From positions 1,674,001 to 1,738,000 of the forward strand of contig NC_088810.1 of the NCBI RefSeq assembly GCF_011386835.1: a stretch of DNA of 64,000 bases, written 5' to 3'. Positions 1-64,000 of the stretch are shown one piece after another (positions within the stretch are counted from its first letter, which is position 1; each line of letters begins with the position of its first letter). A model generated the notes under the pieces. The model was not told the origin of the DNA, ran no database searches, and saw nothing but the letters and a program-made list of their open reading frames with translations. The DNA comes from Chrysemys picta bellii (lineage: Eukaryota). The position numbers and the translations under genes were made by a program.

Positions 1-215
1 TAAGTAAGTACCTGGAGGATAGGTCCATCAACGGCTAGTGGTCAGGGCCATGACCCCCTGCTCTGGATGTCCCTAAACCTCTGACTGCCCAGAGCTGGGA
101 GTGGATGACGGGATGGATCACTCAGTAACTGCCCTCTGAAGCACCGAGCATCAGCCCCTGTTGGAAGACAGGATACTGGGCTAGATGGACCGTTGGGCTG
201 GCCCAGTATGGCCAT
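1..215 (+). mobile_element. CR1 LINE 3' end fragment (intron of PHLDB3)
   Basis: Resembles the reptile CR1 3' UTR (...gacaggatactgggctagatggaccgttgg...ccagtatggccatt). Cut by the window edge. Confidence 0.65.
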
Positions 216-333
216 TTTTATATATAGCCCAGACGTAACAGCCCCCTCCCCTGCTGTAACCCACTAGACCCCCCCTCCCCTTCCAGAGCTGGGTAAGAAC
301 CCAGGAGTCCTGACGGGATCTCCCTCCCTGCAG

Positions 334-6233
<5,900 letters not shown>

Positions 6234-6339
6234 GCCGGGCCCGTGGAGCGCCCCAGGGACCCACCAAAGACATTGCCCACCTGGTGGGCGTGGCCAGCTG
6301 GGCCATTGGCTCCGCCCCTGGGAGGGGCTTGAGGGCAGG

Positions 6340-6990
6340 GCAGCCAATGGGAGATGGACTTGGTTCTTGAAGGTGTGAAGCCGTGCTGGCCCCGCCCCTT
6401 TTGACCTCGACCGTGGTGGGGAGCAATGGGGCGCAGGCGTTTGCCTCCAATCAGAACAGGGCTCTTCAAAAACACAGACATTCCCGGAACTGGCACCAAT
6501 GGGAGGCAAGCGGCTTTGAATCCCGACCAATGGGAGGAGGCTCACTCAGAATTCTGGCCAATCAGAGGAGGCCTAGTTTGAAGGCTGGGCAATTGGATGC
6601 GTGCTCGTCCGGGACCTGCACCAATTGGTGGAGAGAGAGGTTGAGACCTGGCCAACAGGAAAAGACTTGTTCAGAATCTGCACCAATAGGAGACCTGCTT
6701 AAATGCCAACCAATGGGGGTGTGGGGTGGGGAACACCTGGTTGGAATTCCCACCAATTGCATGCAGCCTGGCTTTGAAACCTGGCCAATTACCCAAAAGA
6801 CTGGAATTTGTACCACTGGGAGGAGACATGGACTGAACTGACCAATGGCAGCTTGGAATTCCCATTGACTGTCCAAAATCACGACCAATGGGAGCAGGCT
6901 TCTGGGATGCACCAATTGGAGGAGACTGGGATCGAACTGGCCAATGGCGGCCGTGCCTGGAGGGCGCCGTGGCCAAGTCCCGACCAATGG
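6340..6990 (+). promoter_or_regulatory. CCAAT-box array downstream of the PHLDB3 stop
   Basis: About 15 plus-strand CCAAT in ~650 bp, many at ~31-bp spacing. Function is inferred only. Confidence 0.5.
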
Positions 6991-7369
6991 GGAGTGTGGA
7001 GTCTCTCGGATAGGGCGGCATTCCCAGCATGCTTTGTGCCATGTGGCCAAGGCTCAGGGGGCCGGGGCTGAGCCCAAACATGGCAGCAGGGGGGGCCCCC
7101 TATCCCCCTGGATCTCGTCTGTACCTGCCCCCCCCTTCCCCATGTGTCTGTTGGGGGCCCCAGGTTCGCTGCCCTCTGCTGACGCCAACTATTTATTACA
7201 GAAACTCGTCCGACCCACGGGCCGTGTGTGTCTAGTTCTATTGCAGCCGGTGCCCCTCGCTCCCGACCCGAAGCCCCCTGGGCTCCCTCCCCCAAGCTCT
7301 GCCGGTGCCCCTCACTCCCGACCCACAACCCCCTGCCAGTCCAGCCCTTGCCAGCTCTGCCGGTGCCCC

Positions 7370-7493
7370 TAGGGTGACCAGACAGCAAGTGTGAAAAATC
7401 GGGACAGGGGGTGGGGGGTAATAGAAGCCTATATAAGAAAAAGACCCAAAAATCGGGACTGTTCCTATAAAATCGGGACATCTGGTCACCCTA
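7370..7493. mobile_element. hAT-type MITE (124 bp), same family as 5204-5326
   Basis: TIR TAGGGTGACCAGA...TCTGGTCACCCTA; perfect 8-bp TSD GGTGCCCC at 7362-7369 and 7494-7501. Confidence 0.9.
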
Positions 7494-8635
7494 GGTGCCC
7501 CTCACTCCTGGCCCCCAGCCCACTGGGCTCCCCCCCCATAGCTCTGCCGGTGCCCCGGGTGGATCACAAAGCAGCAGGTGATAGACTGGGAGGTTTGTGA
7601 CTGGCAGCTCTGACCCCCAGACAGTGGATGTCTCCGGCACACAAGGATTGGTGGGGCCTCCCAGAGCAGGGGAGAGAACCCAGAAGTCCTGGCTTCTAGT
7701 CCCCCCTGCTCTAACCACTAGACCCCACTCCCCTCCCAGAGCTGGGGAGAGAACCCAGGAGTCCTGGCTCCCAGCCCCCCTGCTCTAACTACTAGACCTC
7801 ACTTCCCTCCCAGGGATGGTGATAGAACCCAGGATTCCCAGCCCCACCATGCGCTAACCACTAGACCCCACGCCCCATCCTGAGCTGGGGAGAGAACCCA
7901 GCAGTCCTGGCTCCCAGCCTCCCCGCCCCCAAGCTTAACCACAACCTCTCCTGTGCCAATAGCACCGAGTCACAAGGAGCCCTTTGTCTCCGGCTGAGCC
8001 GGGCCTGCGCTGGGGAGTGCCAGGCTCCCTCCCTCACGTCGGGGCTGGGCTCAGGTGCAGCAAACAGGCCAGAGACGTTCAAGGAGAAGCCGTTGTTTTA
8101 ATGGGATGATCCATGGTATGAGTTTGTGGGGACTCAGACCAAACTGCCACTGGGACAACCCGGCCCCCTGGCTGGACGCCCGCCCTGGGGGGATGTAGGA
8201 AGGGCCAGGCCCTAAGAGAATGAGAGGCACATTGGTGGTAGAGGTGGGATGGATGGGTGTGCACAGGGTGGATCTGTGTGTGGGGGGGACCATTTGGGGG
8301 GTGGGAAGGGAGGGTGGGACTGTTCACCCCTACCCAAGCTGCTGTCTGTTCTGCAGACCCACAGACAAGTCTCTCTAGGACAGGGAAGCACATTGGTGGG
8401 GCCGGTGGGATACCTCATGGCTGGGTGTGGGAGGGGCTGTGCGCACATGAGGGTGTGTGTGTGTGTGTCTGTGTTGGGGGTGGGCAGAGGCTGTGTTTGT
8501 GGAGCTCTTTATCCGAGTGCTTTGGGGGTGGATGGAAGAGTCTGGTTCTAGGACAGAACCAGAGTCTGGTTCTAGGACAGCTGCACTCACGTTGGTGGGG
8601 GTAGTGGGATGGATAAAGGCTATGGGCGGGGGCGC

Positions 8636-8640
<5 letters not shown>

Positions 8641-8686
<46 letters not shown>
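8641..8686. repeat. (GT)n microsatellite
   Basis: About 23 perfect GT units. Confidence 0.95.
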
Positions 8687-8688
<2 letters not shown>

Positions 8689-8895
8689 CCCTCTTTGCCG
8701 CTGTCCCTGCTCTGGGGACGTCCGCAGGTCTCCGGTCAGGAAGAAGCACATTGGCGTTTGCGGTGGGATGGCTGGGGGCTCCTTTGGCATGTGTCTCTGT
8801 ACTGCTCTCTTCGCCACTGCCGTCCGTGCCACGGCCCCCACCTCACTCAGTCTCTGTCTCCCTCGGCCCCACAGGCCCCGCTCCCTCGGGGTCTC

Positions 8896-9936
8896 TCAAG
8901 CCAGGTTGGGGGCCACCGAGCTCTGGGCCAGCCCGTCCACGGAGGAGGCTGCCTCCTTCCTGCAGCTGTGGGACCTGGCTGAGTAGGCCATGTCCTCAAG
9001 CAGGGCCCGGCGGAAGGCCCCGGCCAAGGTGGTCCGGCCCAGCGCCCGGCGGAAGTCCAGCCCCATGAAGAAGTAAAGGACGGGGTTGGCACAGCTGTTG
9101 AGATAGGCCAGGGAGGAGGCGAGAGGCAGCCCCACGGCCATGGCCTGGCCCTTGACGCCCGCCAGCTTGAGGAGGAGGAAGAGATGGTAGGGGGCCCAGC
9201 AGAGGAAGAAGGTCACCACGATGGCCGCCATGACCTTGAAGGGCTTCCTGGAGCGGATGGTGGCCGGGCGCCGCCTCAACACGGCCGCCAGGGCCCCGTA
9301 GCAGGCCAGGATGATGGCGAAGGGGGCCAGGAAGCCACAGAGCAGCCGGAGGAGATATAGCATCAGCTTGGGTCCTTCTCCCAGCGTCAAGGAGCACTTG
9401 AGGCCGTGGGTCTTCCCGTCCGGGACCAGGTTGCGGTAGAGGTAGAAGGGCAGGCTGGCCGCGGCGGCCACCCCCCATGCCCCGGCAGCGGCCGCCCACG
9501 CCAGGCGGGGTCCCCGGCGGTTCTTGGACCACACCGGGAAGGCCACGGCCGCCAGGCGGTCCAGGCTGATGGCCGCCAAGAGGAAGACACTGCAGAACAT
9601 GTTGAGGTATTTGATGAAGCTGGTGGCCTGGCACAGGAAGGCGCCGAAAGGCCAGTGCCCGCGGTAGAAGGTGTTCTTCACCAGGGGCACCACCCGGGTG
9701 ACTGAGAAGATGAAGTCGGCCACCGCCAAGTTGAGGAACCAGACGCAGTTGATGGAGCGGCCGGCCCGGCGGGCTGTGAGCCAGATCACCAGCCCGTTGC
9801 CCAGCGAGCCCCCCACACAGACCACGGTGTAGAAGACGACCTGGACTAGGTCCATGACGGCGTTCAGGTCAGACTTGGCCTTGGCAGAAGGACCAGGGCT
9901 GGTCAGCCAGAGACCGGAGGAGACATTGGCCTCCAT
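8896..9936 (-). CDS. Class A GPCR, chemoattractant receptor family (CMKLR1/FPR/GPR32/GPR33/C3aR-like), 346 aa, single coding exon
   Basis: ATG at 9936 lies just inside a splice acceptor (ctctctctgtctcag|GTCCCGTCATGG). Seven TM segments with GN (TM1), NLAVAD (TM2), WPFG..LC, SLDRL, GFLAP...CY (TM5), CWAPYH (TM6), NSCANPVLY (TM7). The exact orthologue cannot be assigned by eye. Confidence 0.88.
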   Translation of the reverse strand: MEANVSSGLWLTSPGPSAKAKSDLNAVMDLVQVVFYTVVCVGGSLGNGLVIWLTARRAGRSINCVWFLNLAVADFIFSVTRVVPLVKNTFYRGHWPFGAFLCQATSFIKYLNMFCSVFLLAAISLDRLAAVAFPVWSKNRRGPRLAWAAAAGAWGVAAAASLPFYLYRNLVPDGKTHGLKCSLTLGEGPKLMLYLLRLLCGFLAPFAIILACYGALAAVLRRRPATIRSRKPFKVMAAIVVTFFLCWAPYHLFLLLKLAGVKGQAMAVGLPLASSLAYLNSCANPVLYFFMGLDFRRALGRTTLAGAFRRALLEDMAYSARSHSCRKEAASSVDGLAQSSVAPNLA

Positions 9937-11089
9937 GACGGGACCTGAGACAGAGAGAGAGAGATTGAGAGTGGGGGGAGGCCTGTTCCCAGAGCCTGCC
10001 AGTCCCCCGCGCTGGAGCTGGACCAGCACCGGTGCCCCCGAGAGGGGAGAGGCCCCATGCCCCATTCCCTGCCCCACTGAGCCAGCCAGTCCCCCACCCT
10101 GGAGCCCGATTTGGGCTGGTGCCCTCTTGAGGGGAAAAGCCCCGTTCCCCATTCCCTGCCCCACTGAGCCAGCCAGTCCCTGCCCTGGGGCCGGTGCCCC
10201 CTAGCCAGGGAAGGGTTCACAGCAACCCTCTCTGGAGGTGGGGCCAGGTTTATTTGCATGGCCAGGCTGACCCCACGTCTTCCCCGCCTTCCTTTGTCCA
10301 TCTCTGGGCTCCCAGCCACGCACTCCATGAGCGGTGGAGCTACCGGTGGCAGCCCGGGGGGGTACGTCTGGCTCCTTGCCAAGTGTCCCGAGCTGTGGGC
10401 GGACAGAGGGCACCGTGCCAACTTCCACACCTGGCTTTTATCACGGCCGCACCCCGCCCCCCCGCCGACTGGCACTGCGGCTGCTGCTGGGATGGTGCCT
10501 GTCAACCAGGAAAAGGGGAAATAACCCTGTGCAGGGCTTCTAGGACGCCTGGGTTCTCTCCCTGGCTCTGTGAGGGGAGAGGGAGCTAGTGTGTGTGTGG
10601 GGGGTACTGTGAGCCAGGACTCCTGGGTTCTCTCCCTGGCTCTGTGAGGGGAGTGGGTGGGGGGTACTGGAAGCCAGGACTCCTGGGTTCTATGCGGGGC
10701 AGACCCAGCCCTCCCACTTATCCAGAACAGGGACATGGTCCAGACTCACCCCCACTCCCCGAAAGCTAGCAGAGCCCAACCATCGGCATAGCACAAGCAA
10801 GACAAATCTCAGCTCCCCCCCCCCCCCCCCAGCCCTGTCCCAACTTGCATCTGGAGCATCCTCGGAGGCCCCCCAGAACGGCACAACAGACCCCCCCCCC
10901 ACCGGTCTGTCTACACTGGGGGACAGCCAGATGCCCCCTCACTTCGCTCCAGCCAGCGCTGAAAAATAGCCAAGAGTCGGGGGCACCCCCCGCCCCCCGC
11001 AGCCCCTGGCTCCCCCTGCTGCCTGGCCTGGGGCGGTCTGACCCCGATGGGGCAGCACTTGTCCAGCTGCAGGGCAGACACACACACAC

Positions 11090-11930
11090 GGAGCTAGGGT
11101 GTTATAATGCACATGCCATGTCACAGCCGACACACAACGCGTGTGCACACACACAGAAAAACACAGAGCGATTGTTATCACACACACAATGTCACAACCG
11201 ATACACAAGGTGTGCACACACACAGAAAAACACAGCGATTGTTATCACACACACAATGTCACAACCGACACACAACGTGTGCACACACACAGAAAAACAC
11301 AGAGCGATTGTTATCACACACACAGTGTCACAACCAACGCACGTGTGCACACACACACAGAAAAACACAGAGCAATTGTTATCACACACACAGTGTCACA
11401 ACCGACACACAACGTGTGCACACACACAGAAAAACACAGAGCGATTGTTATCACACACACACTGTCACAACCGACACACGTGTGCACACACAGAAAAACA
11501 CAGAGCGATTGTTATCACACACACACTGTCACAACCGACACACGTGTGCACACACAGAAAAACACAGAGCGATTGTTATAACACACACAGTGTCACAATC
11601 GACACACAATGCTCACACATGCATGCACACAAACACACTGGTAGAGTGTTATAATGCATGCACCATGTCACAACTGACACACAACATGTGCACACACTCA
11701 AAACGGAGAGCAATTGTTATAACACATACAAAAAGTCACAACTGACAAACATCGTGTGCACACACACAGAGCTAGAATGTTATAACACACACAGTAACGA
11801 CTGACACACACACAGAGCTAGAGTGTTATGCACACACAATCACAACACACAACGCATGCACACACAACACACACGGAGCGATTGTTATAAGGCACACAGT
11901 CACAACTGACACACAACGTGTGCACACACC
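11090..11930. repeat. CA-rich degenerate minisatellite (~60-bp unit)
   Basis: Unit gagcgattgttatcacacacac...tgtcacaaccgacacac..gtgtgcacacacagaaaaacaca repeated about 10-13 times. Confidence 0.9.
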
Positions 11931-14246
11931 CCCCCCCGCACAGAGATAGAATATTACGCCCCCCACCCCGCCCCTGCCCGTGTTCCCAGTCCAGCCATGG
12001 CAGGGGCTGTGTGGGGCCCAGCTGGCGTGACCACCCACCCCGTTACCTGGGGAGGCAGCGCCCGCCAGCCCCGTCCGCTTGTCGTTGGCTCTGAGATTAT
12101 TTTCCAGGAACCCAGCGGCCGCCAGACGGTCACTCCCCCTGCCCCCCTCCCCGGGGTTGGGCCCCGGCCAGAGCGGACGTGCTGGGGGAGTGATGTGCTA
12201 AAAAGGAGAACTGGGGGCGGGGGGGGGGGGCACTGCCTGTTGCTGCCAGCATGGGGGCTGGCGGGGGGCATCAGGGCGGGAGCTGTGGGGTCAGGGCAGG
12301 GCCGGCAGCGGAGAACCCAGGTGTCCGGGCGGAGCAGGTGGAGACACAGGGCAGGGCTCGCTTAGAAGCCAGGTGAGACCAATTGTGAGGGGGAGGATTC
12401 CCACAATGCACAGGTGTCAGGCAGCTCCCAGCATGCACGGCAGCACCATGGCCAAGCGGGGAGGGGGGGGAGGGGAGAGTTCCCAGCATTCACTGCTCCC
12501 CTTGGCATGGCAAGGCCTTAGGGCGCTGGGATGGTCTTGCCTGGTGGGCATCTTGTCATCCCCCAGCTGCCCCTCGCCCACCTCTGCCCTGGGCTTTCGC
12601 TTCTTCCCCAGCTGGTAGGACAGGAAGCCGGGTTCTTTTCCCTGGTGAAAAACTCCCCGGGGGGGCAGGGGCCTCAGTTCCCCTTTTCACATGTGAAACC
12701 GGAGGTGTCTTCTTCCTGCCACCTGCGAGCCAGACTGGAGCCCGGCCCGCCCGCCATGCCCAGGGAAAGAGACCCCCGGCTCCCTTTGCTCGCCCTGGGA
12801 GGGGAGTAGGGCTAGCCCCTCGCTCTGTGCCCCCGGGCTCCCACCCCCAGAGGGAGCAATGCCCCCCGATCTCTAGCTGCAGGGAGTCTGCCAGCGTCAC
12901 ACAGGTTTATTGAACGTCTGGACCCAGCCCAGGCAGTTCTCAGGGCCCTCGGGCCTGGCCAGCTGGGTCTGTCCGGTCCCCATGGGTCCGGCTGTTCCTT
13001 GTCCCCAGCCCAGCCCCCTCCTTCCAGCCCAGCCCCCTAAATCCCCTCCCCCACCAGCCCCACCTCTGTCCTCAGTCCCAGGTAAATAGGTCACCTGGGC
13101 CCCTCTCTTCCCTTCTTTGTCCCCCCCTGTCAGGTCCCCGGGCCCCTCTCTTCTCAGCCCATTGCCCCCTGCACTGCCTAGAACTGGCTGGCTCCCAAGG
13201 TGGGGGGCCTCCTGGTCACCAGTCGCTGGGTCCCCCATCTCCAGGCCATTGTCTGGGTCCTGACTGCTAGGCAACGTCACACCTGGTCCCCTGCAATTAC
13301 AAACCCCCTCCCACCTCCTCGTTACACACACAGCACACAGGGAAACTGAGGCACACACCATGCTCGTGCAAAGCTCTAAGAAAATCCCTCACTTCATCAC
13401 AAACACACACACACACGTCACAACTGAGACACAACACATCAGCACACACACAGAAAGCTAGAGTTTTCTACCACACACGGAGTCACACAACGTGTGCACA
13501 CCCCCGCCCCCCACGCACAGCGATTGAATATTACACCCCCTCCACCCCACCCCTGCCCGTGTTCCCAGTCCAGCCATGACAGGGGCTGTGTGGAGCCCAG
13601 GCTGGTGGGGCCCAGGGTGGCGTGGCCGCCTGGTCCATTATCTGGGGAGGCAGCGCCCACCGGTCCCGTCTGCTTGTCTCTGGCTCTGAGCTTATTTTCC
13701 AGGAACCCAGCGGCCGCCAGAGTGTCACCCGCCCCCTGGATTTGGCCCCCAACCAGAGCAGAACGTGTGAGGATGCACCAAAAAGGAGAACTGGGGGTGG
13801 GGGGCACTGCCTGTTGCTGCCAGCATGGGGGCCGGGGGAGGGGGGCGCATCAGGGCGGGAGCCGTGGGGTTCGGGCAGGGCCAGCAGCGGAGAACCCAGG
13901 TGTCTGGGTGGAGCAAGTGGAGACAGTGGTGAGCTGGAGCCGGTTCGCACCAGTTCGCAAGAACCGGTTGTTAAATTTAGAAGCTGGTGTAGAAGCGGCT
14001 GTTAAAGGGGTGTGCGGGTGGGCAAACAACTCCAGTCCGCAGGCCACATCCAGCCCGCGGGACCGTCCTGTCCGGCCCGCCTGAGCTCCCAGTGGGGGAG
14101 GCTTCCCCGGTCCCTCTCCCGCTTCCCCCCCTCGCAGAGCGGCAGTGCACCGCGCCGCCGGCGCCAGCGCTCTGGGCAGCTCTGCAGCTCCTGCCGCTCT
14201 GAGCGGGGGGCGGGAGGGGAGCTGCGAGCTCCAGTGTCCGCGCGGC

Positions 14247-15421
14247 ATAGAATCATAGAATCATAGAATCATAGAATATCAGAGTTGGAAGGGACCTCAA
14301 GAGGTCATCTAGTCCAACCCCCTGCTCAAAGCAGGACCAATTCCCAGCTAAATCATCCCAGCCAGGGCTTTGTCAAGCCGGGCCTTAAAAACCTCCAAGG
14401 AAGGAGACTCCACCACCTCCCTAGGTAATGCATTCCAGTGTTTCACCACCCTCCTAGTGAAATAGTTTTTCCTGATATCCAACCTGGACTTCCCCCACCG
14501 CAACTTGAGACCATTGCTCCTTGTTCTGTCATCTGCCACCACTGAGAACAGCCGAGCTCCATCCTCTTTGGAACCCCCCTTCAGGTAGTTGAAGGCTGCT
14601 ATCAAATCCCCCCTCATTCTTCTCTTCTGGAGACTAAACAATCCTAGTTCTCTCAGCCTCTCCTCATAAGTCATATGCTCCAGACCCCTAATCATTTTTG
14701 TTGCCCTCCGCTGGACTCTTTCCAATTTTTCCACATCCTTCTTGTAGTGTGGGGCCCAAAACTGGACACAGTATTCCAGATGAGGCCTCACCAATGTCGA
14801 ATAAAGGGGAACGATCACGTTCCTCGATCTGCTGGCAATGCCCCTACTTATACAGCCCAAAATGCCGTTAGCCTTCTTGGCAACAAGAGCACACTGTTGA
14901 CTCATATCCAGCTTCTCGTCCACTGTGACCCCTAGGTCCTTTTCAGCAGAACTGCTACCTAGCCATTCGGTCCCTAGTCTGTAGCAGTGCATGGGATTCT
15001 TCCGTCCTAAGTGCAGGACTCTGCACTTGTCCTTGTTGAACCTCATCAGGTTTTTTTCTGCCCAATCCTCTAATTTGTCTAGGTCCCTCTGTATCCGATC
15101 CCTACCCTCTAGTGTATCTACCACGCCTCCTAGTTTAGTGTCATCTGCAAACTTGCTGAGAGTGCAGTCCACACCATCCTCCAGATCATTAATAAAGATA
15201 TTAAACAAAACCGGCCCCAGGACCGACCCTTGGGGCACTCCGCTTGAAACCGGCTGCCAACTAGACATGGAGCCATTGATCACTACCCGTTGAGCCCGAC
15301 GATCTAGCCAGCTTTCTATCCACCTTACAGTCCATTCATCCAGCCCATACTTCTTTAATTTGGTGACAAGAATACTGTGGGAGACAGTATCAAAAGCTTT
15401 GCTAAAGTCAAGAAATAACAT
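14247..15421 (-). mobile_element. 5'-truncated CR1 LINE with uninterrupted C-terminal reverse transcriptase ORF (14348-15421, 357 codons)
   Basis: (GATTCTAT)n tail on the minus strand at 14247-14277. RT motifs [29 protein letters not shown]. Confidence 0.95.
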
Positions 15422-15554
15422 CCCTACACGCTGCCCGGAGCAGCATAGTAAGGGGGCCGGGCCGGGGCTGGGAGGAGGGGTTGGATAAGGGGCAGGGAGT
15501 GGTTGGAGGGGGTGGAGGTTCTGGGGGGGCGGTCAGGGGACGGGGAACAGGTGG

Positions 15555-16140
15555 GGTCGGGTAAGCGTGGGAGTCCCGGGGGTCTGTCGGGGTGGTGGTG
15601 GATGGGGTCGGGGCAGTCAGGGGACGGGGAATGGGGGGGTTGGGTAGGCGTGGGAGTCCCGGGGGTCTGTCGGGGTGGTGGTGGATGGGGTCGGGGCAGT
15701 CAGGGGACTGGGAACGGGAGGGTTGGGTAGGCGTGGGAGTCCCGGGGGTCTGTTGGGGTGGTGGTGGTTGGGGTCGGGGCAGTCAGGGGACGGGGAACGG
15801 GGGGGTTGGGTAGGCGTGGGAGTCCCGGGGGTCTGTCGGGGTGGTGGTGGTGGATGGGGTCGGGGCAGTCAGGGGACGAGGAACGGGGGGGGTTGGGTAG
15901 GCGTGGGAGTCCCGGGGGTCTGTCGGGGTGGTGGTGGATGGGGTCAGGGCAGTCAGGGGACGAGGAACGGGGGGGTTGGGTAGGCGTGGGAGTCCCGGGG
16001 GTCTGTCGGGGTGGTGGTGGATGGGGTCGGGGCAGTCAGGGGACGGGGAACGAGGGGGGTTGGGTAGGCGTGGGAGTCCCGGGGGTCTGTCGGGGTGGTT
16101 CTGGATGGGGTTGGGGCAGTCAGGGGAGAGGGAGCGGGGT
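15555..16140. repeat. G-rich tandem repeat (~83-bp unit, ~7 copies) inside the hAT element
   Basis: gggtaggcgtgggagtcccgggggtctgtcggggtggtggtggatggggtcggggcagtcagggga repeated. Confidence 0.9.
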
Positions 16141-16185
16141 GAGATGGGTAGGGCGGAGGGTCCTGGGGGGCAGTTAGGGTGGGGG

Positions 16186-17287
16186 TGTCACAGAGTATGG
16201 GGGACTCAGGGCCCTGTACCCCCGGTGTCCTGCGATTCACCATGACTCTCAGCCAGCCAGTAAAGCAGAAGGTTTATTTAGATGACAGGAACACAGTCCA
16301 AGACAGGTCTTGCAGGCACAGACAACAGGATCCCCCCCTCAGTTGGGTCCATCTTGGGGTCTCAGGGCGCCCCAGCCCCTTGGGAGGTCAGAGCCCCGTC
16401 TGCCTCCCAGCCCTTCCACCAGCCAGCTCTGAAACTCTCCCTTCAGCGACCCCTCCCACAGCCTTTGTTCAGTTTCGCAGCAAAGGTGTCACCTGGCCTC
16501 TAACCCCTTCCTGGGTTCTCATGATACAGTCGGTCAGTCTCCCATCCCCCAATGCAGACTATCCTAGCCACACTCCCCTGTCAGCATTCACAGACCACAG
16601 CAAGAACAGTCCCAGTTCGTCACATCTCTCCCCCCTTCGAGACCGAACTGAGCGGGGTCACTTCAGCCAGTGATCCGAAGAAGTTCGAACCTACCCCCAT
16701 TCCCGGGGATGCCCCCGCATCCCTCCCATTCCTTGGTGAGAATTACACCAGGCCCCTCCAGGTTCACGCCCGCCCTTAAGTCGGGGTTGCTCGATGGCAC
16801 TCGCAGTTCGCATGTGGGAAGGTTTATGCGGCCTGTGCCCTTTTCCCACCCCAATACCCCTGGGGTTCCAACTGGGCTGTGGTCTTCTCCCAGCGCTCCA
16901 GTCTGGAGGTTGGTGATTCAGAGCCCCCCTTTTAACCTTGGCCACCCTCTGGAAGGGCTCCTCTATGCTGGGCAAGGGTCCTAAAGCCATTTTCCCCTTG
17001 TTACAGGCCTTCCTCCCTGTGACGAACTGGGACTGTTCTTACTGTGGTCTTTAGGGACTTGGCTGGGAGGCAGACGGGGCTCTGACCTCCCAAGGTGGGC
17101 TAGGGTGTCCAGGGACCCCAAGATGGACCTAACTGCGGGGGGTCCTGTTGTCTGTGCCTGCAAGACCTGTCTTGGACTGTGTTCCTGTCGTCTGAATAAA
17201 CCTTCTGCTTTACTGGCTGGCTGAGAGTCGTGGTGAATCGCAGGAAGCCGGGGGTACAGGACCCTGAGTCCCCCATACTCTGTGACA
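16186..17287. mobile_element. Gypsy-derived element with two inverted LTRs, an integrase remnant and a PPT
   Basis: Minus-oriented LTR 16186-16624 and plus-oriented, internally deleted LTR 17018-17287; both begin TGTGACGAACTGGGACTGTTCTT and end TGTGACA. PPT GAAGGGGGGAGAGA precedes the left LTR on the minus strand. The spacer encodes GRKACNKGKMALGPLPSIEEPFQRVA, like Gypsy integrase. G5 flanks both sides. Confidence 0.8.
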
Positions 17288-18494
17288 GGGGGGTCTCGGG
17301 AGGGGGTGGTCAGGGGACAAGGAGCGGGGGGGTTGCTGGGTTGCGGGTTCTGAGTGGGGCAGTCGGGGGCAGGACATGGGTGGGGGTCGGATGGGGGTGA
17401 CAGTCTGTTTTGGGAGGCACAGCCTTCCCGCCCTGGCCCCCCGATACAATTTTACAACCCCGATGTGCAGGGCCGGCTTTAGGGAGTGCGGGGCCCGATT
17501 TGAACAATTTCGACGGGGCCCCAGCAGGGATGACTTAAAAAAACACGTAAAAAACCACGTGGGGCTTGTACTCACTGGGTGGCGCGCCGAGTTTTCGGCG
17601 GCACGTCCTTCACTCGCTCTGGGTCTTCGGCGGCACTGAAGGACCCGCCGCCGAAGACCCGGTAGGGAACCGGTTGTTAAGATTTTGGCAGCTCATCACT
17701 GGGTGGAGACACAGGGCAGGGCCGGCAGCAGAGAACCCAGGTGTCCGGGCGGAGCAGGCGCATATACAGGGCAGGGCTCACTTAGGAGCCAGGTGTGACC
17801 AACTGGGGAGGGGGAGGATTCCCAGAATGCACTGCTGCAGCATGGACAAGGGGGGGGAGGAGCATTCCCAGCATGCACTGCTCCCCATTGCATGGCAAGA
17901 CCTTAGGGCGCGGGGCTGGTCTTGGCTGGGGTGTCTTCTCTGCCTCAGTTCCCGGGGGGTGCTCGACCCCCGCTCCGCCCCAGGTCCCGCCCCCCACTGC
18001 ACCCCTTCCCCCAAACCCCCTCCCCATCTCTTGCCACCCCCGCTCCACCCCAGGCCCCACCCCCACTGCACCTCTTCCCCTCCCACCTCTTCCCACCCCC
18101 GCTCTGCCCCAACTGCACCCCTACCCCCACCTCCCATTCCACCTCTTCCCACCCCTACTCCACCCCTTCTCCCAAGCCGCGGTGGGCGGGAGGTGCTGGG
18201 AGTGAGGGGGAGGAGCTGATCTGTGGGGCTGCCGGTGGGTGCCGAACACCCACTATTTTTTTTCCATGGGTGCTCTGCCACCCCTCGCCCACCTCTGCCC
18301 TGGGCTTTCGCTTCCTCCCCAACCGGTGGGATGGGAAGTTGGGTTGCTTCATCCTCTGGTGAAAAACTCCCCTGGCCCCAGAGCAGGGGCCTCGGCTTCC
18401 CCTTTCCAGATCTGAAACCAGAGGTCTTCTGCCTCCCTGTGGCAACCAGGCCGGAGCCCATCCCATCCGCTATGCCTTGGGGAAGAGACCCCTG

Positions 18495-19571
18495 TGTAAC
18501 GATGCGCTTCTGGCGGGACCCAACTGAGAGTGCCAATTCAGGACAAATTCCTAAACAGGGCAGTTACAGCCCAAGGCTGGGGTCTTTCCACATCTAAGGC
18601 AAACCAAACTAGCCAGACAGTGAAGACTTTCGTCTCACCCACTGGCTAATCACAAGTCACACAAGCAATTCCCTTAGACACTCCACTTTCCCAGTATCAC
18701 CACCAGTGCCACTCGTTATGGGGACGAATGGTTATGAAAACCAATACCCCAGTAAAAGAAAAAAGGTTCTCCCGATCCCAAAGGACCAAGCCCCAGACAC
18801 AGGTCAATATACAAATCAGAGCTTACCCACAAATCACGCTGTTGCCAATCCTTTAGAATCTAAAATCTAAAGGTTTATTCATAAAAGGAAAAAGATACAG
18901 ATGAGAGCTAGAATTGGTTAAATGGAATCAGGTACATACAGTAATGGCCAAGTTCTTGGTTCAGGCTTGTAGCAGAGAGAGAATAAACTGCAGGTTCAAA
19001 TCAAGTCTCTGGAACATCCCCTGCTGGGATGGGTCATTCAATCCTCTGTGTAGAGCTTCCCTTTGTAGCAAAGTCCCTCCAGAGGTAAGAAGCAGGATTG
19101 AAGACAAGATGGAGATGAGGCATCAGCCTTTTATGTCCTTTCCAGGTGTAAGAACACCTCTTTGTTCCTACTGTGGAAAATTAAAGCAAAATGGAGTCTG
19201 GAATCACATGGGCCAGTTCCTGCATACTTTGCTGAGTTACAAGGCGTATCTGCCTTCTCTCAATGGGTCCATTGTATAGCTGATGGTCCTTAATGGGCCA
19301 TCAAGCAGGCTAGGCAGAGCTAACACCAACTTCTCTGGGATGTCTCTCAGAAGCATAGCATAAGTTTGAAATACAGACAGTTTAGAGCCAATATTCATAA
19401 CTTCAACTACAAAATTGCTACACGCATATAGACAGCATAATCATAACCAGCCAACCATAATCTTGTCTTAGACACCTCATTTGACCCCCTTTATACAAGA
19501 TTTGGTGCCACTACAGGACCTTGGTTGCAACCATGTTCTATATGGTCCCAGTTCAAATCAATAACGTGACA
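18495..19571 (-). mobile_element. Solo LTR (1077 bp), unit A only
   Basis: TGTAACG...CGTGACA termini; perfect 5-bp TSD CCCTG; minus-strand AATAAA at 18874-18879; empty homologous sites at ~12775 and ~30150. Confidence 0.9.
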
Positions 19572-21254
19572 CCCTGGCTCCCTTTGCCAGCCCTGGGAGG
19601 GGAGTAGGGCTAGTGGGTTAGAGTGGCGGGCTGGCAGCCAGGACTCCGGGGTTCTATACCAAGTTCTGAGAGGGGAGTGAGGTCTAGTGGTTAGAGCAGG
19701 GAGGGCTGGGAGCCAGGACTCCTGGGTTCTCTCCCCCGCTCTGGGAGGGGAATGGGGGGTCTAGTGGTTATGGGGCCTTTTTTGGGAGAGGCTATTGCCG
19801 AGACGGCGGAAGGATACAAAGCTCAGGGAGAGGACAGAGAAGTTCTAGCCTGTAACATAGAGCATGACTTTCAGGATGCTTATTGGAGGGACTATTTTTG
19901 CTGGCGTTCATCTGCCGGGGATAGGATACAAAGGAGATAAGGGGATGATCTCTACTTGTTTGGTGGACTGGACTACTTCTTTTGAGTGGAAGAGGACAGA
20001 AGGGGGCGTAATAAGGCCCAGCCCTTGTATTTAAAGGGCACAACTTTCCCATGTGTGTTTCAGGGACTATAGTTGTGGTGGAAGGCCACAAAACAGAGTG
20101 CAAGAAGATGACAAAGGAAGTAGTCCCGGTACCCGAATATGATGGAGCTTGATTTTCAGATTTTTAAGGGGCTATTTTACCTTTTGTTGTTTGGCGGAAG
20201 GACACACACAAGTAATGGAGGAACGTCACAGGGCTTCTGTTCGAAAAGGGCCTGGTTTTCAGCTATTATTTTTTTGAGGGACTATTTTTTTGGCAGAAGG
20301 ACACACAATCAGTATCTATTGAAAGTAGATCCAGTTCCTGTATAAAAAGGGTCCAGTTTTGAGGGACTACTTTTGTGGTGGAAGGATACTCGGTAGCTGT
20401 CCTTTGAAAGTAGAGCCGGCTCCTGTGTAAAGTGGGCTGGATTCCCAGAATTCTTTTTTTTTTTTTTTTGGACGGACTACATTAATTGGTGGAAGGATAC
20501 ACCAACCAATGGGGTGGTTAATGTAACAAAAGTAGATCTGAGCCGTCTGTATAAAAAGAGCCTGGTTTTAGGAATCACTCCACCCCGGTCTGAAAATCAG
20601 GCCCCAAAATGGTGGCCAGGTGGTGGTATCCATGGCAACTACCATGGCCACAGCCATGTAACAGCCCCGCCCACCCTGTGGGGTGGCAGCCAGTGAGTAT
20701 CACTGAGTTCCTGCAGCATGGGGAAGGGGCGTGGCCTGTTATTGCTCCGGTGTGGCCAATGAGGGCAAGAGTTCCCAGCATGCTCCTCTGCAGTGTGACC
20801 CATAAGCTCCCAGCATGCACTGCTCTGGCATGGCCCATGGGCTCCCAGCATGCACTGCTTCAGCATGGCCCATGCTGATGACGACAGCTCCCCACATGCA
20901 CTGCTTCAGCATAGCTCATGGGCTCCCAGCATGCACTGTTCTGGCGAGGCTCTGGTGTCCCAGCATGCACTGCTTCAGTGTGGCCCATGGGCTCCCAGCA
21001 TGCACTGCTCTGGCGAGGCCCTGGGCTCCCAGCATGTACTGCTCCAGCGCAGCCCAAGGAGATGATGACAGCTCCCAGCATGCATTGCTCCGCCATGTCC
21101 CATGGCCTCCCAGCATGCACTGCTCCAGCACAGCCCTGGGCTCCCAGGATGCACTGATCTGGTGCGGCTCTGGGCTCCCAGCATGCCCTGCTCGGTGCCC
21201 TCCCACAGCTGCCCCCCACCCCTCACGGGGCCCTGGCCCCTTCCCCCTGCCCCA

Positions 21255-24200
21255 TCACGGCTGCATTATCCGCAGCTCGGAGGGGGTGGTGGAGCCCAGT
21301 GAGCGGTTGTTCCGGCGCCCGCTGCCGGAGCCCATCGAGTCTTCGGCCATGGCGGCCTCCAGCCAGCGGGTGCGGCTGCTGCCCCGCAGCCCCTCCTGGA
21401 AGCGGCGGCCCAGGAAGGCGTAGAGCAGGGGGTTGAGGAAGCAGCCCAGGCAGGTGAGGCTGAAGGCCAGGGAGGAGCCCACCTTGAAGGCTGCACGATT
21501 GCTCGGCGACCTGTGCAGGAAGTTGAAGACGTGGTAGGGCAGCCAGCAGAAGAAGAAACTCAACACCACGGCAGCTACCACCTTGGCCGTACGGTTGGGC
21601 CGGCGGCCCCGGTGCCCGGCCCGCAGCATCATGACCACGTGGCAGGCTGTGATGACCAGCAGCGGCGCCAGGAAGCCAGCCACAAACCGCACCATGATCA
21701 TGGCCTGCTGCCGCGCCATCCTCGTCGCCTCGTCCCCGAAATTGTTGATGCAAAAGCAGCGCTCGCCCCGGCAGGTCACCTGCCGGAAGACCAGGTAGGG
21801 GGCCGAGAAAGCCCCGGCCAGCAGCCACGCCACGGCGGCCGCCCCCCAGGCCAAGCGCGGCGTGCGGAACCGCTGGGCCCAGACGGGATGGGCCACCAGC
21901 AGGCAGCAATCGGCCGAGATGAGCGTCAGCTGGAAGACGCTGGTGAACATGCTGAGGAAGAGGAGGGAGTTGACGGCTTTGCAGAGGAAGTTGCCGAAGG
22001 CCCACTGATTGCCCGCGGCGGTCTTGGCGGCGTAGAAAGGCAGCAGCAGGGAGTAGAGCAGGTTGGCCAGCGCCAGGCTCAGGAACCAGATCGAGTTGAC
22101 CGTCCGGCGCATGCGGAAGCAGGTGACCCAAATCACCAGGCTGTTGCCCACCGTGCCCAGCAGGGAGGAGACCACGAAGATGGCCACCGAGAGCTGGTCG
22201 AGGACATTGGAAGTGGGCATGGTGCTGTTGTTGGCCACGGGTGAGGTGACGTTGCCGGAAAGCTGGGGAGAAGTGACTGCTTTAGCATGTGGCCCGGCCA
22301 GTGCCCCTCACTCCCAACTAGGACTGCCAGGCGTCCGGTTTTCTCCCTGCCTGCCCCAGCGCCGCACGGCTCCCGGAAGCGACCTCCATATCCGCCTCCT
22401 AGGCGCAGGGGCTGCCAGGGGGACTCCGTGTGCTGCCCCTGCCCTGAGCGCCGGCTCTGCAGCTCCCATTGGCTGGAAACTGCGGCCAATGGGATCTGCG
22501 GGGGTGGTGCCTGCAGGAACCACGGCCAACGGGAGCTGCAGGGGAGGTGCCTGTGGGAGTGGGCAGTGCACACCGCACAGAGCCGCCTGGCCGTCCCTGC
22601 GCCTAGGAGCCGGACATGGCGGCTTCTTCCAGGAGTAGCGCGGAGCCGGGGCAGGCAGGGAGCGCTGCCGGCTGGGAATCACCTGAGGTAAGTGCCGCCT
22701 GGCCGGAGCCCGCACCCCGAACTCCTGCCCCAGCCCTGAGCCCCCTCCCTCACCCTGACTCCTTCCTGCAACCTGCACTCCCCCCACACACGCCACCCCC
22801 AGCCCTGAGCCCCCTCCCGCACCCTCACTCCCTCCTGCCACCTGCACTCCCCCCACACACGCCACCCCCAGCCCTGAGCCCCCTCCCGCACCCTCACTCC
22901 CTCCTGCCACCTGCACTCCCCCCACACACGCCACCCCCAGCCCTGAGCCCCCTCCCGCACCCTAACTCCCTCCCAGGGCCCGCACTCCCTCCTGTACCCC
23001 AGCCCTGAGCCTCCTCTTGGAGCCCACAGCCAAATTCGCGCTTGGAATATGCACCCCTCATCCCCCACCCCCAGCCCCGAGCTCCCTCCCGCACCCTAAC
23101 TGTCTTCTGGGGCCTGCACCTTGCACTCCCTCCCTCTACCCCAGCCCAGAGCCCCCTCCTGAACCTCAAACCCCTCATCCCCGGCCCCACCCTAGAGCCC
23201 ACAGCCCCAGCTGGAGCCCGCAGCACAACCCCCTGCCCCAGCCCAGTGAAAGTGAGGGAGGGTGGGGGAGAGCCAGCGACGGACGGAGGGGGTGATGGAG
23301 TGTGGGGGGCGGGGCCTCAGGGAAGGGGCGGGTCCTCGGTAAAGGGGCGGGGCAGGGGACAGGACTAGTTTGTTCGGTTTTGTGCAATCAGCACGTTGGC
23401 TACCCTACTGCTGACGACACACAGCCCCTCCTATCCCCCCCACCTCTGCCAGTGGCCCCCACTCCCGACCTGCAGCCCCTCCTATCCCCCCACCTCTGCC
23501 AGTGCCCCCCACTCCTGACCTGCAGCCCCTCCTATCCCCCCACCTCTGCCAGTGCCCCCCGTCCCGACCTACATCCCCTCCTATCCCCCTACCTCTGCCA
23601 GTGGCCCCACTCCCGACCTACATCCCCTCCTATCCCCCCACCTCTGCCAGTGGCCCCACTCCCGACCTACATTCCCTCCTATCCCCCCACCTCTGCCAGT
23701 GGCCCCCGTCCCGACCTACATCCCCTCCTATCCCCCCACCTCTGCCAGTGCCCCCCACTCCCGACCTACATCCCCTCCTATCCCCCCATCTCTGCCAGTG
23801 CCCCCCACTCCCGACCTGCATCCCCTCCTATCCCCCCACCTCTGCCAGTGCCCCCCACTCCCGACCTGCATCCCCTCCTATCCCTCCCACCTCTGCCAGT
23901 GCCCCCCACTCCCGACCTGCATCCCCTCCTATCCCTCCCACCTCTGCCAGTGGCCCCCACTCCCGACCTGCAGCCCCTCCTATCCCTCCCACCTCTGCCA
24001 GTGGCCCCCACTCCCGACCTGCAGCCCCTCCTATCCCTCCCACCTCTGCCAGTGGCCCCCACTCCCGACCTGCAGCCCCTCCTATCCCCCCACCTCTGCC
24101 AGTGCCCCCCACTCCCGACCTGCATCCCCTCCTATCCCCCCACCTCTGCCAGTGCCCCCCACTCCCGACCTGCATCCCCTCCTATCCCCCCACCTCTGCC

Positions 24201-26457
24201 AGTGCACCCCCACTCCCAACCTGCAGCCCCTCCTATCCCCCCACCTCTGCCAGTGCCCCCCTCCCGACCTGCAGCTCCTCCTATCCCCCCACCTCTGCCA
24301 GTGCCCCACACTCCCGACCTGCAGCCTCTTCTATCCCCCCACCTCTGCCAGTGCCCCCCACTCCCGACACTCAGCCCATCCTATCCCCCCACCTCTGCCA
24401 GTGCCCCCCTCCCGACCTGCAGCCCCTCCTATCCCCCCACCTCTGCCAGTGTCCCCCACTCCCGACCTGCAGCCCCTCCTATCCCCCCACCTCTGCCAGT
24501 GCCCCCCTCCCAACCTGCAGCCCCTCCTATCCCCCCACCTCTGCCAGTGCCCCCCACTCCCGACCTGCAGCCCCTCCTATCCCCCCACCTCTGCCAGTGC
24601 CCTGCACTCCCGACCTGCAGCCCCTTCTATCCCCCCACCTCTGCCAGTGCCCCCCACTCCCCACACGCAGCCTCTCCTATCCCCCCACCTCTGCCAGTGC
24701 ACCCCACTCCCGACCTGCAGCCCCTTCTATCCCCCCACCTCTGCCAGTGCCCCCCTCCCGACCTGCAGCCCCTCCTATCCCCCCACCTCTGCCAGTGCCC
24801 CCCACTCCCGACTTGCAGCTCCTCCTATCCCCCCACCTCTGCCAGTGCCCCCCACTCCCGACCTGCAGCCCCTTCTATCCCCCCACCTCTGCCAGTGCCC
24901 CCCACTCCCGACACGCAGCCCATCCTATCCCTCCAGGCACCAGCGCAGCAAGCAGATGCCTGGGGCAGCCAAGGGGAAGGGGCGGCACATCCGGCTCTTC
25001 AGCGGGAAGTCCCTCAGTCCCTCTCAGACTTGGGGTGGCAAAACCCCTGGAGCATTAGCCCCAGTCCAGCCGACTTTCCGCCATCGCCCCAGATCTGTTC
25101 CGGAGTCGCTGCTCCCCAGGGGAGACCCCCCCTCTGCTGATGTTAGCTGGGAGGGTTTGATGTTCCCGTCCCAGACACTGATCCCAGCAGTAACTAGCGC
25201 AGAGCATGACCCGATCCCCGCGGGACCCCACTGGAGACCCCCGCCCACTTGAGGATGAGTCCCTGTTTACAGGTTGTGATGAAGTGGGACTGTTCTTAAT
25301 GTTTCCTCTGAATAATGTGTGTGTGCCTCAGTTTCCCCTATGCATTTCTTAAGTCTCTAGGTGGTGGGATAAAGGCCAGTGCGCATAAATGGCCAACACT
25401 CTGTCTCCTGGCAACAAATGGCCGGGGCCCTTCCCACTTGCAAGGGAATAGCTAAAGGTGAACAAAGAGATCAGGTGACCTCCTGGCCCGGGCAAGAGAC
25501 TAAGCCCAGAGGAGGAGAGGCTGGAGGATTTCAGTTTGGGGCTGGCTGGGAACGGGAAGCAAGGGCAGACGGGGTTGTTTGGCTCGCTGGGCCCCAGGAT
25601 GGACCCGGCCGAGGGGTCCCGTTCGCTGGACCTACAAGCTCTGTTTTAGACCGTGTTCCTGTCGTCTAATAAACCTCTGTGTTACTGGCTGGCCGAGAGT
25701 CACGTCTGACTGCGAAGTGGGGGGTGCAGGACCCTCTGGCTGCCCCAGGACCCCGCCGGGGCGGACTCGCTGTGGGAAGCGCACGGAGGGGCATATGCTG
25801 AAAGCTCCAAGGTCAGACCCAGGAGGTGAAGCCGTGTGAGCTTCTTGCCCTGAAGACAGTCTGCGCCGAGGGAGAGGAGGCTCCCCAAAGTCCTGCCTGG
25901 CTTTGTGGGGAGCAGGTCCAGAGCATCGCCCGGGGACTCCGGGACACAGGTGCGCTCCAATGCCCTTGGGCTTCACCTGACCCACAGGCTGGCTTGGGGG
26001 CCTGACTCCTCTGGGCATGCCCAGTGCTGGGGCAGCAGCCTGCTGAGAGGGACCCAGGAGTCCTAGCTGCTGCCCCCTATGCACACCTGCACTCCAGTGT
26101 TAGAAAAGGTGGGGCCGGGACTCAGGACTCCTCGGTTCTCTCCCTGGCTCTGGGAGGGGAGTGGGGTCTAGTGGTTAGAGGGGGAGGGCTGGGAGCCAGG
26201 ACTCCTGGGTTCTACCCCTGGTTTTGGGAGGGGAGTGGGACTCTGGGTTCCATTGGGGACCCTCTTTGGCTGGATATTGGGGCAGGTCTCTGGGTTCTCT
26301 CTGTCTGGGCTGCCGGGAGGGATGGAGACGTGGGCTATCCCCATCTCTGGTGCTGGTAGACGGCTGTCCCTGCTGCATGGCCGGCTCCTGCAATCTCTGT
26401 CAAATGAAGGCTTGGACTTACCTGCCCCCAGCTCCTGGTGGGGAAGGGGGACGCCAT
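21255..26457 (-). CDS. Chemoattractant-family class A GPCR, paralog A (347 aa, 2 coding exons) with non-canonical microswitches
   Basis: Exon 1 26422-26457 (MASPFPTRSWGQ, donor CAG|GTAAGT, phase 0) joins exon 2 21255-22262 (acceptor ttctccccag|CTT). Open frame with 7 TM, CWLPYH and NPLLY, but LAN instead of LAD in TM2 and DCC instead of DRY. Confidence 0.85.
22319..23407. mobile_element. Old hAT-like element in GPCR intron 1 (paralogous copy at 33227-34658)
   Basis: TIR-like TAGGACTGCCA...TGGC(T/A)AC(C/A)CTA with internal cccagccctgagcccc subterminal repeats. Present in both units, TSD degraded. Confidence 0.65.
23420..24940. repeat. 50-bp C-rich minisatellite, ~30 copies (intron 1 of paralog A)
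   Basis: Unit ctctgccagtgccccccactcccgacctgcagcccctcctatccccccac. Confidence 0.97.
25275..25946 (+). mobile_element. Solo LTR (672 bp) in intron 1 of paralog A, unit A only
   Basis: TGTGATG...GGGACA termini; 5-bp TSD CAGGT; AATAAA at 25668-25673; empty site (gtta caggt acgctcc) at ~38091. Confidence 0.88.
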
Positions 26458-26683
26458 GGGCCCGGGAGCTGTGGTTGGAGGTAGACCAGAGCTTGTTCCT
26501 CTCAGCGCTGTCTGCAGTCCTGGGGCTGGGGCTGTGCAGGCAGCGTGGAAGATAAGAAGTTGAGTAACGCCAGGGCACTGGCAGAAAGCGATTAGATGCG
26601 CCCCTTCTGGGGGGGAGCGTTGTCCCCGCCCCAGGAGAGCAGAGCAAGGCAGGGCTGGGAGCGGGAGATCTCAGGTGTGGAGG

Positions 26684-27742
26684 TGTGACGGTGCCGCCCG
26701 GGGGAGCCAGCTGAGGTCACTCCATTAGGGTGAACTGCAAACAAAACGGGGCAGACAAACCCCAGACGCTGGTGGATATTCCAATACTTAGATTTACCAG
26801 CCAGCCCAAAACAGCTCCTGTAGTACCTCACTGGTTACTCAGACGTCCAAACAACGCAGTTCCCTTAAAGTGCCCGGCCTCAGGCCTCCGTCCAGACACA
26901 GATGTGATGTTAATTACTGAAAATCTGATCTCATCATATAAAAGAAAAGGCTCTTCCAACCCCAAAGGATCAGCCACACACCCAGGTTCAATTACAACTT
27001 AGATCTTACCCAAAATACTCGCTATAGCCAATTCTTATTAACTAAGCTAAAATGTATTAAAAAAGAAAAGAGAGAGAGTTGGTTAAAAGATCAATGTACA
27101 GACAGACTTGAATTCAATGCTTGAGGTTCAGACACAGCAGAGATGAGCGTGTAGTTGCCAAAAGTCCTTTTAGAAATAGTCCAGAGGTTACAGTCCCATG
27201 TCCATATTCAGGGTGACTCCAGGCAGTGACTGGGGATCTCAATCCTTGTGACTTAAGGTTTCCCCCTCTTGAAACCCAAAGCAGATCTGAGATGAAGCAG
27301 GATCGTGTCCCAGGGTTTTTATACATTTCCAGCAGCCTTTTGGCCTGAGAAAACAATAGGCCTAACTCTCCTTCTCCCAAACATCCTGGCAATTAGCACA
27401 GGGTTATTTATCCATTAAACAGTTCAGATCCAGGTCACCACAACCTTCAAAGAGACAGAGAGACAATAATACTATTTCCCTCAAGTGTCTTCCTAAATGT
27501 TAATATTCCCTTTTTGATCTTTGAATCAAAGTGATAGCAATAGACAAGACTTGTTTGCTTCCATCGCAAGCCCTGAGCAAACATCTACCCTTGAGATCTC
27601 TAACAATGCCGGCTGCATTTCAAAGCTCTATTCCTAACCAGTCCTTAAGGTTCACCCATGGGTCAGGTCAGTCTGAGTTAATTAACTCTTTCTGGTCCTG
27701 TTACCTGCCAGTGAAATATTCTATTACACTCATAACGTCACA
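26684..27742 (-). mobile_element. Solo LTR (1059 bp) upstream of paralog A, unit A only
   Basis: TGTGACG...CGTCACA termini; 5-bp TSD GGAGG/AGAGG; empty site GGAGG at 39018-39022. Related to the 18495-19571 LTR. Confidence 0.88.
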
Positions 27743-30700
27743 AGAGGACGGGGGGAGGGCTCAGCATAGGCAGTCCCAAGCTGGTGTCTCCTGAAGGGGG
27801 CTGGGTGGGGGTAGGGGTGATGGAGGCCTGGGGGGCTGGATCTCCTGGGTCTCCTACGTCCTCCGCAGGTGTAGAGGTCTCTGACGGACGAGGAACCAGG
27901 ATGCTGGGGGCAAAGGAGAGCAGCATGCGCCTCTAGGGGCTGGTGCACAGGGCGGATAACAGCTACACTAGCGCTGCCAGCAAATGGAGCTACTCCTTTA
28001 GCTCCTCATAGGGGATAATGGCTATACTGGTGCCGCTGGTTTGGGGGCAGGGATGGTCTCCTGCAATGCATCTGTGCAGCGCCTGGCGCAGTGGGGCCCC
28101 GATCCTGAGCAGGGGCCCAACTGCAACACAAGTGCCTCCTGACGGCCATGGCTGGGCCTGGCAGCGCCTTGTGGCCTTGGCCTGGATTTCCCTTGACGAA
28201 GCGTCTTAATTGATGCTGCGTCGTTGTGTCTCTTCTGGCGCCGCGTAGCGCCGGGGGCTTGTGGCTGAGGCACCTGGGACTCAGGACTCCTGGGTTCTGT
28301 TCCCGGCTCTGCCGCAGACTCCCTGTGAGAAACCGGCCATGTTACTGCCATCCCCCCGCCTCGGTTTCCCCACCTGTGCAAGCAGCTCACGGTGTATATT
28401 TCACAGTAAGGTGCCACCTAGAGATCTGGTCTGAGCTCAGGGCCCTGTTGTGCCAGGCGCTGCAGAGACAGTCCCTGCCCAGAGAGCGCCCAGTCTCAAT
28501 AGGCAAAGGCTGGAAGGGGAAACCGAGGCAGCAAGAGGGGAGGAGACTTGGCCAAGGTCACACAATAGGTTGGTGGTAGAGGTGGGGAAAGAACCCAGGA
28601 GTCCTGGTTCCCAGGCCCCCCTGTTCTAACCACTAGACTCCCCTCCCCTCCCAGAGCCAGGGAGAGAACCCAGGAGTCCTGGTTCCCAGCCCTATGTCCT
28701 TACTCACTAGATCACATTGCTTGTCTAGCTAAATTGCCCCCTCTCCTCAGCCAATTGTCCCCCCACTGGCCAGAACCGGCTGGCTTCCAAGGTGGGGGGG
28801 CCTCCTGGTCACCAGTCGCTGGTCCCCCATCTCCAGGCCATTGTCCAGGTCCTGACTGCTAGGCAACGTCACACCTGGTCCCCTGCAACAAGAACCCTCC
28901 TCTCCCTTCCCCTTTACACACACAGCACACAGGGAAACTGAGGCACACACCGTGCTCATGCAAAGCTCTAAGAAAATCCCTCACGTCATCACAAACACAC
29001 ACACACACAATGTCACAACTGAGACACAACGCATCAGCACACACAGAAAGCTCGAGTTTTCTACCACACACACAGTCACAACTGACACATGTGTGCACCC
29101 CCCCCACGCAGAGATCGAATATTACACCCCCCCACCCCGCCCTTGCCTGTGTTCCCAGTCCAGCTATGACATGGGCTGTGTGGGGCCCAGGGTGGCGTGG
29201 CCGCCTGGCCCGTTATCTGGGGAGGCAGCGCCCGCCAGCCCCGTCTGCTTGTCTCTGGCTCTGAGCTTATTTTCCAGGAACCCAGCAGCCGCCAGAGTGT
29301 CACCCGCCCCCTGGATTTGGCCCCCGGCCAGAGCAGAATGTGTGAGGATGCACCAAAAAGGAGAACTGAGGGTGTGGGGGGGTCACTGCCTGTTGCTGCC
29401 AGCATGGGGGCTGGCGGGGGGCATCAGGGCAGGAGCTGTGGGGTCAGGGCAGGGCTGGCAGCAGAGAACCCAGGTGTCCGGGCAGAGAAGGTGGAGACAC
29501 AGGGCAGGGCTCACTTAGGAGCCAGATGTGACCAACTGGGGAGGGGGAGGATTCCCAGAATGCACTGCTGCAGCGTGGATAAGGGGGGTGAGGAGCATTC
29601 CCAGCATGCACTGCTCCCCTTGGCATGGCAAGGCCTTAGGGCGCGGGGCTGGTCTTGGCTGGGGTGTCTCCTATGCCTCAGTTCCCGGGGCGTGCTCGAC
29701 TCCCGCTACATCCCAGGTCCCGCCCCCCACTGCACCCCTTCCCCCACCCCTCCACCCCACCTCTTCCCACCCCTCCTCTGCCCCAGGCCCTGCTACTACT
29801 CTACCTCTTCCCCCACCCACTCCCCACCTCTTCCCACCCCTCTCTGCGCCTCGCCCTGCCCCCACTGCACCCCTTCCCCCACACCCCCACCTCTTCCCAC
29901 CCGTACTCCACCCCTTCTCCCAAGCCACAGTGGGTGGGAGGTGCTGGGAGTGAGGGGGAGGAGCTGATCTGTGGGGCTGCCGGTGGGTGCCGAACACCCA
30001 CTATTTTTTTTTTTCAGATCTGGAAAGGGGAAGCCGGGTTGCTTCATCTTCTGGTGAAAAACTCCCCTGGCCCCAGAGCAGGGACCTCGGCTTCCACTTT
30101 CCAGATCTGAAACCGGAGCCCAGCCCATCCGCTGTGCCCAGGGAGAGAGACCCCTTGCTAGCGTTGCCAACTCTGGGAGGGGAGTAGGGTTGGTGGGTCA
30201 GAGTGGCGGGCTGGCAGCCAGGACTCCTGGGTTCTATTCCCAGCTCTGGGAGGGGAGTGGGATCTAGTGTTAGAGCAGGGGGGCTGGGAGCCAGGACTTC
30301 TGGGTTCTCTCCCCAGCTCTGGGAGGGGAATAGGGTATGGTGGTTAGAGCGGAGGGGCTGGGAGCCAGGACTCCTGGGTTCTATCCCCAGCTCTGAGAGG
30401 GGAGTGAGGTCTAGTGTTAGAGCAGGGGGGCTGGGAGCCAGGACTTCTGGGTTCTCTCCCTAGCTCTGGGAGGGGAATAGGGTATGGTGGTTAGAGCGGG
30501 GGGGCTGGCAGCCAGGACTCCTGGGTTCTATCCCCAGCTATCTCTCTGATTCACCATGTGACGGTGGATGAGTCTCACCTGTTCTTTTCTCTGTAACAAA
30601 CACCCCAGATGGCCACTGGGAGCGCCAGAGCCACAGCCCCGCCCACTAGAAGACATGGTGCCACCCATGGGAGGAGCTTTCCAAGCCCCGCCCACTAAGT

Positions 30701-32162
30701 GGCAGGACTCCGCCCAGGGGTGGGGCTTGCAGAGCTCTACCCCACTGGCTGTTCCATCCAGGTGCCGCCCCCCCAGTGCTAAAGTCACACCCGCCGCCTT
30801 TGGTCATTCATAGAAACCCAAGCCACTTTGGCAGCTTTATTCGCCTTTTTTGGGAGAGGCTATTGCCGAGACGGCGGAAGGATACAAAGCTCAGGGAGAG
30901 GGCGGGGAAGTTCTGGCCTGTAACATAGAGCATGACTTTCAGGATGCTTATTGGAGGGACTATTTTTGCTGGCGTTCATCTGCCGGGGATAGGATACAAA
31001 GGAGATAAGGCGATGATCTCTACTTGTTTGGTGGACTGGACTACTTCTTTTGAGTGGAAGAAGACAGAAGGGGGCGTAATAAGGCCCAGCCCTTGTATTT
31101 AAAGGGCACAACTTTCCCATGTGCGTTTCAGGGACTATAGTTGTGGTGGAAGGCCACAAAACAGAGTGCAAGAAGATGACAAAGGAAGTAGTCCCGGTAC
31201 CCGAATATGATGGAGCTTGATTTTCAGATTTTTTAAGGGGCTATTTTACCTTTTGTTGTTTGGCGGAAGGACACACACAAGTAATGGAGGAACGTCACAG
31301 GGCTTCTGTTCGAAAAGGGCCTGGTTTTCAGCTATTATTTTTTTGAGGGACTATTTTTTTGGCAGAAGGACACACAATCAGTATCTATTGAAAGTAGATC
31401 CGGTTCCTGTATAAAAAGGGTCCAGTTTTGAAGGACTACTTTTGTGGTGGAAGGATACTCGGTAGCTGTCCTTTGAAAGTAGAGCCGGCTCCTGTGTAAA
31501 GTGGGCTGGATTCCCAGAATTCTTTTTTTTTTTTTTTTGGACGGACTACATTAATTGGTGGAAGGATACGGCAACCAATGGGGTGGTCAATGTAACAAAA
31601 GTAGATCTGAGCCTTCTGTATAAAAAGAGCCTGGTTTTAGGAATCACTCCACCCCGGTCTGAAAATCAGGCCCCAAAATGGTGGCCAGGTGGTGGTATCC
31701 ATGGCAACTACCATGGCCACAGCCATGTAACAGCCCCGCCCACCCTGTGGGGTGGCAGCCAGTGAGTATCACTGAGTTCCTGCAGCATGGGGAAGGGGCG
31801 TGGCCTGTTATTGCTCCGGTGTGGCCAATGAGGGCAAGAGTTCCCAGCATGCTCCTCTGCAGTGTGACCCATAAGCTCCCAGCATGCACTGCTCTGGCAT
31901 GGTTCATGGGCTCCCAGCATGCACTGTTCTGGCGAGACTCTGGGGTCCCAGCATGCACTGCTCCAGTGTGGCCCATGGGATCCCAGCATGCATTGCTCCG
32001 CCATGTCCCATGGGCTCCCAGGATGCACTGCTCCAGCACGGCCCTGGGCTCCCAGGATGCACTGATCTGGTGCGGCTTTGGGCTCCCAGCATGCCCTGCT
32101 CGGTGCCATCCCACAGCTGCCCCCCACCCCTCATGGGGCCCTGGCCCCTTCCCCCTGCCCCG

Positions 32163-35100
32163 TCACGGCTGCATCATCCGCAGCTCGGAGGAGGTGGTGG
32201 AGCCCAGCGAGCGGTTGCTCCGGCGCCCGCTGCTGGAGCCCATCGAGTCTTCGGCCATGGCGGCCTCCAGCCAGCGGGCGCGGCTGCTGCCCCGCAGCCC
32301 CTCCTGGAAGCGGCGGCCCAGGAAGGCGTAGAGCAGGGGGTTGAGGAAGCAGCCCAGGCAGGTGAGGCTGAAGGCCAGGGAGGAGCCCACCTTGAAGGCT
32401 GCACGATTGCTCGGCGACCTGTGCAGGAAGTTGAAGACGTGGTAGGGCAGCCAGCAGAAGAAGAAACTCAACACCACGGCAGCTACCACCTTGGCCGTAC
32501 GGTTGGGCCGGCGGCCTCGGTGCCCGGCCCGCAGCATCACGACCACGTGGCAGGCCGTGATGACCAGCAGCGGTGCCAGGAAGCCGGCCACGAACCGCAC
32601 CACGATCAGGGCCTGCTGCCGCGCCATCCTCGTCACCTCGTCCCCGAAATTGTTGACGCAGAAGCAGCGCTTGCCCCGGCAGGTCACCTGAAGGAAGACC
32701 AGGTAGGGGGCCGAGAAAGCCCCGGCCAGCAGCCACGCCACGGCGGCCGCCCACCAGGCCAAGCGCGGCGTGCGGAACCGCTGGGCCCAGACGGGCCGGG
32801 CCACCAGTAGGCTGCGATCGACCGAGATGAGCGTCAGCTGGAAGACGCTGGCGAACATGCTGAGGAAGAGGAGGGCACCGACGGCTTTGCAGAGGAAGTT
32901 GCCGAAGGCCCACTGATTGCTCGCGGCGGTCTTGGCGGCGTAGAAAGGCAGCAGCAGGGAGTAGAGCAGGTCGGCCAGCGCCAGGCTCAGGAACCAGATC
33001 GAGTTGACCGTCCGGCGCATGCGGAAGCAGGTGACCCAGATCACCAGCCCGTTGCCCACCATGCCCAGCAGGAAGGAGACCACGAAGATGGCCACCGAGA
33101 TATGGGCGAGGACGTTGGAGGTGGGCGTGGTGCTGTTGTTGGCCACGGGTGAGGTGGCGTTGCTGGAAAGCTGAGGAGAAATGACCGCTTTAGCACGTGG
33201 CCCGGCCGGTGCCCCTCACTCCCAACTAGGACTGCCAGGCGTCCGGTTTTCTCCCTGCCTGCCCCAGTGCTGCACAGCTCCCGGAAGTGATCTCCATATC
33301 CGGCTCCTCGGCGCAGGGGCTGCCAGAGAGGCTCTGCACACTGCCCCTGCCCCGAACGCCGGCTCTGCAGCTCCCATTGGCCGGGAACTGTGGCCAATGG
33401 GATCTGCGGGGGTGGTGCCTGCAGGAAACGCAGCCAGTGGGATCTGCGGAGGCAGTGCCTGCAGGAACCACGTCCAACGGGAGCTGCGGGGGAGGTGCCT
33501 GTGGGAGTGGGCAGTGCACACCGCACAGAGCCGCCTGGCCGCCCCTGCGCCTAGGAGCCGGACATGGCGGCCTCTTCCCGGAGCAGCGCGGAGCCGGGGC
33601 AGGCAGGGAGCCTGGCTTAGCCTAGCTGCGCTGCCTGAGGTAAGTGCTGCCCGGTCGGATCCCACACCCCAAACTCCTGCCCCAGGTGGGAACCCCATCC
33701 TGCACCCTAACTCCCTCCTGCAACCTGAACCCCTCCGCCCCACAGCCCTGAGCTGCCTCCTGCACCCTAATTCCCTCCTGAAACCTGCACCCCCCACACA
33801 TGCCACCCCCAGCCCTGAGCCCCCTCCTGCACCCTAACTCCCTCCTGCAACCTGAACCCCTCCGCCCCACAGCCCTGAGCTGCCTCCTGCACCCTAATTC
33901 CCTCCTGAAACCTGCACCCCCCACACATGCCACCCCCAGCCCTGAGCCCCCTCCTTCACCCTAATTCCCTCCTGAAACCTGCACCCCCCACACATGCCAC
34001 CCCCAGCCCTGAGCCCCCTCCGGCACCCTAACTCCCTCCTGAAACCTGTACCCCCTCCCCACACGCCATCCCCAGCCCTGAGCCCCCTCCCGCACCCTAA
34101 CTCCCTCCTGCAACCTGCACCCCCCACACACCCACCCCCAGCTCTGAGCCCCCTCCCGCACCCTAACTCCCTCCTGAAACCAGCATCCCGTCCCCACACG
34201 CCACCCCCAGCCCTGAGCCCCCTCCCGCACCCTAACTCCCTCCTGGGGCCCACATTCCCTCTCGCATCCTTTCCCACACCCCACCCCAGCCCTGAGCCCC
34301 CTCCCGCACCCTAACTCCCTCCTGGGGCCCCCATTCCCTCCCGCATACCTTCCCACACCCCAACCCCAGCCCTGAGCCCTGGCCCGCACCCTGCACCCCC
34401 TCCCTCTGCCCCAGTCCAGAGTCCCCTCCCGAACCTCAAACCCCTCATCCCCGGCCCCCCCTAGAGCCCACAGCCCCAGCTGGAGCCCGCAGCACAACCC
34501 CCTGCCCCAGCCCAGTGAAAGTGCGGGAGGGTGGGGGAGAGCAAGTGATGGAGGGAGGGGGGAATGGAGTGTGTGGGGGTGGGGCCTCGGGGAAGGGGAG
34601 GGGCAGGGGACAGGACTAGTGTGTTCTGTTTTGTGCAGTCAGAAAGTTGGCAACACTACTACTGATACGCAACCCCTCCTATCCCCCCACCTCTGCCAGT
34701 GCCCCCACTCCCGACCTGCAGCCCCTCCTATCCCCTCACCTCTGCCAGTGCCCCCACTCCCGACCTGCATCCCCTCCTATCCCCTCACCTCTGCCAGTGC
34801 CCCCCACTCCCGACCTGCAGCCCCTTCTATCCCCCCACCTCTGCCAGTGCCCCCCACTCCCGACCTGCAACCCCTCCTATCCCCCCACCTCTGCCAGTGC
34901 CCCCCACTCCTGACCTGCAGCCCCTCCTATCCCCCCACCTCTGCCAGTGCCTCCCACTCCCGACCTGCAGCCCCTCCTATCCCCCCACCTCTGCCAGTGC
35001 CCCCCACTCCCGACCTGCAACCCCTCCTATCCCCCCACCTCTGCCAGTGCCCCCCACTCCCGACCTGCAACCCCTCCTATCCCCCCACCTCTGCCAGTGC

Positions 35101-38100
35101 CCCCTACTCCTGACCTGCAGCCCCTCCTATCCCCCCCACCTCTGCCAGTGCCCCCCACTCCCGACCTGCAACCCCTCCTATCCCCCCACCTCTGCCAGTG
35201 CCTCCCACTCCCGACCTAAAGCCCCTCCTATCCCCCCCACCTCTGCCAGTGCCCCCCACTCCCGACCTGCAGCCCCTCCTATCCCCTCACCTCTGCCAGT
35301 GCCCCCCATTCCCGACCTGCAGCCCCTCCTATCCCCCCCACCTCTGCCAGTGCCCCCCACTCCCGACCTGCAGCCCCTCCTATCCCCCCACCTCTGCCAG
35401 TGCCCCCCACTCCCGACCTGCAGCCCCTTCTATCCCCCCACCTCTGCCAGTGCCCCCACTCCCGACCTGCAGCCCCTCCTATCCCCCCACCTCTGCCAGT
35501 GCCCCCCACTCCCGACCTGCAGCCCCTTCTATCCCCCCACCTCTGCCAGTGCCCCCCACTCCCGACCTGCAGCCCCTTCTATCCCCCCACCTCTGCCAGT
35601 GCCCCCCACTCCCGACCTGCAGCCCCTCCTATCCCCCCACCTCTGCCAGTGCCCCCCACTCCCGACCTGCAGCCCCTTCTATCCCCCCACCTCTGCCAGT
35701 GCCCCCCACTCCCGACCTGCAGCCCCTCCTATCCCCCCACCTCTGCCAGTGCCCCCCACTCCCGACCTGCAGCCCCTCCTATCCCCCCACCTCTGCCAGT
35801 GCCCCCCATTCCCGACCTGCAGCCCCTCCTATCCCCCCACCTCTGCCAGTGCCCCCCACTCCCGACCTGCAGCTCCTCCTATCCCCCCACCTCTGCCAGT
35901 GCCCCCCACTCCCGACCTGCAGCCCCTCCTATCCCCTCACCTCTGCCAGTGCCCCCCATTCCCGACCTGCAGCCCCTCCTATCCCCCCACCTCTGCCAGT
36001 GCCCCCCACTCCCGACCTGCAGCTCCTCCTATCCCCCCACCTCTGCCAGTGCCCCCCCACTCCCGACCTGCAGCTCCTCCTATCCCCCCCACCTCTGCCA
36101 GTCCCCCCCCCACTCCCGACCTGCAGCCCCTCCTATCCCCCCACCTCTGCCAGTGCCCCCCACTCCCGACCTGCAGCCCCTCCTATCCCCCCACCTCTGC
36201 CAGTGCCCCCCACTCCCGACCTGCAGCCCCTCCTATCCCCTCACCTCTGCCAGTGCCCCCCATTCCCGACCTGCAGCCCCTCCTATCCCCCCACCTCTGC
36301 CAGTGCCCCCCACTCCCGACCTGCAGCCCCTCCTATCCCCCCACCTCTGCCAGTGCCCCCCACTCCCGACCTGCAGCCCCTCCTATCCCCCCACCTCTGC
36401 CAGTGCCCCCCCTCCCGACCTGCAGCCCCTCCTATCCCCCCACCTCTGCCAGTGCCCCCCACTCCCGACCTGCAGCCCCTCCTATCCCCCCACCTCTGCC
36501 AGTGCCCCCCACTCCCGACCTGCAGCCCCTCCTATCCCCCCACCTCTGCCAGTGCCCCCCCTCCCGACCTGCAGCTCCTCCTATCCCCCCACCTCTGCCA
36601 GTGCCCCCCACTCCTGACCTGCAGCCCCTCCTATCCCCCCACCTCTGCCAGTGCCCCCCACTCCCGACCTGCAGCCCCTCCTATCCTCCCCACCTCTGCC
36701 AGTGCCCCCAACTCCCGACACGCAGCCCCTCCTATCCCAGCCCCCTCCTCCCCCAGCTGTGTGGGTGCCACTCACTCCCGACCCGCAGCCCCTGCTATTC
36801 CGCCCCCCCAGACAGCCCCGGGACCTCTTGTCTCAGCAGATCTCTGTTCCTGCGGCACACCGAGCCAGTCCCCTGGGGAGCGGGGGCACACTAACCCCGG
36901 GTTTGTGCTACACGGCTCTGTCCTTTGGAGAGCCACGCAGCCCCTCCTGAGCCACGGCTACGGGGGGTCTCCCAACTCTTCCTCCCCCCCAGCTTCAGTA
37001 GCATCGACCCCGACTTGTGCTGGAGGAAACTGAGGTGAAAGGACTTTCTGGAGGTCACATGGAGAGTCAGAGACAGAGCCGGGGAGAGAACCCAGGAGTC
37101 CTGGCTCTCGGCCCCCCCTGCTCTAACCACCAGCCCCCACTCCCCTCCCGGAGCGGGGGAGAGAACCCAGGAGTCCTGGCTCTTCCGCCATACCCCGTTA
37201 TACAGTATCTTGGTCCATTCACCCCCTGAGCCAATTGGGCTGGTCTCTAGCTGCCCTGCGGGTATTTGCCTGATTTCAGTCATTCCGAGATCCCCGGCCA
37301 GCAGGGACCCCTGTGGCCGTCTAGCCTGACCCCCCGATAGCCCAGGCCAGAGGCTGCCCCACAAACCATCTCTGGAGCTGTTCTTTTAGGAAACCCCCCA
37401 GTCTGAACTGAAAATCTGCCGGGGATGGAGGATCCCCCATGGCCCTGGTGCATGGTCCCAATGATTAATGGTCCCACCCCAGTAAAAACCGACCAGCCCC
37501 GATCAACTCTCTGCTCTCTGCGTAGGGACGGACGGACGGACGGGGATCACGGCGCCCCGGAGCGTGTCCTGGGCTCAGCTCAAGAGCTGGAGCTTCTGGT
37601 ATCGCTCGCTCGGCGACAGGGCTTTGAACCCTTGAATCGTCCTCGGGGCTCTGCTCTGACCCCTCCCCGACTGACTCTGTGCCCCAGGGCCAGACCCAGG
37701 GCTCGGCAGCGTCACCCCCGGGTCAGCTCCAGAGGGAAAATCCCTTCCCTGCTCCTCGAGATCCCAGGACGGCGTTAGCCCCAGTCCAGCCGATTCTCCG
37801 CCATCGTCCCAGATCTGTTCCGGAGTCGCCACCCCCCAGGGGAGAGCCCCCGGCTGAGGGTTGTGGTTCCTCGCCGCGGGCGGGGACTTGCGGACGTGTT
37901 AAAACGCCTGGCGTTTGCCCGTGCACTCTGGGTCCCTGCCCCAGCCCCCTCGGGATTTCCTGATTTCTGGGCCCTCTGCTGACATTAGCTGGAAGGGTTT
38001 GATGTTCCCGGTAACTAGCGCAGGGCACGACCTGATCCCCACAGGACCCCACTGGAGACCCCCGCCCACTTAAGGAGGAGTCCCTGGTTACAGGTACGCT

Positions 38101-38802
38101 CCAATGCCCTCGTGCTTCACCTGACCCACAGGCTGGCTTTGGGGCCTGACTCCTCTGGGCGTGCCCAGTGCTGGGGCAGCAGCCTGCTGAGAGGGACCCA
38201 GGAGTCCTGGCTGCTGCCCCCTATGCACACCCCCACTCCAGTGTTAGAAAAGGTGGGGCCGGGACTCAGGACTCCTGGGTTCTCTCCCTGGCTCTGGGAG
38301 GGGAGTGGGGTCTAGTGGCTTAGAGCAGGGGGGCTGGGAGCCAGGACTCCTGGGTTCTCTCCCCAGCACTGGGAGGGGAGTGGGGTCTAGTGGCTTAGAG
38401 CAGGGGGGCTGGGAGCCAGGACTCCTGGGTTCTATCCCCAGCACTGGGAGGGGAGTGGGGTCTAGTGGTTAGAGGGGGAGGGCTGGGAGCCAGGACTCCT
38501 GGGTTCTATCCCCAGCACTGGGAGGAGAGTGGGGGCTAGTGGTTAGAGGGTGAGGGACTCCTGGGTTCTCCCCCTGGTTCTGGGAGGGGAGTGGGACTCT
38601 GGGTTCCATTCTTTGGCTGGACAGTGGGGCTGGTCTCTGGGTTCTCTCTGTCTGGGCTGCCGGGAGGGATGGAGACGTGGGCTATCCCCATCTCTGGTGC
38701 TGGTAGACGGCTGTCCCTGCTGCATGGCCGGCTCCTGCAATCTGTCAAATCAAGGCTTGGACTTACCTGCCCCCAGCTCCTGGTGGGGAAGGGGGACGCC
38801 AT
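32163..38802 (-). CDS. Chemoattractant-family class A GPCR, paralog B (347 aa, 2 coding exons)
   Basis: Exon 1 38767-38802 (MASPFPTRSWGQ, CAG|GTAAGT) and exon 2 32163-33170 (ttctcctcag|CTT; LSSNATSPVANNSTTPT). LAD (TM2), DRS (TM3), CWLPYH and NPLLY present. About 91 percent protein identity to paralog A by eye count. Confidence 0.88.
34670..36740. repeat. 50-bp C-rich minisatellite, ~41 copies (intron 1 of paralog B)
   Basis: Same unit as 23420-24940. Confidence 0.97.
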
Positions 38803-40420
38803 GGGCCCGGGAGCTGTGGTTGGAGGTAGACCAGAGCTTGTTCCTCTCAGCGCTGTCTGCAGTCCTGGGTCTGTGCAGGCTGTGCAGAAGGTAGGAAGTT
38901 GAGTAACGCCGGGCCACTGGCAGGAAGCGATTAGATGCGCCCCTTCTGGGGGGGAGTGTGGTCCCCGCCCCGGGAGAGCAGAGCAAGGCAGGGCTGGTAG
39001 CGGGAGAGCTCAGGTGCGGAGGATGGGGGGAGGGCTCAGCATAGGCAGTCCCAGGCTGGTGTCTCCTGAAGGGGGCTGGGTGGGGGTAGGGGTGATGGGC
39101 ACCTGGGGGGCTGGATCTCCTGGGTCTCCTACGTCCTCCGCAGGTGTAGAGGTCTCTGACGGACGAGGAACCAGGATGCTGGGGGAAAAGGAGAGCAGCA
39201 TGCGCCTCTAGGGGCTGGTGCACAGGGCGGATAACAGCTACACTAGCGCTGCCAGCAAATGGAGCTACTCCTTTAGCTCCTCATAGGGGATAATGGCTAT
39301 ACTGGTGCCGCTGGTTTGGGGGCAGGGATGGTCTCCTGCAATGCATCTGTGCAGCGCCTGGCGCAGTGGGGCCCCGATCCTGAGCAGGGGCCCAACTGCA
39401 ACACAAGTGCCTCCTGACGGCCATGGCTGGGCCTGGCAGCGCCTTGTGGCCTTGGCCTAGATTTCCCTTGACGAAGCGTCTTAATTGATGCTGCGTCGTT
39501 GTGTCTCTTCTGGCGCCGCGTAGCGCCGGGGGCTTGTGGCTGAGGCACCTGGGATTCAGGACTCCTGGGTTCTGTTCCCGGCTCTGCCGCAGACTCCCTG
39601 TGAGAAACCGGCCATGTTACTGCCATCCCCCCGCCTCGGTTTCCCCATCTGTGCAAGCAGCTCACTGTGTATATTTCACAGTAAGGTGCCACCTAGAGAT
39701 CTGGTCTGAGCTCAGGGCCCTGTTGTGCCAGGCGCTGCAGAGACAGTCCCTGCCCAGAGAGCGCCCAGTCTCAATAGGCAAAGGCTGGAAGGGGAAACCG
39801 AGGCAGCAAGGGGGGAAGAGACTTGGCCAAGGTCACACAATAGGTTGGTGGTAGAGGTGGGGAGAGAACCCAGGAGTTCTGGCTCCCAGCCCTATGTCCT
39901 TACTCACTAGATCACATTGCTTGTCTAGCTAAATTTCCCATCAGCCCTTTCTTATCCACAAAGCCAGGCCTGAGCCCCACTCCGGCGCCAACACAGGGAT
40001 CCCACCTGCGGCTGCCAACTACACCAGCCGTGGTAACAATGATTCTCCTGGCCTAAGGCTGCCGGGATGGGCATCGGCCTTTGAGCTGCTAGCAGGGCAT
40101 TAACCCTTCAGGTGCTGCAGAGAGGCCAGGTCTTAGCAGCCTCCGCCGCATTTTGTTCTTGTGCAGCAAGATAATTATCTGACCGTGTTCTCATGCGTCT
40201 CGAGCTGGGGTTTTGATTTCAACACCGTGTTTCCTGTTTTTCAGGAGTCCACCTCTACTGGAGGGCATCCAGGAGCTTACACCTCCACCCCAAAATCGAG
40301 GGCTGGGGGCCCGTCAAGGGCAAACACTGATGGGGAACAGAATCGGGGGCCAGACCCCAGCTGGGGTCAATCGGCCTTAGCTCCATTGGAGTTAATGGGG
40401 CCAGACCTCCAGCTGGGATC

Positions 40421-41395
40421 CTAGAATCGTAGAAGCTTAGGGTTGGAAGAGACCTGAGGAGGTTTCTAGTCCAACCCCCTGCTCAAAGCAGGACCAACAC
40501 CAACAAAATCATCCCAGCCAGGGCTTTGTCAAGCCAGGCCTTAAAACCTCTAAGGATGGAGATTCCTCCCAGTTCCCTTGGCCTCTCCTCATAAATCATG
40601 TGCTCCAGCCCCTTAATCATTTTCGTTGCCCTCCGCTGGACTCTTTCCAATTTGTCCACATCCTTCTTGTAGTGTGGGGCCCAAAACTGGACACAGTGCT
40701 ACAGATGAGGCCTCACCAATGTCAAATAGAGGGGAATGATCACGTCCCTCGATCTGCTGGCAATGCTCCTACTAATGCAGCCCAATATGCCATTAGCCTT
40801 CTTGGCAACAATGACACACTGCTGACTCATATCCTGCTTCTCGTCCACTGTAACCCCTAGGTCCTTTTCTGCAGAACTGCTGCCTAGCCACTCGGTTCCT
40901 ACTCTGTAACAGTGAACGGGATTCTTCCGTCCTAAGTGCAGGACTCTGCACGTGTCCTTGTTGAACCTCATCAGGTTTCTTTTGGCCCAAACCTCTAATT
41001 TGTCTAGGTCCCTCTGGACCAGGGCCGGTGCAAGGAAGTTTCACACTCTAGGCGAAACTTCCACCTTGTGCCCCCCGCCGCCAGCCCTAAGGTGCCCAAC
41101 CAAACAGCTGATTGGCGCTGCAAGCCTGGGAGGCGGGAGAAGTGGCGCGGCGACCCCGCGCGCTTGGGGAGGGGGCGTAGGAACGATGTAAAAAAAAAAA
41201 TTGGGGGCACCGCTTTTTGGCACCCCCAAATCTTGGCGCCCTAGGCAACCACCTAGTTTGCCTAAATGGTAGCACCGGCCCTGCTCTGGACCCTATCCCT
41301 ACCCTCCAGTGTATCTCCTCCCAGTTTAGTGTCATCTGCAAACTTGCTGAGGGTGCAGTCCACGCCATCCTCCAGATCATTAATGAAGATGTCAA
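40421..41395 (-). mobile_element. Degraded CR1 LINE fragment interrupted by a hAT MITE
   Basis: CR1 3' end (agaatcgtagaa...ggttggaagagacc) and RT remnants ([10 protein letters not shown]; [16 protein letters not shown]) with deletions and frameshifts. Confidence 0.85.
41020..41283. mobile_element. hAT MITE (264 bp) inside CR1
   Basis: TIR CAGGGCCGGTGC...GCACCGGCCCTG; perfect 8-bp TSD CTCTGGAC. Confidence 0.9.
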
Positions 41396-42389
41396 TCGTC
41401 CGGAGTTCCACTGGAGTCAGTGGGGCCAGCCCCCCAGCTGGGATCAATCGGCTGTAACAGCACTGAATTTACATCAATTGGGGATCTGGCCCGATAGACT
41501 TTAAATCTGAATGTAGAGGGGGAGCCCAGGGCTCGGCTAGCAGGGGCCTGCGGGTTAGGATTGTGGGGCACCGACAGAGCTGGGGTGTGAGGGGAGCCAG
41601 TGCTCTAGGCGCAGGATGAAGCCCCCTGCCCTGGCCTAGAACAGACTCAGGTGCAGAAAGTTCCCTGGAGGCGGGGGCCTGAAATCTGTCTGTCAGTTCT
41701 TATCTCTCGTGCCTCGATCAGAGCAGAAACCTCAAGGCTGCTCCGGAGAAGCGGCCTCTGATACTCTGCGAGGCGGGAGGTTTCTCAGTCGCTCACGATG
41801 ATCGACAGATACCGAGCTGTAGAGCCGGTGAAGCTGATCACGCTGATAGCTATGGCTTCCTTTCTGAGGTGTTTGCTGGGGCATCAGGGCGCCGGGTATG
41901 ACCTGCCCGCTCGGAGCCGGCGGGGCTGACGTGTGTGGTGCTGCCAATTGCATCTCGCGGTGCGCCGGTGGGGCAAACCGGGGCCAGGTGGGGTGATGGA
42001 GACGCTCTCTAGGGGCCCGAACGCGAGGGAGATTGCCCCCCGTGCCTGGCTTTGCCGTCAGCCCTCCTTGATGTTTCGGGGAAGTGGCTAGAGTCCTGGT
42101 CTGCCCATCACCGTGGCCTCTGGGGACCTCGCAGTTTTTAACACATTGATCCTAGTCACCCTCCCTGCCCCCCGTGGGGCTGTTATCCCCAAATTGGTGG
42201 TGGGGAAACTGCCCGAGGGACTGCATAGCGGGGGTTGGAACCCAGGTGTGCCGGGTCCCAGGCTGCCCCAGTCCTTCCTCTCGGCTGGATTTGGGCCCTG
42301 ATTTGAGCTGCATTGGGGCTTTATTAGGGGATGATCCCAAGGGACCATACCAGCCTAGGAAGTGTTGAAGGACTTGTGGTAAAGGGGCT

Positions 42390-42510
42390 GGGTTGGGACC
42401 CCAGACAGCTGGGTTCAATTCCTAACCCTGACATTGAGTCGCTGGGCAACCTTGCGTCAGGGCCTCTCTGTGCCTCAGTTTCCCATCTGTAAAGTTGGGT
42501 GCAATCATCC
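42390..42510 (+). mobile_element. MIR/CORE-SINE remnant
   Basis: gggttcaattcc head followed by the core ctctgtgcctcagtttcccatctgtaaa. Confidence 0.65.
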
Positions 42511-42807
42511 TTCCCTATGTAGTATGTGCTTCAGGGCAGGGTGCGAGCCTGGCCTGACTGGGGCTCCGAGCCCGGTCCAGGGGGGTTTGTGCAGTGCCCA
42601 GCGTGGTGGGGGCCCAGATGCCCCTGAGAGAGGAAAGTCCCCATGTCCCGTTCCCCACCCAGCTGGGGATCTGGCCCCACTGACGCTAAAGGAAACATTT
42701 TCCTTAAATAGAGCAGGACGGGGACGGTAAGGCAGCCACTGACCCAGGCAAAAAATCGGACCCCCAAAGAAACAGAGCTAGACCCCTTTAAACACAGCTA
42801 CAATCCT

Positions 42808-42813
42808 TTTATT
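42808..42813 (-). terminator. Candidate LYPD3 polyadenylation signal
   Basis: AATAAA on the minus strand about 1.7 kb downstream of the LYPD3 stop. Confidence 0.5.
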
Positions 42814-44529
42814 AATGAGCCTTTAAACCCTTCCCCGGGAATTCCCGGCCCCCTTCCCATGGCGAGAGTTGAGTCTCTGAAACTATTTACATTGGGAAGG
42901 GCAGCTGCAGTCGCACCAGCTGGGAGAACGATTCCGGGACGTCTCACTCGCGGCTCCAGGGCATGTGCTGAGCTGAGAGGTCAGGAAGGGGAATATTGCA
43001 CAGTGAGGGGGCGTAATGGGGCCAGAGGTTTCAGGTAGCAGGGACACCAGGGTGGATGGGTCTGGGGCGGGGGGGGGGGGGCAGGGAGAAGGCGGGATAT
43101 TGGGCTGGATGGGCCCATGGGGCTGATCCGGAATAGTCCCTATCACCCCAGTGGGGCCGTGAGGAACTCATTGACCCCTCCGCTCTCTTAGCACCGTCCT
43201 ATCCTTCTCTGGGCTGTGCCACCGGGGCTGGTGGAAGGATGGGAAGTTGTGCTGGGACCCCATTATTGGGGTTAAATACCCAGCGGGCAAGTTGGTGGGG
43301 GGGTGGGGGGAAGTGCCCAAGCCCACCAAGCCATAAGGATGAGCCACCCATTGCCCCACCCTTCCCATTGCTGTGCCCTGGCCACCGTGTCTACGACCCG
43401 TGTGCCGGCGGCCACCTTGTTGCGCCATCTTCCACAACCAGCCTCGTGTGTGCGTGTGTGTGTGGAGGGGGCATAGACTGTGGGTCCCAATGCTGAGGCC
43501 TAGCAGGCTGTTAGAAGCCTGAGTTGCCTTTGGCGCCATGGCAACAGGACCCACCACCCTGTTGGCTGGAGACAAAATGGGTGGCCAAGAATAATGGCAA
43601 GATGGCTGCTGCATGTAGTCCTGTATTTGATTTGGAGCAGCCTTGGGACTTTTCCCCGGGGAATGAAGACCAAGCAGTGGCCACCTTCCCTAGACAGATG
43701 TCAACTGATGTGGCATAAAGAAACAAGATGGCTGCCCAGTGTTGGCAGATAACACAAACACTCGAAGGTGCATTGGCGTGGCAAAGCATGCACCTGGGTG
43801 AGGTGAAGAAGGGATAGGATCCACTCAAGCAAACAGAAAATGGCGGCCGTCACAGCCCTCCCCAGACTGGGGTCAAACTAGGCCATGTAGAAACAAGATG
43901 GCCGCCGTGCACAGGCTGAAGAGAAGCCGGAATTTGCTGTGCTGCTATAAGAATATGGCCTGCGATATGGGAAGGCGACACGTGGGAATTTGTTCTGGAG
44001 GGCAGGGGTAGTATGGCTCTTCCTCTCCGTGTTGTTTACCCCCCACTTAAAAAACAAGCTGGCCACTGCAAGTAGGCAAAACTAGGCCACGGGCAACCAA
44101 GATAGCTGCCTTGTGCAGGCCAAAGGGAAGCCTGGATTTGTGGTGGTGCCATGAGAAGGGCTCCGTGGACATTTTGCGTGAAGGGGGCAACCACAAACGA
44201 TGCCCTAGAGGGACATCAAGCCACGCCGCTTCCAGACCAAAATGGCTGCTGTGGGGAGGCCGAAGAGAAGGCCAGGTGTCGTGAGGACGGGGCTCTGCAT
44301 GGAGATGCAACCTGGAGACTTAGCCCCGCCTGGTGATGCCAACAGGGCCAACCCGGCCTGACATCAAGAGCTGCTGCTCAACTAAGAAGATGGCTGCCGT
44401 GCATGGGCCGAAGCCTGGCTGGAGTTGAAGAAGTCAGGGGGAGGCTGGCCAGCGGAGCGGGAATGGGGGCGATGGGGGGGTGAATGGGTGGGGGGCGTCT
44501 CGTGCCGTTTCCCCTCCTTGGTGCCCCCT

Positions 44530-47500
44530 TCACAGGAGCAAGGCGGACCCGAGCAAGATGAGCCAGGCCGAGGCGCTCAACCCCGCCGCGCCCCCCTTCC
44601 CGCCGCTCGGCAGCTTGACGCCCGGGTTGTTCCGCCGCTCGCCCTCCGTGGTGATGTGGCGGTCGTCCCGGATGAGGTCCTCGTGGTCATCATGATCCTC
44701 GTGGTCGTCATGGTCCTCGTGGTCCGGAGGCAGGGGCGTGGGAGCGGCAGTGACCGTGGCGGCGGCGGCGAGCGTGGCGGTGGCGGTGACCGTGGCGGTG
44801 ACCGTGGCGGTGGCAGTGGCATTGGCGCCCGTGGCGTTGGCCCCTTGGCCGGGCATGACCTCCAGCCGGGGGATGTTGGGGGCGAAGAACGTCTTGTTGG
44901 TCAGGTCCCCGTTGCAGAGGTGGCCGGAGCAGCAGGAGCCCACCAGGTTGACGGCCGTGCTGCCCCTTGCCTCCTTGGTGCAGTCCTTGTTCTGCACGCA
45001 GCCCTTGATGGGGCGGCTCAGTGAGACGTTGCCTGGGGGAGACGGGACGGGGGACAGTCAGGGGAGGGCCGTGCTGCAGGGAGCGGGGTGGGGTCCCTCT
45101 CCCGGCCGTCGGTGCTGGCCCCGATGCACCACTAGGGGGCGCTGTGCTGTGTGAACTGGGTAGGGGCCCTCCCTGGGCTGTTGGTGCTGACCCCCAATGT
45201 GCCATGAGGGGGCGCTGTGCTGTGGGGGGGGGGGCCTCCCCTGGCTGTCAATGCTGGCCCCGATGCACCACTTGGGGGCGCTGTGCTGTGGGGGGGGGGC
45301 CCTCCCCTGGCTGTCAATGCTGGCCCCGATGCACCACTTGGGGGCGCTGTGCTCAGTGCCAGGTTTACAATGGCGCCATGGAGCCGGGCCCATGCTCGGA
45401 AGGGGCCCGGCCTGCTCCGCTTGCCCTGCGCCCCGAGACCCCGCTGGCTCCCCCCGCCCACCACTTGCTCCTCTCGGCCTCCCCACCGAGGGCTCCTCTC
45501 CGCCCTCTGGCCCCACCCCTTGCTCCTCTCCGCCCCCTGGCCGGACCCAGTGCCCCTCCGGCTCTGGGCAGTCTCTGCTTCCCACCCCCGTGGGGCCCCG
45601 CCTGGCTCCCCGGAGCTGAGCCGCCTGGGACTGGGGCAGAAACCTGGCCGGTCTCAGCTGGGGATGGGGGTGACAGTGTGGGGGGCTTGGCTGGGCCCCT
45701 CCTGGCAGGTGGGGCCTGAGGGAGCCCGGCGGGGCAGGCCCTGGCCTGGCTGATCACACCACTCCCGAGGGGCCGGAGCGATTCCCGGCCCCAGGACCAG
45801 CCCTGGCTGCGCTGCCGGCTAAGCCCGACAGACAGTCGCCTCCCAGCAGGGCCGGTGCGTGCAGCCGGGCAGCACGGGGTGGGGAGTGGGTCTCTGGGGG
45901 GTGCTGGGCTGGGGGGGGGGAGATCTGGGTGTTGGGGCACTAGGGAGTGGGGGTTCTGTGGGGGGTGCTGGGCAGTTGTGGTGGGGCTGTGGGCAGGGGG
46001 TGCAGGGCAGGGGTGGTGTTGTGCAAGGTGCTGTGCATTTGTGGGTGGGGAGGCGGGGGTACTGGGCATAGTGGGTCCAGGGGGCTCTGGCTATAGGGAA
46101 TTTGGGGGGTGTTCCGGTGGGGGGGGCTGTGTGGTGCGGCATGGGCCCGCCCCCGACGGGAAGGGACAAGCTGGCAGCACAGGGCTGGGTGGGCCAGTGT
46201 GCGTCTGACAACTGCCGGTTTGTGACTAGTGCCCTGAGCTGGGCTGGGCAGAGTGGGGCCACCCCACACCCCCGCCCCATTGCTTCTGGCCAGCCCCTCG
46301 CTCTGGGGACCAACATCCCCACACCAGGCTCCATTGCCCCATGGAGCGGCGGGCCCACAAATATGTGTGGTGCCAGGTCCACAAAGGGTTAATCCGGCCC
46401 TGGCTGTGCTGTAAGGAATGTGTGTGGGGGAAATGGGGCGCCCTCCCCTGGCCATCGGGACTGGCCCCAATGCACCTCTAGGGGGCACTGTGCTGTGGGC
46501 CCTCCCCTGGCAGTCAGGGCTGGCCCCGATGCACCACTAGGGGGCGCTGTGCTGTGGGCCCTCCCCTGGCAGTCAGGGCTGGCCCCGATGCACCACTAGG
46601 GGGTGCTGTGCTGGCCAAACAGCTGCCGCGCCTCGCCCCAGAGGGGGCTGTCTCTGAGTGTCCCGCCCGGGCCTCACCGACTTTCATGGTGACGTTGCCG
46701 TGGAAACAGCCCTGGTACCCGTCATAGCATTTCACCACCGTGGAGTTGCCGGGGGAGCAGGCCTCGTTGCCTTGGCAGCTGTAGCACTCCAGCCCATTGG
46801 GCACTCGGGCGCTCTCGTTACCTGGCGACCAGACAAAGGGGGGGGCAGTTAGAGAGGAGGAGGTGGGGGGCCGGCCCCTCCCCGCACCCCCCGGTGGGCA
46901 CTTACTCATCGACTGTAGTGCCATGGCCCGGATGTCCAGCTGGGAGTTGCAGCGGCTGGTGTTGCAGTTGCGCACCTGGGAGAAGGCTAAGATGCCGTGC
47001 AGGTCCACGCCCTTGTCGTTGGTGCCCGTTCTGCCCAGGCCGCAGCCCTTCTCGCCCACCAGGAACTGCCCGTGGCCTGGGGAGACAGCCGGGGGGGTGA
47101 GCGAGTCGGGAGAGAACCCAGGCGTCCTGGCTCCCAGCTTCCCCCTACCCCACAGCTTTAACTCCCCTGCCAGACCTGGAGATGGAACCCAGCCCGCCCT
47201 GCTCTAACCCACTAGGTCCTATGCCACTCCCAGAGCCAGGGAGAGAACCCAGGAGTCCAGGCTCCCAGCCCTCACCCCGAGGGCTCACTCACTCCATTTC
47301 ACGGCCGCCACGGTTTCCATGCACACTTGGGCGTTGGCTGGACACGAGATCGTCTTCATCTTCTCCGGGCTGCAGCCGCCGTCGCTGCGCTCCACACAGC
47401 TGTGGCACTCCAGGGCGATGGCTCCTGCATGGGGGGGAAGGAATCTCTGTGAAACCCGGCGTGGCTGGCACGCCCGTGGGGGGACCTGCCTGGGCCTGTC

Positions 47501-49128
47501 CCCGGCGGGGGGGCGGGGGGGACCCCTAATCTCTCAAAGGCGGGTTACGTTTGTGCGTTTTCCCAGGTAATTTTGCACGGCTGTTTGCACGGCTCCTTCT
47601 CTTTGCACGGATTCTCACCTGCTTTTGCATGCAAATTTGCACCCTTCCCTCACCACTTTTACACTTTTCCATGTGAATTGGCACGTTTCCCTGTGTAATT
47701 CCGTCTGTACAATTTTCACCTTTCCCTTGTAATGTTGCATGTCAAATGACACAGAGACGTGACAATCGACATGGGACCACGTGAAAGTGAATATGCAAAT
47801 TTGCAAGGAAAGGTGAAAATTAGCATGTCAAATTACTCGGAAACATGACACTTGACGTGTTAATTTTCACCTTTCCCTTGCAACTTTGCCTGTTAATTTT
47901 TATGTTGTCCCATGTAATTTTGCATGTCAATTTTCATGTCATGTTACATGCCAATTTTCACCTTTCCCACATAACTTGGCATGTCAATTTGGACCCTTTC
48001 CCGGGTTACATGTTTCCCTGTGTAATTTTACGTCAATTGTCCCCTTTCCCCTCCTCGTGGATTGTTCCCCAAACTCCTGCTTCATAAACATGCAAGTGGG
48101 TGTGTCTGCATTTAATGCCCCACGCATCTTCAGAGAAATTCAGTGGCACGTTTCCTCTCCTTTTTTGCACCAGTTTGAACACACTAGAAGTGCACTCACT
48201 TTCCCACCTCTCTAGACCCCCCATCCCTGGCTCTGTAAATTTGCACGTCGAGTGGTCCACCTCCCAACCCTCGCTGCGTTATTTCCACTGTACATTTGCA
48301 GAGATTTGCTGCCTTTCCCCTCCTCTTTGCACCGTTTTCTCCAGGCGTTCCCACGGACACTTGCACGGGGGTTTCCTTCTTCGCACCATTTGTCTGGGAA
48401 CTTGCACTTGTGTTTGCACTTCTGTTTCTCACAAATACTTGCATGGGCGACAGATCTCCCTCTTTGCCCCCTCCTCCGGTGGATGGCTGTGTCAGCTCCA
48501 GGATGGGGGTGACCCCACCCCGGGGTGAGGCTGGCGTCCCTGGGAGGAGTTCTCCCAGTTGGCAATGTGCCCCAGACCCATTCCAGGTGGAGCGACCTGT
48601 CCCAGCATGCACGGCACCTCTGCCCCCACCCCCCCAATCCCATGGCACTAACCTTCCCCCTCCCATTCCAGCATGGAGAATGGAGTCAATACCCAGCCCC
48701 CAGACCTGGGGAAGGGGGGGGTCAGTGAGCTGGGGGTCCCCTCTCCAGGAGATCCTAGAGGGGAAAGGCCCTAGCCCCATTCCTTGCCCCCTGAGCCAGC
48801 CAGTCCACTACTCTGGGACTGGATGGGAGCCGGCGCCCCCTAGACGGGAAAGGCCTCCTGCCCCATTCCCCACCGGCCAGCCCCCCGGCCTCGGGCTGTA
48901 TTATAATGCCATCACTCAGTCGTTCTCTCGAAGGAGCCGGGTTTCCCTGGCAGATGCAGCTGAGATAAAAACACCCCATCAATCTGCCCCGGGACCCAGA
49001 TTCGTCCCCACTGGAGCAATGCCCCGTCCCGGCCCCCGGGTGTGCTCCCCGGGCCCCGTACCTTGGAGGAGCAGTGCGGCCGCCAGCAGGAGGAGGGGAC
49101 CGGCTCTCGGGGGGCGGGGGGCTCCCAT
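44530..49128 (-). CDS. LYPD3: Ly6/PLAUR domain-containing protein 3 (C4.4A), 338 aa, GPI-anchored, two LU domains
   Basis: Exons 49062-49128, 47293-47424, 46906-47076, 46678-46821, 44530-45032, all phase 1 and GT-AG. Signal peptide; LECHSCVERSDGGCSPEKMKTISC; GVDLHGILAF; NGLECYSCQG; GCFHGNVT; CCSGHLCNGDLTNKTFF match C4.4A. Cys pattern 8+10; hydrophobic GPI tail. Confidence 0.93.
45110..46620 (+). promoter_or_regulatory. Two clusters of CTCF-like motifs in LYPD3 intron 4
   Basis: CCAC(T/C)(A/T)GGGGGCGC-type motifs at 45129, 45202, 45268, 45334, 46475, 46534, 46593. Confidence 0.5.
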
Positions 49129-49211
49129 GGCTGCGTCTGCCTGGACCAAGCGGGTTCTCTCGGCTCCCGGCAGCTTCCACGCGACTCCGGCTGCCAGCGC
49201 CAAGCTAAGAC

Positions 49212-49240
49212 GATAAATAAGGGGAGGCAGATGGGGCGGG
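49212..49240 (-). promoter_or_regulatory. Candidate LYPD3 core promoter (TATTTAT box plus GC box)
   Basis: Minus-strand TATTTAT about 85 nt upstream of the ATG, preceded by CCCGCCCC, in a CpG-rich region. Confidence 0.5.
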
Positions 49241-49845
49241 ATGTCCCCGCCCCCCCTTGCACATCCCACCCTCCCTGGCTTCGGTGCGGGGCCCAGGCCG
49301 GCGATTATTCACGTTGCCGCCCCAGCACCAAGCCCCGGCGCGTCAGTACCAGGGCGGTGGCTGTCCCAGGAACCGGCCCGGCCGGTTGGGGGAGCTGGCA
49401 ACGCCTTGGCGGGGCAGCTTCGACGCTGGGGGCTCAGCGCAGGGGGAGCAGGAGCCCGGGGAGGCCTCGGGGCGGATCGGGACTGGAGAGGCCCCCAGCA
49501 AGGGCGAGGTGAGTGTGCCCCCAACCAGCTCCCCGTGGCACGGTGCCCTGTGCCCAGTCCCCTGCCCCGCTCCCTGTGGCCCAGCAGCCCCCGCTGAGCC
49601 CCCTAGCGTCACATTGGGGCCAGGACGGGGTCAGCAGGACACACTGACACATCGAGTCACCCCAGCCCACCCCCTGCCCCGTATCGCTGCCTGAGGGCAC
49701 TGAGGTCAACACTGAGTCAGCGCCTGGCCCCTGGCATGAGCTGGCATCGAGGGCCCAGCCTCAGCCCTGGCCCAGAGGAGACACGAAACACGCAGCCAAC
49801 ATAGGTGCTCATGTGTGTGGCAACCAGCCCCCTAGACACCAGGTA

Positions 49846-50545
49846 TAGTGGTTAGAGTGAGGGGCTGGGAGCCAGGACTCCTGGGTTCTCTGCCCCGCTC
49901 TGGGAGGGGAGTGGGGTCTAGTGGTTAGAGTGGGGCTGGGAGACAGGACTCCTGGGTTCTCTGCCCCGCCCTGGGAGGGGAGTGGGGTCTAGTGGTTAGA
50001 GTGAGGGGCTGGGAGACAGGACTCCTGGGTTCTCTGCTCCGCCCTGGGAGGGGAGTGAGGTCTAGTGGTTAGAGCGGGGGGCTGGGAGCCAGGACTCCTG
50101 GGTTCTCTGCCCCGCCCTGGGAGGGGAGTGGGGTCTAGTGGTTAGAGCGGGGGGCTGGGAGACAGGACTCCTGGGTTCTCTGCTCCGCCCTGGGAGGGGA
50201 GTGGGGTCTAGTGGTTAGAGCGGGGGGCTGGGAGACAGGTCTCCTGGGTTCTCTGCCCCGCCCTGGGAGGGGAGTGGGGTCTAGTGGTTAGAGCGGGGGG
50301 CTGGGAGACAGGACTCCTGGGTTCTCTGCCCCGCCCTGGGAGGGGAGTGGGGTCTAGTGGTTAGAGCGGGGGGCTGGGAGACAGGACTCCTGGGTTCTCT
50401 GCCCTGCTCTGGGAGGGGAGTGGGGTCTGGTGGTTAGAGCGGGGGGCTGGGAGAAAGGACTCCTGGGTTCTCTGCCCCACTCTGGGAGGGGAATGGGGTC
50501 TGGTGGTTAGAGCAGTGGTGCTGGGAGCCAGGACTCCTGGGTTCT
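49846..50545 (+). repeat. Tandem array of tRNA-derived SINE-head unit (~73 bp, ~10 copies)
   Basis: ctagtggttagagc...ggctgggagccaggactcctgggttctct...gctctgggaggggagtgggg repeated; MIR-head-like A/B boxes. Confidence 0.9.
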
Positions 50546-51593
50546 CTCCCAAGCAGCGTTGTGTTTTGATGGGTGGGGATGGGGGTGCTGTGTGTGTTGT
50601 TGGGTAGCTCTGACCCCCCTGCAGTGCAGCCCCACCCGGGACCCCGATCCCAGCCTGGGCGGACCCCGAGGCTGCTCAGGCCCAGCAAGGAGGTAGCTGA
50701 GGGAGAGGAGGAGCAGGCCCGACGTCCAGGAAATTGGGGTGCAGCTGGGCCCCAAGTCCAGACACGCAGCTGCCCCTCCCTTGTCTCACCCGCCCCAGGG
50801 CAAATCCTTCCCTTCCCCAGAGCCGGCACCAGGCAGCGCCTGAGTCACTGGGGCCTGGGGGCCGGGGTGTGGGGAGCACAGGGCCCCCCCTTGTCCCAGG
50901 CCTAGGAAACAGGGACACACCCAGGGAAAGATTCACAGGGAGGGGGCGGGGGATGGGACAGGAGGCCCTTCCCCTCCAGGGGGTGCCAGCCCCGATCTGG
51001 CTGCAAGGGCAGCACTGTGAATGTACAGCACCCCAAGGATCTGTCCCTGGGGGACTGGGATCGAGTTGGGGGGCGGGCTGGGAGCCAGGACTCCCCGGTT
51101 CTCTCCTTGACTCGGTGGGGAGGGGAGTGGAGTCTAGTGGTTAGAGCGGGGGGGCTGGGAGCCAGGACTCCTGGGTTCTGTCCCCGGCTCTGGGAGGGGA
51201 GCGGGGACTGGTGGTTAGAGTGGGGGGGCTGGGAGCCAGGACTCCTGGGTTCTGTCCCCGGCTCTGGGAGGGGAGCGGGGACTGGTGGTTAGAGTGGGGG
51301 GGGGGTGGCTGGGGGCCAGGACTCCTGGGTTCTGTTCTACCGCCTCCCTTGAGTGTGCTTTGCATTACGTGCAGAGGGCTGGTTTCCACCAGGGTGCCGA
51401 GCCGGGTTCCCCCGGGGCCGGACGTGCCCCATCGGGATGGCAGTGGGTGGCTTCCCCCAGCCGCTGGCACCAGGTGGCAGGGCTGGCCTTACCGGTGGGC
51501 ACTGGTGGCGACTGCTGCTCCGGGAGCCCAGGCAGGAAAGGGGCACTTGGCTCACTTCGCCCACCAGCCCTACCCGGAGGGTGAGCTCTTCCT

Positions 51594-52205
51594 CATAAGA
51601 ACATGCGAACGGCCACACTGGGTCAGACCAAGGGTCTGTCTAGCCCGGTATCTTGTCAGCCGACAGTGGCCAATGCCAGGTGCCCCAGAGGGAATGAACA
51701 GAGCAGGGAATTATCAAGCGATCCATCCCCTGTCGCCCATTCCCAGCTCCGGCAAACAGAGGCTAGGGACACCATCCCTAATAGCCATTGATGGACCCAT
51801 CTTCCATGAACTTATCTAGTTCTTGTTTGAACCCTGTTATAATCTTGGCCGTCACAACATCCTCTGGCAAGGAGTTCCACAGGTTGACTGTGCGTTGGGT
51901 GAAGAAATACTTCCTTTTGTTTGTTTTAAAGCTGCTGCCTGTTAATTTCATTTGGTGACGCCTAGTTCTTGTGTTATGCAAAGGAGTAAATAACACTTCC
52001 TTGTTTACTTTCTCCACACCACTCAGGATTTTATAGCCCTCGATCATATCCCCCCTTAGTCGTCTCTTTTCCAAGCTGAAAAGTCCCAGTCTTATTCATC
52101 TCTCCTCATACGGCAGCCGATCCATCCCCGTCATCATTTTTGTTGCCCTTTTCTGAACCTTTTCCAGTTCCAATAGATTCTTTTTGAGATGGGGCGACCA
52201 GATCC
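51594..52205 (-). mobile_element. CR1 LINE 3' fragment
   Basis: cataagaaca tail on the plus strand; RT C-terminal remnant ([18 protein letters not shown]...RTRRHQMKL...[15 protein letters not shown]). Confidence 0.88.
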
Positions 52206-52744
52206 CCTCCACATCCCCTTCCTGGAGCTCTCCCTGTGGGGTCGGGGCGGGCAGCGCCAAGGACCAGGTGAGGGACACAGCCGAGCATGGGCGACGCCGG
52301 GCGATCTCTCCCGGCCGGGCCCCGGCTCCAACTCCAGCCACAACACTGAGCTCAGTTTGTCCCCCGCGTGGCTCAGGTTCGTGGGACGGTGGATGTTCGC
52401 GTCATCCGGCGCTCGGAGCCCATGTTCTTTTCATCGCTGACTCGAATTGAGCCGAATGTTGTGCCCTTTGCTCTTGGTTAGTGAATCGTAGAAACCTGGA
52501 GCTCGCAGCTCTATACCTGCGACCTTCGCTGACACGGCTGCGCCCCCCAGCGCCGAGGAAGGGTCATTTCCCCTCAGCCGGCCCTGCCCGGAGGGTGCTG
52601 GGCTCTCGTGCCAACCTGGGGGGGACGTCGGGGTCTCTTGGGGGCTGCTGAGGCCTTGCAAATTCAGTGCAGGCCATGTCATGTGGCATGAGCGCCCTCT
52701 AGGGGCGAAAGGTGGTCAGTACTCCAGTCAGTACCCCAGTTCTA

Positions 52745-53805
52745 TCCCAGCTCTGGGAGGGGAGTGGGGGCTGGTGGGTTAGAGCAGAGGGGGCTGGGAG
52801 CCAGGACTCCTGGGTTCTCTCCCCAGCTCTGGGAGGGGAGTGGGGGCTGGTGGTTAGAGCAGGGGGGCTGGGAGCCAGGACTCCTAGGTTCTCTCCCTGG
52901 CTCTGGGAGGGGAGTGGGGGCTGGTGGGTTAGAGCAGGGGGGGCTGGGAGCCAGGACTCCTAGGTTCTCTCCCTGGCTCTGGGAGGGGAGTGGGGGCTGG
53001 TGGTTAGAGCAGGGGGGCTGGGAGCCAGGACTCCTAGGTTCTCTCCCCGGCTCTGGGAGGGGAGTGGGGGCTGGTGGTTAGAGCAGGGGGGGCTGGGAGC
53101 CAGGCCAGGACTCCTAGGTTCTCTCCCTGGCTCTGGGAGGGGAGTGGGGGCTGGTGGGTTAGAGCAGCGGGTGCTGGGAGCCAGGACTCCTGGGTTCTCT
53201 CCCCAGCTCTGGGAGGGGAGTGGGGGCTGGTGGTTAGAGCAGGGGGGGCTGGGAGCCAGGACTCCTAGGTTCTCTCCCTGGCTCTGGGAGGGGAGTGGGG
53301 GGTGGTGGGTTAGAGCAGGGGGTGCTGGGAGCCAGGACTCCTGGGTTCTCTCCCCAGCTCTGGGAGGGAAGTGGGGGCTGGTGGGTTAGAGCAGGGGGTG
53401 CTGGGAGCCAGGACTCCTGGGTTCTCTCCCCAGCTCTGGGAGGGGAGCGGGGGCTGGTGGTTAGAGCAGGGGGCGCTGGGAGCCAGGTCTCCTGGGTTCT
53501 CTCCCCAGCTCTGGGAGGGGAGTGGGGGCTGGTGGTTAGAGCAGGGGGTGCTGGGAGCCAGGACTCCTGGGTTCTCTCCCCAGCTCTGGGAGGGGAGTGG
53601 GGGCTGGTGGGTCAGAGCAGGGGGGGGCTGGGAGCCAGGACTCCTGGGTTCTCTCCCCGGCTCTGGGAGGGGAGTGGGGGCTGGTGGGTTAGAGCAATGG
53701 GGGCTGGGAGCCAGGACTCCTGGGTTCTCTCCCCAGCTCTGGGAGGGGAGTGGGGGCTGGTGGTTAGAGCAGGGGGGGCTGGGAGCCAGGACTCCTGGGT
53801 TCTGT
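52745..53805 (+). repeat. Tandem array of tRNA-derived SINE-head unit (~15 copies)
   Basis: Same unit family as 49846-50545. Confidence 0.9.
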
Positions 53806-54815
53806 CCTGGTTTGCGTACAGCTGCGATGGGATTTCTGGCGGGGGGGAGGGGATGTAGGCCTTGGGGCGGTGCCAGCTGCCAAGTTGTTTGCGCTAACAC
53901 AAGAGCCGCTCTTGGGCAATGTCCTGTCATGCGGCATTCTTGGGGAAGCGGGCGCCTGGCGAGGGCCTGTGGGAGCCTGTGGGTCTGGAGCCGGGGCGCT
54001 GAACACAGAGGAGGCCTTGGGCCTTGGAAGGTTGCCGAGCCCCAGCCCAGGTACCTGCTGCTCCCCCCAGGCCCTGCCCCTGCCCCCCAAGCAGGGAGGG
54101 TGGGTAGAGGCAGAAGGGCGCAGGGAAACGCCAGGTGCTGCCCCTTGCTCCGGGGATGGGCTACAACAGGGGCGATGCTCCCACGGGCTGGGCGCTGGAG
54201 GGCCCCATGGCGTCTGTGGGGCGCCACGCCCCACGCCTCTGGGCTCATGGGGCTCGGGCTGGGGGCGTGGCTGGGGAGCCTGGCAGCTCTCCGAGGGTCC
54301 TTCAGCCTCGAGCCAGACCCCTGGCCCCCGCGCTGGCTGCACCCAATGTTTGGGGCCGGCCCCGGGTCTCCCCCCTGCAGCTCCCCACTGCCTCCGCTCA
54401 GCTGGCTCCGGGCGTCAACTGCGGCTGCAGGGTCCTAGTGCCCCCCCCCCAGTGCCAGGGCAGGCTGTCCTTCCCCTGCCCTCCCCCCCGGACCCTCCAC
54501 CAGCACAGGGCCCCTCCCCCGCCCGCAGGCACCGCTCCTGCCCCACACTGGGCAAGGGGCAGCCCCATCCATCCCCCACCCCCAGTCAGGCTACGGTGAG
54601 GGGCAGCGGCAGGGGAGGAGGCGCCCATGTGATGCTCCCCCCACCACAGGGGAGGCGAGGGGGCTTCCTGGACCTGAGAGGGGCCCTAGGAGCACGTGCA
54701 GTGACCGTGGTGGGGGTGAGTGTGGTGGGGGGGAGAGGGGGGTCCCTCCCCCGGAGCTCGCTGCTGCCGGTGGGGAGAGGGCTGGGCGGAGTCCTCCTCT
54801 CTGGTCTGTCTGCAC

Positions 54816-56990
54816 CCCAAACTCCGCATCCCAGCCCCGCCCCAGCCCAGAGCCCATACCCCCTAACCCTCTGCCCCAGCCCATAGCCCCTCCCACACCC
54901 CAAACTCCTCATCCCAGCCCCGCCCCAGCCCAGAGCCCACACCCCCTAACCCTCTGCCCCAGCCCATAGCCCCTCCCACACCCCAAACTCCTCATCCCAG
55001 CCCCACCCCACCCCAGAGCCCACACCCCCTAACCCTCTGCCCCAGCCCATAGCCCCTCCCACACCCCAAACTCCTCATCCCCAGATCTGCCACACCCCCA
55101 GCCAGAGCCCTCACCCCCCACACCCCAATCGTCTGCCCTAGCCCTGAGCCCCTCCCACACCCCAAACTCCTCATCCCAGCCCCGCCCCAGCCCAGAGCCC
55201 ACACCCCCTAACCCTCTGCCCCAGCCCATAGCCCCTCCCACACCCCAAACTCCTCATCCCCAGATCTGCCACACCCCCAGCCAGAGCCCTCACCCCTCAC
55301 CCCCCACACCCCAATCATCTGCCCTAGCCCTGAGCCCCTCCCACACCCCAAACTCCTCATCCCCAGATCTGCCACACCCCCACCCAGAGCCCTCACCCCC
55401 CACACCCCAATCCTCTGCCCTAGCCCATAGCCCCTCCCACACCCCAAACTCCTCATCCCAGCCCCACCCCAGCCCAGAGCCCACACCCCCTAACCCTCTG
55501 CCCCAGCCCATAGCCCCTCCCACACCCCAAACTCCTCATCCCAGCCCCGCCCCACCCCAGAGCCCACACCCCCTAACCCTCTGCCCCAGCCCATAGCCCC
55601 TCCCACACCCCAAACTCCGCATCCCAGCCCCACCCCAGCCCAGAGCCCACACCCCCTAACCCTCTGCCCCAGCCCATAGCCCCTCCCACACCCCAAACTC
55701 CTCATCCCAGCCCCACCCCAGCCCAGAGCCCACACCCCCTAACCCTCTGCCCCAGCCCATAGCCCCTCCCACACCCCAAACTCCTCATCCCAGCCCCACC
55801 CCAGCCCAGAGCCCACACCCCCTAACCCTCTGCCCCAGCCCATAGCCCCTCCCACACCCCAAACTCCTCATCCCAGCCCCACCCCAGCCCAGAGCCCACA
55901 CCCCCTAACCCTCTGCCCCAGCCCATAGCCCCTCCCACACCCCAAACTCCTCATCCCCAGATCTGCCACACCCCCAGCCAGAGCCCTCACCCCCCACACC
56001 CCAATTCTCTGCCCTAGCCCTGAGCCCCTCCCACACCCCAAACTCCTCATCCCCAGATCTGCCACACCCCCAGCCAGAGCCCTCACCCCCCCACCCCAAT
56101 TCTCTGCCCCAGCCCATAGCCCCTCCCACACCCCAAACTCCTCATCCCAGCCCCTCCCCACCCCAGAGCCCTCACCCCTAACCCTCTGCCCCAGCCCATA
56201 GCCCCTCCCACACCCCAAACTTCTCATCCCAGCCCCGCCCCAGCCCAGAGCCCACACCCCCGAACCCTCTGCCCCAGCCCATAGCCCCTCCCACACTCCA
56301 AACTCCTCATCCCAGCCCCGCCCCAGCCCAGAGCCCACACCCCCTAACCCTCTGCCCCAGCCCATAGCCCCTCCCACACCCCAAACTCCTCATCCCAGCC
56401 CCACCCCACCCCAGAGCCCACACCCTCTAACCCTCTGCCCCAGCCCATAGCCCCTCCCACACCCCAAACTCCTCATCCCAGCCCCACCCCAGCCCAGAGC
56501 CCACACCCCCTAACCCTCTGCCCCAGCCCATAGCCCCTCCCACACCCCAAACTCCTCATCCCCAGATCTGCCACACCCCCAGCCAGAGCCCTCACCCCCC
56601 CACCCCAATTCTCTGCCCTAGCCCTGAGCCCCTCCCACACCCCAAACTCCTCATCCCAGCCCCACCCCACCCCACCCCAGAGCCCACACCCCCAGCCAGA
56701 TCTCACCCCCACACCCCAACCTTCTGCCCCAGCCCTGAACCTCTTCCTGCATCATGAACCTCTCACCCGCAGCCCCACCCCACACCCCAACCCTCTGCCC
56801 TAGCCCCTCCCACCCTGCCATCCCCAGCCCCACCCCACCCCCCAACCCTTTGCCCTAGCCCCTCCAAATCCCCCACCCCCAGCCCCACCCCACCCCCCAA
56901 CCCTTTGCCCTAGCCCCTCCAAATCCCCCACCCCCAGCCCCACCCCACCCCCCAACCCTCTGCCCTAGCCCCTCCAAATCCCCCACCGGG
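54816..56990. repeat. C-rich minisatellite (~83-bp unit, two alternating variants)
   Basis: ccccaaactcctcatcccagccccaccccagcccagagcccacaccccctaaccctctgccccagcccatagcccctcccaca repeated. Confidence 0.95.
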
Positions 56991-57660
56991 TGTAACTAAC
57001 CTGGTCAATGGAAGTACCCGCCCCCTTTCCCAATCCGTAGGGCTCCGGGTTTATGCTACTTCTGCAGATGTGCAGGACCTATTCCCAGTGAATGTGCCTT
57101 ACATAGTAATATCCTACGTCACCTCTATTTATTAACAGTCACCAGAACCAGACGGCACACGCGACACACACAGTGCTCCCCACTCCCAATCAGACACATG
57201 AACTTTTCCTGCTGGCCAGCCAGGATCAGGATCGGGGCCGTCTGGGGGACTCTGGTTTCTGCACGGCGTCATTGGCAGGGCGTTGAGGTCTGGTGGCTCT
57301 GGTCTTTGGGGCCGTGTCCTGGAGTTGGTTCCCCAAGAACTTCCTTTTGGACCCCAGTTTATATAGTGAACGTTGAGTCCTTTTTAGCTGAACCTTAACC
57401 AATCATGATACTAACATTTGACTAACCAATCCTAACATAGTGTAACACAATGCTCTAGCCAATCATCTCCCACCACCTTCATTAATTCACTAGCCAAATT
57501 AATTATGTAAGAGGCAGAAACAATCAGAGAACCAGACAGAGACCAGACAGATAACAATAGGGAAGTGGGGTCCATACAGATAAAACAATAAAGAAATGAG
57601 GATTTCACAACCACCGCTATTGATAAGTGGTTTCTTGCCAGACAGGGTGTACCATCTTAA

Positions 57661-57874
57661 CAGGGCCGGCTCCAGGCACCAGCTGGGCAAGCAGGTGCTT
57701 GGGGCGGCCACTCCGGAGAGGGGCGGCACGTCCAGCTATTCGGCGGCAATTCGGCGGACGGCCCCTCACTCCCGCTCGGAGCGAAGGACCTCCCGCCGAA
57801 TGGCCACCACAGATCGCGGCTTTTTTTTTTTTTTTTGGCTGCTTGGGGCGGCCAAAACCCTGCAGCCGGCCCTG
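57661..57874. mobile_element. hAT MITE (214 bp)
   Basis: TIR CAGGGCCGGC...GCCGGCCCTG; 8-bp TSD CATCTTAA/CATCTTAC. Confidence 0.88.
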
Positions 57875-57959
57875 CATCTTACGATCTGTTTCTGTATCCG
57901 GTGATAGTGGGGGCCATTAGGACGGGGTCTCCTTCTTACCAGCCTGATCTTACATTGTT

Positions 57960-58785
57960 TAGGGTTACCATACGTCCGGGTTTCCCCGGACATGTCCGGC
58001 TTTTCGCTCTTTAAATAGCCGTCCGGGGGGGGATTTCTAAAAATCTAAAAATGTCCGGGATTTCCCCCCGGTCGGCTATTTAAAGAGGGAAAAGCGGCTG
58101 ACAGGGCGGCCGAGTGCCGCTCGCATTGGGGCCTCGGCTGCCAAAGCCCCTTCCTGGCTCCCCCCATCCCCTGCAGACTTAGCACGCCACCCGGCAGCGC
58201 TCGGGCGGAGCGGAGCCAGACACCTGCTCTAAGCCGAGCGGCACGGTAAGGGGGCCGGGGAGTTGGAGAAGGCGGGCAATCAGGGGACAGGGAGCAGGGG
58301 GGGGATTGGATGGGTCAGGGGTTCTGGGGGAGCTGTCAGGGGGGCAGGGGTGTGGAGAGGGGTCGAGGCAGGCAGGGAGCAGAGGGGGTTGGATGGATAG
58401 GGAGTTCTGGGGGTCCTGTCAGGGGTGGAGAGTGGTTGGATGGGGCGTGGGAATCCCAGGGGTCTGTCTGGGGGCAGGGGTGTGAATATGGGGTGGGGGT
58501 GTGGATAAGGGTCAAGGGACAGGTAGGGTCCAAGGGGGGCAGTTAGGGTGGGGGGTTCTCAGGAGGGGGCAGTCAGGGGACAAGAAGCAGGGAGGCTTAG
58601 ATAGGAGGTGGAGTCCTAGGGGGCAGTTAGTGGCGGGGGTCCCAGGAGGGGGCAGTCAGGGGACAAGGAGCAGGGGGGGTTGGGGGTTCTGAGGGGGGCA
58701 GTCAGGGGATGGGAAGTGGGAGGGAGTGGATGGGGGCGGGGCAAGAGCGGGGCTCCCCCCCCCGTGTGGAAATATGGTAACCCTA
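57960..58785. mobile_element. Non-autonomous hAT element (826 bp)
   Basis: TIR TAGGGTTACCATA...TATGGTAACCCTA; 8-bp TSD ACATTGTT/ACCTTGTT. Confidence 0.88.
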
Positions 58786-59012
58786 ACCTTGTTTTAATGT
58801 CATTTCGATGTGACTTCCTGCTTCATAGCTAACGGCTGCTACTCAGTGCTCTGTGAACCTGGCTGCAGACGAAGGCCTGATCCTGGCAGTGGTTGCCGAG
58901 GAAGGTGCAAGTGGCCAGTGGTCGACTTAGCTGTTCCTTCCTGACCCTTGGGAGGGGGCGGTTAGCTCACCCTGGAGCATGGGGGTTCTAGTTACTCTAA
59001 CCCCCCCTAGAG

Positions 59013-59222
59013 CAGTGGTTCTCAGACTGGTGACCCCTTTCACACAGCAACCCTCCGAGTGCGGCCCCCCTAATAAATTAAAAACACTGGTTATGTATTT
59101 AACACCATTATCAATGCTGGAGGCAAAGCGGGGTTTAGGGTGGAGGCTGACAGCTCGCGACCCCCCTTGTAATAACCTCACAACGCCCTGAGGGGTCCCG
59201 ACCCCCAATTTGAGATCCCCTG
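59013..59222. mobile_element. hAT-Charlie-like MITE (210 bp)
   Basis: CAGTGGTTCTCA...TGAGATCCCCTG termini; 8-bp TSD CCCTAGAG/CCCTATAG. Confidence 0.8.
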
Positions 59223-59806
59223 CCCTATAGGAACCCTGGATTCTCCCATTGGCTATACAGACCTCCCCTGCTCCCCATGAGACCCCCCCCCCCAAGCCCA
59301 GGACTTCAGCAAGGTCCTGTAGCAGTGAGTTCCACGGGGTAATTTTGCAGAGGGAAAATATATATCGGTTGACATTTACCTGTTATTATCAGGAGCCGCA
59401 GCAGTGGGACTGATATGGCACTGACGCGCCCCACGCTTGGATGAGGGCCCCCCCAGTGCTAGGTGATGCAGACACAGAGATGTTTTCAGTGGGGCAGGAC
59501 TCGGGGGCTGTATCCCTGGCTCTGGGAGGGGAACGGCGTCTAGTGGGCTAGAGGGGCTGGGAGGCAGGACGCCTGGATTCTATCCCCAGCTCTGGGAGGG
59601 GAATGGGGTCTAGTGGTTAGAGCAGGGGGGGCTGGGAGCCAGGACGCCTGGGTTCTATCCCCAGCTCTGGGAGGGGAATGGGGTCTAGTGGGTTGGAGTG
59701 GGGGATGTCTGGGAGCCAGGACTCCTGGGTCCTTGCCTCACCTCACAGAGAGGCCCAATCCAATGTTAACCCTTTCCCTGCAGAACACTGGCGAGTGTCC
59801 AAGAAA

Positions 59807-62800
59807 ATGCACCCCAGTGATTCCAGGCAGGTCCTGAAGGGGGCGCTGCTCTGCTCCCTGCTCTCAGCTCTGCTGCTCCAAGGTACTGACACATCTCCAC
59901 AGAGTCCAGCGGGGTCCTGTGTTTACTGGTGGGGGCATGGGCTGGGAGCCAGGACGCCTGGGTTCTCTCCTGGCTCTGGGAGGGGGGGTCTAGTGGTTAG
60001 AGCAGGGGGCTGGGAGCCAGGACTCCTGGATTCTGTCCAAGTTCTGGGAGGGGAGTGGGGTCTAGTGGTTAGAGGGTGGTGGGGGTGGGGGAGTGGGGCT
60101 GGGAGCCAGGACTCCTGGGTTCTGTCCAAGTTCTGGGAGGGGAGTGGGGTCTAGTGGTTAGAGGGAGGTGGGGGTGGGGGAGTGGGGCTGGGAGCCAGGA
60201 CTCCTGGGTTCTGTCCTATCCTCTCCCATCTCTTCTCTCCCAGTGGCTGTCGGGCTGGAGTGCTACAGCTACACGGGCACCTTCACGGGCAACATCTCTC
60301 TGGGCGAGGTGCCCAAGGTTACCTGCGGGCCGGCGCAGAACGTCTGTGCTGAGGGGCTGATTGCCCTGAGCACCGGTAACGCTGCCTGGAGATCTGGGGC
60401 ACCCTGGGACGGCGCCACACCCCGAGGGACAGGGGGCTGATCCGGAAGGGGGCAGGATACTGGGCTAGATGGGCCCATGGGGCAGATCCGGGGGGAGGGG
60501 GCAGTTCTGGGCTAGATGGGCCCCTGGGGCAGATCTGGGATTGGGGGGATACCGGGATAGATGGGTCCATGGGGTTGAACCGGGAGGAGGTGGGATACCA
60601 GGCTTGATGGATCCATGGGGCTGATCCTGGGGGGGCGGGACGGGGCAGGACATCAGGGTGGCTGGGCCCGTGGGGATGAGCCGGTGTGGGCCTGTGGAAC
60701 TCCCTGCTGCCCCCTTCACTGTCCCGCGTTGGGGTCCCGTCTCCCCAGGGGGGCAGCGGATGCTGGTTGTGATGAAGAAGGGCTGCCACGCGGCGTTGAT
60801 TCGGGACATCTCCGGCATTAGCGATGGTCCGTATCTCCCCAACTACTATCACACCCGCTTCTGCAACGCCAGCCTCTGTAACCACCGGTACCGGGACAAT
60901 AGCCACATCCCGGTCTTTTCCACAGGTACCGGCCTCAGCCTCCGGGGGGCTCCCATCCGGCCCCAGGGCGGGACTGGCTGGCTCACAGGGGCGGGAATGG
61001 GGCCTGGGGCCTGTCCCCTCTAGGGGGCGCCGGTTCCCATCCAGCCCCAGGGTAGGGACTGGCTGGCTCACAGGGGCGGGAATGGGGCATGGGGCCTGTC
61101 CCCTCTAGGGGGCGCTGGCTCCCATCCAGCCCCAGGGCAGGGACTGGCTGGCTCAGGGGTGCGGGAATGGGGCAGGGGCCTGTCCCCTCGAGGGGGCGCC
61201 GGCTCCCATCCAGCCCCAGGGCAGGGACTGGCTGGCTCAGGGGGGAGGGAATGGGGCAGGGGCCTGTCCCCTCGAGGGGGCGCCGGCTCCCATCCGGCCC
61301 CAGGTTGGGACTGGCTGGCTCAGGGGGGCGGGAATGGGGCAGGGGCCTGTCCCCTCGAGGGGGCGCCGGGTCCCATCTGGCCCAGGCAAGGACTGACTGG
61401 CTCATGGAGTGGGGAATGGGATCTTTCCCCTCCAGGGGGCACCAGCCCCAATCCCATCCACAGCTATTTGGGGTGCTCCGTGTGAACTGATTTTCTGGGT
61501 CTCAGCTCAGGTCCTAATGGGTTTCTCCCCCCCGCCCCGTTCGGGCCCCCACCCCTACCAAGGGGTGTCTGATGAGCTTGGGTTTCTGCATCTCCCCTCG
61601 TCCCCCCACTCTGTCTAGGTCAGTGGGGCTGGTTCCTCACCCCTTTCCCCTCCTGCAGCGCCCCCAGACAACACTTCCACCAGCCTCCTGTGCTACACCT
61701 GCATCGGGACCACTCCGGAGAGCTGCTCCCTGCGCCGCGCCCAGCAGAGCCAGTGCCATGACGACTTCCCGTGGTGCTACGAGGGGATGGGCACGGCCAC
61801 CATCGGTAGGGAGGGGCCAGCCTCGGAGCTGCCGGGGTGCGGGGGGGCAGCCAGGACTCTTGGGTTCCCAGCGCAGTAGGATCGGGGAATGGGACATGGG
61901 GCCTTTCCACTTTAGGGGGCACCGGCCCTGATCCGGCTGCAGGCCGGGGACTGGCTGGCTTGGTGGGGGGAGCTGGAGGGGTCAGGCCCAGAAGTGCAGC
62001 CGGAGGGCACTGTCCGTGGCACTGGGGAGAGGGCTGAGTGGAGCGAGAGGCGTCCCAATGGCTGGCTGGGTATGTCTAGGTCAAGGGAGGGCTGGCGGAG
62101 GTGTACATGGGGGTGGGGGGCCTGGCAAGATGGCTGGCTGGGGGATGTCCAGTGGTGAGGGGGATGGCTGGATGGAGAGATGTGTGTGGGCGAAGGGACT
62201 GGATGGATGGATGGACGGACGCCGGATNNNNNNNNNNNNNNNNNNNNNNNNNNNNNNNNNNNNNNNNNNNNNNNNNNNNNNNNNNNNNNNNNNNNNNNNN
62301 NNNNNNNNNNNNNNNNNNNNNNNNNNNNNNNNNNNNNNNNNNNNNNNNNNNNNNNNNNNNNNNNNNNNNNNNNNNNNNNNNNNNNNNNNNNNNNNNNNNN
62401 NNNNNNNNNNNNNNNNNNNNNNNNNNNNNNNNNNNNNNNNNNNNNNNNNNNNNNNNNNNNNNNNNNNNNNNNNNNNNNNNNNNNNNNNNNNNNNNNNNNN
62501 NNNNNNNNNNNGGATGGATGGTTGGGGGAGTGGATGGATGGATGGACAGATAGACAGGGCCGCCGAGAGCGGGTTCGGGCCCCGGTGAAAAAACTTTTTC
62601 GGGCCCCCCAGCAAGGGCGGACTGGCTAAACAGGGCTGATGGGGGGATGGGGGAAGCCGGGCCCAGGCCCCCTTCCGGACCGCTGGGCCCCGGTAATTTG
62701 TACCGGCTCCCCCCCCTCTCGTTGGCCCTGCAGATAGATGGATGGCTGGACGGATGGATGGATGGACAGATGGATATAGATGTGTACGGGGATGGCTGGC

Positions 62801-63155
62801 TGGAGGGCTGTATATGTGGCCAGCAGGGCGGCGGGGTGCGTCCAGTGAGGGACAGACAGACAGCCGTCTGACCCTCTCTCTGGGCTTCCCAGGGGGCTTT
62901 GTGGTGCCCATCTATCTCCGCTCCTGCCAGTCGGTGAGCTGCGCGTCGATCACGCCGAACAACCCTTGGCTGAATATCCAGCTCGAGAGGACGTCCTGCT
63001 GTTCCCAGCCCCTGTGCAACCACGCGCCGGAGCCGGCGCCCACCCGCCTCTCGCGCACAGTCCCCACCCGGGACCGCCCCACCAATGCCAGCCCCCGGCC
63101 TGGGCTGTCCCTGCCCGCGCTGCTGCTGCTGGGGGGGCTGGGCCTGGGGGGCTGA
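59807..63155 (+). CDS. LYPD5: Ly6/PLAUR domain-containing protein 5 (Haldisin)-like, 264 aa, GPI-anchored, two LU domains
   Basis: Exons 59807-59882, 60244-60375, 60749-60925, 61659-61805, 62893-63155, all phase 1 and GT-AG. Domain I LECYSYTGTF has 6 Cys, like human LYPD5 LQCYSF. Domain II CYTCIG...GGFVVPIYLRSC...NPW...CCSQPLCN resembles LYPD5 domain II. Hydrophobic tail. The acceptor at 59783 implies an upstream non-coding exon. Confidence 0.82.
60960..61400 (+). repeat. ~84-bp tandem repeat with CTCF-like core (LYPD5 intron 3)
   Basis: Five units, each containing CCCTC(T/G)AGGGGGCGC. Confidence 0.85.
62228..62511. other. Assembly gap (284 N) within a (GGAT)n-rich tract in LYPD5 intron 4
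   Basis: N run flanked by ggatggat repeats. Confidence 0.99.
62555..62730. mobile_element. hAT MITE (176 bp)
   Basis: CAGGGCC...GGCCCTG termini; perfect 8-bp TSD CAGATAGA. Confidence 0.88.
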
Positions 63156-63660
63156 GAGGGCTGCTCCAGGATCAGGGCAGGGGATAGAGACGCCCCCTAT
63201 AGAGGACCCCTCCCAGTCCTGGGTGCACCATAAACTCCGTCGAGCCAGCCCCGGCCCAGCCCCCCCAGTTCCCACCGTGCCCAGCTCCTCCCCCGCCCTT
63301 TGCCCCCCAATGCACCGCAGCCCCATGAAGTGATGGAGATGCTGCCTAGGGCTCTTTAATACCCGTCCCTCTGGAGCAGGGGAGACGCTGTCCCCGCTAG
63401 GTGCGGTCACGGGGCTCCTGCATGGCCGGCGGCTGCCGCGCCCCCGCCCAAACTCCCCAGCCCAATCGCGCTTCATGTGGGGACTGGGGATTTCTTTGTA
63501 AACGTACAACGGCTGAGCCGGAGAGCCCGGAGCCACCCCATCCGGCCAGGCCGAGGGTATTGAGTGGGAGCTGAGGGACGGCTGCGCCGGATCAGCCCCA
63601 TGGGCCCATCTACCTCAGTGTCCCGCCTCCTTCTTGCCCCCGGATCGGCCCCACAGGCCC

Positions 63661-64000
63661 TGTGACGGGTTGTACCCCCTGGGGTGCCGTCTGGGAGCTG
63701 TTGGAACTGCTGTGGCCCCTTGATTATTCAGAGGGGCCGGCTCAGCCATTTTCTCCAGGCCCTGCTATCACCCAACACGACAGCAGGTGGCGCCACACAC
63801 CCAACTGAGTTACCTGAGTGCTTTACCGAAGCCACGCAAACACCAGCCCATCTCCCAGCTCCCCCGCCTGGCACCCCTGCTGGAGTATAAACCCAGGGAT
63901 CTGTACAGTGCAACCTCAGTCACGAAGTCACTCCCCCCATGTAGGCAACAAGCCAGTGTTAGCCAAGATGAGTTTTTCCCAGACACTTCACTCAAAACCC
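63661..64000. mobile_element. Probable LTR, truncated by the window edge
   Basis: Starts TGTGACG, like the other LTRs in this window; no second end visible. Confidence 0.55.

Follow-up and report, generated by a model that had tools for sequence, protein, structure and literature searches.

Introduction

Bao, Kapitonov and Jurka (2010, PMC2836005) call it unclear by what path an LTR retrotransposon might become a TIR DNA transposon. They suggested that the TIRs of Ginger1 came from an original 3' LTR and a second LTR inserted upstream in the opposite orientation, and offered such a nested inverted LTR as a simple possibility. The Gypsy origin of Ginger was repeated as a proposal in 2019 (PMC6839031), and the same source gives 5 bp as the TSD of most LTR elements. 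The Gmr1-like group of Gypsy, in which the integrase precedes the RT, is reported to be abundant in turtles (bioRxiv 2025.03.03.638093).

The texts that we found on inverted LTRs deal with DIRS, yeast rearrangements, a locust lncRNA and the origin of miRNAs, and for plants, inverted LTRs lying side by side are named as a source of hairpins (bioRxiv 2024.07.25.605110). In our literature search, which covered few subscription papers, there was no described U5-U5 unit inserted with a TSD.

In this work, we analysed a 64-kb stretch of the Chrysemys picta bellii genome (the window) and found a locus that has the nested inverted-LTR layout proposed for Ginger1, with exact ends and a plausible TSD. 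We propose that the element at this locus is probably a one-off integrase product that arose from a nested inverted LTR.

Results

Two inverted LTRs of one Gypsy family form the element

The features of the element and its surroundings are listed in Table 1. LTR A and LTR B stand back to back, not in tandem, with their U5 ends outward and a spacer of 393 bp between them; the canonical arrangement has two direct LTRs with one U3 and one U5 end outward, whereas the LTRs here are inverted. When each LTR is read in its own sense, TGTGACA is found at both outer ends. Both joints with the host fall on exact U5 termini, and the inner joint falls on an exact U3 terminus.

Table 1. Coordinates of the element, its parts and its surroundings in the 64-kb window
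Feature	Position	Strand	Description
Whole element	16186..17287		1102 bp; both ends are outward-facing U5 LTR termini
LTR A	16186..16624 (16624 -> 16186)	minus	439 bp; complete 3' LTR of the parent; starts TGTGAC, ends TGTGACA
LTR B	17018..17287	plus	270 bp; inverted relative to the parent; U3-deleted; ends TGTGACA
AATAAA of LTR A	16278-16273	minus	
AATAAA of LTR B	17195-17200	plus	
Polypurine tract (PPT)	16625..16638	minus	14 purines; abuts the start of LTR A
3' tail of the non-autonomous parent family	16625..16939	minus	from tblastn of 26 relatives
Integrase piece	16940..17017	minus	26 codons; begins right behind the H2C2 zinc finger and stops right before the DDE core
Putative TSD, left copy	16181..16185	plus	five G
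Putative TSD, right copy	17288..17292	plus	first five of six G; 4-5 bp fit best
Host repeat, presumably a hAT-type non-autonomous element	13924..17701		13-bp TIRs (12/13); 8-bp TSD (7/8)
Solo LTR C	25275..25946	plus	672 bp; ~77% identical to the element LTRs in the shared part
Three tandem single-frame GPCR genes	8899-10200, 21258-22307, 32166-33215	minus	
Ly6/uPAR-domain piece	46517-47533	minus	
Ly6/uPAR-domain pieces	60625-61020, 62697-63152	plus	

The alignment of the two outer arms (16186-16412 and 17061-17287) has 212 identical columns out of 229, with 13 substitutions and two 2-bp indels, corresponding to 92.6% identity by BLAST and 94% outside gaps. The inner ends (16592-16624 and 17018-17050) are inverted copies that agree at 32 of 33 positions. 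The longest exact inverted word in the element is 47 nt, compared with a maximum of 18 in 200 resamples of a dinucleotide model. LTR B consists of the first 33 bp and the last 227 bp of LTR A, with 10 different bases in place of 179 bp of the U3 of LTR A. By tblastn, the pol ends of five relatives (P0013, P0019, P0020, P0022 and P0025) lead into the start of LTR A. An initial annotation of this DNA had described an inverted pair of same-family Gypsy LTRs with outward U5 ends, arms of ~225 bp at ~93% identity, an AATAAA in each LTR, TGTGACA ends, matching inner ends and a PPT in the spacer, and our re-measurement of the coordinates, motifs and arms bore out each of these points.

Inside the element, no PBS-like TGG was found within 3 nt of either U5 end, and both U5 ends adjoin host DNA. 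Without a PBS and a DDE core, and with both promoters facing outward, the element is incapable of renewed retrotransposition. Our favoured reading, which we hold with moderate confidence, is that a Gmr1-like Gypsy integrase, acting on an abnormal substrate, made this insertion, which is dead and non-coding.

The predicted fold of the element RNA has an energy of -727 kcal/mol, a value given without a shuffle control at such a length. A read-through RNA would, on this model, form one long hairpin with a stem of ~225 bp. An Rfam search over 14000-19000 returned no matches. The same predicted fold bears on the possibility that the locus is an assembly or read artefact such as a fold-back chimera, for which hairpin-forming, GC-rich and repeat-rich DNA would be a suitable setting. 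However, 15 differences, some of them indels, separate the arms, each of the three joints coincides with an LTR terminus, and host sequence carries on across the element; we regard an artefact as extremely improbable.

The spacer belongs to a non-autonomous Gmr1-like family

The minus strand of the spacer is open for 108 codons (17017-16694), with the integrase piece first. When this frame was searched against proteins, three of 83 longer candidates passed, all of them Chrysemys picta bellii gene models of 902-919 aa, and the best of the three covered the whole query at 81% identity. These three models of the parent family belong to the loci LOC135981871, LOC135983278 and LOC135982111, which lie on contigs that differ in length. 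Between the spacer and the 3' end of the parent, amino-acid identity is 81-85%, and tblastn showed that one parent protein is colinear with the spacer from 17017 to 16623, where the LTR starts. The three parent proteins (P0001-3) contain the SCAN, zf-CCHC and Integrase_H2C2 domains and have neither integrase core nor RT; their protein clusters have 7, 2 and 14 members, counts that possibly include isoforms. A Pfam search with the spacer frame itself gave no family in either of two queries.

The last 276 residues of one parent protein, used as a query, gave 26 matches among 2699 candidates, and 24 of the 26 are named turtle proteins. Four of these 26 relatives (three from Chrysemys and one from Gopherus) jump from the start of the integrase to the family tail, and most of the others run on into the DDE core. 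In the parent tail, the last ~20 codons match the pol end of autonomous relatives while the remainder does not (tblastn, 26 relatives). Because the spacer is colinear with the 3' end of the parent, and because the same integrase-to-tail jump is found in relatives, the loss of the core was inherited. The deleted integrase, which had been taken as part of the rearrangement, is thus no part of it, as the same deletion was already present in the parent family.

Two long relatives, P0014 and P0015, have the domain order SCAN, H2C2, rve, RVT_1 and RNase H, which is the Gmr1-like order. The SCAN capsid and the PR-IN-RT/RH order of the Gmr1-like group are found in the relatives of the spacer but not in the element itself, in which LTR A and the 14-nt purine run provide a TG...CA LTR behind a PPT. 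On these comparisons, the spacer has kept, without rearrangement, the 3' end of a non-autonomous Gmr1-like (SCAN) Gypsy family that occupies several loci in turtles.

As judged from the spacer and the proteins P0001-P0006 and P0025, the turtle non-autonomous family retains an open frame of ~900 aa for gag, protease and the integrase finger, without integrase core or RT. Its tail of ~250 nt does not occur in autonomous pol and is found behind other joints in other matches, for example after RNase H in P0004, and several derivative families may have this tail in common as a cis element. Elsewhere in the window, 45194-45352 (plus) has a tblastn match to residues 1025-1081 of P0008, a chimeric-looking gene model.

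The inner joint has the form expected of an integrase-made joint

A joint without homology at the first base of an LTR is the signature of integrase strand transfer. At 17017/17018, the integrase piece, cut just after the zinc finger, abuts the exact U3 terminus of the inverted LTR B. To judge what stood before the joint, we screened 26 proteins, leaving out 2 unnamed matches. The second cysteine pair of the finger is present in 21 relatives, and 19 of these, the three closest included, have Arg at the position before the joint; these three read CQR followed by GRKA, and the element starts at the codon of that G. The end of LTR B shares at most 1 nt with any Arg codon on that strand. With Arg expected before the joint and homology of at most 1 nt, the joint was not driven by homology, provided that this copy resembled its relatives there. 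Judged from the sequence, the inner joint is as expected of an integrase-made joint, and the direct joining of the integrase piece to the U3 end of the inverted LTR, noted in the initial annotation, stands with its exact terminus.

Proteins that span this joint were not found: none of three candidates passed in a search at 63-202 aa, and the full protein library gave 3 matches, all from query residue 9 onward and none across the joint. Since the joint would rarely lie inside a gene model, these negatives are weak either way.

We considered two other routes to the joints. Repair of a one-ended integration by host polymerase (PMC5041404) was rejected because it predicts homology at the joint and a copied or rearranged flank. 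Two independent neighbouring insertions followed by a deletion were also rejected, as this route needs a blunt deletion at the first base of LTR B and chance continuity of the host.

LTR B may be a sister copy of LTR A

If the element had come from a single molecule, the two LTRs should tell. In an autointegration of this kind, a cDNA would attack itself on the opposite strand, and a unit of inverted 5' LTR, 3' internal part and 3' LTR would be freed at its U5 ends and then integrated. Such a reaction makes a U3-to-integrase joint, and Ty1, plant Copia and HIV are known to form inversion circles in which a part lying between two LTRs is inverted (PMC7197481, PMC2644782). However, a circle has no free U5 end, and the U5 of the 5' LTR is continuous with the PBS, so that an extra exact cut would be needed; the products are also called non-productive in these two sources. 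Furthermore, the LTRs of one cDNA are identical, yet LTR B has a U3 deletion and a stretch resembling LTR C that is absent from LTR A.

The evidence for this stretch comes from shuffling. The 10 odd bases of LTR B with their neighbours match LTR C just upstream of a shared anchor at a score reached by 6 of 2000 shuffles; against LTR A, 194 of 2000 shuffles reach the score. This is pointing to two different LTR copies as the sources of LTR A and LTR B. Because one U5 end would stay on internal sequence, and because the stretch in LTR B resembles LTR C and not LTR A, single-molecule autointegration fits less well, and we consider it very improbable. The initial annotation had left the choice between an autointegration and a nested product; the nested route, which agrees with the proposal in PMC2836005, is the part that we retain.

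The differences between the arms are unevenly spread, with 9 events in 84 columns near U3 and 6 in 145 near U5 (Fisher p 0.09; p 0.03 for non-CpG differences), although the breakpoint was chosen after seeing the data; a scan for clustering at three widths gave p values of 0.18, 0.02 and 0.08. The excess near U3 agrees weakly with what a fold-back route would predict. The 13 substitutions include 3 CpG transitions and 10 others, and neither an A-to-G (ADAR-type) bias nor a CpG-dominated bias was seen between the arms. Compared with LTR C by eye, derived changes are found on both arms. Overall, these weak signals lean towards LTR B as a sister copy, perhaps a mosaic one.

Other members of the same broad group occur in the window as decayed LTR-like 5' ends at 2585, ~13400 and ~28990 (all minus), the latter two being paralogous via a segmental duplication. 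No convincing 3' end or TSD was found within 1.5 kb of these starts. At 11119-11666, TGTCACA occurs nine times at a spacing of ~68 bp, probably as a tandem repeat unrelated to LTR ends.

The flanks point to insertion into a G-run of the host repeat

The element lies in a host repeat that is presumably, by its TSD and TIRs, a hAT-type element. Five G flank the left end of the element and six G the right end. The right flank continues the host in forward direction and does not repeat the left flank in inverted form, so that a simple fold-back duplication in place is ruled out. In a related repeat at 57960-58785, the counterparts of the two flanks adjoin each other. Ungapped fits gave 47 of 55 matches for a 4-bp overlap with the repeat unit at ~58553 and 46 of 54 for a 5-bp overlap with the next unit at ~58613, and the remaining four pairings of overlaps of k=4-6 gave 32-35 matches; a cruder end-mapping had given an overlap of 6. 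The initial annotation had read a 5-bp TSD from the repeat at ~58553. The continuity of the host with an overlap of 4-5 bp is upheld by these fits, whereas the assignment of 5 bp to the ~58553 unit is not, as that unit fits 4 bp and it is the next that fits 5 bp.

Within the range of 4-6 bp, an overlap of 4-5 bp therefore fits best, but it is a G-run and the comparison is with a related repeat, not an orthologue. GGGGG makes up 4.8% of the 5-mers of the host, and two random 5-mers agree with p 0.013. The comparison repeat lies in a second hAT-type element whose TIRs differ, and so it is related to the inner repeat of the host without being a true empty site. That second element (57960-58785) has an 8-bp TSD (7/8) and shares a G-rich inner repeat with the host. 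Solo LTR C, flanked by a clean 5-bp TSD (25270-25274 and 25947-25951), serves as a control within the window for the TSD length to expect from LTRs of this group. Taken together, insertion as one unit, as initially annotated, remains the leading reading by way of the integrase-type joint and the continuity of the host, and its weaker part is that the TSD is a G-run.

The host repeat (13924..17701) is missing from the duplicated segment near 29490, and the duplicated segments that enclose it are 91-92% identical. As the host is absent from the paralogue, the element is younger than the duplication, and the divergence between its arms could all be decay. Besides the element, the host holds a CR1-like LINE piece (~14240-15424, minus, with an RT match) and an 83-bp G-rich array. 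This array (15526-16113) consists of tandem units of 83-86 bp that are 92-99% identical, and it stops ~70 bp before the element; its units are more uniform than the arms of the element.

The same flanks and the same inner joint would be expected if an ordinary provirus with a G-run TSD, carrying an inverted sister LTR inside, had been trimmed in place by one deletion that took out ~3 kb of internal sequence together with the 5' LTR. In that case no two-U5 unit was ever moved, and the deletion would have joined the first bases of the 5' LTR to the inverted U5 end of LTR B at the TGT found in both. The inverted U5 end agrees with the U3 start exactly over 3 nt, and at 5 of 6 when six are compared, and because of this common TGT a provirus trimmed later would yield an identical sequence. 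Inverted repeats are unstable, which is also in favour of such a deletion. On the other hand, both deletion ends must strike LTR termini to the base, when TGT is found ~20 times and a 5-of-6 match ~7 times in each kb of the element sequence that remains, so that dozens of other end points were on offer. Moreover, tblastn over the 64-kb window found nothing left of gag or protease and no end of a third LTR. We judge trimming in place, by a deletion at that shared TGT, to be unlikely, though the strongest of the alternatives.

Surroundings of the element

For the window as a whole, 134 frames were scanned with Pfam, out of 150 chosen from 579 by complexity. The scan matched the three GPCR frames, an RT frame at 14351-15532 and the Ly6/uPAR pieces. 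The element lies between two GPCR frames, ~4 kb from the nearer one. The GPCR frame at 21258-22307 is closest to the C5a and chemerin receptors, and the segments that flank the GPCR genes are duplicated at 86-95% identity. The Ly6/uPAR matches are below the curated Pfam cut-off in three frames, and the frame at 60625 has no Pfam match and is domain-like by eye only. A repeat of ~73-75 bp occurs in arrays and as single copies (49840-50550, 52739-53807, 30170-30530, 38255-38595, 59490-60220 and others). An assembly gap of 284 N (62228-62511) is far from the element.

Discussion

A model for the origin of the element

It appears more probable than any other route that an inverted nested sister LTR gave rise to a linear DNA with two U5 ends, and that integrase inserted this DNA in a single event. 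In the first step, integrase would have attached a sister LTR by its U3 end, facing the opposite way, within the integrase region of a non-autonomous parent; the anatomy of this step is seen in the element, and the event itself is our interpretation. The product would be an inverted LTR followed by the 3' end of the parent and the 3' LTR of the parent. In the second step, this piece would become a linear DNA in a virus-like particle, with a U5 end on each side.

RT is able to switch templates at homology. In one version of the second step, RT working on a transcript of the nested parent would reach the antisense LTR, fold back there onto the LTR copy in its own minus strand and run off at U5. 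As an alternative, two cDNAs in one particle may pair their ends crosswise, one U3 end attacking the other cDNA, with LTR B later reduced to a solo LTR. In the third step, which we infer from the flanks, an integrase acting in trans would use the two U5 att ends and insert the DNA into the G-run of the hAT-type host with a duplication of 4-5 bp. Integrase accepts two U5 ends in vitro. Our search of the literature, which reached few subscription papers, found none on concerted U5-U5 integration. Aberrant HIV integrations and proviruses usually have one normal and one truncated or damaged end, not two normal U5 ends (PMC5041404).

Copy number and significance

Neither the spacer nor the whole layout has a second copy in the 64-kb window. 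It is improbable, in our view, that the 1102-bp unit belongs to a dispersed turtle family with two U5 LTR ends as TIRs and 4-5-bp TSDs that differ from copy to copy, whether made repeatedly from a nested donor by fold-back reverse transcription or moved by cut-and-paste. If there were such a family, a vertebrate would offer a natural case of the LTR-to-TIR step that has been proposed for how Ginger1 arose, and LTR elements could give rise to long hairpin loci in this way. The layout may also be a one-off accident. Even as a single copy, the element would suggest that a germline integrase can insert a substrate with two U5 ends; if it results from deletion in place only, it is a curiosity.

The locus further defines a simple genome-wide search, namely for inverted pairs of same-family LTRs with outward U5 ends and a TSD. 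Such pairs would presumably be missed by LTR finders, as these are built on direct repeats. The element lies between chemoattractant-receptor genes and could, from the predicted fold, make a long hairpin RNA.

Comparison with known systems

With the Gmr1-like Gypsy elements of turtles, the element shares a colinear spacer, the same joint from zinc finger to tail and the same start of the LTR behind the PPT. It differs from them in having no direct 5' LTR, PBS, gag or protease, and in that its upstream LTR is inverted and both of its ends are U5. The hypothetical intermediate between an LTR element and Ginger1 (PMC2836005) has the same layout as the element. Unlike that intermediate, the element encloses 26 integrase codons only, with no DDE core and no inward promoter, and it could therefore not become autonomous.

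Ginger1 itself has TGTNR termini and TIRs of 40-270 bp (PMC2836005), and the element, whose arms start with TGTCA and measure 227 bp, fits both. This likeness raises the possibility that an integrase or a Ginger-like transposase cut an inverted LTR pair out of a genomic donor at both U5 ends and reinserted it, making it a non-autonomous TIR element with perhaps many copies; such an origin is proposed for the Ginger1 TIRs in PMC2836005. However, the G-run at which the element lies is neither the CCGG or CCGT of the 4-bp TSD of Ginger1 nor the AT-rich RTATAY target of Ginger2/TDD, for which a 4-bp TSD (5 bp in TDD-4/5) is given (PMC2836005). Excision by a Gypsy integrase is described as unknown in PMC2836005, and in PMC9004415 Ginger1 is reported in turtle as relics only. 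With one copy of the element in 64 kb, no second match to the spacer in the window and no protein found that carries the joint, we hold movement by cut-and-paste to be quite improbable. Furthermore, the element has no transposase (no Pfam match in the spacer frame), its ends are LTR sequence of a Gypsy family, its arms are LTR R-U5 with polyA signals, and it has a PPT. A place among the Gingers is thus denied by the TSD and target and by the lack of a transposase.

The inversion circles formed by autointegration (Ty1, SISYPHUS and HIV-1) resemble the element in that an LTR end lies exactly on an internal site between two inverted LTRs. Those circles are dead ends with identical LTRs, whereas the element is linear and chromosomal and has a putative short flanking duplication. 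DIRS1-type elements are likewise retroelements with inverted terminal repeats (PMC7192593). Unlike these, the element has neither ICR nor tyrosine recombinase, and its coding remnant belongs to the lineage of DDE-type integrases; the outer 40 nt of each end matched the inner 648 bp at chance level (52-168 of 200 shuffles reach the score), and a DIRS reading of the element falls away. The element is therefore not Ginger1, Ginger2 or DIRS: by function it is close to an aberrant Gypsy integration, and in appearance to a TIR element.

What the first reader, a model, noticed from the sequence alone, without database searches (positions are those of the whole stretch)
21906..22064. Paralog A has lost both D2.50 and R3.50: candidate decoy/scavenger beside a signalling twin
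Seen: TM2 GAC>AAC (LAD to LAN, 22062-22064) and TM3 CGC>TGC (DRS to DCC, 21906-21908) relative to paralog B, with the 347-codon frame and splice sites intact. Known: C5aR2 lacks R3.50 (DLC) and sits next to C5aR1, ACKR2 carries Asn at 2.50, and both are G-protein-uncoupled. Inference: an independently evolving receptor/decoy pair. Both changes are CpG transitions, so early pseudogenisation is an equally live explanation.
Basis: partly seen in the sequence, partly recalled or inferred. Interest (0 to 1): 0.72.

Follow-up and report, generated by a model that had tools for sequence, protein, structure and literature searches.

The report
Turtle receptor twin without signalling switches
In pond turtles, a duplicated immune-type cell-surface receptor has one copy that lost two residues normally needed to switch on G proteins, yet that copy is transcribed and has stayed under selection for millions of years, so it is probably a working "atypical" receptor and not a dying gene.

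Summary
The window is painted turtle (Chrysemys picta). Two tandem 347-codon, two-exon genes on the minus strand (A 21255-26457, B 32163-38802) belong to a turtle-only orphan clade of the C5a/C3a/formyl-peptide/chemerin receptor cluster.

A has Asn at 2.50 (AAC, 22062-22064) and Cys at 3.50 (TGC, 21906-21908). B has Asp and Arg, as do 81 and 84 of the 86 relatives aligned. Both changes are CpG transitions.

The changes are old and not errors. N2.50 is shared by the A orthologs of Chrysemys, Malaclemys and Emys. C3.50 is shared by Chrysemys and Malaclemys. Contigs from four studies carry both codons, and two of them are spliced exon 1 to exon 2.

Gene conversion homogenises the 3' third of A and B in each species, yet the two sites stay paralog-specific. 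After both losses A evolved under purifying selection: Chrysemys-Malaclemys dN/dS is 0.24 (p=0.007), and omega=1 is rejected on A's terminal branches under three codon models.

Pseudogenisation is therefore unlikely. The best reading is a maintained, probably G-protein-impaired atypical receptor. Decoy action, ligand and coupling are untested. Pelodiscus' only copy also has N2.50, and Terrapene lacks A. I class it as a new member of a known kind.

The parts
26422..26457 (-). Paralog A exon 1 (coding part): ATG plus 11 codons, MASPFPTRSWGQ, followed by donor GTAAGT
   Evidence: matches the N-terminus of XP_005312364.2. Spliced contigs in runs X1 and X7 run from exon 2 into the reverse complement of this exon (loose ends at 22265).
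22263..26421 (-). Paralog A intron, about 4.16 kb. It holds a 50-bp minisatellite at 23422-24935 and repeats at 22728-23101.
   Evidence: acceptor AG at 22263-22264.
21255..22262 (-). Paralog A exon 2 coding part: 335 codons plus stop, the whole 7TM domain
   Evidence: Pfam 7tm_1 E=2e-48; AlphaFold model pTM 0.76 with 7 helices; Foldseek top hits CMKLR1, C5aR1, FPR1/2, GPR1.
22062..22064 (-). AAC = Asn79 at position 2.50 (ancestral GAC Asp). Shared by the A orthologs of Chrysemys, Malaclemys and Emys.
   Evidence: No alternative letter in contigs of 4 runs from 4 studies.
21906..21908 (-). TGC = Cys131 at position 3.50 (ancestral CGC Arg), motif DCC. Shared by Chrysemys A and Malaclemys A only.
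   Evidence: No alternative letter in contigs of 4 runs.
21362..21606 (-). Longest stretch of A exon 2 identical to B (244 nt, TM6-TM7). It is the core of the tract homogenised by gene conversion, which runs from about codon 216 into the 3' flank.
   Evidence: 3' tree groups paralogs by species; 3' flank 1.9% divergent; P about 3e-5.
38767..38802 (-). Paralog B exon 1 (coding part), protein identical to A exon 1
32163..33170 (-). Paralog B exon 2 coding part: 335 codons plus stop. D2.50 is GAC at 32970-32972; DRS has R3.50 CGC at 32814-32816.
   Evidence: equals XP_005312363.3.
8896..9942 (-). Third, distantly related (about 35% identity) CMKLR1-like receptor gene downstream of A. It is context and not part of the pair.

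Best explanation
Paralog A is a real, transcribed and selectively maintained receptor gene of emydid turtles. It arose by a roughly 12-kb tandem duplication after the split from Platysternon and before the crown of Emydidae. It then lost the two most conserved activation residues of class A GPCRs in two steps. Asp2.50 became Asn, shared by Chrysemys, Malaclemys and Emys. Arg3.50 then became Cys, in the Chrysemys and Malaclemys lineage. The most likely working: A still folds, reaches the membrane and binds the unknown ligand of this turtle-only orphan receptor, but activates G proteins poorly or not at all. It would then act as an atypical receptor beside its canonical twin B, as a ligand sink, a constitutively cycling or arrestin-engaging receptor, or a silent binder or partner that tunes B. 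Shown here: the sequence states, their age and fixation, splicing and transcription, gene conversion, and purifying selection after the losses. Inferred: loss of G-protein coupling (my estimate about 0.65) and decoy or scavenger action (about 0.35). The confidence given is for 'maintained functional gene with impaired canonical coupling'.
For: (1) Both residues sit on D2.50 and R3.50 of C5aR1 and are near-invariant in 86 relatives. The other switches are intact: N1.50, W4.50, P5.50, CWLP, NPLLY, and the Cys residues expected to form the TM3-ECL2 disulfide.
(2) N2.50 occurs in the A orthologs of three genera and C3.50 in two. All B copies and all single-copy turtles except Pelodiscus keep D and R.
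(3) The tree of codons 1-215 separates a weakly supported A group (support 44; Chrysemys+Malaclemys A 100) from a B clade (93). The tree of codons 216-329 groups A with B within each species. The 3' tract is homogenised (P 1e-6 to 3e-5). The two sites stayed paralog-specific in every species.
(4) Selection: for Chrysemys A against Malaclemys A, a path that lies wholly after both losses, NG86 dN/dS is 0.24 with 7.5 nonsynonymous and 10.5 synonymous changes (p=0.007). This is the lowest of all pairs; B-B is 0.49 and single-copy orthologs are 0.8-1.7. In the ML branch model, omega on A's terminal branches is 0.11, 0.12 and 0.36 under F61, F3x4 and Fequal, and omega=1 is rejected at p=3e-6, 8e-6 and 0.024. 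Omega_A and omega_B do not differ (p=0.73).
(5) There is no indel in the 1008 nt of exon 2, against 9 indel events in about 3.1 kb of aligned flanks.
(6) Transcription: A-type contigs (0.3-0.9% different from the window; B would differ by about 6%) occur in 4 small runs from 4 studies. In X1 and X7 they continue past 22262 into the reverse complement of exon 1.
(7) Replacements on A branches fall equally in the cytoplasmic and extracellular halves (11 and 11). B's fall mostly in the extracellular half (29 against 8; Fisher p=0.04, post hoc).
(8) Precedents from the literature. FPR1 D71A (2.50) binds ligand with wild-type affinity but cannot activate G proteins and is neither phosphorylated nor internalised (PMC3101103). 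AT1R D2.50N favours arrestin over Gq/Gi (PMC8342441). V2R R137C/L (3.50) shows constitutive arrestin-2 coupling and internalisation with reduced ligand sensitivity (PMC7272623). C5aR2 (R to L), GPR1 (DHY) and ACKR2 (DKY) are atypical relatives (PMC5494583; PMC8429170; PMC9168005).
Against: There is no functional assay, and the ligand of the whole clade is unknown. Restoring the DRY motif in C5aR2, ACKR2 or GPR1 does not restore G-protein signalling (PMC8429170), so the motif is a marker of uncoupling and not proof of it. V2R R137C keeps constitutive Gs activity. Pelodiscus' only copy carries N2.50, so N2.50 may be compatible with the clade's normal function. Terrapene lacks A altogether, so A is dispensable there, unless the assembly collapsed. 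Malaclemys A and an older Chrysemys RefSeq model have a 1-nt shift in the last 8 codons. Absolute omega values depend strongly on the codon-frequency model because GC3 is 0.935. The numbers of changes are small (18 between the two A orthologs). The Emys copy's place in the A group has only 44% support. The runs are labelled RNA only by guess; transcription rests on two spliced contigs. Tissue, expression level and B's expression are unknown. A's stem branches have omega of 0.5-2.3, not distinguishable from 1.
Confidence: 0.55

Rival explanations
1. A still signals through G proteins. The turtle clade tolerates Asn at 2.50, and Cys at 3.50 gives an altered receptor (for example sodium-insensitive, constitutively active or differently coupled). 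On this view A is simply a divergent signalling paralog and not a decoy.
For: Pelodiscus' single-copy ortholog has N2.50 with an intact DRC. V2R R137C/L at 3.50 is constitutively active on Gs (PMC7272623). A is under purifying selection, which fits any function. All other microswitches are intact.
Against: R3.50 is Arg in 84 of 86 relatives and D2.50 is Asp in 81 of 86. In the related FPR1, loss of D2.50 alone abolishes G-protein activation (PMC3101103). Natural relatives without R3.50 (C5aR2, GPR1, ACKR2) do not signal through G proteins. A combines both losses.
Confidence: 0.25
2. A is a pseudogene in waiting. Two easy CpG hits disabled it. The open frame survives by chance, by the slow turtle mutation rate and by repeated repair of its 3' part through gene conversion from B. 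Its transcripts are leftovers of a duplicated promoter.
For: Both changes are CpG transitions. The 3' third and the 3' flank are converted. A-B paralog dN/dS is 0.75-0.82 and A's stem omega is not different from 1. A is absent in Terrapene. A C-terminal frameshift variant exists. Variants among C. picta contigs are 5 nonsynonymous and 6 synonymous. My rough expectation of disabling hits in the unconverted 5' part is only about 2-3, so intactness alone is weak evidence (own estimate).
Against: After both losses, dN/dS in the unconverted codons 1-215 is 0.24 (p=0.007), lower than for B. Omega=1 is rejected on A's terminal branches under all three frequency models. Conversion from B could not push omega_A below omega_B. 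The frame and splice sites are intact in three genera. Spliced transcripts exist. N and C were kept while neighbouring sequence was converted.
Confidence: 0.12
3. Artefact: A and B are two haplotypes or a mis-assembled duplicate, or the two substitutions are sequencing errors.
For: The tandem blocks are highly similar and contain minisatellites, which invite assembly errors.
Against: The same two-copy arrangement with the same diagnostic residues is found in independent assemblies of Emys and Malaclemys. Unconverted parts differ by 6-13%. Contigs of four independent studies carry both codons. An older RefSeq model with a different haplotype also carries both.
Confidence: 0.01

Closest known systems
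C5aR2 (C5L2) beside C5aR1
   Same: It belongs to the same receptor cluster. It is a neighbouring-gene pair in which one member lacks Arg3.50 (R to L) and does not activate G proteins (PMC5494583; PMC8429170). The predicted fold of A matches C5aR1 at TM 0.88.
   Different: A is not an ortholog of C5aR2. By sequence A matches C5aR1 at E=1e-59 and C5aR2 only at E=3.5e-35, and it sits in a turtle-only clade. A keeps an intact NPxxY, whereas C5aR2 also has an altered NPxxY and a shortened ICL3. A is younger, 91% identical to its twin, and still exchanges sequence with it. A also lost D2.50.
CMKLR2 / GPR1 (chemerin receptor 2) beside CMKLR1
   Same: It is an atypical member of the same cluster with an altered DRY motif (DHY). 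It recruits arrestin, internalises constitutively and scavenges ligand (PMC8429170). It is a structural match to A's model (8xgm, 9uym).
   Different: A is not orthologous to it. GPR1 keeps D2.50 as far as I recall (not tested). The ligand of A is unknown.
ACKR2 (D6) and other atypical chemokine receptors
   Same: It is a class A receptor with a changed DRY box (DKYLEIV) and no G-protein signalling, and it acts as a scavenger (PMC9168005; PMC6174752).
   Different: It belongs to a different subfamily (chemokine receptors). ACKR2 is an ancient gene and not a young tandem copy.
Engineered or disease mutants: FPR1 D71A (2.50), AT1R D2.50N, V2R R137C/L/H (3.50)
   Same: They carry the same positions and in part the same residues. 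D2.50 loss uncouples G protein while ligand binding is kept or biases the receptor toward arrestin. R3.50C gives constitutive arrestin coupling and internalisation with low ligand sensitivity.
   Different: They are single mutants in other receptors, made in the laboratory or causing disease. A combines both changes naturally and has kept them under selection.

Membership tests
Class A (rhodopsin-like) GPCR, chemoattractant cluster (C5aR1/C3aR/FPR/CMKLR1/GPR1/PTGDR2) | 7TM_1 domain and seven-helix fold most similar to members of this cluster | tested here: met
   Pfam PF00001 E=2e-48. PDB sequence hits C5aR1 1e-59, CMKLR1 4e-57, PTGDR2 1.5e-55. AlphaFold model pTM 0.76 with 7 helices. Foldseek hits CMKLR1, C5aR1, FPR, GPR1 and C3aR at TMt 0.8-0.9.
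Class A (rhodopsin-like) GPCR, chemoattractant cluster (C5aR1/C3aR/FPR/CMKLR1/GPR1/PTGDR2) | Conserved microswitch residues N1.50, D2.50, D/E-R-Y/C at 3.49-3.51, W4.50, P5.50, CWxP, NPxxY | tested here: not met
   A has N1.50, D3.49, W4.50, P5.50, W6.48, P6.50, N7.49, P7.50 and Y7.53, but N at 2.50 and C at 3.50. B has all of them.
Class A (rhodopsin-like) GPCR, chemoattractant cluster (C5aR1/C3aR/FPR/CMKLR1/GPR1/PTGDR2) | One-to-one orthology to a named receptor (C5aR1, C5aR2, CMKLR1, FPR, C3aR, GPR33) | tested here: not met
   The turtle sequences form their own clade (SH-aLRT 100, stem length 1.04), only loosely joined (85) to C5aR1/C3aR/GPR33. The best non-turtle identity is about 45%. PTGDR2 and GPR32 were not in the tree.
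Atypical (G-protein-uncoupled, decoy or scavenger) 7TM receptors: C5aR2, GPR1, ACKRs | Altered DRY box, with loss of Arg3.50 or its context | tested here: met
   A has DCC in place of the ancestral DRC.
Atypical (G-protein-uncoupled, decoy or scavenger) 7TM receptors: C5aR2, GPR1, ACKRs | No G-protein activation on ligand binding | not testable with these tools
   This needs cell assays, and the ligand is unknown.
Atypical (G-protein-uncoupled, decoy or scavenger) 7TM receptors: C5aR2, GPR1, ACKRs | Retained ligand binding, with arrestin recruitment or constitutive internalisation and ligand removal | not testable with these tools
   Only indirect evidence is available. On A branches, 11 of 22 replacements outside the tail fall in the extracellular half, against 29 of 37 on B branches. 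Ser/Thr-rich C-tail is kept.
Atypical (G-protein-uncoupled, decoy or scavenger) 7TM receptors: C5aR2, GPR1, ACKRs | Expressed and evolutionarily maintained (not a pseudogene) | tested here: met
   Spliced A-type contigs in two runs of two studies, and A-type contigs in four. dN/dS is 0.24, p=0.007. Omega=1 is rejected on terminal branches.
Unitary or duplicated pseudogene | Frame-disrupting mutation, lost splice site or lost start codon | tested here: not met
   ATG, GT-AG and the 347-codon frame are intact in the window. The exon 2 frame and acceptor are intact in Emys A and Malaclemys A, except for a 1-nt shift affecting the last 8 codons in Malaclemys and in an older Chrysemys model.
Unitary or duplicated pseudogene | Neutral evolution (dN/dS about 1) after the disabling event | tested here: not met
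   The absolute omega is model dependent, but omega=1 is rejected in all three models for the terminal branches.

The most novel reading that the evidence does not exclude
An atypical (non-G-protein) chemoattractant receptor caught in the making. A tandem twin, probably tens of millions of years old, lost D2.50 first and R3.50 second. It then came under tighter purifying selection than its signalling twin. Its two 'dead' residues, and the twin's 'live' ones, are shielded by selection from ongoing gene conversion that homogenises the rest. If so, emydid turtles offer a natural series for how decoy receptors such as C5aR2 or GPR1 evolve: Platysternon with one copy, Emys with N2.50 only, Chrysemys and Malaclemys with both losses, and Terrapene with the copy deleted.
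Probability: 0.35. Interest if true: 0.7.

Novelty: new member of a known kind. Interest (0 to 1): 0.5.

Why it matters
Atypical receptors such as C5aR2, GPR1 and the ACKRs are ancient, so the order of steps by which a signalling receptor becomes a non-signalling regulator is unknown. Back-mutating their DRY boxes does not restore signalling. This pair is young and its steps are dated by species splits. The canonical twin differs at only about 30 residues, so reciprocal swaps are feasible. The finding also flags a turtle-only orphan branch of the anaphylatoxin/formyl-peptide/chemerin receptor cluster whose ligand is unknown. Database names for it are inconsistent: C5aR1-like, chemerin-like receptor 1, PTGDR2-like and even 'acyltransferase'. 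It is a comparative-immunology curiosity and not a medical matter. Without assays the functional claim remains an inference.

Tried and rejected
(1) Whole-clade omega for A as a single number. The values range from 0.18 to 0.63 depending on codon-frequency model because GC3 is 0.935. I therefore rely on relative comparisons (A against B), on the split into stem and terminal branches, and on model-light NG86 counts.

(2) Flanking non-coding DNA as a neutral yardstick. It is a mosaic: 1.9% in the converted 3' flank, 4.2% upstream, 8.9% around exon 1 and 13% in the intron end. It is not usable as one rate.

(3) ORF intactness as proof of function. My rough expectation is only about 2-3 disabling hits in the unconverted part, so this is weak on its own.

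(4) A:B expression ratio. I laid contigs at 90% likeness hoping B contigs would show as variant letters. None did, and contigs cannot give levels. B's expression is therefore unmeasured.

(5) Haplotype or assembly artefact: rejected.

(6) Orthology to C5aR2 or another named receptor: rejected.

(7) Literature. No paper in the library treats this turtle clade. The search for C5L2 with DLC found nothing. Asn2.50 of ACKR2 was not verified. The primary papers on FPR1 R123G and C5aR1 D82N that I recalled were not found.

(8) Trachemys and other emydids have no ortholog in the protein collection, so the origin of C3.50 could not be placed more finely.

I used the identical database protein P0109 for the alignment and the fold.
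Full report
**What is there.** The window is painted turtle. The two receptor proteins encoded here are 100% identical to Chrysemys picta bellii RefSeq XP_005312364.2 (paralog A, P0109) and XP_005312363.3 (paralog B, P0113). Both genes lie on the minus strand and have two coding exons.
- Exon 1 encodes MASPFPTRSWGQ and is followed by GTAAGT. It lies at 26422-26457 in A and 38767-38802 in B.
- Exon 2 follows an acceptor AG and holds 335 codons plus the stop. It lies at 21255-22262 in A and 32163-33170 in B.
- The introns carry a 50-bp minisatellite, which explains the long proline-rich 'ORFs' on the plus strand.
- A third receptor, CMKLR1-like and about 35% identical, lies downstream at 8896-9942.

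- Codon 67 of exon 2 (residue 79) is AAC in A at 22062-22064 and GAC in B.
- Codon 119 (residue 131) is TGC in A at 21906-21908 and CGC in B.
- HMMER aligns these residues with D2.50 (LAVADFL) and R3.50 (SADRFLL) of human C5aR1.
- Both are CpG transitions.
- In 86 aligned members of the cluster, 2.50 is Asp in 81 and 3.50 is Arg in 84. The exceptions are the A orthologs, Pelodiscus (N2.50) and a lungfish GPR33-like protein (Y2.50). All other microswitches of A are canonical.
- One correction: the ancestral box is DRC. A became DCC, and B independently became DRS.

**What the genes are.** Pfam, PDB sequence search, an AlphaFold model (pTM 0.76, seven helices) and Foldseek all place A in the C5aR1/C3aR/FPR/CMKLR1/GPR1/PTGDR2 cluster. 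It has no one-to-one ortholog there.
- All close relatives (68-95% identity) are turtles of both suborders, and the next hits drop to about 45%.
- In a tree the turtle sequences form a long-stemmed clade with support 100. It is loosely attached to C5aR1/C3aR/GPR33.
- Sources name them inconsistently. The ligand is unknown.
- I found no paper on this clade in the library.

**History of the pair.** Platysternon, Mauremys and Pelodiscus have one copy between a Ly6/uPAR gene and the CMKLR1-like gene. Emys orbicularis, Malaclemys terrapin and Chrysemys have two copies in tandem.
- For codons 1-215 the tree groups the A copies (Chrysemys+Malaclemys support 100; Emys A joins with only 44) apart from a B clade (93).
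- For codons 216-329 the tree groups A with B inside each species.
- Within each species the 3' tract has 0-5 differences in 342 nt, against 3-6% in the 5' part (P 1e-6 to 3e-5). In Chrysemys the 3' flank is only 1.9% divergent, against 9-13% around exon 1 and in the intron.
- So the duplication predates the Emydinae/Deirochelyinae split, and the 3' third evolves in concert by gene conversion.
- N2.50 (with G1.51S) is shared by all three A orthologs. C3.50 is shared by Chrysemys A and Malaclemys A only; Emys A keeps DRC.
- The order was therefore D2.50N first and R3.50C later. From my memory of turtle time trees, both are tens of millions of years old; this was not tested here.
- Every B copy keeps D and R, although conversion has also touched patches of the 5' part. 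For example, Malaclemys B carries A-like states at codons 84-99.

**Not an error or a rare allele.** Contigs from four small runs of four studies lie on exon 2 with 0.3-0.9% differences. B would differ by about 6%. None shows another letter at either codon. An older RefSeq model with a different haplotype (P0114) also has LAN and DCC. Eleven variable sites were seen among these contigs, 5 nonsynonymous and 6 synonymous. Most alternative letters are the ancestral or B state.

**Transcription.** In runs X1 and X7 the A-type contig stops matching at 22265. It continues with CCCCCAGCTCCTGGTGGGGAAGGGGGACGC, the reverse complement of exon 1. A-specific letters lie 7-14 nt from the junction. This shows the predicted splice in two studies.
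- The runs are labelled RNA only by guess.
- One run (X2) also holds an unspliced contig.
- One run (X6) has an adaptor-flanked fragment.
- Contigs give no expression level, tissue or strand. B's expression was not seen or measured.

**Selection.** GC3 is 0.935, so absolute omega depends on the codon-frequency model: A is 0.18-0.20 under F61/F3x4 and 0.43-0.63 under F1x4/Fequal. I wrote the branch-model code myself. Three results do not depend on the frequency model.
- Omega_A is not higher than omega_B (p=0.73).
- When A's branches are split, the stem branches on which the two losses occurred have omega 0.5-2.3, not different from 1. The terminal branches have omega 0.11, 0.12 and 0.36, and omega=1 is rejected at p=3e-6, 8e-6 and 0.024.
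- Nei-Gojobori counts for Chrysemys A against Malaclemys A, a path wholly after both losses and restricted to the unconverted codons 1-215, give 7.5 nonsynonymous and 10.5 synonymous changes. dN/dS is 0.24 (p=0.007), the lowest of all pairs. B-B is 0.49, and single-copy turtles are 0.8-1.7.

Conversion from B cannot explain an omega below B's own. Exon 2 has no indel against B, while about 3.1 kb of aligned flanks have nine indel events. One post hoc pattern is suggestive only: replacements on A branches are split 11:11 between the extracellular and cytoplasmic halves of the model, against 29:8 on B branches (Fisher p=0.04).

**Points against a simple decoy story.**
- Pelodiscus' only copy has N2.50 through the same CpG transition.
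- Terrapene has one copy, with a B-type intron. Collinearity with Emys skips the roughly 9.9 kb that hold A, so A was deleted there or the assembly collapsed.
- Malaclemys A and the older Chrysemys model have one C fewer in a C-run at about 21272-21278, which replaces the last 8 residues.
- Restoring DRY in C5aR2, ACKR2 or GPR1 does not restore G-protein signalling (PMC8429170).
- V2R R137C remains constitutively active on Gs (PMC7272623).

**How it most likely works.** Precedents for the two residues:
- FPR1 D71A binds ligand normally but cannot activate G proteins and is neither phosphorylated nor internalised (PMC3101103).
- AT1R D2.50N is biased toward arrestin (PMC8342441).
- V2R R137C/L couples constitutively to arrestin 2 and internalises, with little ligand sensitivity.
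- C5aR2, GPR1 and ACKR2 are atypical relatives with altered DRY boxes.

On this basis I infer that A is a maintained receptor with impaired canonical coupling that regulates the same unknown ligand system as B. Whether it is a silent binder, a constitutively cycling scavenger or an arrestin-biased receptor cannot be told from sequence.

My estimates:
- Functional, constrained gene: about 0.8.
- G-protein coupling lost or strongly reduced: about 0.65.
- Decoy or scavenger: about 0.35.
- Rival, still signalling: 0.25.
- Rival, pseudogene in waiting: 0.12.
- Rival, artefact: 0.01.

**Verdict.** I class it as a new member of a known kind, a young and independently arisen atypical receptor beside its signalling twin. 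Interest is moderate (0.5). Its value lies in the dated two-step series and the very similar twin.

**Rule compliance.** I laid 1,501 letters in the single read-laying run. I did not type or join exon letters; the identical database protein P0109 served as the full-length model. Nothing in the window was taken for human sequence.

Noticed in passing
L004 (Terrapene carolina triunguis) against L001 (Emys orbicularis): Terrapene has a single copy of this receptor. Its intron is B-type (94-96% to the Emys B intron, against 83-89% to the Emys A intron). Collinearity with Emys jumps from about L001:8154 to about L001:18048. The roughly 9.9 kb holding paralog A is therefore missing, by deletion or assembly collapse.
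   Followed up: partly
L009:12140-13138 (Pelodiscus sinensis, P0013): The only copy of this receptor in the softshell turtle also has Asn at 2.50 (GCC AAC, the same CpG transition) with an intact DRC. Its relative Carettochelys has Asp. This is an independent recurrence.
   Followed up: partly
window 21272-21278 (C-run near the 3' end of A exon 2): Malaclemys A (P0110) and the older Chrysemys model XP_005312364.1 (P0114) end in ...PPSCG (343 aa). This fits one C fewer in this run, with a TAA stop supplied by the ATG-to-ATA change at codon 335 of exon 2. The window allele reads ...PSELRIMQP (347 aa). It is either a polymorphism or a homopolymer error in one of the assemblies.
   Followed up: partly
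window 23422-24935 and 34669-36738: A 50-bp minisatellite (30 and about 41 copies) lies in the intron of A and of B. Read on the plus strand it yields the proline-rich 'ORFs' of 500-730 aa in the ORF list, which are not genes. Its length difference explains why the exon-1 offset (12,345 bp) exceeds the exon-2 offset (10,908 bp).
   Followed up: partly
window 27740-28640 against 39015-39915: The region upstream of exon 1 of A and B is only 4.2% divergent with no indel, against 8.9% around exon 1 itself. This could be a second converted tract or a constrained shared promoter.
   Followed up: no
window 22420-22620: The intron stretch just upstream of A exon 2 attracts very many contigs at 90-95% likeness (depth up to 718 in X2), so it is a dispersed repeat that is transcribed somewhere in the genome.
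   Followed up: no
window 14348-15421 (-): There is an intact 357-aa reverse-transcriptase ORF of a CR1-like LINE. A 91% similar copy lies at 40567-41016.
   Followed up: no
window 343-5211 (+) and 44530-47059 (-): The flanking genes look like PHLDB3 (PH domain, coiled coil) and a Ly6/uPAR-domain gene (LYPD3-like). The upstream neighbour carries UPAR_LY6 in Platysternon and Mauremys. With ETHE1 just outside the window, this recalls human 19q13.31, where I recall no receptor gene between PHLDB3 and LYPD3. That recollection was not tested.
   Followed up: no
codons 1-215 of single-copy turtle orthologs (L005-L008): NG86 dN/dS between single-copy orthologs is 0.8-1.7. The extracellular two-thirds of this orphan receptor therefore evolves very fast across turtles, which may reflect diversifying selection or GC-biased conversion effects.
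   Followed up: no
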